The notes: a model not told the origin generated them from the sequence alone. Shown: positions 1 to 58,618, counted from the stretch's first letter. The stretch is DNA of 58,618 bases from Parcubacteria group bacterium (GCA_013204395.1 JABMNZ010000014.1:1-58618), one strand, 5' to 3'. Translations and numbers: made by a program.

Positions 1-1
1 T

Positions 2-475
2 AAACAAAACAGAGAACGCAAGAAAGCAGAAACAATTAGTAAGCGTCAAGAAAAACAAAAAACGACGCTCATTGAGTTTCTTCAAGAATCTCCAAACATT
101 GGAACCGCTTTGTCTAAAGTAGGAATCAATCGCTCAACCTATAGCAGGTGGAGATCAAGTGATCCTGTATTCACCACGGAAGCAGATCATGCAATTGAGC
201 AAGGTATTGCAAAAACAGCAGATGTTGTTGAGATTGCTCTTCTCAACAAGGCACGCGACGGAGACGTACGTGCACAAAAATATTATCTCGACAACAATCA
301 TGATCGCTATAAACCCAGACATTTGAATGATGCTTTCAACGAGCATGTGTTAACAGAAGAGCGAAAGAAGCAGATTGCTGACGCGATGAGAAATTGGAGC
401 ATGCCAACAGAGGGTGACGAGCGAGACGAGGATTATTATTTGGGCAGTGGACCTGATGCACCATTAACCGAATAA
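2..475 (+). CDS. Phage-type HTH protein (phBC6A51-like / terminase small subunit-like), 5' truncated by the window edge
   Basis: Frame is open from base 2 (KQNRERKK...ESPNIGTALSKVGINRSTYSRWRSSDPVF...VEIALLNKARDGDVRAQKYYL). HTH followed by a helical segment, as in small terminase-like proteins. Confidence 0.6.
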   Translation, partial: KQNRERKKAETISKRQEKQKTTLIEFLQESPNIGTALSKVGINRSTYSRWRSSDPVFTTEADHAIEQGIAKTADVVEIALLNKARDGDVRAQKYYLDNNHDRYKPRHLNDAFNEHVLTEERKKQIADAMRNWSMPTEGDERDEDYYLGSGPDAPLTE

Positions 476-1075
476 TGAATCGATCACGTTCTTCAAGTGA
501 TCAAACGTAACAGGTTTGATGTCGTGTTTTTGTAGAGTCAATAATGAAATCGCGCTCTTATCTTTGGATATCGTCTTGAGTATCTCTTTTGAAAGCACAT
601 AGAAACACCATTGATCTAAATTGAGAATGTCTAACGTCTCCGTTTCTGTATGGTTCAAAAGTGCGAGGACATAAATATCTGACTTGTATTCTTTCTGCTC
701 ATCTTTATTAAAGTCGCCAACAGCAGATGACCAGTAAAGTGACTTAGCCTTAAGACCTGCCCATCTAATGATTGAAAGTTTTGGTTGATCCCAGTCCTGA
801 AGATAGGAGCAAGACTTTACTTCAATCTTTTTGCTTTTGTATTCGACATCATAGTCTCCCCACGGATTACGGATCTCAATTTCGGTGAGTTCTTTAAGAG
901 CACACTCAACAAGGAATTCAGCCAACGAACCACGTAGAACATTGGAATTGAGATTCGAGAATCCATACTCCCAAAAATCTAAAACAGTGAATGGTCTAGT
1001 TGTGTGGTTAGAAAAATGCTCGTCGCCTGAGAGTTTGGTGACAGGTTTGCGAACGTAGGTTTTTTCGGTGTCCAT
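464..1075 (-). CDS. Putative PD-(D/E)XK restriction-endonuclease-like protein
   Basis: Motifs RGSLAEFLV, WGDYDV and IEVKS fit the E...D...E-x-K catalytic core. Confidence 0.6.
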   Translation of the reverse strand: MDTEKTYVRKPVTKLSGDEHFSNHTTRPFTVLDFWEYGFSNLNSNVLRGSLAEFLVECALKELTEIEIRNPWGDYDVEYKSKKIEVKSCSYLQDWDQPKLSIIRWAGLKAKSLYWSSAVGDFNKDEQKEYKSDIYVLALLNHTETETLDILNLDQWCFYVLSKEILKTISKDKSAISLLTLQKHDIKPVTFDHLKNVIDSLFG

Positions 1076-1138
1076 GAAATGAAGTGAGTGATTAAATAAA
1101 TAAGATCGCAGTAGCCAATCGTATCTTGATTTACGAAT

Positions 1139-2191
1139 TTAAGACAAAAGTTCCTCGATAACATGAAGAAACGGAGAGGTCTTCGGCAACCATTCCTCTG
1201 GGAAAACGCTTGGTTTGGATTCTTTATAATTCTCTAAAAATGAGAAGCCGATCGTTTCCAATTTTTCTTTGAATAGCTCGGCGAGCCGTTTCTCCATCCA
1301 CTCGAAATTGAATATAAGTCTCTTGTCCGTTGAAAGAGTGAACAGCGACCGTTCGCAGATCGTTCCAAAAATAGGGATGAACGTTCCATAGGCACCTGTT
1401 CCGAAACGAATTTCGCTGGCGTGCTGTTTTGAAAAAGCATAGATCTGTTCGAAGCCTCTGTACTCGTCTGAAGAGAGTCTTTGCTTTGCATCCTGAAGCA
1501 TCATTTCCTCCGTCCATTTTCTCCGAGTAATGTTTGATTTAGATACAGAGATATCTTTCTTTACTTCCGTGCCAAATATTTTTTGAATAATAATTTCGTA
1601 CGTATCGTGCTTGTAGTATTCAAATTCAACCGCATATACATCGAACTGACTATTTTGATTTACATACAAGATAAGATCTTTGAGCCTATCATCTAATTTG
1701 TCCATCAATACGACAAAATGAAATACTCCATTATTAAGATTGTCCTGAATTTTCTCGATAACCGCATTCATTTCTTCTGTCTCAAGTTCAAAAAATTCAC
1801 TGATCTTTTCCGTAGCACGGAGTTTAAATTCCTTTTGCGTATGTTGATCTAAGATTCTCAAAAATTCATTAAAATCATTTGCGTGTTTCCACAATGCTGC
1901 TCCGTAATCCAGTGATTGGGCAATTACCCGTCTTTTGTCCGCATTTGCATACAGCTTTGTCTCAACAATATAAATCTCTCCGTACTTATCAATACCGATC
2001 GCATCAATAGGACCACTATTGGTAGGAAATTCTCGTGCGAGAATTAATAGACTTATATCTTCTTTGATTTCATATAAAGGAATACTCTCTGGATTCTCGT
2101 AGATATACTTCTGTAAATAATCCTCCTTCTCAAAGGAAGATTTCTTTACTTTCACAGCTTTTTCGCCGTGAGATGAAATGATGATAGCCAT
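1139..2191 (-). CDS. NucS/DUF91-like PD-(D/E)XK endonuclease with an extra C-terminal domain
   Basis: EDYLQKYIYENP, AREFPTNSGPIDAIGID, IVETK, VIAQSLDY. Confidence 0.7.
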   Translation of the reverse strand: MAIIISSHGEKAVKVKKSSFEKEDYLQKYIYENPESIPLYEIKEDISLLILAREFPTNSGPIDAIGIDKYGEIYIVETKLYANADKRRVIAQSLDYGAALWKHANDFNEFLRILDQHTQKEFKLRATEKISEFFELETEEMNAVIEKIQDNLNNGVFHFVVLMDKLDDRLKDLILYVNQNSQFDVYAVEFEYYKHDTYEIIIQKIFGTEVKKDISVSKSNITRRKWTEEMMLQDAKQRLSSDEYRGFEQIYAFSKQHASEIRFGTGAYGTFIPIFGTICERSLFTLSTDKRLIFNFEWMEKRLAELFKEKLETIGFSFLENYKESKPSVFPEEWLPKTSPFLHVIEELLS

Positions 2192-2280
2192 AGTGTTCTA
2201 CATGAAAATAATTTACGAATCGTGAGTTTTTAACAGGTTTCGAGTGCAAGCCTTTCGTTGCTCATGAAAGAAAACTCTAA

Positions 2281-2430
2281 AAACAAAAAGGACACCCCTG
2301 AGGTGTCTAGACCCAAACAATAAAACCCTAAGGTCGTACTGCTTGTTTTATCAGGTGTGCCCGTTACGACGCACTACGACCTGATAAGCTAAAATAGCCT
2401 TTATAGGTTTTTTTGTTTGAATCTAGACAA
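2281..2430 (-). ncRNA. Candidate structured leader RNA/attenuator upstream of the NucS-like gene
   Basis: Long imperfect inverted repeat 2304..2429 overlaps a terminator hairpin (2291-2296/2302-2307) with a U-tract. A TATACT -10-like hexamer lies just upstream on the minus strand. Confidence 0.55.
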
Positions 2431-2473
2431 TGAAAGTATAACTTAGGATGACCTTAAAGTGAAGCATTGTTTT

Positions 2474-3553
2474 CTATGTTCGTTTTATGTTCGGTATATT
2501 TTCTATTTCAATGACTTTTCGCAACTGTTCGTCAGATGTGTAGCCAATTAACTGCCCTGTGATAGCACCGAGTGTAGATTCAAGTGATGATTTAACTAAT
2601 CGCCAGTTTGTGGTGCGAAGAGATCTGATGAGAGCTTTCTCGACAATTTTCTTTGATTCCTTGTCTGCACGATCTTGCATTGAATCAAGTATTGTAATCG
2701 TCACTTTTAAACCCCTCTCATTCGTTGGTTGAGACAAATCCACCTTGGTCATACCAAGCTTCTCTAAGGGCTTTGTTATGCGTTCTTGTAGACCCATAAC
2801 ACGTAGTCGCTTCAGTGATTCCATTCGTTCATTTGTCTTTGTATCTTCTTGTTGAGCCTTAGTCCGCTTCATCATGTCTTCAAAAGTTTTCATATCACGT
2901 TTCATCTGTCGATATGATTCAAGACCCTTTTCATCTAAACAATATTCTTTTCGAAGAATCTCATCTATTGGATCCTCTTTCTTTTCTTTGTGAGAAAAAT
3001 CATGCTTATCAATTTCTTTGGTACCACAAAGTTTACATGTCCAAGTGATAGTGGTCGTAATACCTTCTCGATTAACATCTGAATCAGTTTCACCATCACA
3101 TTTTTTACACAGTGTTGGTTTTGAAATATATTCCTCTCCATTATTAAAGAATGCTCGATTGGGTAGACAATTATTTGGGCAAGAATAAAACAGGAGCACT
3201 CGCTCCTGTTCATCCATAGCTGAATAGTATGTTTTGAAATCGAAGTTTAAAAATGAATCACAAGTAAAACAATTAATGTCAGTTCTTGGTTTAGCGGATT
3301 CTAAAAGATCCGCTCTTCGTTTATCTTTTTCCGCCCATTCACGTAAATATTTTTCTTTCCTTTCTGCATTGCTACCCTTGATAGCAATCATCGCAATATT
3401 TCGTACGATATGATACGAGCTCACAGCTTTTTCTCGCTCAGGATCATACTCAGATACCTTAGCTAATGTTTCTTCCAAAGCATGTTCAACTCGAACACAT
3501 TCCTTAATAGTTTGACGATCGTAAATATCGTTATAGTCAGTCTCTGAAGTCAT
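2474..3553 (-). CDS. Hypothetical zinc-finger protein (four Cys pairs)
   Basis: CFTC, CPNNC, CKKC and CKLC motifs; start overlaps the stop of the upstream HEPN gene by 4 bp. Confidence 0.75.
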   Translation of the reverse strand: MTSETDYNDIYDRQTIKECVRVEHALEETLAKVSEYDPEREKAVSSYHIVRNIAMIAIKGSNAERKEKYLREWAEKDKRRADLLESAKPRTDINCFTCDSFLNFDFKTYYSAMDEQERVLLFYSCPNNCLPNRAFFNNGEEYISKPTLCKKCDGETDSDVNREGITTTITWTCKLCGTKEIDKHDFSHKEKKEDPIDEILRKEYCLDEKGLESYRQMKRDMKTFEDMMKRTKAQQEDTKTNERMESLKRLRVMGLQERITKPLEKLGMTKVDLSQPTNERGLKVTITILDSMQDRADKESKKIVEKALIRSLRTTNWRLVKSSLESTLGAITGQLIGYTSDEQLRKVIEIENIPNIKRT

Positions 3554-4584
3554 AAAGCTTCGCGCCAGGATTGATACTCCTGATCTATGTATGATCGAAG
3601 CCGGTCAAGATTCTGAATATTATTTTGTGCAACCACCTCAATGATTTTCATAAAGTACTCATATGCCCACCATTCGAAAGAGGATATATTTTCATCCACG
3701 GTAATAATGTTCGCTTCGTGTGATATGTTGCAGCGTATTTTGTACCACCTTGTGAAATCACTATAAGCAGAGCAAGCATAAGGAAAATTTAATGCTTTTA
3801 AGCCCCCTGTGAATTCATCAGAATTGTTTGACGTAAGGATTGGACAGAGACATTTTATACCTGGATGCAAAAAAGCATGAGAAATCATCGTGCATTGCCG
3901 TGTGAGAGTAAACTTTTTAAAAGAACCATGCTTCTTGAGAAGTAGAACCTCAAATCCGGTCATGATCTTAGTAAATCTGTACTGCGGTTTTAGCTCAAGA
4001 GCGCCTTCATAGATGAGGCCAATGGCTTTCATAATACGATTTTCAATATCGTTTCTCTTTGCAGATGCTGCTAGCTTAGATAGAAATTGAAAATCGTCCC
4101 TCGCTTGAATTTTTCGTATCGAAGAATTGTTAAAGCTCCACTCTGCAAAATTACCTTCTCTTCGGAAGCCATATGATTGTTTTGAGCCTTCTATTGCGGC
4201 AATGAAATTTTGAAACGATGGCGCATCACTTGGGAGTCCAAAAATCTGATGATTAACGGATGATCTACCTGCTATCTGTTTCTGCATGAGGTACAAAATG
4301 GACATTGATTCTCGAATCGAATTCTCAATATTTGTACGATCTTTTGGAATTAGCTTGTCACCAGATCGCTCAATCTCAAGTTCTGCGAACGCGGATTTGT
4401 CTAAGTTATTTTGCACGTCGGTCACAGCGTCTAACCGAGAAAAAGTTTTGGCAACTAACTCGGCTGATCCCGCGGGATGTATGGTAACTCTACCAACTTT
4501 GATATCAGATTCAACGTTCAAATTAACAAGAGGAATGTAGAGCTTTGTGGTTTGTTTCGGTTTATCTTTTAAAAGTTCATTCAT
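3550..4584 (-). CDS. HEPN-domain protein (ApeA-like putative RNase)
   Basis: C-terminal helical domain with MTGFEVLL and an R-x4-H motif (IRCNISH); beta-rich N-terminal domain. Confidence 0.65.
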   Translation of the reverse strand: MNELLKDKPKQTTKLYIPLVNLNVESDIKVGRVTIHPAGSAELVAKTFSRLDAVTDVQNNLDKSAFAELEIERSGDKLIPKDRTNIENSIRESMSILYLMQKQIAGRSSVNHQIFGLPSDAPSFQNFIAAIEGSKQSYGFRREGNFAEWSFNNSSIRKIQARDDFQFLSKLAASAKRNDIENRIMKAIGLIYEGALELKPQYRFTKIMTGFEVLLLKKHGSFKKFTLTRQCTMISHAFLHPGIKCLCPILTSNNSDEFTGGLKALNFPYACSAYSDFTRWYKIRCNISHEANIITVDENISSFEWWAYEYFMKIIEVVAQNNIQNLDRLRSYIDQEYQSWREAL

Positions 4585-5741
4585 TTGAGATTTTTATAAT
4601 AATCTAAGTAGCGCTTCTTCACATCAGTCAACAAATCTGTGTAGGTCTTTATTTTGAACTGACTCGCACGATACTTCATGCGTTTTCTCAGTTCTGGATC
4701 AATTTTTTTTCCAACTAAATAAGCTTCAAATTTGTTTACCGACCCTCCTGTATGTGACTCAATGATTGCAAGGTATGTTTCTAATTGGTTCAAGTCTTCA
4801 ACTTTTAGAGTATGGCTCGGTCGTTTTATTTCAATGATGATCACTTTTTCTCCTATTGATCCACATACAAAGTCAGGGCGCTTTTTCTTATGTTTTCTAT
4901 CCTTTTCAAGTGTGTCTCCAACAATGGTCAGTAATGCCTGATTACTGTGCATTAGCCAGTATCGTTCATCCACAATCCACATGGCCTTCTCGAGAATACG
5001 GTGAATCGAGCCATCTCCACGGATCTCGTAGGTTTTATCATTCAAAATTGCATTCTCAAAAATATCTAAGGTATCGATACGGTGTTTGACTTCAAGTGTA
5101 ACTGCATTAACCTGCTTCAGGTTCCATTGACTTAAAATGTTCTCCAGATCTTCGATGGCCCGCTTTCCCTGCTTTGGTAACTTCTTTATTAGGCTTTTGA
5201 TAGCAGCAACGATCTCAGAATCGACTCCCTTTATAGTGGCTACAAGATCCGCTGTTGCAGATATCGCTTCGGGTAAATCTTCTTCCTTTATCAACTTAAA
5301 ATTCAATTCACTTAAAACCTTTTTTGCTAACTCAGGATGCTGCTTGGCCATTAATTTTGCAGCACTGTCGCTGTCTCCCATTTTTGCTGTACTAACAATG
5401 TCCGCTCTAGTTTTCCAACCCATGTGACCCCATAGACGATTACAAACAATATCTTGAATCATTTCCCACTCTTCGGGTTTGTTGATGTGCATCGTCGCAC
5501 TGGCGCCAGGCCACCATTTGTAGAGAGTTATACGTCTATCTGGTGCATTGTCACCATACAACTCTTTATTTGGTTCCGTGATTTGAACGCAGAACTGACG
5601 ATTGATCTTTTCAATTTTTTTAACCCATTCAGGTGCAAATTTATCTGAGCCACAACTACATACATCCGCATTTGGCTTATTTTCTATCAAACATTTTTGA
5701 CAGAGCTTATAGGGTTTGTTCTTTGTTTTTTTCTTTTGCAT
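4581..5741 (-). CDS. Zn-ribbon + helical linker + PD-(D/E)XK nuclease (Shedu/Mrr-like catalytic domain)
   Basis: N-terminal CQKC...CSCG; C-terminal IHRILEKAMWI, RPDFV, IIEIKRP, QLETY. Confidence 0.7.
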   Translation of the reverse strand: MQKKKTKNKPYKLCQKCLIENKPNADVCSCGSDKFAPEWVKKIEKINRQFCVQITEPNKELYGDNAPDRRITLYKWWPGASATMHINKPEEWEMIQDIVCNRLWGHMGWKTRADIVSTAKMGDSDSAAKLMAKQHPELAKKVLSELNFKLIKEEDLPEAISATADLVATIKGVDSEIVAAIKSLIKKLPKQGKRAIEDLENILSQWNLKQVNAVTLEVKHRIDTLDIFENAILNDKTYEIRGDGSIHRILEKAMWIVDERYWLMHSNQALLTIVGDTLEKDRKHKKKRPDFVCGSIGEKVIIIEIKRPSHTLKVEDLNQLETYLAIIESHTGGSVNKFEAYLVGKKIDPELRKRMKYRASQFKIKTYTDLLTDVKKRYLDYYKNLK

Positions 5742-5742
5742 A

Positions 5743-7200
5743 TCACAACTTTTTTAAAAACCGATAAATCTCCACCATTGCAAATGTATCGAGTTTGCAA
5801 TATTGGAGCATGTCTTTGCGAAGTTGCTCTCTTTTTTTAGAATCCAAATCTGGATCTATAAGAACCTGCCAACTTGCTGATGCTGTACCACCTTCTTGTA
5901 TATTCAAATCCTTATAAGATAATTCGGGCACGAGAACAGGAAGAACTTTTTTTATGGAAGCACTCCCACCAAAACGAGAGTCGACATAATATCCCTGCTT
6001 CACAATCTGCATCAGATCAAACATTCGGTTGTTGATGTCATTAAAAAAGTTTGCGTATTCAGGAACTTGTTTACCGATGAGCTTATTGCAAGCAATCTCA
6101 AACACAGCGTTCCACGCGATGAACGAACCTTTGTCACCAACATGTTCCCTCAAAGCTTTTGCAAGATAAGGCGCAGGGTTTTCATTGTGATCAGCCAGGA
6201 ACTCCACGTGTTCAAGCTTGCTGTTTGGTTCTCGTAAAATATGTAATGAATATTGAAATGGAATTTGGTTATAAGGTCGATATCCATCAAAAGGAGGAAT
6301 CGCGGGATGTACTGTCTCGTAGTCAAAAAAGTAAAGTGGATATTCAAGTTTTGAAAGCTCGTCTTCGATGTTTTCTTTTTCAATGTGAACCGTAGGATTC
6401 CCGTCTTTTAAGGGAACCTTAAGATCACTAAGAGACCCAAGCAGTTCAGGGGGTATTTGAGAAGGTTGGATCAGCCCAGTTTCAAGAAACACTTTTAGTT
6501 TTTCTTGTGATAACTGCGGTGCAATGGAGTAGATGTCATCATCTCTCAGCTCGGTAATGTAACAAGAAAGATATTCACATTTGTTTGGCTTGCGACATGA
6601 CTTAAGATGAATTGCACCAGGAGACATCGGCCACCTTATAACCTTGATTGCCTCTGGTATGAGCTGTCTAACCTTTGGAATGAGCACCAGCGCCTCGTCT
6701 GTTACATCCTCCACTGTAAACAGCCTTTGTGGATCAATTTCCCCTTGGCGTACATATTGATTATTGATATGCACAATAAAAGTCTTACTAATAGTAAGGC
6801 CTGAGTCTTCAAGACAAATCCGTTGAAATGCCACATCAATCTTATGCTCATCTTTAACAGACGTTGAACTCTTTACTTCATAAATTTCCCAAGCATCACC
6901 ATTTTTCACAATGATGTCAGAACGACAGGAAAGATCTTTTGTAAAAAACGTTGGTTGAAAAATTACAGTCTCACCCTCTTTAATCGCTTGCTTGGTTTTG
7001 CGAACAGCCGGAGCACCAAATCCATCTACTGAAACACCTTCCGGAAAAAGCTTCTGTGCAAATGAATCGACAATATTTCCATCGTCAAACAAGCGCTGTA
7101 GATCAGCACTGATAGGAGGTGCTAAATCTTTACGTTGTTTCATGATCCACAGTTCACATGTGCACCGCAAAAACTGCATGTAGTTGGATTTTGTGATCAT
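5743..7200 (-). CDS. DUF2779-domain protein (RecB/Cas4-like nuclease N-domain + DEDD/RNase H-like C-domain)
   Basis: ITKSNYMQFLRC, RSDII, YEVKSST, DVAFQ; then YPLYFFDYET, YNQIPFQYSLH, WNAVFE, SASIKKVLP, YCKLDTFAM. Confidence 0.85.
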   Translation of the reverse strand: MITKSNYMQFLRCTCELWIMKQRKDLAPPISADLQRLFDDGNIVDSFAQKLFPEGVSVDGFGAPAVRKTKQAIKEGETVIFQPTFFTKDLSCRSDIIVKNGDAWEIYEVKSSTSVKDEHKIDVAFQRICLEDSGLTISKTFIVHINNQYVRQGEIDPQRLFTVEDVTDEALVLIPKVRQLIPEAIKVIRWPMSPGAIHLKSCRKPNKCEYLSCYITELRDDDIYSIAPQLSQEKLKVFLETGLIQPSQIPPELLGSLSDLKVPLKDGNPTVHIEKENIEDELSKLEYPLYFFDYETVHPAIPPFDGYRPYNQIPFQYSLHILREPNSKLEHVEFLADHNENPAPYLAKALREHVGDKGSFIAWNAVFEIACNKLIGKQVPEYANFFNDINNRMFDLMQIVKQGYYVDSRFGGSASIKKVLPVLVPELSYKDLNIQEGGTASASWQVLIDPDLDSKKREQLRKDMLQYCKLDTFAMVEIYRFLKKL

Positions 7201-7221
7201 AATTAACGCTTTGTAATTCCT

Positions 7222-7557
7222 TTAGTTAGATTCATGCTTTTTGACATAGTCCTTAACTGGAGTTGTAACAGTGTTCAAATTTATGCCTTTGTCTAAACAA
7301 TAGCTTCCTTTAAACCAGTCTGTAATTCTTTTTGCTCCACGACTGGCATTGCAACTGAAACAACAAATAGCGATTGTTGAGATATTGTTCCAAGGTGGAA
7401 GATGGTTTAAGTGTTCAATTGTTGACCAATCACCGCGAAATTCTTCTGACCCTGCTTTCTTCATAGTCTTGTGACAATAAACACAAACAGAATCCCTTGC
7501 ACGTATACTGTCTAATTCTTTTTCGGGTAGTCCATATTTATTTTTCATACCCTTCAT
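7222..7557 (-). CDS. Small HNH endonuclease (Zn-binding)
   Basis: RDSVCVYC, TIEHL, AICCFSCNASRG. Confidence 0.75.
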   Translation of the reverse strand: MKGMKNKYGLPEKELDSIRARDSVCVYCHKTMKKAGSEEFRGDWSTIEHLNHLPPWNNISTIAICCFSCNASRGAKRITDWFKGSYCLDKGINLNTVTTPVKDYVKKHESN

Positions 7558-7772
7558 TTTTTGGCTCTTCTCCTTGCTTCAGAAGCAGTCTTCTTTTTAT
7601 GAGTAGATTTTTTGATGAGATGAAGATTGCTTTGTGTGTCTGTTCCACCATCTACAAGAGGTTTCTTATGATCTATTTCTTTGCCTTTTGGAACTTTCTT
7701 TAACCCCTTCTTCTCTAAAAAATTATTAACGGTCGAAGCTTTGCGTTTTATCTTTGATCCTGGTTTTGTCAT
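7554..7772 (-). CDS. Minimal basic HNH endonuclease
   Basis: EIDHKKPLVDGGTDTQSNLHLIKKSTHKKKT, a classic H-N-H beta-beta-alpha motif. Confidence 0.75.
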   Translation of the reverse strand: MTKPGSKIKRKASTVNNFLEKKGLKKVPKGKEIDHKKPLVDGGTDTQSNLHLIKKSTHKKKTASEARRRAKK

Positions 7773-7832
7773 ATGTAATTTTTATGATTAAAAATAGTAA
7801 GTGGGGCAAGAATGTATCACCCCACTATTTAA

Positions 7833-8117
7833 CTATCCGACTCGTTGATTGCAACGTGGTTGCAATGCAATGATCAACTCTTTCTCTCTATTAGACGGAT
7901 CTCCTGCTGTAACTTCCGCAACCCAATGAGTAGGATTGTGTCTGTTAAGCCCAGGAATGTCACCGTTCAGGTGATCCAGAAGACGTTGTCTAATGTCTCC
8001 TTTACCAACATAGATCCAAAGATTTTGCTGGAAAATGCCGTAGACTCCGATCTGTTCCTTGTTTACCGCTAGAATTGCTTCACGCGAATAAGGACGAGGT
8101 TCTTGCTTAATGAACAT
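7833..8117 (-). CDS. Small GIY-YIG nuclease-family protein
   Basis: GVYGIF, IYVGKG, IRQRLLDH, REKELI, PRCN. Start moved to ATG 8117 because the upstream part is a structured leader. Confidence 0.75.
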   Translation of the reverse strand: MFIKQEPRPYSREAILAVNKEQIGVYGIFQQNLWIYVGKGDIRQRLLDHLNGDIPGLNRHNPTHWVAEVTAGDPSNREKELIIALQPRCNQRVG

Positions 8118-8315
8118 ACTATGGTTTGCGTCTGAGGCGAGACGCGTTGTTATCCACCTCTGCATATATCCCCATGGATGCACCTTCACCAATTTGGCTA
8201 TTTACGCTACAATCGGAGTGCAGATTCCAACTGTAGTAGTTTTTCACCATTTCGATGAGGTGCTGAATTAAAGCGAGAGGCACTAGTTTACGCTAGTGCT
8301 TTTCACTTACAGCAC

Positions 8316-8344
8316 ATTATGTCATGTAACTATATTCAATGCAA
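8316..8344 (-). promoter_or_regulatory. Sigma70-type promoter for the nuclease cluster
   Basis: Minus strand TTGCAT-17 nt-CATAAT with an extended -10 TG. Confidence 0.55.
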
Positions 8345-8446
8345 GAAGAGATAGGATCTATCGCTCAAAGATAGGTCTAGATATATAGCAGATCTAACAC
8401 AATGTGATACTTGACAAGTCAGCTTAATGTAGTAGTATATAATCAT

Positions 8447-8845
8447 ATGGATATAAACAATCTAAACCTAGAGAAGTTTACAGGCTATGGCTCAAAGACG
8501 AGTCGGAAAATCAGTATAACCAAATCTTTTAGTTTCGGTTTGCCACCGGCTTTTTATCAAGAAAATGAACTAGATAAGTTCAATTTTGCACTTTTACTGT
8601 TCGATAAAGATAATAAAGTTATTGCAATAAAGTTTGCGGAGAATGATTCTGATGGAGGGTTTAAATTAGCCACATATGGTGAAGGTAAAAAACGTGGTGC
8701 TACATTTGTAGCAAGGTCATTCTTTAACAATTATAATATAGATCCAAAACTATATAGTGGAAGATACGAGTATGAGAAGATTAATAGTGATGAACATGGT
8801 CAGGTCTTCTTAATCAAGATAGAGGCACAGGATATAGAAACATAA
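8447..8845 (+). CDS. Hypothetical protein, possibly AbrB/swapped-hairpin-like DNA-binding regulator
   Basis: Divergent from the nuclease cluster. KISITKSFSFGLPPAFY...ALLLFDKDNKVIAIK resembles the AbrB beta-hairpin pattern. TTGACA at 8411 upstream of ATG 8447. The fold is inferred. Confidence 0.55.
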   Translation: MDINNLNLEKFTGYGSKTSRKISITKSFSFGLPPAFYQENELDKFNFALLLFDKDNKVIAIKFAENDSDGGFKLATYGEGKKRGATFVARSFFNNYNIDPKLYSGRYEYEKINSDEHGQVFLIKIEAQDIET

Positions 8846-8848
8846 ACT

Positions 8849-8874
8849 AAAATAGAGTCGAAAGACTCTATTTT
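8849..8874. terminator. Bidirectional intrinsic terminator
   Basis: Perfect hairpin aaaatagagtc-gaaa-gactctatttt between convergent genes. Confidence 0.8.
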
Positions 8875-8947
8875 TATTTACGTTATAGGTGTTTTATTTA
8901 ACTGTCACATGTCTATTCATTAACATAAGTAAAAATATTCTATTGAA

Positions 8948-11140
8948 TTATTCTGATTTTTTTAAATAAATATTCGTGTATGCCTCTTTGATAATACTTT
9001 TGTCTTTGGGGAAAGGAATTTGCAAATTATTTGTAAAAGCAGGGAAAATAAGATTCTTTATTCCAGATGTATTGTTCTCTAGGTTAAACATCTGCCCGTG
9101 ATCATATAATAGAGTCAGATAATTATATATATACAATGATAAATTCTTGTCCTTAAATCTGAGCACTCTACAAAAATTGGTGCATAGGACAGGTGTTTCT
9201 AAATGCTGAATAGTCTCCTCTGTAATGATACAAATACGGCCTGTAGATTGCTTCGGACTACCTCCGGATATTTCAATAACAACGTCATTGGGCTCTAATG
9301 ACTTTAGAGAAATATGATCTTTTTTCACATACCTAAAAGGAATTTTTTCATAGTTGCACAGTCTAATTTTAGGAATATCTGTCCCTCTAATGCATCTAAC
9401 CTTTTCTGTATAATTCTTGTTTGGGGTTTCTTTTCCCCACTCTCCACCTCTAGCTTCTTCTAATAAGTCAGAGATTGTAAAATACTCTATCCACTCTTTA
9501 TCTTGTGCAATATCTTTTGGTAACACCTCATCCAATATAAAGTTTCTGAATAAACTATCATTGAATTTCGAAGCTAATCCAAAGTTTTTTTGACTAAGAA
9601 TCTCTTTTTGTTTCTTTATATCTTTTCTATTTCTAGCAAGATTTTCTTTATTTATAGTAAAATATAAGCCCGCCTTAATCATGTAATCTATTTCCTTAAT
9701 TTGGTCCACGCCTACCATCTTTGAAAACTCAGGTATCTCATCTTTTCTTGTAAATGTTTCAAAGATTTTTTCCAATTCATCCTCTTTTATAATAATTCTA
9801 GTATTGTTGCTCTCCTTAATAGCGACTCCTAATTTAGACGCATCAAGAAACATTACATTATCATTTGGTTTACTGTTATCCAGAAACATAACGCTTACAC
9901 TAGTGTTTGTATTCGCAAAAAAATTTGATGGAAAGTGTATTACCCCAGCGAGCAACTTTTCTTCAATAAGAAATTTCCTTATTTTTTCATGTATCGTACC
10001 TGTGTCTGTGCAAAAGCCACTTGGCACAACAATTGCGGCCTTTCCTTTAGTAGACAAGGAGTGAATGATGTGCTGAATGAATAGCAAGTAGATTGCCATG
10101 GAATCCTTCTTCTTTTTTGGAATATTTGGAATTCCGGCGAAGAATCTTTCAGAGTTATCTTTTGTGTCTATATCTACACGCCAATCGCTGAAATCTAATT
10201 TAAAAGGAGGATTCGAAACAATGAAATCAAACTTCATCGGGTCGCTTCCGCTCTTAAAATATGGGTCTTTGATAGTATTCCCTTGAACCACGTTATGGAT
10301 TGAGTGCACCAAGTTATTCAAAATCAAATTCAATCGGAGTAGGTTGGAAGACTTGTCTGAGATATCTTGAGAATAGATTGTACATTTATCTTCTCCAATG
10401 GCATGCGCCACATTCATGAGTAATGTTCCAGAACCGGCCGATGGATCATATACAGAAACATTGCTTACAGGCTTATCTACCAAAATCGCAGCCATGATTT
10501 TTGCAATTGCATGAGGAGTGTAGTATTCGGCATACACACCGCCACCATCTTTATTGTAGTCTTTGATCAAGTACTCAAAAATCGTTGAAAAGAAGTCGAA
10601 TTTCTGATCGAAAATTTCTTCAAAGTTCACATCAACCAATTGGCCAATGAGCGCTTTTGCGAAATCATCTTTCTTCACCTCAGACTGATTGCGTAAATAT
10701 CCGTCAACTCCATTAAAGAGTTGGATTTTTTGACCCTCTTCTGTTTTTACAGAAAAAACATCATTATTGATCTTTGCAATATCTCTTAGTGTGTCGCTAA
10801 AGAGAGCAGAGAACTGTTCGCTATTCTGCTTATTCCAGAGAGTGGAAATGAAATGATCTGGACGTAGCCTTGCACTATCAGGGCTCATTTTCGAAAGTAA
10901 TAACTCATACTCTTCGTCTGAAAACTTTCTAATCGCCTCTTCCCAGTTTTCGGCACCATTGAGCTTTGGCTCAATTTGTTTTGCTTCGTAACCAAACTTA
11001 TCATTCATGAACTTGTACAGAAAAACTTGAGTAATGATATTGAATTCATCACCCGAATTTCCCAGACCAGCGTTATTACAAATTCCTTTCAGCTTATCGA
11101 TGAGTTGTTTTGTTTTTTGTGTGAAATTTTGTTCTACCAT
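8948..11140 (-). CDS. hsdM: Type I R-M N6-adenine methyltransferase HsdM fused to a single-TRD half HsdS
   Basis: AEYYTP, YDPSAGSGTLL and VSNPPF motifs; C-terminal HsdS-type TRD (GGEWGKE, IRGTD, VIEISGGSPKQSTGR). Confidence 0.9.
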   Translation of the reverse strand: MVEQNFTQKTKQLIDKLKGICNNAGLGNSGDEFNIITQVFLYKFMNDKFGYEAKQIEPKLNGAENWEEAIRKFSDEEYELLLSKMSPDSARLRPDHFISTLWNKQNSEQFSALFSDTLRDIAKINNDVFSVKTEEGQKIQLFNGVDGYLRNQSEVKKDDFAKALIGQLVDVNFEEIFDQKFDFFSTIFEYLIKDYNKDGGGVYAEYYTPHAIAKIMAAILVDKPVSNVSVYDPSAGSGTLLMNVAHAIGEDKCTIYSQDISDKSSNLLRLNLILNNLVHSIHNVVQGNTIKDPYFKSGSDPMKFDFIVSNPPFKLDFSDWRVDIDTKDNSERFFAGIPNIPKKKKDSMAIYLLFIQHIIHSLSTKGKAAIVVPSGFCTDTGTIHEKIRKFLIEEKLLAGVIHFPSNFFANTNTSVSVMFLDNSKPNDNVMFLDASKLGVAIKESNNTRIIIKEDELEKIFETFTRKDEIPEFSKMVGVDQIKEIDYMIKAGLYFTINKENLARNRKDIKKQKEILSQKNFGLASKFNDSLFRNFILDEVLPKDIAQDKEWIEYFTISDLLEEARGGEWGKETPNKNYTEKVRCIRGTDIPKIRLCNYEKIPFRYVKKDHISLKSLEPNDVVIEISGGSPKQSTGRICIITEETIQHLETPVLCTNFCRVLRFKDKNLSLYIYNYLTLLYDHGQMFNLENNTSGIKNLIFPAFTNNLQIPFPKDKSIIKEAYTNIYLKKSE

Positions 11141-14133
11141 ACACGCGTGTTAGTGAAATCATTGAGATACTCTTGAGTAGCCATGCTGTTTATTTCTTTC
11201 GCTGCTTTAGAATCCAGCTTCATTTCATGACTCTCGAAAGCCTTTATAACGATTGGGCTCATGAATTTAACAAAGTACCCCTCATTCTGAATCACGCGGG
11301 CATTATCAAGCACTTTTTGATCAGCATCGTGCTTTATGTCCACAAGGGCACCGTGTATTAACGACTCACGAACATTTACATTTTTTCGCTCCACAACTCT
11401 CTTGTGTAGCCTTGCAAATTTTTCGTCATTGTCGTATTTCGCTTTAAGCTGATTGTTTCTTCGGTTTAGCTCATTAATTTCTTGGTAGATCTTCTCAAGT
11501 GCTTCAATATTTTCATTCATTTCCTCCTGTGTGATTTCATCAAGATTCTTTTTGTTGAACAATCGTCTTAGCTCCTCATACAATTCAATAAATTCCGGAT
11601 CGTTTTTATCGAAGTTGCATGCCAACGACTCCCTTGTTTTCTTAAGCGTGCTCTTGAGTTTATCCGCTATAACCATTTCCTCTTGCGATACTTTTTTGAA
11701 GGTAAATATCACATCCTCAAGGGCGACATTGAGAAGATTGGTTGTCTCGGTCCTGTTTTCAAGAGAATCTTTCAGGTTAATCAAATTCAAATGATTCTCT
11801 GTCTCGGTATACAGTGACGCTAACTTCTTAAAATCAATTTTCTTGAGCAAATCGTAATGACCCATGAGGCGAATCATGTTGTATAGATTCTTTGCGCTCA
11901 TGAGTGCCTTTTTGATTTCTAGAACGGCATCCTTATCTTTTATCTCTGTGATTTGTTGTGAAAATATCTCTGCGTTTTGAAGATCGAAGTGGAACAGCTT
12001 TTCTTTAATTGTTTCAATTTCTATTTCAACTTCTTCCTTTGATAAGAAGATATTTGAGTAGTTCTGCAACTCATCACCTAGCTCTTCTTGCAGTTCTTCA
12101 AAATATGCTTTATTAGTCGCGTCGAATTCTTTTCTGATATCAGCAAAATCGACAACGTAGCCATAACGAAAATCTTTATATGGCCTATTAACACGAGTGA
12201 GCGTTTGCAAGAGATTATGCTTTCTGATGACTCTTCCCAAATATAGCTTCTTCAATCGTTTTGCGTCAAAACCAGTAAGAAGCATGTTATACACAAATAA
12301 TATATCTATCTTTCCCTCCTTGAATGCTTCAACCTCTTCTTTTCTTGTCTCCTTATCGCCGACATCGTGCAAAATCAAACTCGCCTTAAGTTCGTTTGAA
12401 TATTTCTTGTTAAAGATCTTAAACATTTGCTTTGCCTGATCCGAACTATCACAAACGACCATTGCGCCAATTGTGTCATCGCCAAACATTACACGACTGC
12501 CTTTGAAATCATTCACGATGTAGTCAATCATTGGATCAACAAACTTCGCATGGGCGTATATCTCTTTTTTCGGGATATCTCCCTTCAAGACTTTTATCTC
12601 CTTCACGGCTTCCTGAAGTTGCATCTTGTAACCTGTTTCTATGCCTTCTCGAATTAACTTAAGTGTGTACCCATCAGCGATCGATGCGTTGTAATAGTAC
12701 TTATGAATATAGTCACCAAAGAGAGCTTTTGAATTCTTATCGTCACCAATAAGGGGAGTTCCCGTTAGTCCAACAATAATAGCGTCTCTATCCGAGGTCA
12801 TGAGGTTTGCAAGAAAACTGCCATTTGGATCATAGCTTCTATGAACCTCATCTAGGAAATATACTCTTTGTGTATTTGTATCGTATGACTTACTAGTAAC
12901 AACCGCTGTGTCATCTTTGAACTTTTGTATGTTAACAACCGTAATTTCTTGTTTTCCCGACAGGTTGTGGATATTTGCGCTACTCTTAAAATCCTTTACA
13001 AGCTCTCTTCTAGAATTAACCGTGTGCACAACGAGTCCACGACCTGTAAATTCTCTTTTTGCCTGAATGAGCAGATCTAATCTGTCTACAATGAAGTAAA
13101 ACTTTGGGACAATATTTTTTTTATGAAAATAATCCGTTAAGTACCTCACGTTATAAAAAGACAATGCAGTTTTTCCACTTCCTTGAGTGTGCCAAATTAT
13201 GCCTTTCTTTTCTCCTTTTTCTATTGTTTGCTCAATGGCTTTCGTTGCAAAAAATTGAGGATACCGCATGATGTGTTTCTGTAATCCATCTGCTTCCTTC
13301 ACATATGCGATGCTGTATTTCAACCACATCGATAATCGATCCTTGCTAAAAAGCGAAGTCAAGATCCTGTTTGTTGGTGTTTGAGGATTTTTGTTGGTAG
13401 AAAATTCAGGGCTGTGTTTTATTACATTCAGGTTGTTGTCCTTTAAAACAAAATTTTCAACTTCTTCATCTGCTGGTTTCAGAAGTGTTTCCAAAACCAA
13501 GACCTCAACATCAGGATCTTCTTTGAATGCATTGAAGGCAGCCTTTCTGGTTGAAGTGCTTGAATAATATGCACCCTCAATCTGCTCGATCGATTCTTCG
13601 TCATATTCCATGTTATTGGAAAAGACTAAAATCTGAGTTAGGTTAATAAACTTTCTGAATTTTTTATTCTGAAATCGGACATTGATTCTATTTCTTTCAG
13701 CAAGAATCCCTTCTTTGTTGTTTGGTTTTTTGACTTCAATAAATGCAAGTGGCATTCCGTTTATGAGTAATGTGATATCGGGGCGGAATTCGTCGTCTCC
13801 ATTCTTGTAGGTCAACTCAGTGACTACATGAAAGTTATTGTTTTCGAAATTATCAAAATCAATAAGCTTCACGTCGTTTGACAACAACATTGAATAAAAT
13901 TCTTTTCCAAGATCTTCGTTATCAAGAATGAGACCTATTCTTCCATATAGTTTTTTTACCTCATCGTCTTCGATACCTTCATTTATCTTTTTAATAGAAT
14001 CAGAAAAAATATCGGTAAAGATATTCGTTTCGGGATCCCACTTTGATTCTTTTAATGATAGGTATTTATAGCCTAGTCCACATAGATGCAGAATCGCAGG
14101 TATTTTTACTCTTGTATCTTCATTGTGTGCCAT
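11134..14133 (-). CDS. hsdR: Type I restriction endonuclease subunit R
   Basis: RPDITLLINGMPLAFIEVK nuclease motif; WHTQGSGKT Walker A; DEVHRS; GLTGTP; MLLTGFDA; QTLTRVNR. Confidence 0.95.
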   Translation of the reverse strand: MAHNEDTRVKIPAILHLCGLGYKYLSLKESKWDPETNIFTDIFSDSIKKINEGIEDDEVKKLYGRIGLILDNEDLGKEFYSMLLSNDVKLIDFDNFENNNFHVVTELTYKNGDDEFRPDITLLINGMPLAFIEVKKPNNKEGILAERNRINVRFQNKKFRKFINLTQILVFSNNMEYDEESIEQIEGAYYSSTSTRKAAFNAFKEDPDVEVLVLETLLKPADEEVENFVLKDNNLNVIKHSPEFSTNKNPQTPTNRILTSLFSKDRLSMWLKYSIAYVKEADGLQKHIMRYPQFFATKAIEQTIEKGEKKGIIWHTQGSGKTALSFYNVRYLTDYFHKKNIVPKFYFIVDRLDLLIQAKREFTGRGLVVHTVNSRRELVKDFKSSANIHNLSGKQEITVVNIQKFKDDTAVVTSKSYDTNTQRVYFLDEVHRSYDPNGSFLANLMTSDRDAIIVGLTGTPLIGDDKNSKALFGDYIHKYYYNASIADGYTLKLIREGIETGYKMQLQEAVKEIKVLKGDIPKKEIYAHAKFVDPMIDYIVNDFKGSRVMFGDDTIGAMVVCDSSDQAKQMFKIFNKKYSNELKASLILHDVGDKETRKEEVEAFKEGKIDILFVYNMLLTGFDAKRLKKLYLGRVIRKHNLLQTLTRVNRPYKDFRYGYVVDFADIRKEFDATNKAYFEELQEELGDELQNYSNIFLSKEEVEIEIETIKEKLFHFDLQNAEIFSQQITEIKDKDAVLEIKKALMSAKNLYNMIRLMGHYDLLKKIDFKKLASLYTETENHLNLINLKDSLENRTETTNLLNVALEDVIFTFKKVSQEEMVIADKLKSTLKKTRESLACNFDKNDPEFIELYEELRRLFNKKNLDEITQEEMNENIEALEKIYQEINELNRRNNQLKAKYDNDEKFARLHKRVVERKNVNVRESLIHGALVDIKHDADQKVLDNARVIQNEGYFVKFMSPIVIKAFESHEMKLDSKAAKEINSMATQEYLNDFTNTRVW

Positions 14134-14170
14134 ACTAGTTTTGCACAAGAATTGTACTTATGTTCGTTCA

Positions 14171-14739
14171 ATGGTACTTCATTTATTGCCTAAAATCAAC
14201 AAAAAAAAATCACTTACTCTGTCAAAAAGAGCAAGCGAGCGAAGCGTATTCGGGTTGCTGTATATTGCGACGGATCTGTTGTCGTTACGTCTCCTCAGAA
14301 TGTGCTTGAGAAAACGATAATAAGATTTTTACATCTGAAGTCTGATTGGGTATTCAAGAAGCTTGAGTTTTTCTCAAAAATCGAAATACATTCGGATATC
14401 GCAGCATCTTCAAAAGAACATTTTTTACAATATAAAGATGAAGCTTTGGGGATGGTAAAGGCTCGAATTGATCACTTTTCGAAAATACACGGTTTTGATT
14501 CCCAAGAGATACGAGTAAAAATGTTAAAAACTAAATGGGGCAGCTGTTCTATAAAAAGAAATCTAAATTTTAACTACAAGGTATTATTTCTTAGTGACAA
14601 TCTACGTGATTACATTATCGTGCACGAGCTCTGTCATCTGAAAGAAATGAATCATTCAAGAAAATTCTGGCAACATGTTGAAAAGGTATTTCCGGATTAC
14701 CGGTGCATGCGAGAAGAATTGAAGAAGACTGGCTTATAG
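14171..14739 (+). pseudogene. YgjP/DUF45-like M48 metallopeptidase with a frameshift at an A9 tract (14201-14209)
   Basis: KWGSCS and YIIVHELCHLKEMNHS motifs. The family-like N-terminus ITYSVKKSKRAKRIRVAV...VVVTSP is in frame from 14209 but preceded by an in-frame TAA at 14191. ATG 14171 and TTG 14186 are one frame off. May be slippage-expressed rather than dead. Confidence 0.65.
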
Positions 14740-14751
14740 ATAAAATTAACA

Positions 14752-14784
14752 AAGATAGCTCCTCATAAAAGAGGGGTTATTTTT
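14752..14784 (+). terminator. Intrinsic terminator after the M48 gene
   Basis: aagatagctcctc-ataaaa-gaggggttatttt hairpin with T-tract. Confidence 0.6.
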
Positions 14785-14850
14785 GTTATCAAGTTACCAA
14801 CAGCAACCAGCCTGGACGCACTGCAAGGGTTGCGTCATCAATGGTGTTGT

Positions 14851-16191
14851 ATGGAAACAACAAGACAAGAAGACGAACAGAAAGCGATTAAATATGTGCT
14901 TTATGCTCGTAAGTCATCAGAGTCGGAGGAACGGCAGATTCTGTCGATTGATTCTCAGATTAAAGAGATGTTAGAGCTCGCTGAGCGAGAAAAACTAGAA
15001 GTAGTGGCCATTCGGCGCGAATCACATTCAGCGAAGGATACGGGGCAACGTGAGGTCTATAATGAGCTCATTAAAGACGTTCGTGCGGGTAAATTCACAG
15101 GTATCATCACTTGGGCAGCAGATCGTTTAAGTCGAAATGCTGGCGACTTGGGAGTGGTCGTCGACTTAATGGATCAGGGGTACTTGAAAGAAATAAGAAC
15201 TCATGGACAGACGTTCACAAATTCACCAAACGAAAAATTTCTTCTCATGATTCTTGGATCAACCGCCAAGCTTGAGAATGATCATAGAGGAGTAAATGTA
15301 AAACGAGGATTAAGAACTAGAGTGGAGATGGGGCTTTGGCCAGGGATGGCACCGATTGGTTACCTGGATCAAAAAGCAATGGATAAGAAATGCCAAAAAA
15401 TTCTAGATGTGGAACGTGCGCCCATAATTAAACAGATGTTTGAAAAGGTGGCGTATGAAAAATATAGCGGACGAAAAGTCTATCACTGGTTACTGCATGA
15501 ATTGAACTTCAAAACGAGAGGCAACAAAACACTATCGCTTAGTGGTGTGCATCGAGTTCTCAACAATACTTTTTACTACGGAAAGTTCGAGTTCCCAAAA
15601 GGGACTGGGAAGTGGTACGACGGAAAACACAAACCAATAATAACTCAAGATCTTTTTGAAAAAGCATCTGCTCAATTACAGAGAGACCAAATTGTGTTGG
15701 TGAATAAAGAGTTCGCTTTCACCAGGCTGATGACCTGCGGACTTTGTGAGTCAGGTGTATGTGCACAAGAAAAGTTCAAGCAACTAAAAGACGGAACGCA
15801 TGCTAAGTATGTTTATTACGGATGCACACGAGGCAAGGACAGACATTGTAAGAATAAGTACATCCGTGAGGAAGAGCTCATTACACAACTAATAAAGATC
15901 GTCGATAAGATGGATATTAACATGCTTGGAGTAAAGTGCAGGCTTGAGGACGAGTTGAAGCGGTTCAGTAAGTTTCAGAGGATTGTTCTGGGGTCGGAAA
16001 GTGAATTGTCGCCAGACAGGCAGGAGGAAGTGAATATTCGAACCTATGCGAAGTATCTTCTCAAAGAAGGAAGTATTACAGAGAAACGGTACTTGCTGGG
16101 GAATATGAAGAGTAAGCTGGTGTATGAGAATCGGGTAGTAAAAATGATGGAACAGCCTATTGATCCTCAGAATCAGTTCGAAGTTGCATAG
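14851..16191 (+). CDS. Large serine recombinase (resolvase + recombinase + Zn-ribbon domains)
   Basis: YARKSSE (catalytic Ser), DRLSRN, APIGY, GKHKPII, CGLC...YYGC...C. Confidence 0.93.
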   Translation: METTRQEDEQKAIKYVLYARKSSESEERQILSIDSQIKEMLELAEREKLEVVAIRRESHSAKDTGQREVYNELIKDVRAGKFTGIITWAADRLSRNAGDLGVVVDLMDQGYLKEIRTHGQTFTNSPNEKFLLMILGSTAKLENDHRGVNVKRGLRTRVEMGLWPGMAPIGYLDQKAMDKKCQKILDVERAPIIKQMFEKVAYEKYSGRKVYHWLLHELNFKTRGNKTLSLSGVHRVLNNTFYYGKFEFPKGTGKWYDGKHKPIITQDLFEKASAQLQRDQIVLVNKEFAFTRLMTCGLCESGVCAQEKFKQLKDGTHAKYVYYGCTRGKDRHCKNKYIREEELITQLIKIVDKMDINMLGVKCRLEDELKRFSKFQRIVLGSESELSPDRQEEVNIRTYAKYLLKEGSITEKRYLLGNMKSKLVYENRVVKMMEQPIDPQNQFEVA

Positions 16192-16927
16192 CGGCTTTAA
16201 ATCTCTCGCTCTCCATCATTTGTTTCTTTAAGCGATTGTTCTGTTCACGAAGCGACTTCATTTGTTTCAAAAATTCGGGAGAGAACTTAATAAGGCTTAC
16301 ACTCTGGTTCACTCCATAGAATAAGTCCATCAGACCCATTGTAATATCTCCAATCATCCAAAGGTCGTTTTTTATATGATACTCATCTTCGGTATCAAAG
16401 AAGGGAGTACCGAAGACATCTTCGTCCAAGTTCGGTTCAAAGTTTAGTGTGCCGCTAACGATGTTGGCATGAAGAGTAGAGCCGTTGAGAGTTTTTTTCA
16501 TGCCTTTAATTGAGCGTGAGGCGTCTGGATGATGTTCTTCAAGCCACCGATATCGCTTGTTGGTCAGTCGCTGAGGTGTCTCCATTATTCCATTGTCATC
16601 CACTTCGCCAAAGTCTGAGACGTCTGGATTGGCGATTGCGTAGGCCGCACTGGCGCCAGATTCTAAAATCTGCCTCGCATCCATATGTGCCTGAATTCTA
16701 TGAAGACGTGCCGTTGACAGAATGGCAAGAAGCGCATGTTTACGAACCTGCGAAAGAAACAAAGTGAAAATGAAGCGAGTTGCATCTACCGAAAGCAAGA
16801 AGTCCTGTAGTAGTGCATGTGCTTCCATTGCAAACGAAAAAAACTCACCGTATTTCTCGGGAGATTGTTGGATGAGCGACTGTTCACTGTCCAGAATATC
16901 CTGAATGGTATCTTGTTTGAGGGGCAT
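16157..16927 (-). CDS. All-helical hypothetical protein, DUF5677/HEPN-like
   Basis: ARQILES...YAIANP and NGSTLHAN resemble the R-x-x-l-E and S-x-x-x-H pattern of HEPN-like families. The start at 16927 is a judgement call; the ORF is open to 17065. Confidence 0.5.
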   Translation of the reverse strand: MPLKQDTIQDILDSEQSLIQQSPEKYGEFFSFAMEAHALLQDFLLSVDATRFIFTLFLSQVRKHALLAILSTARLHRIQAHMDARQILESGASAAYAIANPDVSDFGEVDDNGIMETPQRLTNKRYRWLEEHHPDASRSIKGMKKTLNGSTLHANIVSGTLNFEPNLDEDVFGTPFFDTEDEYHIKNDLWMIGDITMGLMDLFYGVNQSVSLIKFSPEFLKQMKSLREQNNRLKKQMMESERFKAAMQLRTDSEDQ

Positions 16928-17265
16928 ATTTGGGTGTGATTTACCGTCGGTGTTACCGTCCTCTAAAAGAAGTAAAAGTAGCCGTGTAGCTACTTTTGAA
17001 ATCATTTTCCACTCTGGCCAATCGTGAATCGAGCGTGGTCGCGAAAAGGTTAAAGCATCGAACATGGATTGATAGACTGAGCATAAGCTTTATCAGGTTA
17101 TCCGCTAATTGACGGTAAGGAAAAGAACAAAAGAATAACGCGACGATTGACCCAATTAGCCAGAGTGGGAAACTATATCCATTGTAACATGCGCCTGTTC
17201 CATCCAGCCACTTAGATACTGACCACAACAAGCCAGTCCACTTCCAAGGGTACTTGTACTCACTT

Positions 17266-17303
17266 CAAACACAAAAGCGCCTGTAAGGGCGCTTTTGTGT
17301 TTG
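17266..17303 (-). terminator. Terminator of tRNA-Asp
   Basis: caaacacaaaagcgcc-tgtaag-ggcgcttttgtgtttg perfect inverted repeat. Confidence 0.8.
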
Positions 17304-17356
17304 CGACTCATTCCCAATTTTGCTACCCACTCGGGTTGCGCGATAAGAAATAGTCG

Positions 17357-17433
17357 TGGCGGACCGGACGGGATTCGAACCCGCGATCTTCGCCGTGACA
17401 GGGCGACGTGTTAACCAGCTACACCACCGGTCC
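17357..17433 (-). tRNA. tRNA-Asp(GTC)
   Basis: GGACCGGTGGTGTAGCTGGTTAACACGTCGCCCTGTCACGGCGAAGATCGCGGGTTCGAATCCCGTCCGGTCCGCCA; cloverleaf with encoded CCA. Confidence 0.97.
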
Positions 17434-17448
17434 ATGGATAGCGCGAAA

Positions 17449-17477
17449 ATAGTAGCATAGGGTCCTCGGAGCTGCAA
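17449..17477 (-). promoter_or_regulatory. tRNA-Asp promoter
   Basis: Minus strand TTGCAG-17 nt-TACTAT with extended -10 TG. Confidence 0.6.
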
Positions 17478-17574
17478 GACACTTGTGGACTCAACAAAAA
17501 GGCCCCTTGGTTGCTGCCGCCATTGACATTGACGCTCGAAATCTCTATCTTCCTGCATGAAGGAGGGAGTTTTA

Positions 17575-18078
17575 ATGCCCAACCTCTTTGAAGCATCGGC
17601 CAGCGCAAGATTGCTACTGGAAGAACTCGATACGGAACGCCGTATCGCATACCAGTACACGGTCACACGGGCCGCGGGGTTCGTTGGCGTTCTCCCATCT
17701 CCTGCTCTGCGGGAAGTTGGTTTCCAGGCTTTGGTCGGAAACCTACACGAACCGTATTCAGTGAACACTCTTCACCTGATCCCGTCCAGTATCAAACTGG
17801 TGGGTCGTCAACTCGTCATGGTCTACGGAAGAATGGCCCTTTGGTGCCGACTGACCACAGACATGCGGGTGTCTGTCCAGATGGATAAGACTGAGATTTG
17901 CAACCTTCCGATCGCGGGTGGTCTGCAGGTCATAGCCGACAACGGTGCAGATCAACTCACGATCTTCACTCACCCCTGCTTGGCAACGATTCAACACATG
18001 ATGCGCGTTCATCCAATGGGTGGCGAGGTCCTCATCCGTGAGAGCTTGAGCATCATGTACCCACTACCCAATGAATGA
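17575..18078 (+). CDS. Hypothetical protein
   Basis: Strong SD (AAGGAGG) before ATG 17575; followed by a hairpin and T-tract; no recognisable motif. Confidence 0.6.
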   Translation: MPNLFEASASARLLLEELDTERRIAYQYTVTRAAGFVGVLPSPALREVGFQALVGNLHEPYSVNTLHLIPSSIKLVGRQLVMVYGRMALWCRLTTDMRVSVQMDKTEICNLPIAGGLQVIADNGADQLTIFTHPCLATIQHMMRVHPMGGEVLIRESLSIMYPLPNE

Positions 18079-18143
18079 CATTAGGTCACTGCCCGCCAAA
18101 GTCATTACGACTAAGGGGGGTTTTCTTTTTAAAAAAGTAAAAA

Positions 18144-18166
18144 CCAGCCGAGAGTATCCCGGCTGG
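18144..18166 (-). terminator. Terminator of the GNAT gene
   Basis: Minus strand ccagccggga-tac-tctcggctgg followed by tttttacttttt. Confidence 0.7.
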
Positions 18167-18177
18167 GCGTTGCAAAG

Positions 18178-18831
18178 CTAGAGCATTGCAATGTAGAGCA
18201 CGGCGTCTCCGCGCTCGAAGTCAATGAAAGTGTCCCACCAGGCCTGAGTGGTGGGATCACGATGTGTTGGCTTCTCACCGTAGAGCGGACCACCGTAGAA
18301 TCCTCGATGAACCGAGCCTTCCATCATCAAAACGTCGACCAGGCTCTGACGAGCGTCAATCATCCCCTTCTCAACGGACGTTCCTGTGTGGCTCGGAAGA
18401 ACTGCTACTGCGGCACGTGTGACACTGGCCCAGACGATTGACGACTGAGTGCGCCCAGCGAAATACTTGCATGAGGTGTAGATCTTCATCACATCCACCG
18501 TTGCCTGAGCTTTGATCCCCATCCCCTGACAACTTGGATGCACCATCGTACCCGCTATGTAAAGCACATCACCCAACAGAACCTGGATCAACATGTACCC
18601 AACCAGCTTTGCACCCTTGTACACAGCAAGAATGTCCTGGGCACTGTCGATGTGTTCACGCACGTCTTTGATCAAGACCTCATCAATCTCACGACAGAGT
18701 GCCGCAGCGGTCAGAGTCACGAGGTCCCTCTCCACGGGACGACACCAGATGTAGGTCAACTGACCCAGCAAGCGTGTTTTCGTATCCGGTGCATCAAATG
18801 CACCCATACCCTCAAGAGCATCTCTAAACAT
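18178..18831 (-). CDS. GNAT-fold N-acyltransferase-like protein
   Basis: LVGYM...LYIAGTMVHPSCQGMGI matches GNAT motif A (V-x-P-x-x-Q/R-G-x-G); SD AAGGAGAG upstream. Confidence 0.7.
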   Translation of the reverse strand: MFRDALEGMGAFDAPDTKTRLLGQLTYIWCRPVERDLVTLTAAALCREIDEVLIKDVREHIDSAQDILAVYKGAKLVGYMLIQVLLGDVLYIAGTMVHPSCQGMGIKAQATVDVMKIYTSCKYFAGRTQSSIVWASVTRAAVAVLPSHTGTSVEKGMIDARQSLVDVLMMEGSVHRGFYGGPLYGEKPTHRDPTTQAWWDTFIDFERGDAVLYIAML

Positions 18832-18902
18832 TTCTCTCTCCTTTCCGGGAAGTGTTGTTGCCCGGGAATGCTGCTGGATCAGTATCCAATAGCCGTCACG
18901 AC

Positions 18903-18975
18903 AAACAAAAAACCACCCTGGAAAACCGAGGTGGATTTAAATCGCAACGCTTCGGCCTTCCTAAAGGAGACCGCT
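18903..18975 (-). promoter_or_regulatory. Transcription attenuator (1:2, 2:3 and 3:4 hairpins) upstream of the GNAT gene
   Basis: Terminator ccacctcgg-tttt-ccagggtgg followed by ttttttgtttg. Segment aggccgaag can pair with either cggtctcc or cctcggttt. Confidence 0.7.
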
Positions 18976-19008
18976 GTGCCAAATCGAATTGTTTGTGAAA
19001 TTCTTCAT
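18961..19008 (-). CDS. Leader peptide MKNFTNNSIWHSGLL (15 aa)
   Basis: ATG..TAG uORF directly after a TTGACG-17 nt-TAATCT promoter; its 3' end overlaps attenuator segment 1. Confidence 0.65.
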   Translation of the reverse strand: MKNFTNNSIWHSGLL

Positions 19009-19093
19009 ATCTACAATTAGATTAAACCTCACCCACATATACGTCAAGAAACCTTTCCACATTCACCAACTCTTGTGCTAGGATATTTACCAT

Positions 19094-19582
19094 ATGAATC
19101 ATCCTATACGCATTTTAATATTAGTGGCCCTTGCTGCGATGATTGGGTATCTCGTGTGGCTATCTGTACAACCATCACCAGTGGATTCAACGGGCAAGTA
19201 CCACGTCGAGTTATACGACGGTGCTTCAGGCACCTTTGATGCTCAGCTAAAGGTCCTCCCATTTCAACCCCAGCAAATCGAGGACGCCACCGTCGGTTCA
19301 TCTACATACCTGCGAACTGAATGGAGCCAAGCCAAACAAACATATAATCACTTCTTAATCACCATCTCAGATCCAGCCTCAGATTTCAGTAGAACCGAGT
19401 CTGGCGAGCACGATAGAGTAAGCCTAGACCTCTCAGACCTATCTCCAGACACGGAATACCTAATTGTACTAAGGGCCTGCCTAGAACCAATCTGCGACAC
19501 ATGGCTTGTGTCAGATCAAGAATACTCCGGACGCACCCCGATTGAGTACTTTGACCAAGAAAAGGTGCTCCTTAACCCGTAG
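19094..19582 (+). CDS. Membrane-anchored/secreted protein with a fibronectin type III-like domain
   Basis: N-terminal TM helix; LRTEWS, LSDLSPDTEYLIVLRAC. Confidence 0.7.
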   Translation: MNHPIRILILVALAAMIGYLVWLSVQPSPVDSTGKYHVELYDGASGTFDAQLKVLPFQPQQIEDATVGSSTYLRTEWSQAKQTYNHFLITISDPASDFSRTESGEHDRVSLDLSDLSPDTEYLIVLRACLEPICDTWLVSDQEYSGRTPIEYFDQEKVLLNP

Positions 19583-19602
19583 AAGCAACAAAAAAAGAAA
19601 CT

Positions 19603-19634
19603 AAAAAACCAGGGTTCTGAACCCTGGTTTTTTT
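19603..19634. terminator. Intrinsic terminator
   Basis: aaaaaaccagggttc-t-gaaccctggtttttt inverted repeat. Confidence 0.7.
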
Positions 19635-19746
19635 GACATATTTACAATATCCCTTTAGTATCGTTTTATCGAGCTATCTGAGGGGATGGCTCGATTCCCA
19701 CCAACCTTCCATTCTGGAACCCCCTCAATTCCAGCTGGAGAAGTCC

Positions 19747-20091
19747 GTGCAATTGCTGACTGTCCCTGATCGCGCTGAGCAGAAGCTGTCCCACAACACC
19801 TTGGGGGACGACCCGCCCAAGACCACTCCGACACGGCCCAGGGGCAAGCTCGGCATGAACCGTCCCATCGATGACCTCACTGATTTCATCGCTGGACGTG
19901 CGGTGATCGTGGCCTTGTACTCCATGGGTGACAGCCGGGAGTCCAACGAAGCCACCTGGCGTCAGTACCAGACCGAAGTCAAGTTCTCGGATCTGGGCGC
20001 GGCTGCCAAGAAGCTCGAGAACGCCGGCATCGACTGGCGAGAGATCGGTGACCACACCGACATCCTGGAAGCTGCCGAAAACCTCGGCTAG
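19747..20091 (+). CDS. GC-rich hypothetical protein
   Basis: TTGACA-17 nt-TAGTAT promoter (19633-19661), GGAG SD before GTG 19747, strong G/C third positions, downstream hairpins with T-tract. Alternative start ATG 19855. Confidence 0.55.
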   Translation: MQLLTVPDRAEQKLSHNTLGDDPPKTTPTRPRGKLGMNRPIDDLTDFIAGRAVIVALYSMGDSRESNEATWRQYQTEVKFSDLGAAAKKLENAGIDWREIGDHTDILEAAENLG

Positions 20092-20147
20092 CCCCCTCGC
20101 GTCAACACGACGCTTCACCCAATGCCACACGCGGCAACGGGTGTTTT

Positions 20148-21560
20148 TTATTCCACTGTAACAAGATCAATTCCGTCGCCATACAAATGACCAGTCACAA
20201 CAACCAACCGCGCTCCTTTTTTGATAAGTTTCTGTTTTTTCAAATTTGCGATTGCAGCACGAATAAAAGTTGATTCTTTCTGTATCTTCATCACAAAAGG
20301 CACAGCACTCCAATGCATAGAAACCTGTCGTGCCACTCGTGCATCTTTCGTTGCGATATAAAGTGGAATCTCTGGATGCATTGTCAGCGCTCTCTCAGAC
20401 CACGGAGCAAGCTCATGTGAGGCTATCACCCCATGAATCGCGCCATCCATTGAAAGGAGCTTGATTGCGCGCGCTGCTGACAGTTGTGAATCCTCTCCAT
20501 CTGCAAGCTCTAGTGCCACATCGTCGTAAACAGAATTTTCGGCCTCCATGACAATCTTTGCCATCATCTTCACGGTTGCAAGCGGGTAATCCCCCGTGGC
20601 ACTTTCTCCGGAGAGCATTACTCCGTCCGTGTGATCAAAGACCGCATTTGCAACATCAGACACCTCTGCCCTGGTAGGTCTTGGATTCCGTATCATAGAG
20701 TCCATCATCTGTGTCGCCACCACAACTGGCTTTCCTGCTCGGCGACATTTTTCAATCATCTCTTTTTGACGAATCGGAACATCTTCAGCATCTATTTCAA
20801 TTCCCAAGTCCCCACGGGCCACCATCACCCCATCGGCTGCTTCTAAAATCGAATCAAAATTTTCTATCGCTGCGGGCTTTTCGATCTTTACAATGACTCG
20901 CGCGGGAGTTTGCCCCTTAGGGGTTTGTTTTTGTATTAATCGCTTTAACGCCAGCACATCTTTGGCATTTGTCACAAAACTCAAGGCCATCCAATCTACC
21001 CCCTGCTCCACCGCGAAAATGGCATCTGCCTTATCTTTCTTTGTAATGGCACTCACACGCAAAACAGAATCAGGAAAATTCATCCCCTTATGAGATGTCA
21101 CTTTTCCACCCGTAATAACCTTAGCGTGAATACTAGTGCCAATGACCTTTTCAACTCGAAGTTCCAGAAGGCCATCATCAATTAAAAATCGTTCTCCTTT
21201 TTTTACATCCTTATGTAGCCCAGTATACGTAACCGGCAACGCATCCCCCTTGTAAGTCTTCAGCGCTGTAGAGAGAATAATCACACCCCCAGTTTTCAAT
21301 ACAACCCCCTCATCAGGAAGGACACCCAGACGAATTTTGGGACCCTGAAGGTCACCAATAATTGGTATGTGCTCTCCAACTTTCCGAGCTGTGGCGCGCA
21401 CAAGTCGTATCACGCGAGCGTGATCTTTATGTGTCGCATGTGAAAAATTTAGACGAGCAACATTCATTCCAGCCTTCATCATCTTTTCAAGAATAGATGG
21501 ATGAGAACTAGCAGGCCCAAGTGTACACACGATTCGTGTGCGTTTATTCTGTTTCGCCAT
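20148..21560 (-). CDS. pyk: Pyruvate kinase
   Basis: RTRIVCTLGPAS, ARLNFSH, DLQGPKIR, KIEK, MVARGDLG, ATQMMDSM, PTRAE, MLSGESA. Confidence 0.97.
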   Translation of the reverse strand: MAKQNKRTRIVCTLGPASSHPSILEKMMKAGMNVARLNFSHATHKDHARVIRLVRATARKVGEHIPIIGDLQGPKIRLGVLPDEGVVLKTGGVIILSTALKTYKGDALPVTYTGLHKDVKKGERFLIDDGLLELRVEKVIGTSIHAKVITGGKVTSHKGMNFPDSVLRVSAITKKDKADAIFAVEQGVDWMALSFVTNAKDVLALKRLIQKQTPKGQTPARVIVKIEKPAAIENFDSILEAADGVMVARGDLGIEIDAEDVPIRQKEMIEKCRRAGKPVVVATQMMDSMIRNPRPTRAEVSDVANAVFDHTDGVMLSGESATGDYPLATVKMMAKIVMEAENSVYDDVALELADGEDSQLSAARAIKLLSMDGAIHGVIASHELAPWSERALTMHPEIPLYIATKDARVARQVSMHWSAVPFVMKIQKESTFIRAAIANLKKQKLIKKGARLVVVTGHLYGDGIDLVTVE

Positions 21561-22761
21561 ATTCCGCAAGGGTAACATTAAATGTAAAAATAACTCCTTC
21601 ACGCAACACCCCGATCACCACCTCGTCACCAGGGTGAAAAGCACTCACAAGCTCTGCAAGTGCGGCATCCTCCGAAAGATACTTTTCATTAACGGATAAA
21701 ATCACATCCCCTTCTAAGAATCCTGCCAAATAGGCTGGTGAGCCCTCAATGACTCCAACCTCCCCTGGTTGATCTCCAGAAACAATGAGTGCCCCTACCT
21801 CGTAAGCCTGCGAACCATCCTCCTCTTCCTCCGCTGTCACGAGCACATAACGCACCCCAAGCCACGGTCTCACGATCCTGCCGAACATCTTCACATCCTC
21901 AACCACTCGTTTAGCCTCGTTAATAGGAATGGCAAAGGCCACTGCCTCGCCCTCAAAACTCACAGCAGTGTTAATTCCAATCACTTCACCGAGTAAATTA
22001 ATAAGGGGGCCGCCAGAATTACCAGGGTTAATAGCCGCATCCGTTTGGATCGCCTCGTCAATAACCTCGGCGTTGTAAGAGTTTCCCGCAGTCACCCTTC
22101 GATTGATTCCAGACACGACTCCCTTTGTGACGGTATTCCTAAACTCAGAAAGCGTGTTTCCGATGGCTATAACGGTCTGACCTATCTGCAATACATCAGA
22201 ATCTCCAAGAACCACTGAAGGGAAATCTTCACCTTCAACACGTAGAACGGCAATGTCTTGAAAAGGATCAATATCGATCAACTTTGCCGGCAACTCATCC
22301 CCATCATTGGTCACCACAAAGAAACTAGCATCTGGCTCGTCAACAACATGGCGATTGGTTAGGAGATACCCATCTGCACTCACAAAAAAACCTGTGCCGC
22401 TTGATACCTCAACGAGCTCATCTGAATCCAATGCATTCAAAGCCTCGATTTGAAAAGAAGAATTTAGATAATATCCAGAATCAATAGTCCCACGTGGCTT
22501 TTTTACAACAATGCTGACAACAGCAGGTGTGACACGCTCTACCACTGCTATGGTCGTGCTCTCATCTTCTATCAACTTTACGATACGAGATTCCATCACC
22601 TCATCAGACACCACGTCACCAACAGAACCAATCCCTGTTACGCCAAGGGTGCCCATTAAAATAAACGAGGAGACCAATCCTGAGATGGCTCCAACAGCAG
22701 CGGCCACCGCTATGGTGACCACTAAGACGGTTTGTTCTCGAGAGGATTTGGGTGTATCCAT
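21544..22761 (-). CDS. htrA: HtrA/DegP-like serine protease with PDZ domain
   Basis: TM anchor; TNRHVV, DIAVL, QTDAAINPGNSGGPL; C-terminal PDZ. Confidence 0.93.
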   Translation of the reverse strand: MDTPKSSREQTVLVVTIAVAAAVGAISGLVSSFILMGTLGVTGIGSVGDVVSDEVMESRIVKLIEDESTTIAVVERVTPAVVSIVVKKPRGTIDSGYYLNSSFQIEALNALDSDELVEVSSGTGFFVSADGYLLTNRHVVDEPDASFFVVTNDGDELPAKLIDIDPFQDIAVLRVEGEDFPSVVLGDSDVLQIGQTVIAIGNTLSEFRNTVTKGVVSGINRRVTAGNSYNAEVIDEAIQTDAAINPGNSGGPLINLLGEVIGINTAVSFEGEAVAFAIPINEAKRVVEDVKMFGRIVRPWLGVRYVLVTAEEEEDGSQAYEVGALIVSGDQPGEVGVIEGSPAYLAGFLEGDVILSVNEKYLSEDAALAELVSAFHPGDEVVIGVLREGVIFTFNVTLAEYGETE

Positions 22762-22766
22762 ATAAT

Positions 22767-23237
22767 TTACTTTTTCACTGAGCGTTTCTTTGGAGTCAAC
22801 TTCTTAAGTTCGTTCTGAAAAGTTTCCACATCCTCAAACGATCTATACACCGAAGCAAAACGTATGTAGGCCACCTTATCAAATGTCTTAAGATGCTTCA
22901 TTACAATCTCACCCATCTCCTCAGTGGTGAGCTGTCCCCTCTTCTTTTTTTGAATATCTCGTTCAATCTTATGAACAAGTTTCTGAAACTTTTGATCTGT
23001 ATAGGGCCTTTTCTGAAGAGAGCGTACAAGTCCACGAGTAAGCTTTTCCCTCTCATACGATTCCCGGCGCCCATCACGCTTCACGATGGTTAAATCAAGT
23101 AACTCCACCTCCTCAAAGGTAGAAAATCTAAACCCACACTTTTCACACTCACGCCGGCGTCGAACACTCGCCCCGTCTGAAGAAACTCGCGAATCAACTA
23201 CCTTTGTATCCTTATGATTACAGACAGCACAATACAT
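22767..23237 (-). CDS. nrdR: Transcriptional repressor NrdR
   Basis: CAVC...VVDSR...RRRRECEKCGFRFSTFE; ATP cone; VAYIRFASVYRSF. Confidence 0.97.
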   Translation of the reverse strand: MYCAVCNHKDTKVVDSRVSSDGASVRRRRECEKCGFRFSTFEEVELLDLTIVKRDGRRESYEREKLTRGLVRSLQKRPYTDQKFQKLVHKIERDIQKKKRGQLTTEEMGEIVMKHLKTFDKVAYIRFASVYRSFEDVETFQNELKKLTPKKRSVKK

Positions 23238-23304
23238 ATATCGAAAAAATGATTTCTGCGTTGCATTATAGCAAAAAGCGAGGCCTTTGCCCCGCTTATT
23301 TTTC

Positions 23305-24525
23305 CTACATCATTTTCTTTCTAATAAACGCTGGTATCTCGATTTCTTCCTCTTCTTGTTTTGTCGCGGTTGGCATCTGTCTGACAATAGGTTTTGGTGC
23401 AGGCATAGGAGCCTGAACAACCGGCTCTCGTTCAATAGGTCTCGCCTGAAAATTTACCTTAGGCTTTGCAGATGGCACACTCTCTTCTTCTCTCACACGC
23501 AAGAAGTTGCTTGGAGACCAATTTCCTTGTGCTTGCACTTCAACGGTTCCAGGCGCCTTCGTCCGACGCTCTCTAGAGTCAAATCCTGTGGCCACCACGG
23601 TAATACGCACCTCCTCGGTCATCTCATCGTTAATGTTTGCTCCAAAAATGACTTTTGCATCTTCGTCTGCCGAGCTGGTAATCACCTTAGCGGCTTCAGC
23701 TACCTCATGCATTCCCAAATCGCTCCCACCAGAAATAGTGAAAAGGATCCCCTTTGCCCCATCAATCGAAAGTTCCAGAAGTGGCGATGCAATAGCCTGC
23801 TTTGCAGCCTCCACAGCCCTGTTCTCTCCACTTGCTCGCCCAATTCCCATTAGAGCAGATCCGGAGTTCTCCATAATGGCTTTAACGTCGGCGTAGTCAA
23901 CGTTAATAAGTCCTGGGACAGTGATAAGCTCTGCGATTCCTTGAACACCCTGACGCAATACATCATCCACTACATTGAAAGCATCCATGAGTGAGGTCTT
24001 CTTATCGATAATCTGCAGGACTCGGTCATTAGGAATAGTGATAATCGCATCAACATGCTGAAGCAGGCGATCAAAGCCTTCATCGGCAATACGTCTTCGT
24101 TGCGCACCTTCAAAAGTGAATGGCTTTGTAACAACAGCAACGGTAAGTGCCCCCATATCCTTTGCCAACTTTGCCACTTCTGGAATAGCACCCGTTCCTG
24201 TTCCGCCACCAAGCCCACAGGTAAGGAAAACCATGTCTGCCCCTTGGAGAGCCTCCCTAATCTCGTTTTGATTTTCTTCTGCCGCTCGAGCCCCAACCTC
24301 TGGATTCATTCCAGCACCAAGACCACGCGTAATCGTTTTTCCGATTGGAATCTTCCGAGAGGCAAGGTTTTGATTAAGGGCTTGTACATCTGTGTTAACC
24401 ACCGTGAACTCAACCCCTTTGATATTATCCGAGATCATTCGGTTCACAGCCGCTCCCCCACCTCCCCCAATTCCAACAACCTTGATCTTTGCAAACGTCT
24501 CTATGTCTGGTTTCACCTGTGCCAT
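23305..24525 (-). CDS. ftsZ: Cell division protein FtsZ
   Basis: [17 protein letters not shown]-terminal EIPAFIRK. Confidence 0.98.
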
Positions 24526-24645
24526 AAATATTTCGTGTTCATGGATAATGAGTTATCTCCTCCTTGAACAACTCTAGTGCTCAAAATTGGCTTTACTGAG
24601 CACAAAAATCATCCACACTTTAGCACTCGCGGGGAGCTCGTCAAG

Positions 24646-24687
24646 AAAACAAAAAAGAAGATGTGGATATCTTCTTTTTTTGTTTTG
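24646..24687. terminator. Terminator between ftsA and ftsZ
   Basis: aaaacaaaaaagaagat...atcttctttttttgtttt inverted repeat. A separate TTGACG..TAAAGT promoter for ftsZ follows on the minus strand. Confidence 0.6.
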
Positions 24688-24688
24688 A

Positions 24689-25948
24689 TTACGGTCTGAG
24701 TGACTTGAAGATTTTTTTCAAACTTGAGCCAATTTTTTCAACATCACCAAATTTTCCCATGAAATTCCCAAGCCTTCTTCCACCCGAGGCCCCTCGAATG
24801 TGATGACCCCACAGAACCAGCCCCATAGCGGTACTCATAGATGGATCATTCACTCTGTCGATCACAGAAGTTACCCCGATTGGGGTCCCCAACGATACAG
24901 GTAAGCGGAGCGCGTTTTTCGCCGCGTCCATGATACCGCACAGCTTGGCTCCGCCGCCCGTAAGAATCACCCCAGCTGGCAACATTCCTGAGCGATCCAC
25001 TTTTTTCATCTCTCTATCCACGTGCTCAAATATCTCTTGCACGCGTGCCTCTGTTATATCTGCAACAAACTTCCTTCCCACGACCTCGTCCTCAGGGGCC
25101 CCTAGCTCACCCAAGTTAATCTCCTCTTTCTTTTGAACGTCTGACGGTATGCAGGTCGCATGATGAAGTTTCACTTGCTCGGCCACATCGATAGATGTCC
25201 GTAGACCAATGGCGATATCAGATGTTATGTGATCTGAGCCTATAGGAAGGACGGCTGTATGAAGCACGTCCCCTTCTTCGTAGATCACCATATTGGTGGT
25301 TGCGGCTCCAATGTTTACCACACACACACCTAAGTCTTTCTGCCTTTGTGATACAACAGCCTCAGCTGTCGCTAAAATACTAAAGACCAAATCCTCTATA
25401 TCTAACCCTGTGCGATACACAGCCTTAGTGAGATTCTTAATTTGAGACCCAAGCCCCTGGATGATGAGTGCATCTACTTCAAGCCTTATTCCATTCATCC
25501 CAACTGGGTCTTTTACTCCACGTTGCCCATCAACGGTAAAACTCTTTGGTATCACGTGGATAATTTCGTAGTTTGTTGGAGTAGCCACGGTTCGTGCTGC
25601 TTCTATGGCCCTCTCTACATCTTCATCTCTAATCTCTCCATCAGAACGCCCAACACCAACAACTCCTCGAGATTCTTGCGAGATGATGTGGCTTCCATTT
25701 ATCCCAACCCAAGCTCGGCTGAGCGGAACACCTGTAATCCTCTCAGCTTGCTCCAAAGCCCTAGAAATGCTTGAAACAGCGTCTTCTAGGTTGGTTATAG
25801 TCCCTTTGCTCATTCCAGCTGACGCAATCTCCACAGCCCCAATAATATGCATCTGTTGACCACCCTCAGCGGATGGAACTAATTTACCCACAGCCGCGCG
25901 AACGGCGTAGGTTCCAACATCTAATCCTGTGTATATCTCCTCTGACAT
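24689..25948 (-). CDS. ftsA: Cell division protein FtsA
   Basis: GLDVGT, PVGMNGIRLEV, VILTGGGAKL, C-terminal amphipathic helix. Confidence 0.96.
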   Translation of the reverse strand: MSEEIYTGLDVGTYAVRAAVGKLVPSAEGGQQMHIIGAVEIASAGMSKGTITNLEDAVSSISRALEQAERITGVPLSRAWVGINGSHIISQESRGVVGVGRSDGEIRDEDVERAIEAARTVATPTNYEIIHVIPKSFTVDGQRGVKDPVGMNGIRLEVDALIIQGLGSQIKNLTKAVYRTGLDIEDLVFSILATAEAVVSQRQKDLGVCVVNIGAATTNMVIYEEGDVLHTAVLPIGSDHITSDIAIGLRTSIDVAEQVKLHHATCIPSDVQKKEEINLGELGAPEDEVVGRKFVADITEARVQEIFEHVDREMKKVDRSGMLPAGVILTGGGAKLCGIMDAAKNALRLPVSLGTPIGVTSVIDRVNDPSMSTAMGLVLWGHHIRGASGGRRLGNFMGKFGDVEKIGSSLKKIFKSLRP

Positions 25949-25966
25949 AGTAAATCCAGTATATCT

Positions 25967-26344
25967 TTAAGCTCCAAGGCCCACAAGCGGCGCTAGGTAG
26001 GGGTAAAAAATAATCACTCCAATAATAGCAGCAATAAACGATACAAGAAGAACAGCCGCAGCCATCATATCTTTTACTTCTTTTATAATTGGATGAAGCC
26101 TTGGCTTGAACGCGTCTGCTAATCGCTCGATAATTGCATTCATAAGCTCCAGGCCCAGCACGGCCGCTATCAGGAGAAGTAACACAATCCATTCGTTGCG
26201 TTTCACCCCAAACCACGTGCCAAAAAAAACAACCACAGCAGCAGCCACAACCTGAATGCGAAAATTCTGTTCATGGGTAAAAACAACACGTACCCCCCTG
26301 AGGGCATGTGAAAAGCTTTTTAAAAGTTGCCTGATCATTTTCAT
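25967..26344 (-). CDS. dgkA: Diacylglycerol/undecaprenol kinase family protein
   Basis: SFSHALRG, EQNFRI, ELMNAIIERLAD, VKDMMAAAV. Start may be 26338. Confidence 0.9.
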   Translation of the reverse strand: MKMIRQLLKSFSHALRGVRVVFTHEQNFRIQVVAAAVVVFFGTWFGVKRNEWIVLLLLIAAVLGLELMNAIIERLADAFKPRLHPIIKEVKDMMAAAVLLVSFIAAIIGVIIFYPYLAPLVGLGA

Positions 26345-26775
26345 AAATGTGGATCAACCCCCAACGCTTTCAGAATTTGCTCTTGCAGAACGAACATCTT
26401 TTCCTTCTCAGCTGGTTTTTCGTGATCATGTCCAAAAATGTGCAGGATTCCATGGACAAGAAGGAACATGACTTCTTTTCGCACGCTATGACCCACCTCC
26501 TTTGCCTGTCGTTTCGCCTGATCATAACTAATGAGCACTTCACCCTTAAGTGACTCCTCGTTTAGTTCAAAGGACAACACATCTGTTAAGCAGTCTTTCC
26601 CACGCAGAGTTCTGTTAAACTCTCTCATTTCTTCTGGCGAGATAAAGGCTACAGAAATCAATGCCTTTGGGTTACCCAAGGCCTTGGAGGTCTCTCTCAA
26701 GACCTTATCGAGAATGGCTTTATTCAAACGTTGAGATCCATCAAGTAAAGACTGATTTATTTCTACCTGTATCAT
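26341..26775 (-). CDS. ybeY: rRNA maturation endoribonuclease YbeY
   Basis: TDVLSF, HGILHIFGHDH. Confidence 0.95.
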   Translation of the reverse strand: MIQVEINQSLLDGSQRLNKAILDKVLRETSKALGNPKALISVAFISPEEMREFNRTLRGKDCLTDVLSFELNEESLKGEVLISYDQAKRQAKEVGHSVRKEVMFLLVHGILHIFGHDHEKPAEKEKMFVLQEQILKALGVDPHL

Positions 26776-27917
26776 AAAGCGCTCTGTGAGCCCGTTGCAT
26801 CCATTGTAGTACTCGCATCCCCTGTCACACTCGCATCTAAACTCGCTCCTGACGCTTCTTCTAATTCCAGATCCGCTGAAGTGTCTACCAAGACCGATGT
26901 GGCACCCACTAACTCGACGGAGTTAATCATCATCTTCATGGTCTGCAAATAATCTACACGAGCTTTTGTCCCCGTATCATACGTGAACACCAATACTCCT
27001 GTACCAAGATCAATGTAAGCCACAAGCAAGTTATCTGACTGTATCAAAGGAAGTCCTGTCTTGGTGGTGTCCTCCACATAATCTTTAATTCCAATTTCAT
27101 CCTCAACCCAAGTCTTCAAATCAATAGACCCACTTTTTGTCACAGCCTCTACTTCAAACCCCTCACCTGTTTGAGCATCAAGGACAACCCCCTTAGCATT
27201 GGTTTCCATTTCAAAAACAGTTGGGTAACTGAATTGATACAGTTCATACCCAGCCTGACCCTGATACAAAACAACGAGCCCAGCTCCAATGAGCGTTCCA
27301 GGAGCTGTGCCATTAGGATTGTATCGATGAAACACTTCGTTCCCATCCAAGAATCCATCTGAATCAGAATCCGGTAGTCTGTAATTCGTCTTGTAGACCT
27401 GTTTTTCCTCTGTATCAGACAATCCATCTGAGTCGGAATCCACGCCCGGAGTGACCTTAGTCGCAAATGGATCTGCCACAGGGTCAGCCTTCTTATCTGG
27501 CACAACCGTTTCTACTGGCTTATCCGGCACGGCAACCACTGGCCGCGTTGTTGTTTTTACTGGTGTGACCACCACAACGGGCTCTGGCTCTGACACCAGA
27601 GTTACGGCATACCATCCACCAAGAGAAAGAATGGTGATGCCCACAAGCCCACCAATGACAATCATCTTTGTGCTTGATCGTTTTTTTGGAAGAGCTTTTG
27701 GTTTTGGTGCTGGGGGCGGAGCCGACGGAGCTGCTGGTGCTCTCACCTCCACGACAGTCTGTTTCTCCTTTTTTTTCGATGGTTCATGCATGACCCCATC
27801 TGACCCATGTCTATATCTTCCGGGCATCGTGAACACGCGCGCTTCAGGACCTGAAGGCTTCACTTCCGCCACTTGGGCTGGCGGTTGTTCAAGTTTTGCT
27901 TTCTCTTTATTGAACAT
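26772..27917 (-). CDS. Single-pass membrane protein with bacterial TSP3-like Ca-binding repeats and a PsbP-like C-terminal domain
   Basis: Pro-rich N-terminus, TM helix, DSDSDGLSDTEE and DSDSDGFLDGNEV repeats, YQFSYP motif. Confidence 0.7.
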   Translation of the reverse strand: MFNKEKAKLEQPPAQVAEVKPSGPEARVFTMPGRYRHGSDGVMHEPSKKKEKQTVVEVRAPAAPSAPPPAPKPKALPKKRSSTKMIVIGGLVGITILSLGGWYAVTLVSEPEPVVVVTPVKTTTRPVVAVPDKPVETVVPDKKADPVADPFATKVTPGVDSDSDGLSDTEEKQVYKTNYRLPDSDSDGFLDGNEVFHRYNPNGTAPGTLIGAGLVVLYQGQAGYELYQFSYPTVFEMETNAKGVVLDAQTGEGFEVEAVTKSGSIDLKTWVEDEIGIKDYVEDTTKTGLPLIQSDNLLVAYIDLGTGVLVFTYDTGTKARVDYLQTMKMMINSVELVGATSVLVDTSADLELEEASGASLDASVTGDASTTMDATGSQSAL

Positions 27918-27921
27918 GACT

Positions 27922-28653
27922 TCATTCTACCACTGGAATGTCCGTTAACTTACCGTCACCCAGCGGATTATAACCACCACTCACTTCATCTCCATCTGTA
28001 TACCCATCTCCATCTGTATCTGGACTAAGTGGGTTTGTCTTCCAAGTCATCACCTCTTCACGATCAAAGAGACCATCACCATCTGTATCCTCACTCAGTG
28101 GACTTGTTCCATATTCTTCCTCTTCAGCATCAGTCAGACCATCTTTATCAGAATCTGCTGTGGAAATCTCTGGTTCTGGTTCATCAACTGGTTCTGGTTC
28201 TGTTTCAACCGTAGGTTCTGGCTCGGTAACTACAGCAGGGGCTGGCGTAGTATCCACAACATCGATAACAGCCGCTGGTGGTTCAGGTGTTGTTGGTGTG
28301 TTTGAAGAAAGAATCTTTGTAGAGATGAAAAACGCTGCGGCGATCACGACCACAATACCAAAGACAAGTACGACAGGCTTCCAAGGGAAACCACGTTTGC
28401 CAGCCATGTCGTCTAGCACATTTCCCAATTCAGGAGCTGGCACCTGAGGGGCAGATTGAGCCGGTGGAGCTATCGGCTGCGCTGCCAAAGGCGGCGGAGC
28501 TGGAGCGGGCATTGGTGCAGGAGCAGGAGCCGGTGTAGGCATGATCGCTGGCGCAGGGGCTGCCGCTTGTTCCGTTGGTGCTACGGGCGAAGGAGCTGCC
28601 TCGTCTGTCTTGGCAAAAATGTCTTCTGGTTCTTTTTGAGCATAATCAAACAT
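27922..28653 (-). CDS. Single-pass membrane protein with three TSP3-like repeats
   Basis: Pro/Ala-rich N-terminus, TM helix, DSDKDGLTDAEE, DTDGDGLFDREE, DTDGDGYTDGDE. Confidence 0.8.
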   Translation of the reverse strand: MFDYAQKEPEDIFAKTDEAAPSPVAPTEQAAAPAPAIMPTPAPAPAPMPAPAPPPLAAQPIAPPAQSAPQVPAPELGNVLDDMAGKRGFPWKPVVLVFGIVVVIAAAFFISTKILSSNTPTTPEPPAAVIDVVDTTPAPAVVTEPEPTVETEPEPVDEPEPEISTADSDKDGLTDAEEEEYGTSPLSEDTDGDGLFDREEVMTWKTNPLSPDTDGDGYTDGDEVSGGYNPLGDGKLTDIPVVE

Positions 28654-28682
28654 ATATATGAAACTGAATTCTTTTCTAAATA

Positions 28683-29477
28683 TTATTGAAGTACACCTGG
28701 ACCTATTGGGCTATAACCCGCCGAAACCTCATCTCCATCGCTGTATCCGTCCCCATCAGAATCAGGATTGTTTGGATCTGATCCATACTCTTGTTCCTGA
28801 GCCGTTGTCAGTCCATCCCCATCGTCATCAGCACTAGGATCTGGTTCAGATGATGTAGATGATTCTTTTACTGCTCTCCTTGCGTCAGTTCGACAATCGT
28901 CGTACATCAATTCATCTTCTATTCCATAACACTGGTCGGGATCTTTAGATTCAAGAGCTTGTGTATATAACTCCAAGTCAACACATTTTTGACTTCCTTC
29001 GGTACACCCAGAAGTTTGCCCAGATGAACTTCCATGTCTTATAAACAAGTTTGCACATTGAGATCTTTTAGAGGAGTCCTCTATCTGAGCACAAAAAGCC
29101 CAATTATTACTATCAATCGCCAGTTTTAAATTCACTCCATCGTTACATCTACCAGAATGACTCTTCATCCCCTGACAGTAAGCGGGGTTTCCACTTTCTG
29201 TTGCCACTGACCAGTAACACCCATCTTTCTCTTGCTCATCATTAAGAAGCTCGCACACTTCAGAGGAAAGCTGCGTTTCAGCAATTTTGGTTATTTGTCG
29301 GTTAGTGAGCTCTTCAACATTAACCGTCTCGTTGGCCACCAAAAGCACCTCATCACCACCCCCAAGCACCCTGGAGATAACAACCACCACCAAGACAACA
29401 ACAACCACCGCCCCAGCACCGATTGCAATGGGCTTCCATGGGATGTTTATTCCTGATGGTGAATCGTTAAAATCCAT
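28683..29477 (-). CDS. Membrane-anchored protein with Cys-pair repeats and TSP3-like repeats
   Basis: TM helix, repeated C-x9/10-C units, DDDGDGLTTAQE, DSDGDGYSDGDE. Confidence 0.8.
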   Translation of the reverse strand: MDFNDSPSGINIPWKPIAIGAGAVVVVVLVVVVISRVLGGGDEVLLVANETVNVEELTNRQITKIAETQLSSEVCELLNDEQEKDGCYWSVATESGNPAYCQGMKSHSGRCNDGVNLKLAIDSNNWAFCAQIEDSSKRSQCANLFIRHGSSSGQTSGCTEGSQKCVDLELYTQALESKDPDQCYGIEDELMYDDCRTDARRAVKESSTSSEPDPSADDDGDGLTTAQEQEYGSDPNNPDSDGDGYSDGDEVSAGYSPIGPGVLQ

Positions 29478-29516
29478 ATTCGTTTTGAGTACTAACTTCT
29501 TTTATGCATTTACAGG

Positions 29517-32500
29517 CTACGGAAATGTGAATGGAACGATACTCGATGAAAAACAAGGGCCTGTGCAGGATGAGGACGCCGAAGCAGAACCCTCGTACGG
29601 ACAGTAGGTTAATGTGAAATCACTAAAGGTCATATATCCTGACCCATAGAACTCATGTCGCAGCGGGATAGTCTGCTCAGATGTGTCACACGAAAATTGT
29701 TCAGGGAACGGTAGAGTCACCTCTGAACCAGGCACAACTTCTCCAACCGTTGTAACAATACTACTCTCATTGGTCGTTGATAGAGCCACATTCGTTCCCA
29801 GAATCGAATTCACGATCGTGGCGTACATCGCGGCGATCTCATCCTCATCTTCAGCAGCAAAATCATAATTCCCAGTACAATCACTTACCGCATCAATATC
29901 ATCCCAATCACACTCATTGTCTGACATGTGCGCCATATATCCCTCAAGAATCGGATCGTCTGTTACGGCTGCCGAATAGAAAACGATATCTGAATAGATA
30001 CCCTCGTCCATAAAGTCATCGGCAACATCCGCAACACAGGCTGGTACACCAGTCCATGAACCCTGGTACGAAGAACTGTAACTTGAATCACAGGCATCTC
30101 CAGAAGCTTGAAAAGAGGCATTCGCAGAAGGGTCCCCATCAGAAAGTAGAACAATGATCTTAACGTCAGCTGTGGAGTTACCCATAGCAGTTACGGCTCT
30201 CTGAATCCCTTTGTACGTCGGTGTTCCACCTGAGTTTTGGTAATCAGCAGGATCACTTGCATCACCACCAGGAATGAGATGGCACGAGTCACAAACACAT
30301 GATGCGTAGTCGTCGACTAGTGTCTTAATGATGTTAACATTCGTACCAGCGTCATCCATAAAGCCGTTGGTCGAACTTGGTTCACTATATGTATCCATCC
30401 ACGCTCCATCTATACCAGGATACAGACCTGCCGGAGTATCCATGTTGCAGAATCCTGTCGACCAGTAAGATTTATATTGTTTTGAGTAGCTTACAAGACC
30501 AATCTGCAACGTAGAATCAGACAAGTCATAGGCATCGTAAAGATCATCAATAGCATCTTTTGTTGCCTCAACAACGTAATCGATGCGTCTAACTCCAACA
30601 GGTGCCCCATAGGCAGTGCATGAGATTTTACAATGACTATCCTCCGAACAACTATCTCCAGGCACTTCACCACCGGAACATATATTACTCACACAGGTAC
30701 CAGTCGTCGAGCCACAATAAGTTCCAGAACATGACTCGCCGTCAGTGACGGTCGCCCCACCACCATTACAATATTTTTGACTATCATCTGGTGGTTTATC
30801 CATCGAGCCAGACAAATCTGTCACGAAGATAATATCTACATCCGGAAGTTCCACTTCTTGATCATCAATACTGGCCGTAATCTCTGTAGCGACGGAACAG
30901 GCTGGTATGTAAAGCACTCCGTTGTCTGGGGAGGCTCCTGCGGCGTTTTGGTAGCTGTACAAATCAATCGAATCTTCACGTCCGGCTCCCTCAAGTTCAC
31001 TTTGTACAGACAACCCAACCGTTTGGTAATCAACTGGACAAGATGAGTCACAGTCACCGGCACAAACTGGAGGGACACAAGATCCTTCATAACAAGTATT
31101 TCTGTCACCACCAGACAACAAATCACCAATGGATCCGTTTAATATATATGCCTGATAATCTAGCGTACAAAGATCCCCATTCTCCGTACCACCATCACAG
31201 ACACCTAGCCATCGGCAGGTATACGCATCTGCCAGACCACCAGCGTCACCATATTCGGATGCCGCACAATTTCCCACCGTCTGTGCTTCAACAGAGTCAT
31301 ACCAAGTAAGCTCTGTTGAATACGCACCATCACAAACTTCATTTCCATTTAAATCACCGTCGCCGCAGAACCCACCTGAGACCGTTCTGTACTGACAGAG
31401 TTGGTTACAGTAGTTACAGGTGCTTTCATATCCAGCCACACAAGCGGTGCCGTTATCATCTCCATCATCACAACTTTCTGCTCCTACATAGACGTAGTCA
31501 TCTCCACAGATATTCCACTGACACTCGTTAGTACATTCGTCATTGTCGGAATTATTACCATCGTCGCAAGCTTCTGCGCCTTCAACCGTTCCATTTCCAC
31601 ACTGTTGATTACCTCCAACACAGTCCTGCCAAGTATTCCACGTACACTGGTTTGGATCTACTGGATCTACACATGTTCGGTAACGGAATAGATCATAATC
31701 GAGGTCTGGACAAGAACCAGACTCACACGAACCAGGGCTGGTAGCACTAGTATAAGCCGCCGTAGCGGTATTACACTTAGTTCCAATATCACTTGCACTG
31801 GTACAAAGTCCCGTTGATGAACATGAACCAGAATCGCAATCTGAATTTACATCACATGCATCACCTACATCATCATAATCAGCACAAACGTCTCCCGTAC
31901 CACAAGCTGGATAAACGACTCCACACAAGCTGGCGTCAGCACAAGTTGATCCTGCGACCGTACATCTAACTCCGTTGGCACAAAGCATTCCTTCCTCCTC
32001 TTCATAATCACCATCACACTGCTCAGTTCCATTAACTACCTCATCACCACAGGAAGGACCTGGGGCCGTACAGTTATAGGCACAGGAATTGCCAGCATTG
32101 GTCACGTACTGTCCATTTGAGTTTGCACAGGTATTAAGAGCAGTCCACGACGCAGGTGTTGACCATCTTAAGGCACTAAAATTCGCTGTTGTTCCACAGT
32201 CACACTGCTCAGCCCCAGCCAGATAACCATCACCACAATAGAAAGACGCTGAATAAGTACAGTCATTGCCACAGAATCCATAGGTGCCATTAAGAGAGCC
32301 GTCATCACAAGCTTCTGAACCATCAACTACTCCATTACCACAGGCAAAAGGGAAACATTCAGCTCCTTCACCCGCTGCCGATATAGCATCCTGCATAGAG
32401 CAACTAGATAGTGCATCAAGGAAGCAGGATATGGTGATCTGACCATCATCGGCCACACCATCCAGGTTGTAATCACACAGCTCGACCTCTGTATCGCCAA

Positions 32501-35500
32501 TTTCACATACTTCTGTGACCCCCTGAATACCATCTCCACAAATTTCAGAGTCACCCCATGAGCTTCCATCACAGAATAAAGCCGTACCGGTAAAACCTGT
32601 TGCCAAAGAGACCGAACTTGACGTTGGAGCCTGACCAGCCGGGTATTCAACGTAAATCGTGGCGTCGTCGGATGAAGACGTATCAATATCATAGGACCAT
32701 GCCCTCTCCCCCGCCAGCTCTAATTGCGCATACAAAACGTAAGCTTCACCTCCGATACTTTGATAACCGTATAAATGAGAGTCATTTGGACACTCGAACA
32801 CCCCAGCTTCTCCATCCCAACAAGAAGCTTCGTCATAGACATCACCGTCACACTGGAAAAAGGCGTTTAGTGGATCTGTCGGAATCGTTGAGCCAAGTGC
32901 ATTTGAAAGTTCACTGTTCCAGGAACCCCAGATGGAGTTGGTCATGGATGGGATGAATGTCCCGTTTTCAATTCGCGGATACCCCTCAACACAACTCTCC
33001 GTTCCAGGACAATCTGAATCCTCATCACAACTCATTCCCTTTGTGATCTCACAGTGCTTGTTGTCCTCACCGTAGGCATCCAGTGTGTCGTTCAAGGTTC
33101 TCATGTCCGTAAGACGTCTCATGTCTCGAGTGAGCTTTGCCTTATCATCTCCGCAGGTCAAAGATGAGGCCGCCAGAGAACAGCTACCGTCTTCACAAGC
33201 GTCATAACACTGACTGTCACGGTCACAGGTAATGTAGTCTCCATCGGTACCTGTTGAGTCCGTGGCAAACGTGGTGCCAAACTTACAGAGCCCTACATTT
33301 TCAACATCATCATCATTGGCATTGAAGGCGAACGTTTCCATTACACGACTGAAGACCTCTACTGATTCTTCCTCAGCATCTTCATTGGAGGAGATTACGT
33401 AAATATTAGGATAGATATTCGTTGCATCCTGATTGGCCGCGGCCACATAAATCGTACTTCCTGACTGAACCGCCTGATATCCATCTAACGTTATTTCTGT
33501 AAATTCTCCTGTAAATCCTTGAGCCTGCGCCCAAGCACTTGGTGAGAGATAGTCATCATTAGGAATCACACGAACACCAATAGCATCACTGGCACCATCA
33601 ACCTGGAAAATCAGTTCTTTTTGAATACTAGATGAAGTTACGGAGCTATTTACATTGATCGGATCTAAGAGCGCTGGGAGGTCATCGCTTTGTCCATCTT
33701 CACCGTAATCGCGACAATAGTAAAAAGTAAAGTAACTAGGCAAGACATCCTCCACATAAGGAAAGTTAAGGGTTGCGGAGCTTAATGACGGCCAGATATT
33801 TTCACAAAGCAGGGCAGTGATCACCTCCTCGCCAGATTCAGCGTGAGCCGGTATGGCATCGATTTCTGGGGTAGTCGTTGTGGCTGCTACGGTTGGCTGA
33901 TAGGCCGTTGTTGGCACAAATAGCGTGTCAACGATTATCGTCGCTGTAGCTATCACCGTATCTTTTCCATCGGCACCGGCACTAGAAAATTCCGCTGTTG
34001 GTGCATCAGCCACAGCATCTAATGTCACAATATCTTCGGCGACCGTATCTGCCTCAGATGTTGAGAACCAGGTCCAAGCCCACTCATAAAGAAGGGGGAG
34101 TTCCGTTATTTGTTCATGAAGCCCACTTGTTCTAATGGTGTATGGAGTTGCTAAGAACGAATGTGTTTCCGTTGATGAAGTAAACAAATTCATGCTTGCT
34201 GATTCGTAATCTTGAGCATTCACATCACCCTGATCATCTGTCACCACCTCTTCAAGCTCACAAATCTCATCACCTACATAGAAACCCTGTCTATAGCCAT
34301 CAACGGTACAGTTATTACCGATACAGAGAGGACCACCATACTCACTGACCAAACCCTCTTTTAAGGTGTCGGTTGAAACATCATCGCCCAGTATATAAAT
34401 CCCATACCTTCCAAACTCCTCCAGCAAAGTCTCGTAATTCAAATTCACTCGCATGGAATCTATAACGGAGTCTCCATCAGTATCAACACGCTGAGTTGTG
34501 TAAGAAATCGGGGCGTAACAGACTTGAATAGTTGTCGCTGGAGCTGCTGAAGCTGATCTTCCAAATAATCCCAGAACGGTTTGCTTAAGCCATGTCCAGG
34601 CCCTGAAAAATACAGACTGATTTCCATCTGAAAGAACTAGTTGAAGATGGCTTTCTGGACAGGTTGATGAATCAACAGTCACGCCGTTTATTTCAGAAAG
34701 GACTAAATAAAGATTTGCATCATATTCAGAGCCATCAATAGCCCCATCAGGATTAGTTGGATCATCAATACTTAAATCAAAAGAGGCGCTGTCCATGTCC
34801 TCGGTAAATTCAACCCACACAGCTGTATTTCTACAGTATCCAGCAGATGGACTATTTGTTGGAGGATTGATCGTACCGATGGTAGGTCGTGGTACACAAC
34901 AACCAGAATCTCCACACCCAAGTGTCCCATCCGTAGAACACTGACTGTCCGTGTCACAAGAACACTGAAGCTGCATAGTGGATGTTCCTGTTTTATCATC
35001 GGCTGTAACACTGACCGTTGAGGTAGCTAGGGATGTTGCTGGATTCACTTCAACAGGTGCTCCCGTAGCAACAATACCTACCCCATAAGCTCCCGTAACA
35101 TACGTTGCGTTAGCGGCACCATCACATTCTTCTCCCCCCTTAGTAGGGTTCCAAGTAATGGTTCCATCTCCACATAGGGACATGGTTGCATTATCGAAAT
35201 TCCCTCCCTCGTTCAAACAGTTTGAAGAACACCCATCGCCATCAAGTCCATTTGAATCATCACAGTCTTCTCCTCCATCCTCAGCGGTCCACTCACGCAC
35301 TCCATTTCCACAAATTGCCGAGATGGAAAGTGACCCCTCGTTCAAACATTGAATAGAACAACCATCACCATTTTCCATGACCCCATCGTCACCATCAATA
35401 ATTCCGTCTGGACCAGCAGCCGTCCCATCGTCACATTCCTCTCCAATACCACGTAAACCATCCCCACAAACTGAGTAAGCCACAACGGATGCTGTTGACC

Positions 35501-38500
35501 CCTCGTTCAAGCAGAAGCGTGAACACCCATCGCCACTGGTGTTATTTCCATCATCACAATCTTCTCCACCTTGAGAAGGGTTATGGTCACGAATACCGTC
35601 ACCACAGAACGCTCCAACAGAAGCGCTACCTTCATTTTGACAGATCGCAGAACAACCATCACCACCAACAATATCACCATCGTCACATTCTTCTCCATTT
35701 GATGCGGTTACAATTCCATCTCCACAACAACCACTTCCCGTAGTCTCACAGGTATCTCCACTCACGTAAGGACAAGATGTAGAAGATCCATTCGAACAGG
35801 CAACTAGTGAAATGGAGCAGGCCCCTACACAGGAATTACTACTACACGCACCGTCACTGGAACACGTGTCTCCAGCATCTTCATAGTCATAACAAACGAG
35901 TCCATCACTACATAATCCACTCACACAATCTGCATCGTACGCGCAAATATCTCCAGCACCACCAAGGGTCGAGGTGGCCACGGCACTTGTACAAAAAGAG
36001 TTTTGACATGTTTCATCACAGGCACTATCCACCTCACAGGTGATTCCAGAACCCACACACTGCTCAGCACACTGAACAACCACTGTTGTGTCAAACAGAC
36101 AGGCACTGTTACAAAACGCACTCGTGTTGTCGCAATCCTCACCATTTTCAACGATGCTGTTTCCACAGACAGACTCAAATACGGTAATCGGCGCCCCCGC
36201 AGATAAACAGGAGCTATTACAGTAGGCTGGGAATTCATCTGTTAGTTCTATGGTTCCATCGGACACCATGTACCCCGTAATATCTACCTGTCCTGCAATC
36301 GTAGAGGAACCTGTTGCTACACCTGTTCTGTTAGGGTTATCCGTTGAAACCCATGCGTCCCATATATACGAACCCGGCTGCAATGCCTGTCCTGTCACGG
36401 AGCAGTCATCTGGAGCCCCAAAAGCCGTCGCGTTAAACTCTGCGCGATCACCGATATAGCTCATGTTTGCGAGGGCTGGACTGACAGCAACTGAGTCAAT
36501 ACTACAGACAACATCAGAATCCTTTGTTTTATACTTCCAAGAAAAATCATCTGGAAAGTACAGATTGGCCGCTGTTCCATAGTTAGAACCAGACTCGTCA
36601 AGCGGTACTCCTGTGTCAGACACAACACTTCCATCGATCCATACCCTATACCAGGTATTCTTCGTCATGTTTTCATTTGTATCAAACTGGATCTGAATGG
36701 TGTCTGGATCATTTGAGAAAGAAACGGAACTCACAAACTCTAAAGCCGCGTCAATATAAGTAAGCTCATCTACATGACAAAGTGAATCAGAACATTCAAA
36801 AAGCTTCACGTTGCCCCCATAGGTAAAGCTGGACACCATGTCTGTATTGAACTCCGCCCAAGGCAATGCGTTCACACAAGCCGCTGAACAATTTGGGAAA
36901 TACTCACTCACCCTTGGATCGACAAAATTGATGACCAGGTCACCTGAACCACTTGGATTTCCCTCGGCCTCGTTTACAAAAGCCGATATGACTGCAGGCA
37001 CTCCAGAAACAGTCTCACTAATAGCCGTAACAATATTTGAACAATCACTCACCGGTGGATCCACGACTGGAACAGTGGCTGCTGAATTATTCGAAGACCA
37101 ATCTAGACTATATCCGTTACAAGAAAGACTGATACAAGAATCATTGGCTGCCACAAGAGACCCGTAATAATCCAGCGTACCTGGAACTCGAGTGGTGTAA
37201 TCATTTGGTGTCATGAGAACACTCCCAACCTCACAGTAATCTAGACTGTCACGCGTCTTAAATTCCCAAACATAGTCTCTTTGCAAATACCCACCACCCT
37301 CAGCAGCCGTGGCCTTAATATCTGGAAGTACTCCATCGCCATCAAGAGTGACTCGGTAATACGTGTCTGGGTCTAAATCAGCAGCAGGAGCCCAAATCAC
37401 CGCCCTGGTGGGTGTTGAGATCGTACCTGAGGCATCCGCAAGTCTGACCCAACTAGAATCATCACATCGTCCAGTTATTGGATCCTCTAAAATACACTCC
37501 TCAACCATCACCGTAGTGGCATCTAGTGTCAGAGGGTCAATGTCGAGCGTAAACTCTGCGCGAATGACGGCATTCACACAAATATCTTCCGGATCACTCC
37601 AGCCTTCCCATGGTGATGGTGACTGCACTGAACCACCCGTACAGGCAACGACTACTTCTGGAACCGCTGGCACTTCTCCGGTAGTGATTTTATAAGCGTA
37701 ATGGCTGGCAACAGCGGTATTAGCCGGACAACTTGTTAAACACGTTCCGTCACCACAACAACTCTCCCCTGAGGCACAGAGGTTCTGGTCTTCACGGCAG
37801 TCACCCACAGAAAAATTCACCGAATTTGATGTATACGAATTTACACTCTCCGTAGCAAAGACTGGTCCCGTCGCTGCTCCAACAGGAGCTTCGGCGTAAG
37901 TGATTCTACTGTTTGTCCAAGCGCCAGGAGTGGTTGTAAGAACTGAATAAAACTCAACGGTCCCAAGTGAGCTACCGAAGTTCTCTCCATATAACGTTGT
38001 CATGGTCCCTACCGGACCCGCAGATGGTGAGATGCGGCAAACAGACGGACCCGCAGAATCATTGATAATATCAAAATCAACTGGGGCAGATTCTCCGCTG
38101 TCTTGGCGCTGAACAGAAAGATCGTAGGTTGTGAAGTCTACAGGCACAGACGGATCTGAAGGATCTCTCGTATATTCTTCCGGGACCTTGATGGTAATGT
38201 AATTGTCATGCCAAAAATCACCCTCACACACATCTGGGAATTCGGAATCACCAAGCGCTTGAAGGCCAGAAAGTTGATTCTCTAACCAAACATAACCCAC
38301 AGCTGTACCAAATCCGGTTCCATAGATCGTCATGTACTGACCTGGAGGACCCATGTCACCAACATTTTCACATGTATCACCACTAGAACAATCACTATCG
38401 TCACCACAATGGGCCCCAACCGTAGCAAAAGCGGTCACACAAGCCTTCCATCCAGTGTCGACGGAGGAAATAATTGGCGTCTCTCCTGCAGAGGAATCAT

Positions 38501-40595
38501 TCACCGTGAAGCGAACCTGATTTGAGCCCACACGAATGGGTTCACAACTTCCTCCACTCACTCCACAATCATCGTCTGCGGTGCAGTAATCAAGCGTCTC
38601 TGAACACCATGCGCTGGCACAGGTTTCACCAGAGGCAATCAAACAATCTGTATCATCTGAACAAGTTAGTCCCGTCGCTGTCCCACCCGAATCAATACAA
38701 ACGTTGTCCCCTGTTTGTATCTGGCCCCTATAAGAACCCGCGTTCACAAATGGGATAGTGACGTCCACAACCGTGTCTGACCATAACAAATACGTTCCAG
38801 GTGTGTATCCGCCAAGAAGAAATTCTGAGGTTCCACGTGTGGCTCCAAAACGAATACCATTTACATCGACAGAATCATCTGGGAGGGCACTAGCTGGGTT
38901 GTAGGAACAGATACCAGGGCGCACAATCGCATTGATATCAAAGTCCCCAATGTTTGGTCCGTAGTTATCAATCGTTGTATCTGTTTCTGGAGTTGGAAAT
39001 GCAGCATCAGTCACTGCCAGTGGACCATCCACGGCCCCTGCAGGTATCTGCACAATAATCTCAGTGTCTGTCCACTGCACAACAGAGTCACAACTATAAG
39101 CACTGACCACCACATCATCTGCCGTTCCAGCGCCCCCCAAAAAGGTCACTGTACCTGGCGTTGAACCAAAACTTATCCCTTCAATGGTTACAAGGTTTCC
39201 GATGGCCCCATCTCCAGGAGAGATGTCCATAATCTTTATTCGCTCTACACAGGCACCATCAACACATTCACCCGTGGAGCAATCAAGATCACTTTCACAG
39301 GCGTCTCCCGCACAAGCACCACAGTAGTAGAGAGAGTCTAAATCATCACCACCACAATCACACGGCTCACCAAGAAGACAGCTACCCGTCTCATTAAACG
39401 GAGCGATTGTATCAGGGGCAAGATTATTACAATTGGCCGCACGCAAAATGATATTAACCTTTTCAGACGTATCAACGTTCCCCGCACAGTCATTTCCGAC
39501 AGCCCAGATTTTATACTGCTGGTTTGTTACGTAACCCGCTGGATTCCATTCATCAAACGGTGTTCCGTTTGTGAAGAACGTGTTGTTCACATCACCCCCT
39601 AAGAGTGATCCGTTCGTTGAGTAGGACAAACCGGATGTCCAAACGAGATTTCCACTCGAGATAACATAGAAGTCCACCGTAGAGACCCCCGTATCGTCTG
39701 TCGTGTTTGCACTCAATAACCGATTTAACCCGTCTTGGTAGACAGGATCTCCATCGTCTGGATCATCCATTTCAATGGTTGGACCGCTGGTATCAATCTC
39801 TGTTCCCGTCGTAAAGGTAAACGTACAAGGATAGGACGGATAACACTGAATATCTCCACCAGATGTTGACTGAAGCACCGCTGGAGGCAAGGTTATTTGA
39901 TAGTTTGATGAATCATTAAAACAACGTTCCCCAGAGTCCTCCGGACAAACCATGGACGGGACAAACGTTACGTTTTTTCCTGACACACTAAAATCTCCCG
40001 GGACCGCCACTGGAGTACTTGGAACAGAAACGTCTATGATGAGAATTCCCGCATCAACACTACTTGCATCAATCGTTTTACTAAATACGAACTGAAGCTC
40101 AAGGTTTGTGATTGCCTCAGAACACTCATCATTCACGGACATTAGGTAGAGAACATTGCTTGGTGGAAGAGAGCTTGGCGCAACCGAGTAGCTACTGGAG
40201 CTTGATGAGATACTGCTACCCGTTGCCCCAATCAACGTGTTTAAAATGAACTGAGTGATCGCAAAGGACGCGAACACGATAATGAGACCAATAACGGCGT
40301 TGGTAATCACGCGCTTAGCGCTTTGAATCTTTGTTGGGTCCCCTGCGGCCGTCATGAACTTAAATCCACCAAGGATGATGAGCAAGACAGCCAAGATACC
40401 CACTATGGATATGGCCGTACGGATCAACCTGGCGACAATGATTGGAACGGTGGCTGTTGTAGAAAATCCAGCCGCTTCCCCAAAGTCAGACAGAGCACTT
40501 GCATGAACGAATCCCGGAGCCACAAACAGAATCCCCGCACTGAATGTCAGTGCGAGAAGTAATCCGATAAGACTTGGAAAATGGAATCGTTTCAT
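29517..40595 (-). CDS. Giant (3692 aa) surface protein: VirB2/TrbC-like pilin, Ig-like, IPT/TIG, Myxococcus Cys-rich (DUF4215-like) repeats, GspG-like domain, vWA
   Basis: IILGGFKFMTAAGDPTKIQSAKRVITNAVIG (pilin); four SP-x-x-G-x-x-G-x-x-V-x-I-x-G-x-x-FG-like IPT units; many CGDG...EECDDG...DGCS repeats; IIFVTDLSGSM MIDAS with GGTPT and LLSDG. Confidence 0.9.
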   Translation of the reverse strand: MKRFHFPSLIGLLLALTFSAGILFVAPGFVHASALSDFGEAAGFSTTATVPIIVARLIRTAISIVGILAVLLIILGGFKFMTAAGDPTKIQSAKRVITNAVIGLIIVFASFAITQFILNTLIGATGSSISSSSSSYSVAPSSLPPSNVLYLMSVNDECSEAITNLELQFVFSKTIDASSVDAGILIIDVSVPSTPVAVPGDFSVSGKNVTFVPSMVCPEDSGERCFNDSSNYQITLPPAVLQSTSGGDIQCYPSYPCTFTFTTGTEIDTSGPTIEMDDPDDGDPVYQDGLNRLLSANTTDDTGVSTVDFYVISSGNLVWTSGLSYSTNGSLLGGDVNNTFFTNGTPFDEWNPAGYVTNQQYKIWAVGNDCAGNVDTSEKVNIILRAANCNNLAPDTIAPFNETGSCLLGEPCDCGGDDLDSLYYCGACAGDACESDLDCSTGECVDGACVERIKIMDISPGDGAIGNLVTIEGISFGSTPGTVTFLGGAGTADDVVVSAYSCDSVVQWTDTEIIVQIPAGAVDGPLAVTDAAFPTPETDTTIDNYGPNIGDFDINAIVRPGICSYNPASALPDDSVDVNGIRFGATRGTSEFLLGGYTPGTYLLWSDTVVDVTIPFVNAGSYRGQIQTGDNVCIDSGGTATGLTCSDDTDCLIASGETCASAWCSETLDYCTADDDCGVSGGSCEPIRVGSNQVRFTVNDSSAGETPIISSVDTGWKACVTAFATVGAHCGDDSDCSSGDTCENVGDMGPPGQYMTIYGTGFGTAVGYVWLENQLSGLQALGDSEFPDVCEGDFWHDNYITIKVPEEYTRDPSDPSVPVDFTTYDLSVQRQDSGESAPVDFDIINDSAGPSVCRISPSAGPVGTMTTLYGENFGSSLGTVEFYSVLTTTPGAWTNSRITYAEAPVGAATGPVFATESVNSYTSNSVNFSVGDCREDQNLCASGESCCGDGTCLTSCPANTAVASHYAYKITTGEVPAVPEVVVACTGGSVQSPSPWEGWSDPEDICVNAVIRAEFTLDIDPLTLDATTVMVEECILEDPITGRCDDSSWVRLADASGTISTPTRAVIWAPAADLDPDTYYRVTLDGDGVLPDIKATAAEGGGYLQRDYVWEFKTRDSLDYCEVGSVLMTPNDYTTRVPGTLDYYGSLVAANDSCISLSCNGYSLDWSSNNSAATVPVVDPPVSDCSNIVTAISETVSGVPAVISAFVNEAEGNPSGSGDLVINFVDPRVSEYFPNCSAACVNALPWAEFNTDMVSSFTYGGNVKLFECSDSLCHVDELTYIDAALEFVSSVSFSNDPDTIQIQFDTNENMTKNTWYRVWIDGSVVSDTGVPLDESGSNYGTAANLYFPDDFSWKYKTKDSDVVCSIDSVAVSPALANMSYIGDRAEFNATAFGAPDDCSVTGQALQPGSYIWDAWVSTDNPNRTGVATGSSTIAGQVDITGYMVSDGTIELTDEFPAYCNSSCLSAGAPITVFESVCGNSIVENGEDCDNTSAFCNSACLFDTTVVVQCAEQCVGSGITCEVDSACDETCQNSFCTSAVATSTLGGAGDICAYDADCVSGLCSDGLVCYDYEDAGDTCSSDGACSSNSCVGACSISLVACSNGSSTSCPYVSGDTCETTGSGCCGDGIVTASNGEECDDGDIVGGDGCSAICQNEGSASVGAFCGDGIRDHNPSQGGEDCDDGNNTSGDGCSRFCLNEGSTASVVAYSVCGDGLRGIGEECDDGTAAGPDGIIDGDDGVMENGDGCSIQCLNEGSLSISAICGNGVREWTAEDGGEDCDDSNGLDGDGCSSNCLNEGGNFDNATMSLCGDGTITWNPTKGGEECDGAANATYVTGAYGVGIVATGAPVEVNPATSLATSTVSVTADDKTGTSTMQLQCSCDTDSQCSTDGTLGCGDSGCCVPRPTIGTINPPTNSPSAGYCRNTAVWVEFTEDMDSASFDLSIDDPTNPDGAIDGSEYDANLYLVLSEINGVTVDSSTCPESHLQLVLSDGNQSVFFRAWTWLKQTVLGLFGRSASAAPATTIQVCYAPISYTTQRVDTDGDSVIDSMRVNLNYETLLEEFGRYGIYILGDDVSTDTLKEGLVSEYGGPLCIGNNCTVDGYRQGFYVGDEICELEEVVTDDQGDVNAQDYESASMNLFTSSTETHSFLATPYTIRTSGLHEQITELPLLYEWAWTWFSTSEADTVAEDIVTLDAVADAPTAEFSSAGADGKDTVIATATIIVDTLFVPTTAYQPTVAATTTTPEIDAIPAHAESGEEVITALLCENIWPSLSSATLNFPYVEDVLPSYFTFYYCRDYGEDGQSDDLPALLDPINVNSSVTSSSIQKELIFQVDGASDAIGVRVIPNDDYLSPSAWAQAQGFTGEFTEITLDGYQAVQSGSTIYVAAANQDATNIYPNIYVISSNEDAEEESVEVFSRVMETFAFNANDDDVENVGLCKFGTTFATDSTGTDGDYITCDRDSQCYDACEDGSCSLAASSLTCGDDKAKLTRDMRRLTDMRTLNDTLDAYGEDNKHCEITKGMSCDEDSDCPGTESCVEGYPRIENGTFIPSMTNSIWGSWNSELSNALGSTIPTDPLNAFFQCDGDVYDEASCWDGEAGVFECPNDSHLYGYQSIGGEAYVLYAQLELAGERAWSYDIDTSSSDDATIYVEYPAGQAPTSSSVSLATGFTGTALFCDGSSWGDSEICGDGIQGVTEVCEIGDTEVELCDYNLDGVADDGQITISCFLDALSSCSMQDAISAAGEGAECFPFACGNGVVDGSEACDDGSLNGTYGFCGNDCTYSASFYCGDGYLAGAEQCDCGTTANFSALRWSTPASWTALNTCANSNGQYVTNAGNSCAYNCTAPGPSCGDEVVNGTEQCDGDYEEEEGMLCANGVRCTVAGSTCADASLCGVVYPACGTGDVCADYDDVGDACDVNSDCDSGSCSSTGLCTSASDIGTKCNTATAAYTSATSPGSCESGSCPDLDYDLFRYRTCVDPVDPNQCTWNTWQDCVGGNQQCGNGTVEGAEACDDGNNSDNDECTNECQWNICGDDYVYVGAESCDDGDDNGTACVAGYESTCNYCNQLCQYRTVSGGFCGDGDLNGNEVCDGAYSTELTWYDSVEAQTVGNCAASEYGDAGGLADAYTCRWLGVCDGGTENGDLCTLDYQAYILNGSIGDLLSGGDRNTCYEGSCVPPVCAGDCDSSCPVDYQTVGLSVQSELEGAGREDSIDLYSYQNAAGASPDNGVLYIPACSVATEITASIDDQEVELPDVDIIFVTDLSGSMDKPPDDSQKYCNGGGATVTDGESCSGTYCGSTTGTCVSNICSGGEVPGDSCSEDSHCKISCTAYGAPVGVRRIDYVVEATKDAIDDLYDAYDLSDSTLQIGLVSYSKQYKSYWSTGFCNMDTPAGLYPGIDGAWMDTYSEPSSTNGFMDDAGTNVNIIKTLVDDYASCVCDSCHLIPGGDASDPADYQNSGGTPTYKGIQRAVTAMGNSTADVKIIVLLSDGDPSANASFQASGDACDSSYSSSYQGSWTGVPACVADVADDFMDEGIYSDIVFYSAAVTDDPILEGYMAHMSDNECDWDDIDAVSDCTGNYDFAAEDEDEIAAMYATIVNSILGTNVALSTTNESSIVTTVGEVVPGSEVTLPFPEQFSCDTSEQTIPLRHEFYGSGYMTFSDFTLTYCPYEGSASASSSCTGPCFSSSIVPFTFP

Positions 40596-40598
40596 GAT

Positions 40599-42545
40599 CT
40601 AAAGTTCTGTTTCTTCATTTCCTGGAAGAACAATATCTCCAGTTGGTGGCGGAGTTATAATTGCCGCCTGGGCATCTGTATTACAAGCCGTTGACTGTGG
40701 AACCCCACTACAACAGTAGGGGGCAGATGCTGTCCGAGGTGAAGTTAATGGATCTCCACAACTACTAACCTCATCCATGGCTGGATACATACAAACCTGA
40801 TTATTCCCTTTTATGGCGTTGGTTAACACCGGCCAATAAGCCCACCCTTCCTCTTCAAGACTCACAAACGTGGGGTGGTTAATCAAAACGGTATCGGAAG
40901 CATCTGTTATGCCATCCCCTATACCAGACGGATAGTAATCATCTGTTTTCCGCACCGTGAACCACATTGGATAATAAGGGTCCGGCCAAAGTGAAACTGA
41001 ATTTGTTGTGAGTGTTGAAGACTTAAGACGACGATTAAACGTGTTTGCCACGTCGTCCGTCTGGCTAATTTCCCCCGTTCCAATCTCAGGGAAACTTCCA
41101 TCTATATGAGGGACGGTCATATCAACATCATTGGATGTTTTAAACATCCAATCATAATTGTCGTTTGTCGCAATCCCATCGTTACAAGTAATCGAATCTG
41201 AATCTGAACCACAGGCAGTTCCAGCAATATTTGCATCGTAGTTATTGTCACCATCAAGTGAGTTGTTCGCTGCGTCTACGGCCCCATCTGCAAACCCTGA
41301 CAACATACTTGCCTGTGGAATATCAGCAGGATCTAGCGTTGCCGCTTTGATAGTCGTTTCAATATCCTCCAGACCAGGTAAACAATAGATGAGATCTCCA
41401 CACGGGTCCTCACCACAGGCATCCATGGTTGTGAATCCAACGGTTTTGTATCCATTAGAAATCTCGAATGTTCCTCTGACCTGTCCACTTGTGTCGCCAA
41501 AAACATTGATGATTGAGAAATTCTCGCCTACATCTGGATCAAAAATTCCCGTTACCGCAATTGGATTCATTGGTTCTGAAAAATTCATTTCAATGGTCAC
41601 GTTACGAGCCTCTTGCAGGGGTGACGCAGGAACATAAGCAACAGGCACGATCGACTTGACGTAGGGAGGTGTTAGATCGATCTCTGTTGAAACCTCAAAG
41701 GTCCACGGGTATCCAACTGACGATGTAAAAGCAGGGTCGCCAGATTCAGTTTCAATGTTAGAAGTTAAAAGAACCGTGTAATTTGTGTCGTCAATTGGGT
41801 TCCCAAGGTAACCAACTGGATTGAATACAAAGATTTGATGATCATCTGTCACAGACACCACAACATCAGTTGAGGTAAGGAGAAGTGGATCTGACTCACC
41901 AAATTCGGTTCTGAAAATCTTCACGCTATCAGTATTCAAATCCGTTGATAGCGGATTTGAATCATACCCATCAATAATGGACGAGACTTCTATTGGCTTT
42001 TTAAACGTTACAAAAATGTTTGTGTTTCTAGGAACATCTACGGCATTTCTCTCAGGATAATGGTCTTCTAAAATACCACCCCCCAACGCTGCGCTGAGTG
42101 AATCTGAGTACCTATCAGCAATCGCTTCTGTATTCCCAGAAAACGCCGCATTCAAAAGAGCATTTAAAATCCAAGTAGTAATTGCATAGGAAGAAAAAAT
42201 GATTACCATCCCAATCACAGCATTTCTAAGGATAGCCTTTGCCTTATCCACCTGTGCCGGAACACCCTGTGCCGTCATGTACAAGAATCCAGCGTACACA
42301 ACCAACACAACGAGTATCAGACCTGTTACCCCCAAGAAGACCCTTATGATCCTAGCAATAATAATTCCTATGGAATCTTGAGAAAGGGTAGAGGCATCCG
42401 CGAAGTCCTGAAACGCGGTTGACTGTGCTAATACATCGTGAGCTCCAAAGAAAATCCAAAGTGCTAAAACACAAAATCCCACTACGGCGAACTTAGCCGT
42501 GCGAGAGAAAACAGGGTGCTTAATTTGGGTTAGCAGGCGTTGCAT
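40599..42545 (-). CDS. VirB2/TrbC-like pilin fused to tandem Ig-like (Big_5/SbsA-type) domains
   Basis: VVYAGFLYMTAQGVPAQVDKAKAILRNAVIG; YPERNAVDVPRNTNIFVTFKKPI; RNVTIEMNFSEPMNP. Confidence 0.85.
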   Translation of the reverse strand: MQRLLTQIKHPVFSRTAKFAVVGFCVLALWIFFGAHDVLAQSTAFQDFADASTLSQDSIGIIIARIIRVFLGVTGLILVVLVVYAGFLYMTAQGVPAQVDKAKAILRNAVIGMVIIFSSYAITTWILNALLNAAFSGNTEAIADRYSDSLSAALGGGILEDHYPERNAVDVPRNTNIFVTFKKPIEVSSIIDGYDSNPLSTDLNTDSVKIFRTEFGESDPLLLTSTDVVVSVTDDHQIFVFNPVGYLGNPIDDTNYTVLLTSNIETESGDPAFTSSVGYPWTFEVSTEIDLTPPYVKSIVPVAYVPASPLQEARNVTIEMNFSEPMNPIAVTGIFDPDVGENFSIINVFGDTSGQVRGTFEISNGYKTVGFTTMDACGEDPCGDLIYCLPGLEDIETTIKAATLDPADIPQASMLSGFADGAVDAANNSLDGDNNYDANIAGTACGSDSDSITCNDGIATNDNYDWMFKTSNDVDMTVPHIDGSFPEIGTGEISQTDDVANTFNRRLKSSTLTTNSVSLWPDPYYPMWFTVRKTDDYYPSGIGDGITDASDTVLINHPTFVSLEEEGWAYWPVLTNAIKGNNQVCMYPAMDEVSSCGDPLTSPRTASAPYCCSGVPQSTACNTDAQAAIITPPPTGDIVLPGNEETEL

Positions 42546-42617
42546 GTTTGGTACGCCTTTGCGCACACCCATTGTATCGCAATTACATCCAAAGGAGCAG
42601 TGAAAACTGTGGATATG

Positions 42618-42646
42618 AAAAAACAGACCTCAGGTCTGTTTTTTTT
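42618..42646. terminator. Intrinsic terminator after rpsU-yqeY
   Basis: aaaaaacagacc-tca-ggtctgtttttt. Confidence 0.7.
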
Positions 42647-42657
42647 ATGTGTAGATG

Positions 42658-43422
42658 TTATCCGATTTGTTGAAGAACAACGGTCGTTGCGGCGAATGTG
42701 GCGGCCACGATCATGCTGATAAAAATTCCCGTCGTCATCTGACTCAAAGCTCGATTGTGCAAATCATCACGCATTGATGATGTCATATACAGAAAACCAC
42801 CGTTAAGAATCGTGACGATCGCTCCGATCCCAAACCAGAGAATGATCACCCTGAAAGCTTGTAAACTAACCACCATCATGCCAGATGTGATTAAGGAAGT
42901 TGATCCATCTCCAGCAATAGGAATTGCAGCAAAGACAGTTGTTGTCTGACTAAGAGTTACCATCACCGCAACAAGGAGTGTTGGCAAAAGCCTCATTACA
43001 ATTTCCTTAACTCGGTTACCATCCGCTCCCCCATTAGCTGCCTTCATTGCAGCTCCCATTACCTTCCCCATGTCAGCTTTTGAACTTGCACCTGTTTGTT
43101 CAATAACCGTGCGAACAATTTCCTCAAGCGCCTCGTCCCCCATCTCTGCAGGTAGATAGGCACTTAGAAGTTCAACTTCCACCTGTGCATCTTTGACCAT
43201 CTCATCACGTCCAGCATCTGCATAAGACTCAATAGAATCTTTTAGCTGTTTCACTTGCGACTTCAATACCACCAAAACGTCTTCATCGGAAAGATCGTGT
43301 TGCAAATCAATTTCCTTATTCTTGATGGCAGAACGCAACAAACGCAACGTAGAGAGCGTTGCGTTTGCTTTAGCCTTCATGGCATCTTTCATGTCTGATG
43401 TAATCTGTTCAGACAGCGTCAT
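42658..43422 (-). CDS. GatB/YqeY-domain protein with a C-terminal VirB2-like pilin extension
   Basis: Residues 1-146 are typical YqeY (DMKDAMKAK, LRLLRSAIKN, YLPAEM, DMGKVMG, ADG). The tail has TILNGGFLYMTSS...RALSQMTTGIFI. Confidence 0.85.
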   Translation of the reverse strand: MTLSEQITSDMKDAMKAKANATLSTLRLLRSAIKNKEIDLQHDLSDEDVLVVLKSQVKQLKDSIESYADAGRDEMVKDAQVEVELLSAYLPAEMGDEALEEIVRTVIEQTGASSKADMGKVMGAAMKAANGGADGNRVKEIVMRLLPTLLVAVMVTLSQTTTVFAAIPIAGDGSTSLITSGMMVVSLQAFRVIILWFGIGAIVTILNGGFLYMTSSMRDDLHNRALSQMTTGIFISMIVAATFAATTVVLQQIG

Positions 43423-43434
43423 AAAATCATTTAT

Positions 43435-43674
43435 CTAGCGTCGACCACGGCGGCGACGTTCTACTAACTGGCCAATGCGCATTAAGTACTCACGCTTAGC
43501 AGTAACCGTTAGTCGACGAACAGCGCTCGTGAGTTTCTTATTCTTACTTGGTTCCCCAGTATGAAAACGAATCTTTCGAGCCTGGAGCATATTTCCACTC
43601 TGCTGCACACGTCGTCCAAAACGACGATACAAGCTCTCGAAACTCTCACTCTTTTTTCGCTTCACTTTAATCAC
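43435..43674 (-). CDS. rpsU: 30S ribosomal protein S21
   Basis: VKRKKSESFESLYRRFGRRVQQSG...ARKIRFH; usual position upstream of yqeY. Confidence 0.85.
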   Translation of the reverse strand: MIKVKRKKSESFESLYRRFGRRVQQSGNMLQARKIRFHTGEPSKNKKLTSAVRRLTVTAKREYLMRIGQLVERRRRGRR

Positions 43675-43754
43675 AATTTTCTACTATCTAAAGGGTTTTT
43701 ATTAATACACGAAGATTTTGCTCAATTTGAGCGTTTTTGTCAACCCAGAAAGGC

Positions 43755-45173
43755 TTATTTCTCCACAACAGGAGATTGTGTGACTGGAGCGACCCCCTCC
43801 TCCCGTCTAAGCTTCTTCTCAACGATCATCACCACCTTCTTCACGTCAACGATTTCCTGAGCACCAGATTCCATATCTCGAATGATAATTGTTCCATCAA
43901 GAACTTCCTTTTGACCGAGAATCAATGTGAGTTGCACATTCAATTTATCTGCAGCTTCGAGCTGTGCCTTCAAAGCATTCTTTCCAAATGCCTCTGCAAC
44001 AGGAATGCCCGCTTGTCTAAAACTCTCATACAAATTCAACCCAACACGTCTGGCTGCATCACCAAGCTGTGCAAAGAACACTTGTGGCTGAGGACGTTGC
44101 GGTGGATCAATTCCTTTATCTGAAAGTGCGCGCACGATACGTTCAATCCCAAGGGCAAAACCACAAGCGGGTGTTTCTTCACGGCCACCCAACAATTCTA
44201 CAAGACCATCATAACGTCCACCTCCACCAAGAGCATTTTGAGATTTCTCTCCTTTATCATCCACTAAAAGAAACTCGAATACGGTATGGCTGTAGTAATC
44301 AAGGCCTCGAACCAAGTATGGATTCAGTGTAAACGGAATTTCTACCTCCTCAAGAAACTCAAGTACTTTCATGAAATGCTCTTTTGATTTCTCATCAAGC
44401 CAATCAAGAATTTGTGGAGCGCCATCTAGAAGCTCTACAGTAACCTCATCTTTACTATCGAGAAGACGTAATGGATTCTTCTGAAGACGTTTCTTATCTT
44501 CATCACTCAATTTACTTCGGTGCTGTCGGAAATAGGCCACAAGCTCTGCAAGATAAGCCTGACGACATTCTGGTGTTCCGATTGAGTTGATATCAACCTT
44601 CACACTCAATCCTAAATCTTTAAAAATCTGTACACCGAGAACAATTAATTGTGCATCCACAATAGGTTCGTGCACACCAAAGCTTTCAAATCCAGCCTGG
44701 TTAAACTGACGATAGCGTCCAGCCTGAGGACGGTCGTGTCGAAACATTGGTCCGATGTACCACAACTTTACAGGTTGCGGACGGTCAAGCATTCCATGAT
44801 TTATGTAGGCACGCGCAGCAGAAGCGGTTGCCTCTGGACGAAGTGACACAGAACGATTAGATGGATCTGTAAACGTGTACATCTCCTTTTCCACAATATC
44901 TGTTGCTTTACCCACAGTCTTTTGGAACAGATCTGTCCGCTCCAAAATCGGCATGTCAATCCGATCAAACGTATAGGCCTCAGCGATATTTCTAATCGCA
45001 TCTCGCACCATGTTCCATCTTCCCTGATCCTCAGGAAGAATATCGCGGAACCCCCTGAGAAGTTCAGGTGTTTTTACTTTGCGTACGGACCCTTCTTCCA
45101 CGGCCTCGGCAGCCTTTTTCTCAGGCACCTTATCATTACTTTTTGCTGTCTCATCGTGTTTCTTAGCAGTCAT
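43755..45173 (-). CDS. hisS: Histidine--tRNA ligase
   Basis: RGFRDILP, LRPEATA, FRHDRPQAGRYRQF, LVRGLDYY, GGGRYDGL. Confidence 0.97.
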   Translation of the reverse strand: MTAKKHDETAKSNDKVPEKKAAEAVEEGSVRKVKTPELLRGFRDILPEDQGRWNMVRDAIRNIAEAYTFDRIDMPILERTDLFQKTVGKATDIVEKEMYTFTDPSNRSVSLRPEATASAARAYINHGMLDRPQPVKLWYIGPMFRHDRPQAGRYRQFNQAGFESFGVHEPIVDAQLIVLGVQIFKDLGLSVKVDINSIGTPECRQAYLAELVAYFRQHRSKLSDEDKKRLQKNPLRLLDSKDEVTVELLDGAPQILDWLDEKSKEHFMKVLEFLEEVEIPFTLNPYLVRGLDYYSHTVFEFLLVDDKGEKSQNALGGGGRYDGLVELLGGREETPACGFALGIERIVRALSDKGIDPPQRPQPQVFFAQLGDAARRVGLNLYESFRQAGIPVAEAFGKNALKAQLEAADKLNVQLTLILGQKEVLDGTIIIRDMESGAQEIVDVKKVVMIVEKKLRREEGVAPVTQSPVVEK

Positions 45174-45177
45174 ACGT

Positions 45178-45783
45178 CTAGAGGTTATATTCAGGTACAT
45201 CAAAGGTACCTACACGAGAAAGTGGGAGTCCTCGTACCCACACTCGCCCAATAATATTATCTAATGGGAGAACTCCGAAGCTACGTGAGTCTAAAGAGGA
45301 ATCGCGATTGTCTCCAAGCACGAAATATTCCTCTGGGCCAAGTGTTACACGCTCTTTACCACTTGTTGTCTCAACAAGATAGCTTTCATCAAGCTTAAAA
45401 CCATTTGGATGTTCCGTGTTATATATTATGACTTCCCCACCAGATATCTCGATGGTCTCCCCAGGTAAAGCAATAACACGCTTAATAAAGAACTGGCTAG
45501 GTTCACGAGGATAACGGAATACCACTATCTCTCCACGCTCTGGGATACGAAACCTGTATGAAAGTTCATCTATGATCAGATACTCATGATCGTAGAAATT
45601 TGGCTCCATGGAAGCCCCTTTCACGTAAAAAGGTTGAATAAGGAAATAACGCACCGGAATAATGATTGCACTTGAAATCATCACAATCTGAATCACCTCT
45701 ATTAAGAAGGATACAACAGGACCCCCAACGGGCCCGAACTTATCATAAATCTTATTTTCAAACACAGAAAAGCGATTATTCAT
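45178..45783 (-). CDS. lepB: Signal peptidase I
   Basis: GASMEPNF, FIKRVIALPGE, GDNRDSSLDSR. Confidence 0.96.
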   Translation of the reverse strand: MNNRFSVFENKIYDKFGPVGGPVVSFLIEVIQIVMISSAIIIPVRYFLIQPFYVKGASMEPNFYDHEYLIIDELSYRFRIPERGEIVVFRYPREPSQFFIKRVIALPGETIEISGGEVIIYNTEHPNGFKLDESYLVETTSGKERVTLGPEEYFVLGDNRDSSLDSRSFGVLPLDNIIGRVWVRGLPLSRVGTFDVPEYNL

Positions 45784-46030
45784 ACCTTAGGGCATAAAAG
45801 CTCTTCCACCGTATCAAAAAATCTGGGTTTGCTCAAGGGTTGCATGATCCAGGAGAATGTCTCGATATTGGACGAGGTGAGCATCGATCTGGAAAGACAC
45901 GTAGAAAAAACAAAGGTTCCGGCCACAGGGCACCAAACATCGGACTGATAAAAAACCCAATACCTTTGCTAGATCTAAGTTTCTCAATCACTTGAATCAT
46001 ACTGATTTTCCGACTACAATACTTTTGATT

Positions 46031-47680
46031 ATGAACAAGGTAAATGTTGATCTTCTAAAGGAGAAGCTACCAGAGCGCCCGCGCCGCCAAAAGCGAACGC
46101 CGGTTCTTTTTTTTGGCCGTGGACTCGTGATTCTTTTGGTAATTGCCGCTACGGCAGGAAGTGTATTCTCCTACCATGTGACTTCTACCTCAGACAGTAG
46201 TGGAGGATTCCCATCAATCTCCCTGTTTTCCACAATCAAGCAACTTGTTTCTTCAGATGACCGCAGTCTTGCTGGCGAAGAAGACGACCGTGTTAACTTT
46301 TTGCTTATGGGCATTGGTGGAGAAGGACACAGTGGCCCACAGCTTACCGATACGATCATTTTTACAAGCTACAAACCATCAGACGGTTCGATTGGAATGA
46401 TGTCCCTTCCTCGCGACATGACCGTTCCAATTCCTGGCTATGGGTACAGAAAAGTTAACCATGCTAACGCCTACGGCGAAATGGACGAACCTGGAGCAGG
46501 GCCAGCATTGGCCACACAGGTCATTGGAGATGTTCTTGATGAGGATATTCAATATTATCTGCGTGTTGACTTTGATGGGTTTGCAGAATTTATCGATGCA
46601 CTTAATGGGATAGACGTATACGTTGAAAATACTTTTACAGATCAAGACTATCCAAGCCACGGAATGGAATTTGATAACTGTGGCTACAACGACCCAGTAG
46701 AAGATGAGGTATACGCAGACGCAACCACGGTTGTGGAGATAGCAGAAATTTTAGATGTACCCGAAGAAGAAAAAGGGATTTTGGAAGAGGCTATGGAGGA
46801 AGATAATCAGCCGGTCGTTATCGATTATTCTTGTCGATACGAGTCCATTACTTTTTATGAAGGCTGGACTCACATGGACGGAGACACCGCACTGAAGTTT
46901 GTGCGATCACGTCATGGTAACAACGGTGAAGGTTCTGACTTTGCTCGTTCAGAACGCCAACAAAAAGTTATCCTGGCAGTAAAAGACAAGGTCCTGTCTG
47001 CCTCAACTTTTTTAAACCCAACAAGAATTTCAAAACTTATGGAGGCGATGAAGTCTAACATCGCAACCAACCTAGATGTATGGGAGATCGTTGCTCTTGC
47101 CAAAGAGCTGAAACACCTGACTTCTGAATCAATCGTCCACCATGTCATCGACGCATCTGAAAGTTCCCCTCTTTATGCGACCGTCCTCAATGGAGCTTAT
47201 GTATTGCTTCCACGAAATGATGACTGGTCTCCGCTACAAAATATTGCTAAGAACATATTCACTCCCGACGAAGAACTCTCTCCACAATACGCGGATGCCC
47301 CAGAAGACAAACCAAAGTTCGTGCGAGTAGAAATACAGAACGGAACAAACATGACAGGACTCGCATTTAGAACAAGCCAACTTTTAGATGGACAGGGTTT
47401 TGACGTGACATCGATCGGCAATGCTGCTTCGCGGAACTATGAGCACACCGTGATCTATGACCTCACAAATGGACAACGCTCCGAAGAACTGAAAGCTTTA
47501 CGAGACTTTTTAAAAGCAGATGTAACACTCAGTGCAACTGGCTGGATGATCTCCAGCGATATAGTCCCCAAAGAACTCGCCTTTTCAGATGAAGACTACG
47601 AGAGCTTGGCCACTCAGGAAAACCTGGACTTTTTGATCATTTTAGGAGAGAGTGCCTCCGGATTAGCCCTCTTAGACTAA
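46031..47680 (+). CDS. LCP (LytR-CpsA-Psr) family protein with LytR_C domain
   Basis: TM helix; LTDTII, SLPRD, ALKFVRSR, SDFARSERQQ; VEIQNGT...GLA. Contains an acidic insertion. Confidence 0.92.
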   Translation: MNKVNVDLLKEKLPERPRRQKRTPVLFFGRGLVILLVIAATAGSVFSYHVTSTSDSSGGFPSISLFSTIKQLVSSDDRSLAGEEDDRVNFLLMGIGGEGHSGPQLTDTIIFTSYKPSDGSIGMMSLPRDMTVPIPGYGYRKVNHANAYGEMDEPGAGPALATQVIGDVLDEDIQYYLRVDFDGFAEFIDALNGIDVYVENTFTDQDYPSHGMEFDNCGYNDPVEDEVYADATTVVEIAEILDVPEEEKGILEEAMEEDNQPVVIDYSCRYESITFYEGWTHMDGDTALKFVRSRHGNNGEGSDFARSERQQKVILAVKDKVLSASTFLNPTRISKLMEAMKSNIATNLDVWEIVALAKELKHLTSESIVHHVIDASESSPLYATVLNGAYVLLPRNDDWSPLQNIAKNIFTPDEELSPQYADAPEDKPKFVRVEIQNGTNMTGLAFRTSQLLDGQGFDVTSIGNAASRNYEHTVIYDLTNGQRSEELKALRDFLKADVTLSATGWMISSDIVPKELAFSDEDYESLATQENLDFLIILGESASGLALLD

Positions 47681-47681
47681 T

Positions 47682-49040
47682 ATGTCAATCCCAACAATAG
47701 CCCTCATAGGGCGCACAAACGTTGGAAAATCAACTATTTTTAACCGCCTTTTGGAACAACAAAAGGCGCTTGTTTCTGATATTGCCGGGACAACTCGTGA
47801 CCGAAATGAAGGAAACTGCCTTTGGAGAGGTCGTATTGTTCGCCTCGTTGATACAGGAGGCTTGGACGTAAATATAAAGGATGAAGTTGAGTTAAACATC
47901 AAGAAACAGGCAGAACTTGCCATTAAACTCGCGGATTTAATCTTGTTTGTTGTGGACTTAAAAGCTGGCCCACTACCACAAGAACATGAACTAGCAGAAT
48001 ATTGTAATCTCTCTAGAAAGCCGGTAATCGTTGTTGGAAACAAGGCTGAGAAACACTCTGAACGCTTAAGTGTTCATGAGAAAGAATGGCAGTTCCCTGG
48101 GCTCCCTGAGCCAATAGCAATTTCCGCAGCTCGAGGAACAGGTCTGGGTGATCTACTTGATGTTATCTATGACAAACTAGACGAGATTGGAAAGCCTGCC
48201 GTTGAACCAGAAGAAGAGCGTGGAACAAAGGTTGCTGTCATCGGTAAACCAAACGTTGGAAAATCAACTCTTCTAAACTCAATCATAGGTGAAGACAGGT
48301 TCATCACATCTCCAATAGCCCACACAACTCGCGAACCAAACGACACCTTGATTGTCCATCGAGACAAGCGATACATTTTTATTGACACCGCTGGGATGCG
48401 TAAGAAGGGTAAGGTTCGTAAAAGTGGCGGACTTGAAGCGGCAGCTGTGCGTAGAAACGAATGGATTATCCGTTACGCGGACGTTACAATTTTAGTTATT
48501 GATGCCACTGAACCAATTGGAACTCAAGAGAAAACCCTCGCTGGCATTCTAAAAGATTCTGGTTCTTCTGTTATAATTGTTGTAAACAAATGGGATCTCG
48601 TAAAAGAAAAGGATGTTGGAACCATGAATGAGTACCGAGATTACATCAGTGCTTCCCTTCCATTTATTAAGTGGGCTCCTGTGATGTTTGTCAGCGCACT
48701 GACGGGGCAGCGAGTGAAAACACTTTTCGATCAGATAGATGTTTTAGCTGAGCGTCGTGTCACCGAAATTAATCCAAATGCCCTTGGTGAGTTTTTGCAG
48801 AAAGCACAAATCAAGCATAAACCTTCTTTGGGTAAAGGTCCTAAGGCACCAAAACTTCTTGGTCTTAAACAGGTGAGTACTGCTCCACCCGTCTTTGATC
48901 TAATGATAAAATCTCGTCGAGCTGATACCCTTCACCCTAGTTACACGCGATATTTAGAGAATCGTCTTCGTGAAGAATTTAATCTTGAAGGTGTTCCAGT
49001 AAGAATCAAGGTTCTCTTAGCACGATCTGTGGCAAACTAA
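47682..49040 (+). CDS. der: Ribosome biogenesis GTPase Der
   Basis: Two G domains (GRTNVGKS/DTGG/NKAE and GKPNVGKS/DTAG/NKWD) plus a KH-like C-terminus. Confidence 0.96.
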   Translation: MSIPTIALIGRTNVGKSTIFNRLLEQQKALVSDIAGTTRDRNEGNCLWRGRIVRLVDTGGLDVNIKDEVELNIKKQAELAIKLADLILFVVDLKAGPLPQEHELAEYCNLSRKPVIVVGNKAEKHSERLSVHEKEWQFPGLPEPIAISAARGTGLGDLLDVIYDKLDEIGKPAVEPEEERGTKVAVIGKPNVGKSTLLNSIIGEDRFITSPIAHTTREPNDTLIVHRDKRYIFIDTAGMRKKGKVRKSGGLEAAAVRRNEWIIRYADVTILVIDATEPIGTQEKTLAGILKDSGSSVIIVVNKWDLVKEKDVGTMNEYRDYISASLPFIKWAPVMFVSALTGQRVKTLFDQIDVLAERRVTEINPNALGEFLQKAQIKHKPSLGKGPKAPKLLGLKQVSTAPPVFDLMIKSRRADTLHPSYTRYLENRLREEFNLEGVPVRIKVLLARSVAN

Positions 49041-49065
49041 GAGCAAGAGTCACTAACACCTTTCT

Positions 49066-49593
49066 ATGAAAACGTTCATTGGCTTAGGAAATCCAGGAAA
49101 AGAGTATGAGCTCACTCGTCACAACGTGGGCTTTTTAGTTCTCGATGAATTAGCCCAGAGACTTGAAGTAGCGTTCAAACCAAAACGTTCGGTCGAAGCA
49201 CTATTGGCAGAAGGGCAACTGGGAGATCAACGAATTCTGCTTGCAAAACCACAAACATTCATGAATATTTCAGGCCGATCACTTTTAGCCATCATGAACA
49301 AGTATCCCGTGACCATTGAAGACGTTACGATCATTTATGATGACGCTGACCTTGCCTTTGGAGATGTGCGAATAAAGACAGGCGGAGGTGCCGCAGGACA
49401 TCGTGGAATGGATTCCGTCCTCTCCTCCTTACCAAAAGGAACAAACGTGCATCGCATACGTGTCGGGATTGGAAGACCCTCACATACAGACACCCCACTA
49501 GACCAGTTTGTTCTCCAATCATTCTCTAAAGACGAGCAAGAAGCTCTCCCACAGATTATCGATCAAGTGATTGAAAGAATCTATGCAAGTTGA
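49066..49593 (+). CDS. pth: Peptidyl-tRNA hydrolase
   Basis: GLGNPG, TRHNVGF, KPQTFMN, GHRG, RVGIGRP. Confidence 0.96.
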   Translation: MKTFIGLGNPGKEYELTRHNVGFLVLDELAQRLEVAFKPKRSVEALLAEGQLGDQRILLAKPQTFMNISGRSLLAIMNKYPVTIEDVTIIYDDADLAFGDVRIKTGGGAAGHRGMDSVLSSLPKGTNVHRIRVGIGRPSHTDTPLDQFVLQSFSKDEQEALPQIIDQVIERIYAS

Positions 49594-50659
49594 CCTTCCC
49601 TACTGGGTTGCTCTCACACATTTTGGTCCATTCGGTGCTGTGCGAATGGCAAGACTCGCGCGTCGCTTCCCTGACATGCAACGAGCATTTGAAGCATCTG
49701 CAAGCCAACTGATCGAATCTGGCATAGAACCAAAAATCACTAGTCGCTTTCTCCAAGAACGCATCCACATAAATCCAGATGCCCTCATGCGAGAATTGGA
49801 ACTCCATGGAATACAAGCCCTCACGGTCCAAGATGAGGTTTACCCTTCCCTCTTAAAACAAATTTACGACCCACCGGCGGTACTCTACATTCGTGGAGAA
49901 TTACCTGACCCCGAACGTCGTCACATCGCCGTCGTTGGATCGCGTAAAGCGACAAGTTATGGCCTACGTGTCACAGAAGACCTCACGGGAGATCTTGCTC
50001 GCGAAGGAGTCGTAATTGTCAGTGGACTTGCCTACGGTGTAGACGCAGCGGCACACGATGCAGCTCTGCAAGCTGGGGGCATCACCTTAGCCGTACTAGG
50101 CTCCGGAATAGACAATCAAAGTATTTATCCCTCACAAAATCGTGCCCTTGCCTCACGGATCATTTCGCAAGGCGGAGCTCTCATTTCGGAATTTCCCGTT
50201 GGCACCCCACCATTAAAGCACCACTTTCCTTTTAGAAACCGAGTCATCGCAGGGATGTGTCACGGAACACTTGTCACACAAGCGGCACTGAAATCTGGGT
50301 CACTCATTACGGCCCGCGCTGCATTAGAAAGTAATCGAGATGTGTACGCTGTGCCAGGATCGATTCACGAACCGCTCTCAGAAGGACCAAACAACCTGAT
50401 AAAGCTAGGAGCAACACCAACCACCTGTTCAGCCGATATCATAGGTATTGAACCGGCCAAGCCATCGCAACCCCCCTACGAACCCGCAAATATCCAAGAA
50501 AGAAATCTCATAGACAAACTCAGTAAAACCCCCACACATTTAGATGAACTTGTCCGTGCATTAAACATCCCAACACCTAAAGTAAACAGTCTTCTTTCCC
50601 TTCTGGAGATTAAAAATGCCATTCGACATGAAGGGGCTGGCTACTACACTAGAAGATAA
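49583..50659 (+). CDS. dprA: DNA-processing protein DprA
   Basis: IYDPP, AVVGSR, IVSGLAYGVD, FPFRNRVIAG, SGSLITA; C-terminal winged helix. Confidence 0.96.
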   Translation: MQVDLPYWVALTHFGPFGAVRMARLARRFPDMQRAFEASASQLIESGIEPKITSRFLQERIHINPDALMRELELHGIQALTVQDEVYPSLLKQIYDPPAVLYIRGELPDPERRHIAVVGSRKATSYGLRVTEDLTGDLAREGVVIVSGLAYGVDAAAHDAALQAGGITLAVLGSGIDNQSIYPSQNRALASRIISQGGALISEFPVGTPPLKHHFPFRNRVIAGMCHGTLVTQAALKSGSLITARAALESNRDVYAVPGSIHEPLSEGPNNLIKLGATPTTCSADIIGIEPAKPSQPPYEPANIQERNLIDKLSKTPTHLDELVRALNIPTPKVNSLLSLLEIKNAIRHEGAGYYTRR

Positions 50660-50703
50660 CTCGACTTGACGCTTTTTTCTTGAGCCGCTACTAATACTGT
50701 CAC

Positions 50704-53043
50704 ATGCATAAACTACTCATTGTCGAGTCACCGACAAAAGCAAAAACAATTTCAAAGTATTTGGGCAATGATTACACTGTTCTCTCGTCTTTTGGTCATA
50801 TTCGCGATTTACCAAAAAGTAAGATTGGAGTTGACGTTGAGAATCATTTTGAACCAACCTATACCATTCCCACACGTTCAAAGAAGGCGGTTACGGCCCT
50901 AAAAAAAGCTGCCAAGGAAGCGGATGAGATTTATCTCGCGACGGATGAAGACCGCGAAGGAGAAGCTATTGCCTGGCATGTGGCTGAGGTATTAAAACTA
51001 GATCCTGAAAAAACAAAGCGGATCACGTTTCATGAAATTACAAAAGCGGCCGTAGACGAAGCGGTGGCGCATCCTCGAACCCTTGATCTGAATCTCATAC
51101 ACGCGCAGCAAGCCAGACGCATACTGGATCGCTTGGTTGGGTATAAGCTCTCGCCATTTCTTTGGGAGAAAGTGCGACGTGGCCTCTCCGCAGGTCGTGT
51201 GCAATCAGTAGCCATGCGTTTAATTGTTGAAAGAGAGCGCGAGCGCAGAGCGTTTAAAGTAGATGAATTCTGGACCATCGACGGGATCTTTGAAAAAGAA
51301 GGCGCCAGCTTCCCGGCCAAACTCAAGTCCATCAACGAACAGAAATTAGAAAAGTTGGGTATCCCCACTGAAGCTGATGCAATGAAGATCGTAAATGATC
51401 TTGAAGGTGAACAAATGACCGTGGGGAACGTTGAAAAAAAGCTCGTGAAGAAAGCTCCTCCAACCCCCTACAGCACATCAACTCTTCAAATTGATTCAAA
51501 CAACAAACTTGGATTCAGCGCAAAACAAACCATGCGCTTGGCACAACAACTCTACGAGACGGGACGTATTACTTACATGCGTACGGACTCACTTACCATG
51601 GCAGAAAAATTTTTAACTGAAGCTCAGGATTTTATTTCAAAAAGCTTTGGCGAGAAGTATGTAGAGGGACCAAAGCGCTACAAAACAAAAAAGAAAGGTG
51701 CCCAGGAAGCCCATGAAGCCATTCGTCCAACAGATGTAACGATTACTCCAGACTCAATTCAAACGGGACTTGAACCACAAGCTCTGAAGCTCTATGACCT
51801 AATCTGGCGTCGCACAGTCGCCTCTCAACTGCCTTCCGCACAACTGAATCGTACTGGTGTGGATCTCACAGCAAAAGAATACGTGTTCCGTGCTAACGGC
51901 AGCACGATAGCTTTTGATGGCTTCATGAAAGTTTACCAAAGTGCTCAAGAAAAAATCCTCCCTATTCTTACTGAAGGTGAAAACGTACAAACAGAATCCA
52001 TAGTCCCAGTCCAACATTTTACCGAGCCGCCCGCCCGTTATTCTGATGCTACGCTCGTAAAAGTCATGGAAGAACATGGAATTGGAAGACCTTCAACCTA
52101 TGCCCCAACCATCGGCACCATCATTGACCGTGGGTATGCAGAGCGTGACGATAACAAAAAACTTTACCCACAAGACATCGCCCTGATTGTCACAGACTTA
52201 CTTGTAGATCACTTTAATCAGATCGTAGACTACGAGTTCACCGCGACCATGGAACGCACATTGGATGAGATCGCAGAAGGAACCGTTAGGTGGGTCCCAA
52301 CGCTCGAGGCATTTTACGGTCCATTCATTAAAAATCTAGAAATCAAAACCAAAGAACTTTCCCGAGAAGACATCATGCCCGACCGCGTTCTTGGAAAAGA
52401 TGAGCAGACTGGGCTCCCAATCATCGTAAAATCTGGTCGCTTTGGTGGATTCGTCCAGGTTGGAGAATATAATAAAGAAGATAAAGACGCTGGGAAAGAG
52501 AAACCAAAAAGTGCCTCTTTACTAAAGGGTATGAACATTGAAAGTGTCACCTTTGAACAAGCTCTCAAGTGCCTTTCTTTTCCACGAGACTTAGGTGTCA
52601 CAGAAGAAGGTGAACAAATTCTTGCCGCTCAAGGACGATTTGGTCCATACCTGAGGGCAGGAGAAGTAACAGCATCTATCAAGGACCCCTATGACCCAGC
52701 TGAAATAGATGAGGCTCAAGCACGAGTGGTCTTGAAGGAAGCTGCGGAGATGAAGAAAAAAATGGCCACACCAATCGCTGAATTTGGAGAGGATCCAACC
52801 ACTAAGGGTGAGATACTTATGAAGCATGGTCGATTCGGGCCATACATTACCGATGGTGAAACGAATGCTTCATTAGGTAAAACTCGCGAACCGGCAGACA
52901 TAACCAGAGAAGTTGCCATTGAAATGCTTGTGACAAAACGAGCCAAAGGACCTGGTCGCGGAGCAAAGAAGAAAGTCGTAAAAAAAGCAGTCAAGAAAAA
53001 AGCTAAAAAAAAGAAGGTCACTAAAAAAAAGGTGACAAAGTAG
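50704..53043 (+). CDS. topA: DNA topoisomerase I
   Basis: IVESPTKA, ATDEDREGE, SAGRVQS, ITYMRTD, AHEAIRPT; C-terminal GRFGPY repeats and a Lys-rich tail. Confidence 0.97.
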   Translation: MHKLLIVESPTKAKTISKYLGNDYTVLSSFGHIRDLPKSKIGVDVENHFEPTYTIPTRSKKAVTALKKAAKEADEIYLATDEDREGEAIAWHVAEVLKLDPEKTKRITFHEITKAAVDEAVAHPRTLDLNLIHAQQARRILDRLVGYKLSPFLWEKVRRGLSAGRVQSVAMRLIVERERERRAFKVDEFWTIDGIFEKEGASFPAKLKSINEQKLEKLGIPTEADAMKIVNDLEGEQMTVGNVEKKLVKKAPPTPYSTSTLQIDSNNKLGFSAKQTMRLAQQLYETGRITYMRTDSLTMAEKFLTEAQDFISKSFGEKYVEGPKRYKTKKKGAQEAHEAIRPTDVTITPDSIQTGLEPQALKLYDLIWRRTVASQLPSAQLNRTGVDLTAKEYVFRANGSTIAFDGFMKVYQSAQEKILPILTEGENVQTESIVPVQHFTEPPARYSDATLVKVMEEHGIGRPSTYAPTIGTIIDRGYAERDDNKKLYPQDIALIVTDLLVDHFNQIVDYEFTATMERTLDEIAEGTVRWVPTLEAFYGPFIKNLEIKTKELSREDIMPDRVLGKDEQTGLPIIVKSGRFGGFVQVGEYNKEDKDAGKEKPKSASLLKGMNIESVTFEQALKCLSFPRDLGVTEEGEQILAAQGRFGPYLRAGEVTASIKDPYDPAEIDEAQARVVLKEAAEMKKKMATPIAEFGEDPTTKGEILMKHGRFGPYITDGETNASLGKTREPADITREVAIEMLVTKRAKGPGRGAKKKVVKKAVKKKAKKKKVTKKKVTK

Positions 53044-53065
53044 AAAGAGACAGAGAAAACTGAAG

Positions 53066-53107
53066 AATAATAAAACTGGATCCCGCTAAGGGATCCAGTT
53101 TTATTAT
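53066..53107. terminator. Bidirectional terminator
   Basis: ataataaaactggatccc-gctaa-gggatccagttttattat. Confidence 0.85.
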
Positions 53108-53982
53108 GCAGCCGCTGCTACTGGTGCAGCAGGTGCGGCTGGCTCATCATCTTCTCTATCTAAATTTTGATGCTCTTCTGGAAATTCATCGATCAGGAAT
53201 GCGCCAGCCTCCTCTCCAAACCGTTTCTTAATCTTATCTTCACGCTTTGCTTTCTTTTCTTTTGCACTCAAGTCTTTGTACCACTTTACCTCATCTTTGA
53301 TCATTTGATCATAGACCTTCTTTGCAAGTTTCTTCCTTTCTTCTTTGTTCTTTTTTAACTGTGCCCCAAGCCTCTCTTTAAATCCTGTTTTATCTTTTAA
53401 CCAATCGATTCCTTTTACAAGTGTAGGGACACCAAAAAAAGGCTTGCCTTTATTAATCTTTGCACTCTGTCGAAGCATCCAGTCGCCAAGCTTGTCTAGT
53501 CCCCAGCCCGTTCGATCAAGAACACGGACGGCCGTGCGTCCCGCTAACTTGGTCGCACTCCAACCAATCCTTCCCGTTGTATCAAGAGCAGCAGCACCTA
53601 CACCTCGTGCACCGCTAGATCCTTCCCAACCTGCTTTTCCAAGTTGTTGCATTCTTTCAAGTTTTGAAACGTTGCCATCAAGTGGATTCAGCTCATCGAG
53701 CTCACCAGCTTCAACAACCACAGGCTCCCCATCTGGAGCTGGTGGAGCATCATCTGGTGATGGTGGCTCTGAATCAGGAGACGTTGGAGTATCAGCGTCA
53801 AGACGTGCGGCTATGGCTTCCGCCGCCTCTGCCGCCGCCTCCAAATCGCCAGGTGATGCCTTGCCTGCATCTGGACTACGATCTCGCGACATAACCAACG
53901 GTGGTGGCAAAACTGAATCTGATTTTGATTTTGGCTTACCAGGCTCAGAACCTACTTTTTTGTCCTTGTTGTCGTCTGGCAT
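53104..53982 (-). CDS. Hypothetical protein (disordered Pro/Asp-rich N-terminus, Lys-rich coiled C-terminus)
   Basis: Protein-like ORF ending at the shared terminator. Start set at ATG 53982 to avoid overlap with rel. Confidence 0.65.
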   Translation of the reverse strand: MPDDNKDKKVGSEPGKPKSKSDSVLPPPLVMSRDRSPDAGKASPGDLEAAAEAAEAIAARLDADTPTSPDSEPPSPDDAPPAPDGEPVVVEAGELDELNPLDGNVSKLERMQQLGKAGWEGSSGARGVGAAALDTTGRIGWSATKLAGRTAVRVLDRTGWGLDKLGDWMLRQSAKINKGKPFFGVPTLVKGIDWLKDKTGFKERLGAQLKKNKEERKKLAKKVYDQMIKDEVKWYKDLSAKEKKAKREDKIKKRFGEEAGAFLIDEFPEEHQNLDREDDEPAAPAAPVAAAA

Positions 53983-54114
53983 ATCAGAGCGTCTTGGTCT
54001 ATGTTTATCGCGCATATTTACACAATTAATTGCTCTAAAAATAGCACAAAAACACCTAATTGTCAATGGCTCATTCTCTTTACACCGACCCATTTCCACA
54101 GTATTGTTAAGAGT

Positions 54115-55614
54115 ATGCAAGATATTGTGCGCACATACGACGAACTAGAACGTCTCGTGCAAGATACTTACAGTGTGCCAGATGTCGAAACACTTCGGCG
54201 TGCTTTTGAAATGGCTAGTAAAGCCCATGCGGGAGAGAAACGCCTAACAGGACATGAGTTTATCAGTCACCCAATCGCCGTAGCCTACCGACTAGCTGAA
54301 ATGGGACTTCACATGAACGTTGTTGTGGCCGGACTCTTGCACGATGTTGTTGAAGACACAGACATTACCGTTGAAACGGTTGAAAAACATTTTGGAAGCG
54401 ACATCGCCTCATTGGTAGATAGTGTCACAAAGCTAAAGCACACCATTAAATACCGTGGGGCAGATCGATACGCAGAAAACATGCGCAAGATGTTTCTAGC
54501 CATGGCCAGCGATGTGCGAGTGGTCTTCATGAAATTTGCTGACCGCCTTCATAACCTGTCTACTCTTTATGGAATGCCAAAGCATAAACAAGAACGCATT
54601 GCACGTGAAAGCATGGAGATCTACGCTCCTATCGCTGGCCGTCTCGGAATGAGTGAATTTAAGGGTGAACTTGAGGACGGATCATTTGCCTACCTTCAAC
54701 CCAAAGAATACGAGAGAATGAAGAATATCATGGACATTAAGGTCCGTGAAAAAGGGGCCTATGCCAGTCGTATCATCGACCAGATAGAAAAGTTCTTAGC
54801 CCAAACAAACATTTCAGATTTCCAAGTTCATGGACGAGTTAAACGCCTATACTCACTTCACAAAAAACTTAATCGTTACCAAGGTGACCTAAGTAAAATT
54901 TACGACCTCATTGCCGTGCGTATAATTGTAAGTGACGTAGAAGAATGCTACATGGCCCTTGGCTTACTGCATCAAAATTGGCGCCCGGTACCTGGCCGTA
55001 TCAAGGATTACATTGCCCAACCAAAACCCAACGGCTATCAATCGCTGCACACAACCGTGTTTACAGAAAATGGGGAAATAGTTGAATTTCAAATTCGAAC
55101 CACAGAAATGCATGAGCTCGCTGAATATGGCGTGGCCGCTCATTGGCGCTATAAAGAGGGTTCGCATAAGCCGGTAAAAAATACTCGTTGGATGGAGGAG
55201 CTCGCCCAAATTCAAAAAGAACTCCAGAGCAAAAAAGACTTCATGGAGCAACTAGAGGTGATGAAAATAGATGTTTTTAGAGATCGAATCTTCGTCTTTA
55301 CCCCCCAAGGCGATGTGATTGATCTCCCAGAAGGTGGCACCCCTATAGACTTCGCTTATGCCATTCACTCTGAAGTTGGCAACAAATGCACAGCCGCACG
55401 AATAAACGAAATCATGCGTAACTTGGACACGACGCTTAAGTCAGGTGACATTGTAGAAATCGTCACAGACAAGAACCGCCGTGGACCAAATCCTGACTGG
55501 CTGAAGTTCGTCAAAACACGTCACGCAAGAAACAAAATCAAAGACGCCACCCGTAACACTGTTAAGGGTTGGTTTGCGGAGGTTCTCAAAGGAAGAGAGA
55601 AAGCGAAAAAATAA
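54115..55614 (+). CDS. rel: RelA/SpoT homologue (HD + synthetase + TGS; no ACT domain)
   Basis: LLHDVVED, DRLHN, RIKDYIAQPKPNGYQSLHT, EFQIRT, AAHWRYK, IDFAYAIHSEVG. Confidence 0.93.
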   Translation: MQDIVRTYDELERLVQDTYSVPDVETLRRAFEMASKAHAGEKRLTGHEFISHPIAVAYRLAEMGLHMNVVVAGLLHDVVEDTDITVETVEKHFGSDIASLVDSVTKLKHTIKYRGADRYAENMRKMFLAMASDVRVVFMKFADRLHNLSTLYGMPKHKQERIARESMEIYAPIAGRLGMSEFKGELEDGSFAYLQPKEYERMKNIMDIKVREKGAYASRIIDQIEKFLAQTNISDFQVHGRVKRLYSLHKKLNRYQGDLSKIYDLIAVRIIVSDVEECYMALGLLHQNWRPVPGRIKDYIAQPKPNGYQSLHTTVFTENGEIVEFQIRTTEMHELAEYGVAAHWRYKEGSHKPVKNTRWMEELAQIQKELQSKKDFMEQLEVMKIDVFRDRIFVFTPQGDVIDLPEGGTPIDFAYAIHSEVGNKCTAARINEIMRNLDTTLKSGDIVEIVTDKNRRGPNPDWLKFVKTRHARNKIKDATRNTVKGWFAEVLKGREKAKK

Positions 55615-55639
55615 ACACGACTCATCGCGAGTCGTGTTT
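55613..55639. terminator. Bidirectional terminator
   Basis: aaacacgactc-atcgc-gagtcgtgttt between convergent rel and parB. Confidence 0.75.
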
Positions 55640-55651
55640 GATTTTGTGAGT

Positions 55652-56509
55652 TTATCCTATCAATCGATCTAGCAGTTCTAGTAGCTCCTCTCGTGAGTAG
55701 AAACTTATAGAAATATTTCCCTTTCCTGATTGTTCTTTGATATCCACCTTGGTGCCAAGAATCTCTCGAAGTTTTTTCTCGTGCGCGAGAATGTTTGGAT
55801 CCTTTCTTGATACCCCGTGCTGTTTTTTTGTTCCCGTGTTACTTGCACGTGCCTCAGCCTCTCGGACGGTCATACCCCCGTCTAACATGGCCATGAATAT
55901 ATCGTATCGCTTTTTCTCATCTGACTCTGCTAAAAGTGTGCGTGCATGCGTCTTCATGATCTTTCCATCTCTTAGTGCCAGCAACATCTCTTCTTCAAGA
56001 TCTAATAATCGAATAATATTCGCCACAGCCGATCGACTCTTCCCGACTCTCTTCGCTGTTTGCTCCTGTGTAAGATTAAACTCGTCCACCAAAGCCTTGT
56101 AAGCAATCGCCTCCTCAACGGCATTAAGGTCTTGGCGCTGGATATTTTCGATAAGAGCCAGCTCGAGCTTTAACTGATCATCTGCCTCACGCACGATAAC
56201 AGGCACGGTGGCCAGCCCTAACGTCTGTGAAGCGCGCAAACGTCTCTCACCAGCAATAAGCTCGTACTCTCCGTTACTGCGCGTTACAACCAATGGCTGA
56301 AGAATGCCATGCTCCTTTATTGATCCAATAAGGTCTTCAAGGTCACTGGCAGAAAAATGAGTCCTTGGCTGCCGAGGATTCTGTTTGATCTCACCTGGCG
56401 CCACTTCTAAAACTATTGTGGCAGCCGAAGGAATTACCTGCTCAGTTAATGTTTGTTTGTGTGGGATCAAGGAGCCTAGCCCTCGTCCCAAAGCTGATTT
56501 TCGACTCAT
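55652..56509 (-). CDS. parB: Chromosome partitioning protein ParB
   Basis: LGRGL, QPRTHF, GILQPLVV, AGERRLRA, ENIQRQDL, HTH. Confidence 0.96.
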   Translation of the reverse strand: MSRKSALGRGLGSLIPHKQTLTEQVIPSAATIVLEVAPGEIKQNPRQPRTHFSASDLEDLIGSIKEHGILQPLVVTRSNGEYELIAGERRLRASQTLGLATVPVIVREADDQLKLELALIENIQRQDLNAVEEAIAYKALVDEFNLTQEQTAKRVGKSRSAVANIIRLLDLEEEMLLALRDGKIMKTHARTLLAESDEKKRYDIFMAMLDGGMTVREAEARASNTGTKKQHGVSRKDPNILAHEKKLREILGTKVDIKEQSGKGNISISFYSREELLELLDRLIG

Positions 56510-56522
56510 AGCTCAATCTTGT

Positions 56523-57296
56523 TTAAATTCTTCCCTCTTCGCGCAACATGAATTCTCTCGCTAGCCTCTCATAAGATCTGGCGGCTTTGGATGATGGGTC
56601 GTATCCTAAAATAGTTTTTCCAAATGACGGCGCCTCTGCCAAACGAACCGATCGAGGAATGACTGATCTAAAAATCTTGTCAGGAAAATATCTATACAAC
56701 TCCTCTAAAACCTCTCTAGACAACCGAGTCCGACCATCGTACATAGTTATCACTGCACCCATCACCTCAAGGGACGGCTTTATGTTCTCACGTACCAAAT
56801 TCACTGTGTTCAAAAGCTGAGTGAGGCCCTCAAGGGCGTAATACTCGGCCTGAACAGGTATAAGAACCGAATCTGCAGCCGTAAGGCCATTAAGCGTCAG
56901 CATACCGAGAGATGGCGGGTTGTCGATAAAAATGTAGTCGTAATCATTACGGACCTCTAGGAGTGCCTTGCGTAGAAAGTGCTCGCGCTCATCAGCATTC
57001 ACAAGCTCCACACTAGCACCAGCAAGCGCCTGAGTAGCTGGAAGAACCTTCAAGCCATGATGATCCGTGTTATGGATGAGGCTGCGTACACTATGAGATC
57101 CAATGAGACCCTCATAAACTCCAGCGGCTAAGGTCTTGTGATCTATGCCCAGTCCAGATGTAGCATTCGCCTGTGGATCTAAATCAACAAGAAGGACAAA
57201 TTTTCCGGCATCAGCTAAATAAGCAGCTAAATTTAAAGCCGTTGTTGTCTTCCCCACTCCTCCCTTTTGATTCACTACTGAAATAATATGAGCCAT
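56523..57296 (-). CDS. parA: Chromosome partitioning ATPase ParA/Soj
   Basis: NQKGGVGKTTT, DLDPQANAT, IDNPPSLG, QAEYYALEG, LAEAPSFG. Confidence 0.96.
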   Translation of the reverse strand: MAHIISVVNQKGGVGKTTTALNLAAYLADAGKFVLLVDLDPQANATSGLGIDHKTLAAGVYEGLIGSHSVRSLIHNTDHHGLKVLPATQALAGASVELVNADEREHFLRKALLEVRNDYDYIFIDNPPSLGMLTLNGLTAADSVLIPVQAEYYALEGLTQLLNTVNLVRENIKPSLEVMGAVITMYDGRTRLSREVLEELYRYFPDKIFRSVIPRSVRLAEAPSFGKTILGYDPSSKAARSYERLAREFMLREEGRI

Positions 57297-57368
57297 AGCA
57301 GTGGGAATATTATAACGCATTGGAGTGATTAAAAAAACAGCTCCGAAATACATCGGAGCTACTTTTTG

Positions 57369-57455
57369 TGGTGCCGGGAGCGGGGCTTGAACCCGCACAT
57401 GGTTACCCATATAGGTGTTTGAGACCTACGCGTCTACCAGTTCCGCCATCCCGGC
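57369..57455 (-). tRNA. tRNA-Leu(CAA)
   Basis: GCCGGGATGGCGGAACTGGTAGACGCGTAGGT-CTCAAAC-ACCTA, long variable arm, GGTTCAAG T-loop, CCA end. Confidence 0.95.
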
Positions 57456-57488
57456 AAAGAAAAACCTCCAGTTGCCTGAAGGTTTTTC

Positions 57489-57565
57489 TGGTAGCTGGAG
57501 AGGGATTTGAACCCTCGACCTCGGGCTTATGAGTCCCACGCTCTAACCAACTGAGCTATCCAGCC
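57489..57565 (-). tRNA. tRNA with CAT anticodon, probably elongator Met (Ile2 not excluded)
   Basis: GGCTGGATAGCTCAGTTGGTTAGAGCGTGGGA-CTCATAA-GCCCG...TCCAGCTACCA. G1:U72 acceptor, not initiator-type. Confidence 0.9.
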
Positions 57566-57664
57566 GCCATATAGGCAGAGCGAATATATCGTATTTTAAC
57601 TCGATTGACAAGAGATTATTCTGGCCAGAAATACTGGCCCGATTCCCTCCCATCAATCCAACCA

Positions 57665-57693
57665 TTGACAAAACCAAACTTTTCACGTATTCT
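57665..57693 (+). promoter_or_regulatory. Sigma70-type promoter
   Basis: TTGACA-17 nt-TATTCT. Confidence 0.7.
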
Positions 57694-57699
57694 CTCACT

Positions 57700-57813
57700 A
57701 GATAACTGAATCATCCGGCTCAAAACCGGAAGAGAGTTCGTGCCTTCGCTTAAAAAGTTTGAGCGGTAGACATGAGCTCTGAAACATCAGAGCCTTTTCG
57801 GCTCTATTTTTTT
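57700..57813 (+). ncRNA. Candidate riboswitch-like leader with intrinsic terminator
   Basis: Multi-stem structure followed by agagcc-ttttc-ggctct and A-T7; a competing gctctga/tcagagc antiterminator helix is possible. Confidence 0.6.
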
Positions 57814-57844
57814 GCGAGAAAATCTTTCTAATAAAGTCATAACC

Positions 57845-58444
57845 ATGACTCATATCAAAAAAATTGTCCTCACCGGCGGCCCCTGTGCTGGTAAAACAAC
57901 CATCTTCAACAAACTCAAAGAAGACTACCAAGATAGGATCGTGTTTGTTCCAGAAGTGGCCACAAAGCTTTTTGACGAAGGTTACCAACGAGAAGGATCT
58001 GAACCAACACCCCAGTGGCAAAATACCTTTCAAAGCGCAGTCATGAACGCTCAGATGAAACTAGAAGCGGAAGCCGAAACAGAAGCTCTGGCCGCAGGCA
58101 AAACTGTCATAGTCTGTGACCGAGGAACACTAGATGGGGGGGCTTACACGATTGGAGGAAAACAAGCGTTCTGTGATCTAAACAGTCTAAACGCACAAGA
58201 AATTATTGATGGCTATGACACTGTGATTCATCTTGAAAGCATGGCAATCGGCGATCCAGAGGCCTACGAAAATACTTCCAATACCCACAGACTTGAGAGC
58301 GTTGAAACCGCAACGAAACTCGACCAAGCAATCTGGGACGCGTGGACAGGACATCCACAACATATCAGAATCCGTTGTGATGGAGGCATGAGGATCAAGC
58401 AACACCTTGTAGATAAGGTTATCCAAAAAGCGTTGGGAGAATAA
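57845..58444 (+). CDS. AAA_28 (NadR/Ttd14-like) P-loop kinase/ATPase
   Basis: KIVLTGGPCAGKTT, VPEVAT, VCDRGTLDG, YDTVIHL, NTHRLES. Confidence 0.85.
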   Translation: MTHIKKIVLTGGPCAGKTTIFNKLKEDYQDRIVFVPEVATKLFDEGYQREGSEPTPQWQNTFQSAVMNAQMKLEAEAETEALAAGKTVIVCDRGTLDGGAYTIGGKQAFCDLNSLNAQEIIDGYDTVIHLESMAIGDPEAYENTSNTHRLESVETATKLDQAIWDAWTGHPQHIRIRCDGGMRIKQHLVDKVIQKALGE

Positions 58445-58463
58445 AGTCAAAAAAATATCAAAT

Positions 58464-58494
58464 AAAAAAGTACCACCGTTGGTGATACTTTTTT
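58464..58494. terminator. Bidirectional terminator (original tRNA-fMet terminator)
   Basis: aaaaaagtaccacc-gtt-ggtgatactttttt hairpin. Confidence 0.7.
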
Positions 58495-58538
58495 GGTTGC
58501 GGGGGTTGGATTTGAACCAACGACCTTCAGGTTATGAG
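58494..58538 (-). pseudogene. 3' half of initiator tRNA-Met (anticodon loop to CCA); att site of an integrated element
   Basis: CTCATAA-CCTGA-AGGTC-GTTGGTTCAAATCCAAC-CCCCGCA-ACCA, exactly tRNA positions 32-76. The upstream sequence cannot form the anticodon stem or D arm. Confidence 0.85.
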
Positions 58539-58618
58539 TTTGTTTATTCACTGTTGTCACAAATTGACAGAAATTGCCAGAACCTGAAATTACTGTTATT
58601 TTTCAATATATTAAACTA
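58539..58618. mobile_element. End of a second integrated element extending beyond the window
   Basis: Non-tRNA AT-rich sequence abutting the tRNA fragment, with tandem 10-mers aaattgacag/aaattgccag (58561-58580). Confidence 0.6.

Follow-up and report, generated by a model that had tools for sequence, protein, structure and literature searches.

A run of seven nuclease-related genes in a Parcubacteria genome is probably a mosaic of mobile-island cargo

We propose that seven minus-strand genes (A to G) of a Parcubacteria group bacterium are probably a mosaic, its nuclease genes having been acquired independently and lodged among the variable cargo of an integrative island of low GC, and not one seven-component system. 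The genes lie in a stretch of 58,618 nucleotides, hereafter the window, from a CPR/Patescibacteria-like genome of 1.1 Mb. Relatives of A to G occur separately elsewhere, and the cluster therefore looks like anti-phage cargo that this ultra-small bacterium acquired piece by piece. Among 45 related loci, at most three of the seven genes were found together (D, F and G in L005), six loci held two or more, and the gene order was found in none. The identities within L005 are uneven, at 58% for D, 51% for F and 38% for G. Relatives of A, B and C, which we sought in the same 200 genomes of the class, matched in two, three and two of them, seven different genomes with no overlap. The first-pass annotation had raised the possibility of a new multi-component system; its homologues were found singly and in unrelated contexts, the very outcome which that annotation had named as speaking against it. 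The 45 loci compared are more distant than the closest relatives known from protein matches (71% identity for E, 66% for G, 58% for F), which may yet share an E-F-G block.

Table 1. Features of the gene cluster and its surroundings, by position in the window.
Feature	Coordinates	Strand	Evidence
TerS-like HTH_Tnp_1_2 gene, first ORF of the window; contig starts inside the gene	2..475	+	PF13022, 1.7e-9
NucS-like 350-aa gene downstream of G	1139..2191	-	PADLOC candidate PDC-S11, 5.7e-17
Terminator-like site between G and the NucS-like gene	2307-2291	-	scan
G: helical hairpin, double zinc-ribbon, coiled coil, ferredoxin-like C-terminal domain	2474..3553	-	alignment and model
F: beta-rich N-terminal domain (~1-150) and C-terminal HEPN-like domain (~176-323)	3550..4584	-	model, alignment
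E: L40e-like zinc ribbon and C-terminal PD-(D/E)XK nuclease	4581..5741	-	alignment, profile matches
D: Cas4/RecB-like PD-(D/E)XK N-terminal part and DEDD-type exonuclease domain (DUF2779)	5743..7200	-	Pfam
C: 111-aa HNH/endonuclease-VII-like zinc protein	7222..7557	-	PHROG matches
B: 72-aa HNH protein	7554..7772	-	Pfam HNH PF01844
Terminator-like hairpin, then T-run, between A and B	7826-7800	-	scan: 10 pairs, 5 G-C
A: small GIY-YIG-like protein	7833..8192	-	sub-cut-off Pfam GIY-YIG; motif by eye
RNA-like structured stretch, two hairpins, 5' of A	8193..8315	-	folding
144-aa ORF divergent from A	8411..8845	+	homologue beside the A homologue in G390
hsdM with fused specificity part	8948-11140	-	N6_Mtase 3.4e-65, MTase_I 5.6e-217, Specificity_I 3.9e-26 (residues 555-711)
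hsdR	11134-14148	-	HSDR_N/SWI2_SNF2/ResIII, REase_I 8e-43
Large serine recombinase, island end	14830..16191	+	Resolvase, Recombinase, Zn_ribbon_recom domains
tRNA-Asp, just beyond the recombinase	17357-17433	-	tRNA search

The layout was recomputed, and the seven ORFs with their spacing (2474..8344) came out exactly as first described (Table 1). All seven are intact, and the gaps from A to G are 60, -4, 21, 1, -4 and -4 bp. The hairpin and T-run between A and B had been passed over; the 60-nt gap that holds them folds with a z of -3.6, two of 200 shuffles folding equally well. The scan of the window gave no terminator-like site between genes B to G. Co-expression of B to G is likely because of this and because of the three 4-bp overlaps, and their tight packing suggests that they are probably on one transcript. 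Such co-expression could mean co-function, a point that counts against the mosaic reading. Overlaps of 4 bp also occur elsewhere in the window, where they join dgkA, ybeY and the gene that follows (25967-27917), and are thus not diagnostic of one system. As for the promoter claimed at 8344-8316, its TTGCAT-17-CATAAT scores 8/12 by hand count, under the scan threshold, and is not among the 20 sites of a scan for which shuffles predict 27.5.

The structured leader described upstream of A was borne out by folding (MFE -41.4 kcal/mol, z -5.5, none of 200 shuffles as good). It matched no Rfam family and is not conserved 5' of the A homologue in genome G390. Gene A itself reaches 14.6 bits against PF01541 (cut-off 22.6, E 0.04) and matched nothing among PDB sequences at E<=10; a GVY...YVG...R...E pattern, spotted by eye, is kept in the G390 homologue. 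The latter is 61% identical, with an alignment that begins only at residue 24-27, and the true start of A is probably the ATG at 8117, for a product of about 94 residues. The GC content of A is 45.6%, against 35-40% for B to G. The divergent 144-aa ORF, whose real start is probably near 8447, has a promoter-like site at 8411-8438 (plus strand, 10/12 in the scan) and gave no Pfam match, even at E 10. In G390, a 135-aa homologue (26% identical) stands directly upstream of the A homologue, which a type IIG-like R-M gene also precedes. This ORF had been presented as a putative regulator; it bears no regulator signature and its homologue travels in G390 with A alone, so that its product is, judging from sequence, a probable partner of A and not a regulator of the cluster. 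The other reading offered at first, a cassette array of stand-alone effectors under one regulator, fits the data as an array but not in its single regulator; the hairpin and T-run also split A from B to G.

The domain assignments did not all fare alike. Those of B (HNH) and D (DUF2779 with a Cas4-like part) are solid, those of E (PD-(D/E)XK) and F (HEPN) gained support after alignment and folding, those of A (GIY-YIG) and C (HNH) are weak, and G has zinc ribbons with no nuclease fold. Gene B passes the Pfam HNH cut-off (PF01844, 3.6e-6, 27.5 bits against 21.4) and matches phrog_333 at 1e-8. C gave no Pfam match; its only matches, weak ones (1.5e-4 to 4e-3), are to PHROG HNH and endonuclease VII families, and its CxxC...H...N...CxxC pattern was picked out only by eye. 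In G431 a homologue of C stands alone; in G036 another immediately precedes a DUF2779 gene, the one recurrence of the C-D adjacency. That the gene order corresponds to no named system is in line with PADLOC v2.0.0, which returned no system-level match. It gave weak single-domain matches only, to Cas4 models for D, REase_II for B (0.004) and ZorD for G (0.001); A, C and F matched nothing, and the relatives of E, F and G matched nothing relevant.

In 25 aligned sequences of the E family, C14, C17, C28, C30, D290, E304 and K306 are invariant, from which E is predicted to carry the catalytic motif D...ExK of PD-(D/E)XK nucleases. The Pfam matches to PDDEXK_3 (0.0023) and HSDR_N_2 (0.00079) are both below cut-off, and the zinc ribbon gave eL40 matches. 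The last 200-270 residues of E correspond to the C-terminal portions of longer proteins, namely phrog_6203 (2e-27, model positions 355-628 of 644) and the BbrUII/HgiDII model NF050001 (3.6e-6, positions 426-644 of 659, at 25.8 against an NCBIfam cut-off of 550). Unlike these, E is without the N-terminal 350-420 residues and has the L40e-like zinc ribbon instead, and no cognate methyltransferase adjoins it. The family is large, with 422 homologues across phyla at 42-71% identity; 300 genomes of the phylum yielded only four distant matches. The close E loci L035 and L036 hold none of the other six genes.

Gene F was modelled with a pLDDT of 80 and a pTM of 0.82. Its R284 and H289 (Rx4H, consensus RNxxxH) do not vary among 7 close and 32 distant sequences; in the model R284 lies at the end of helix 272-285 and H289 before helix 290-321, and F thus has the HEPN motif Rx4-6H where the last core helix begins. 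When residues 176-323 were compared by VIA-align wide, 7 among the 17 top rows, the first included, carried HEPN in their titles, helical bundles being able to reach Z under 8-13 by chance. The domain aligns with HEPN structures at Z values within this chance range: 8.3 for the first-ranked 8xdj (rmsd 2.9, 104 residues aligned), 7.6 for 4nqf, 7.3 for 7ae2 and 5.8 for AbiV 9bj5. Foldseek gave nothing at E<=0.001, no Pfam or PADLOC HEPN model matched F, and one of 40 distant relatives gave a single sub-threshold match. F keeps the invariant Rx4H of HEPN abortive-infection and toxin proteins (HEPN-MNT toxins, AbiV, Csm6 HEPN domains), but no MNT partner lies beside it, and it adds to the known HEPN proteins a beta-rich N-terminal domain of 150 residues for which no fold match was found. 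The family is small (five other proteins among 5.8 billion, six members in all) and would be part of a HEPN-like superfamily that forms 529 or more clusters when grouped at 50% identity. Of 40 related genomes, F is present in one, G040, where it is alone.

Gene G recurs at the flank of a family of CPR islands, and we do not count it among the effectors. Eight cysteines are conserved in the alignment of this family of 17 members, and the model (pLDDT 84) gave no fold match and no nuclease signature. A ParB-methyltransferase lies within 10 kb of G in 12 of the 14 other G loci; F adjoins G in one. The backbone of the island family consists of a ParB-methyltransferase, TerS-like and TerL-like genes and a serine recombinase. 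This mobile-island setting had been overlooked. The GC content is 38.3% over 1-17.3 kb, against 46.4% in the rest of the window and 47.1% in the genome. The window recombinase is 50-54% identical, near full length, to those of L035, L072, L074, L076 and contig C15 of the same genome, which close modules of ParB-methyltransferase, methyltransferase, TerS-like and TerL-like genes; it also has a partial match of 207 residues, 75% identical, at the end of locus L070. The TerS-like gene is 26-37% identical to HTH genes that follow the ParB-methyltransferase in eight other loci. The window has neither the TerL-like nor the ParB-methyltransferase gene, since its contig breaks off within the TerS-like gene and the assembly has no DNA further left; queries for the two match only contig C15 of the genome. 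The region would thus be assigned to this island family on its recombinase, its TerS-like gene, its GC content and the presence of G.

The type I R-M system reported next to the cluster holds up, as profile matches found the HsdR, HsdM and HsdS functions. On the other side, the NucS-like gene (1.3e-4 against NucS) is an eighth nuclease-like gene, not noticed in the first-pass annotation. The region resembles the defence islands and cargo hotspots of PICI- or P4-like phage satellites and integrative elements. These share with the window a low-GC insert by a tRNA gene, a serine recombinase, a TerS-like gene and swappable defence genes between backbone genes (type I R-M, GmrSD, reverse transcriptases, nucleases); the window differs in being without TerL-like and ParB-methyltransferase genes and in its cargo stretch of about 14 kb, which is unusually long. 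We know of no helper phage for this island.

We infer a defence role for A to F from context and folds only. The mosaic would comprise six units: A with the divergent 144-aa gene; the small HNH gene B; the HNH-like C with the Cas4-like and DEDD exonuclease D; the zinc-ribbon PD-(D/E)XK gene E; F, with its N-terminal and HEPN domains; and G, the zinc-ribbon and coiled-coil flank gene without catalytic fold. Folds and motifs suggest that each enzyme most likely acts singly on invading nucleic acid. E would cut DNA in a restriction-like manner, D would chew DNA ends, perhaps those left by an upstream endonuclease, F may be an RNase of the abortive-infection type whose N-terminal domain senses infection, and A, B and C may be small enzymes that nick or cut. 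The defence island would be rounded out by the adjacent type I R-M system and by the PDC-S11 candidate.

It is possible, though we hold it doubtful, that the mosaic contains true two-gene modules, in which an upstream endonuclease (C here, GmrSD or type ISP-like enzymes elsewhere) works with D, which degrades the cleaved DNA, and F works with G, its sensor or antitoxin. Such modules would refine the mosaic and do not conflict with it. D passes the cut-offs of PF11074 (DUF2779; 4e-39, 134.2 bits against 23.3) and PF01930 (Cas_Cas4; 5.5e-6, 27.0 bits against 22.7), and matches PADLOC Cas4 models down to 6.7e-8. It thus shares the architecture of the solo Cas4/DUF2779 family, for example MMSYN1_0389 of JCVI-syn3.0, with Cas4-like PD-(D/E)XK and DEDD-type exonuclease parts (PMC13621843; PMC3985635). 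What sets D apart is its place just after a restriction-type nuclease, on the same strand, in the window as well as in 6 of 13 other loci, an association that the passages on the family in PMC13621843 and PMC3985635 do not mention. The upstream neighbour is a C homologue in L028, a type ISP-like enzyme of 1058 aa in L026, and GmrSD in L005, L025, L037 and L077, in the last of these with one small ORF in between. In the remaining loci it is Fic (L022), a zeta-toxin gene beyond a 70-aa ORF (L024), VKOR with unknown genes (L027) or unknown genes (L023, L029, L071). C is thus upstream in one of the 13 loci and E or F adjacent in none; PF11074 itself passes its cut-off in 14 of 41 genomes, about a third of the relatives. 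D and G come within 10 kb of each other in five other loci. For the second module, F and G overlap by 4 bp in the window and stay adjacent across a 23-bp gap in L005, one of four other F loci. Against it, G040 and L007 have F without G (L006 is cut downstream of F), 13 of the 14 other G loci are without F, and G tracks the ParB-methyltransferase module instead.

That the genes are not defensive at all, and serve the mobile element (an HNH protein helping the terminase, selfish homing endonucleases) or are decaying remnants, appears improbable. HNH proteins assist terminases in some phages, the island has a TerS-like gene, A, B and C are very small, and the D homologue in G036 is broken; but the 11 other loci with a TerL-like gene have no B or C homologue, the seven ORFs of the window are intact, members of the E and F families retain their catalytic residues, and in other genomes these families sit beside R-M, GmrSD, reverse transcriptase, Fic and zeta-toxin genes. 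Least likely is a new kind of defence system in which B to G, or A to G, work as one integrated set of nucleases, the main reading of the first-pass annotation: co-orientation, the overlaps and gaps of 1 and 21 bp, the lack of a named system in PADLOC v2 and the defence-island position speak for it, against loci that never share more than three genes or the order, families as unequal as F (6), G (17), E (422) and the widespread D, uneven identities in L005, and relatives of A, B and C in disjoint genomes.

Altogether, these results favour the mosaic and indicate that hotspots of mobile islands can build up a seven-nuclease run by accretion. In ultra-small genomes, therefore, closely packed genes whose stop and start codons overlap say little for a multi-component system. 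We speculate, with considerable reservation, that in these CPR islands the interval between G and the packaging and recombinase genes is a dedicated hotspot for defence cargo, in which at least E and F found undescribed single-gene defence families and D gives a boost by degrading DNA cut by the restriction nuclease upstream. E and F are well-conserved enzyme families with intact catalytic motifs that are absent from Pfam and PADLOC v2, and the recurrence of DUF2779 exonucleases directly after restriction-type nucleases is a lead worth following. Finally, G marks the edge of a widespread CPR island family whose defence repertoire has been little explored.

The seven minus-strand ORFs, which we call A to G, do not behave as a conserved unit. 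The first-pass annotation had proposed either a new multi-component anti-phage system or an array of stand-alone effector cassettes under one regulator. Its description of the array proved exact, as the coordinates were recovered to the base, all seven ORFs are intact and the intergenic gaps from A to G measure 60, -4, 21, 1, -4 and -4 bp. Its domain calls held in part: those of B and D pass family cut-offs, and E is supported by its PHROG family and by invariant motif residues, but A and C are weak and the cysteines of G are of the zinc-binding type. A search of A against PDB sequences with phmmer returned no match at E<=10. The idea that B and C are halves of one broken HNH gene was rejected, a complete motif being present in each.

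Features of the gene array, of its surroundings and of related loci (window coordinates unless another contig or locus is named)
Feature	Location	Strand	Observation
A	7833-8192	-	GIY-YIG only at E 0.04
B	7554-7772	-	Pfam HNH over cut-off
C	7222-7557	-	only PHROG HNH and endonuclease VII families, near 1e-4
D	5743-7200	-	DUF2779 and Cas_Cas4, both over cut-offs
E	4581-5741	-	phrog_6203, 2e-27; PD-(D/E)XK matches sub-threshold only
F	3550-4584	-	no Pfam, NCBIfam, PHROG or PADLOC match
G	2474-3553	-	eight conserved Cys; no catalytic signature
350-aa gene	1139-2191	-	PADLOC candidate PDC-S11, 5.7e-17; NucS weak
Terminator-like site 3' of G	2307-2291
Terminator-like hairpin and T-run	7826-7800		inside the A-B gap
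Structured leader	8193-8315	-	two hairpins
Promoter-like site	8411-8438		10/12 matches
Type I methyltransferase	8948-11140	-	fused specificity part, residues 555-711
Large serine recombinase	14830-16191		adjoins tRNA-Asp
Giant 3692-aa ORF	29517-40595	-	among genes with TSP3 repeats, Big_5 and T4SS-pilin domains
Second island backbone	contig C15, ~33145-42225 (locus L038, 9146-18225)		complete
Tandem TerL-like genes	L035, 3035-6318		mutual identity 55%
GmrSD + DUF2779 gene	L005, 3-3202
GmrSD + DUF2779 gene	L025, 9608-13228
GmrSD + DUF2779 gene	L037, 1129-4770
GmrSD + DUF2779 gene	L077, 1689-5824

The reading as one multi-component system did not survive comparison with other loci. In a matrix of 45 loci, no single locus combined more than three of the seven, and the units of the array are distributed independently. 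The closest approach is L005, which holds D (58% identity), F (51%) and G (38%); there, 6 kb containing a reverse transcriptase, methyltransferases and other genes separates D and F. The gene for F occurred in one of 40 relatives, where it stands alone; a search of the 5.8-billion collection turned up just five further F proteins, and three metagenome loci carry F. The nearest homologues are 58% identical for F, 66% for G and 71% for E. G has 16 other relatives, and all three sources that name an organism are CPR (Uhrbacteria or Patescibacteria). F adjoins G in just one of the 14 other G loci, since G was found without F in L008, L009, L037 and 10 more loci from a 400-genome class sample. A, B and C were scattered in one 200-genome class sample, with matches in seven different genomes (A in G390 and G495, B in G374, G379 and G491, C in G431 and G484).

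The D family, which passes its cut-off in 14 of 41 genomes, shows other partners. Neither E nor F adjoins D in any of the 13 other D loci, and a C homologue lies directly upstream in one (genome G036, where D is broken). A restriction-type nuclease stands just upstream of D in six of these 13 loci, four of which have GmrSD, a type IV restriction gene. At four independent loci (Table) GmrSD is followed directly by the DUF2779 gene, save that in L077 a 145-aa PD-(D/E)XK-like ORF comes between them; the pair may be a recurring two-gene unit. DUF2779 is mentioned in passages of PMC13621843 and PMC3985635.

The array lies in DNA of foreign composition, with a GC content of 38.3% over 1-17.3 kb vs 47.1% for the genome. 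This island ends at a large serine recombinase adjoining tRNA-Asp, beyond which come the core genes pyk, htrA, nrdR, ftsZ and ftsA. At the other side, the window opens with an HTH_Tnp_1_2 (TerS-like) ORF truncated by the contig start. Elsewhere, the island backbone consists of a ParB-methyltransferase, a methyltransferase, a TerS-like gene, a TerL-like gene (Terminase_6C/6N) and a serine recombinase, and was found in L035, L005, L008, L009, L025, L037, most G loci and contig C15 of the window's own genome. In such islands G is divergent from the ParB-methyltransferase gene, from which 0.6-4 kb of variable DNA separates it, and that gene lies within 10 kb of G in 12 of the 14 other G loci, one match being weak. 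Elsewhere, the neighbouring cargo includes GmrSD, reverse transcriptases, type I and type ISP-like restriction-modification systems, Fic and zeta-toxin genes. Because the TerL-like and ParB-methyltransferase genes are absent from the window, its island is either degenerate or continues past the contig start. No repeat of the tRNA-Asp region of at least 13 nt that could mark the far island boundary occurs elsewhere in the window.

Several further features of these elements were observed. The complete backbone on C15 has the same five components, its serine recombinase being 50% identical to that of the window, and is followed by genes for a reverse transcriptase and a DUF5655 protein. In L035, an IMG/VR contig, two TerL-like genes in tandem sit between the TerS-like gene and the recombinase. 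The type I methyltransferase of the window, for which a separate hsdS gene is absent, has the lowest GC of the island (30-34%). A search for sequencing runs returned none of RNA. Among contigs of three DNA runs, the stretch was found in those of the probable source run, and a second run from that study matched it in short identical segments; this bears on neither transcription nor modularity. In run X1, 16131 and 17222 are joined on one contig, which omits a 302-aa ORF between recombinase and tRNA-Asp; it shows several letter differences near the junction and probably derives from a related strain or element. Outside the island, the giant 3692-aa ORF probably encodes a protein of the CPR cell surface.

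E and F both keep their catalytic motifs. In E, four N-terminal cysteines, D290, E304 and K306 are invariant across 25 homologues. Its zinc ribbon resembles that of ribosomal protein eL40, and eL40 zinc ribbons were the sole matches of a profile search against the PDB. Its 422 homologues span several phyla; four matches, all distant, were found among 300 genomes of the phylum, six distant and partial ones in plasmids and none in phages (both by tblastn). Both close E loci are IMG/VR contigs, from each of which the other six genes are absent. In the model of F (pLDDT 80, pTM 0.82), a beta-rich N-terminal domain is followed by a helical C-terminal one; Foldseek found nothing in the PDB at E<=0.001. 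In a wide VIA-align search with residues 176-323, HEPN proteins ranked top, 8xdj being best (Z 8.3, rmsd 2.9, 104 aligned), with 4nqf, 2hsb, 7ae2, sacsin HEPN, Csm6 and AbiV also among the best matches; for a helical bundle, such Z values alone do not decide. R284 and H289 of F (Rx4H) are invariant in seven close relatives and in 32 relatives at 16-34% identity. Searched against 1.84 billion representatives, the F profile retrieved 529 relatives at E<=0.001, 75 at E<=1e-10 and seven at E<=1e-30. None of 40 relatives scanned reached a Pfam cut-off or matched PADLOC; four gave single sub-threshold Pfam matches, one of them HEPN_RiboL-PSP (E 0.0099). The model of G (pLDDT 84, pTM 0.50) comprises a helical hairpin, a zinc-ribbon sheet domain, a coiled coil and a ferredoxin-like domain. 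Foldseek again found nothing in the PDB at E<=0.001, and wide VIA-align and ESM Atlas searches gave generic helical or ferredoxin-like (PilO/PilN-like) matches only. The predicted F-G complex scored 0.00, which speaks neither for nor against binding.

At the head of the array, A appears to belong with its divergent 144-aa neighbour. In G390, a 135-aa homologue of that ORF sits immediately upstream of, and co-oriented with, a homologue of A (61% identity), and is itself preceded by a 921-aa type IIG-like restriction-modification gene. Judged by alignment with the G390 homologues, the likely start of A is the ATG at 8117 and that of the 144-aa ORF lies near 8447, with the promoter-like site of the Table in front of the latter. 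The 144-aa ORF had been taken for a putative divergent regulator, and a regulator signature was not found. The promoter proposed for the array, TTGCAT-17-CATAAT, has 8/12 matches by manual count, under the scan threshold, and is unlisted among the 20 promoter-like sites of the scan, which are fewer than in shuffles (27.5). The structured leader between the divergent A and 144-aa genes was confirmed (z-score -5.5; none of 200 shuffles folded equally well). Rfam assigned it no family, tRNA-Asp being the sole match across 1-18000, and a conserved riboswitch was rejected, as the leader is not conserved 5' of the A homologue in G390. A terminator-like hairpin in the 60-bp A-B gap, which folds at z -3.6, had been overlooked, and a second terminator-like site lies 3' of G. 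Behind the latter is the 350-aa gene, an eighth nuclease-like gene in the orientation of the cluster.

B to G probably form one transcript, because the genes are tightly packed; 4-bp overlaps of the same kind join the unrelated dgkA and ybeY in the window. Most likely, each enzyme acts alone against invading nucleic acid; E would be a DNase of restriction-like action and F an RNase of the abortive-infection type. D would degrade DNA ends as an exonuclease and may boost an endonuclease encoded upstream of it, and G would be an island gene rather than an effector. The original observation was largely right, and it is the "one system" reading that falls. The A-G region is best read as a hotspot for defence cargo on a mobile island, which adds an example to a kind already known, and several of its unannotated nuclease families merit testing.
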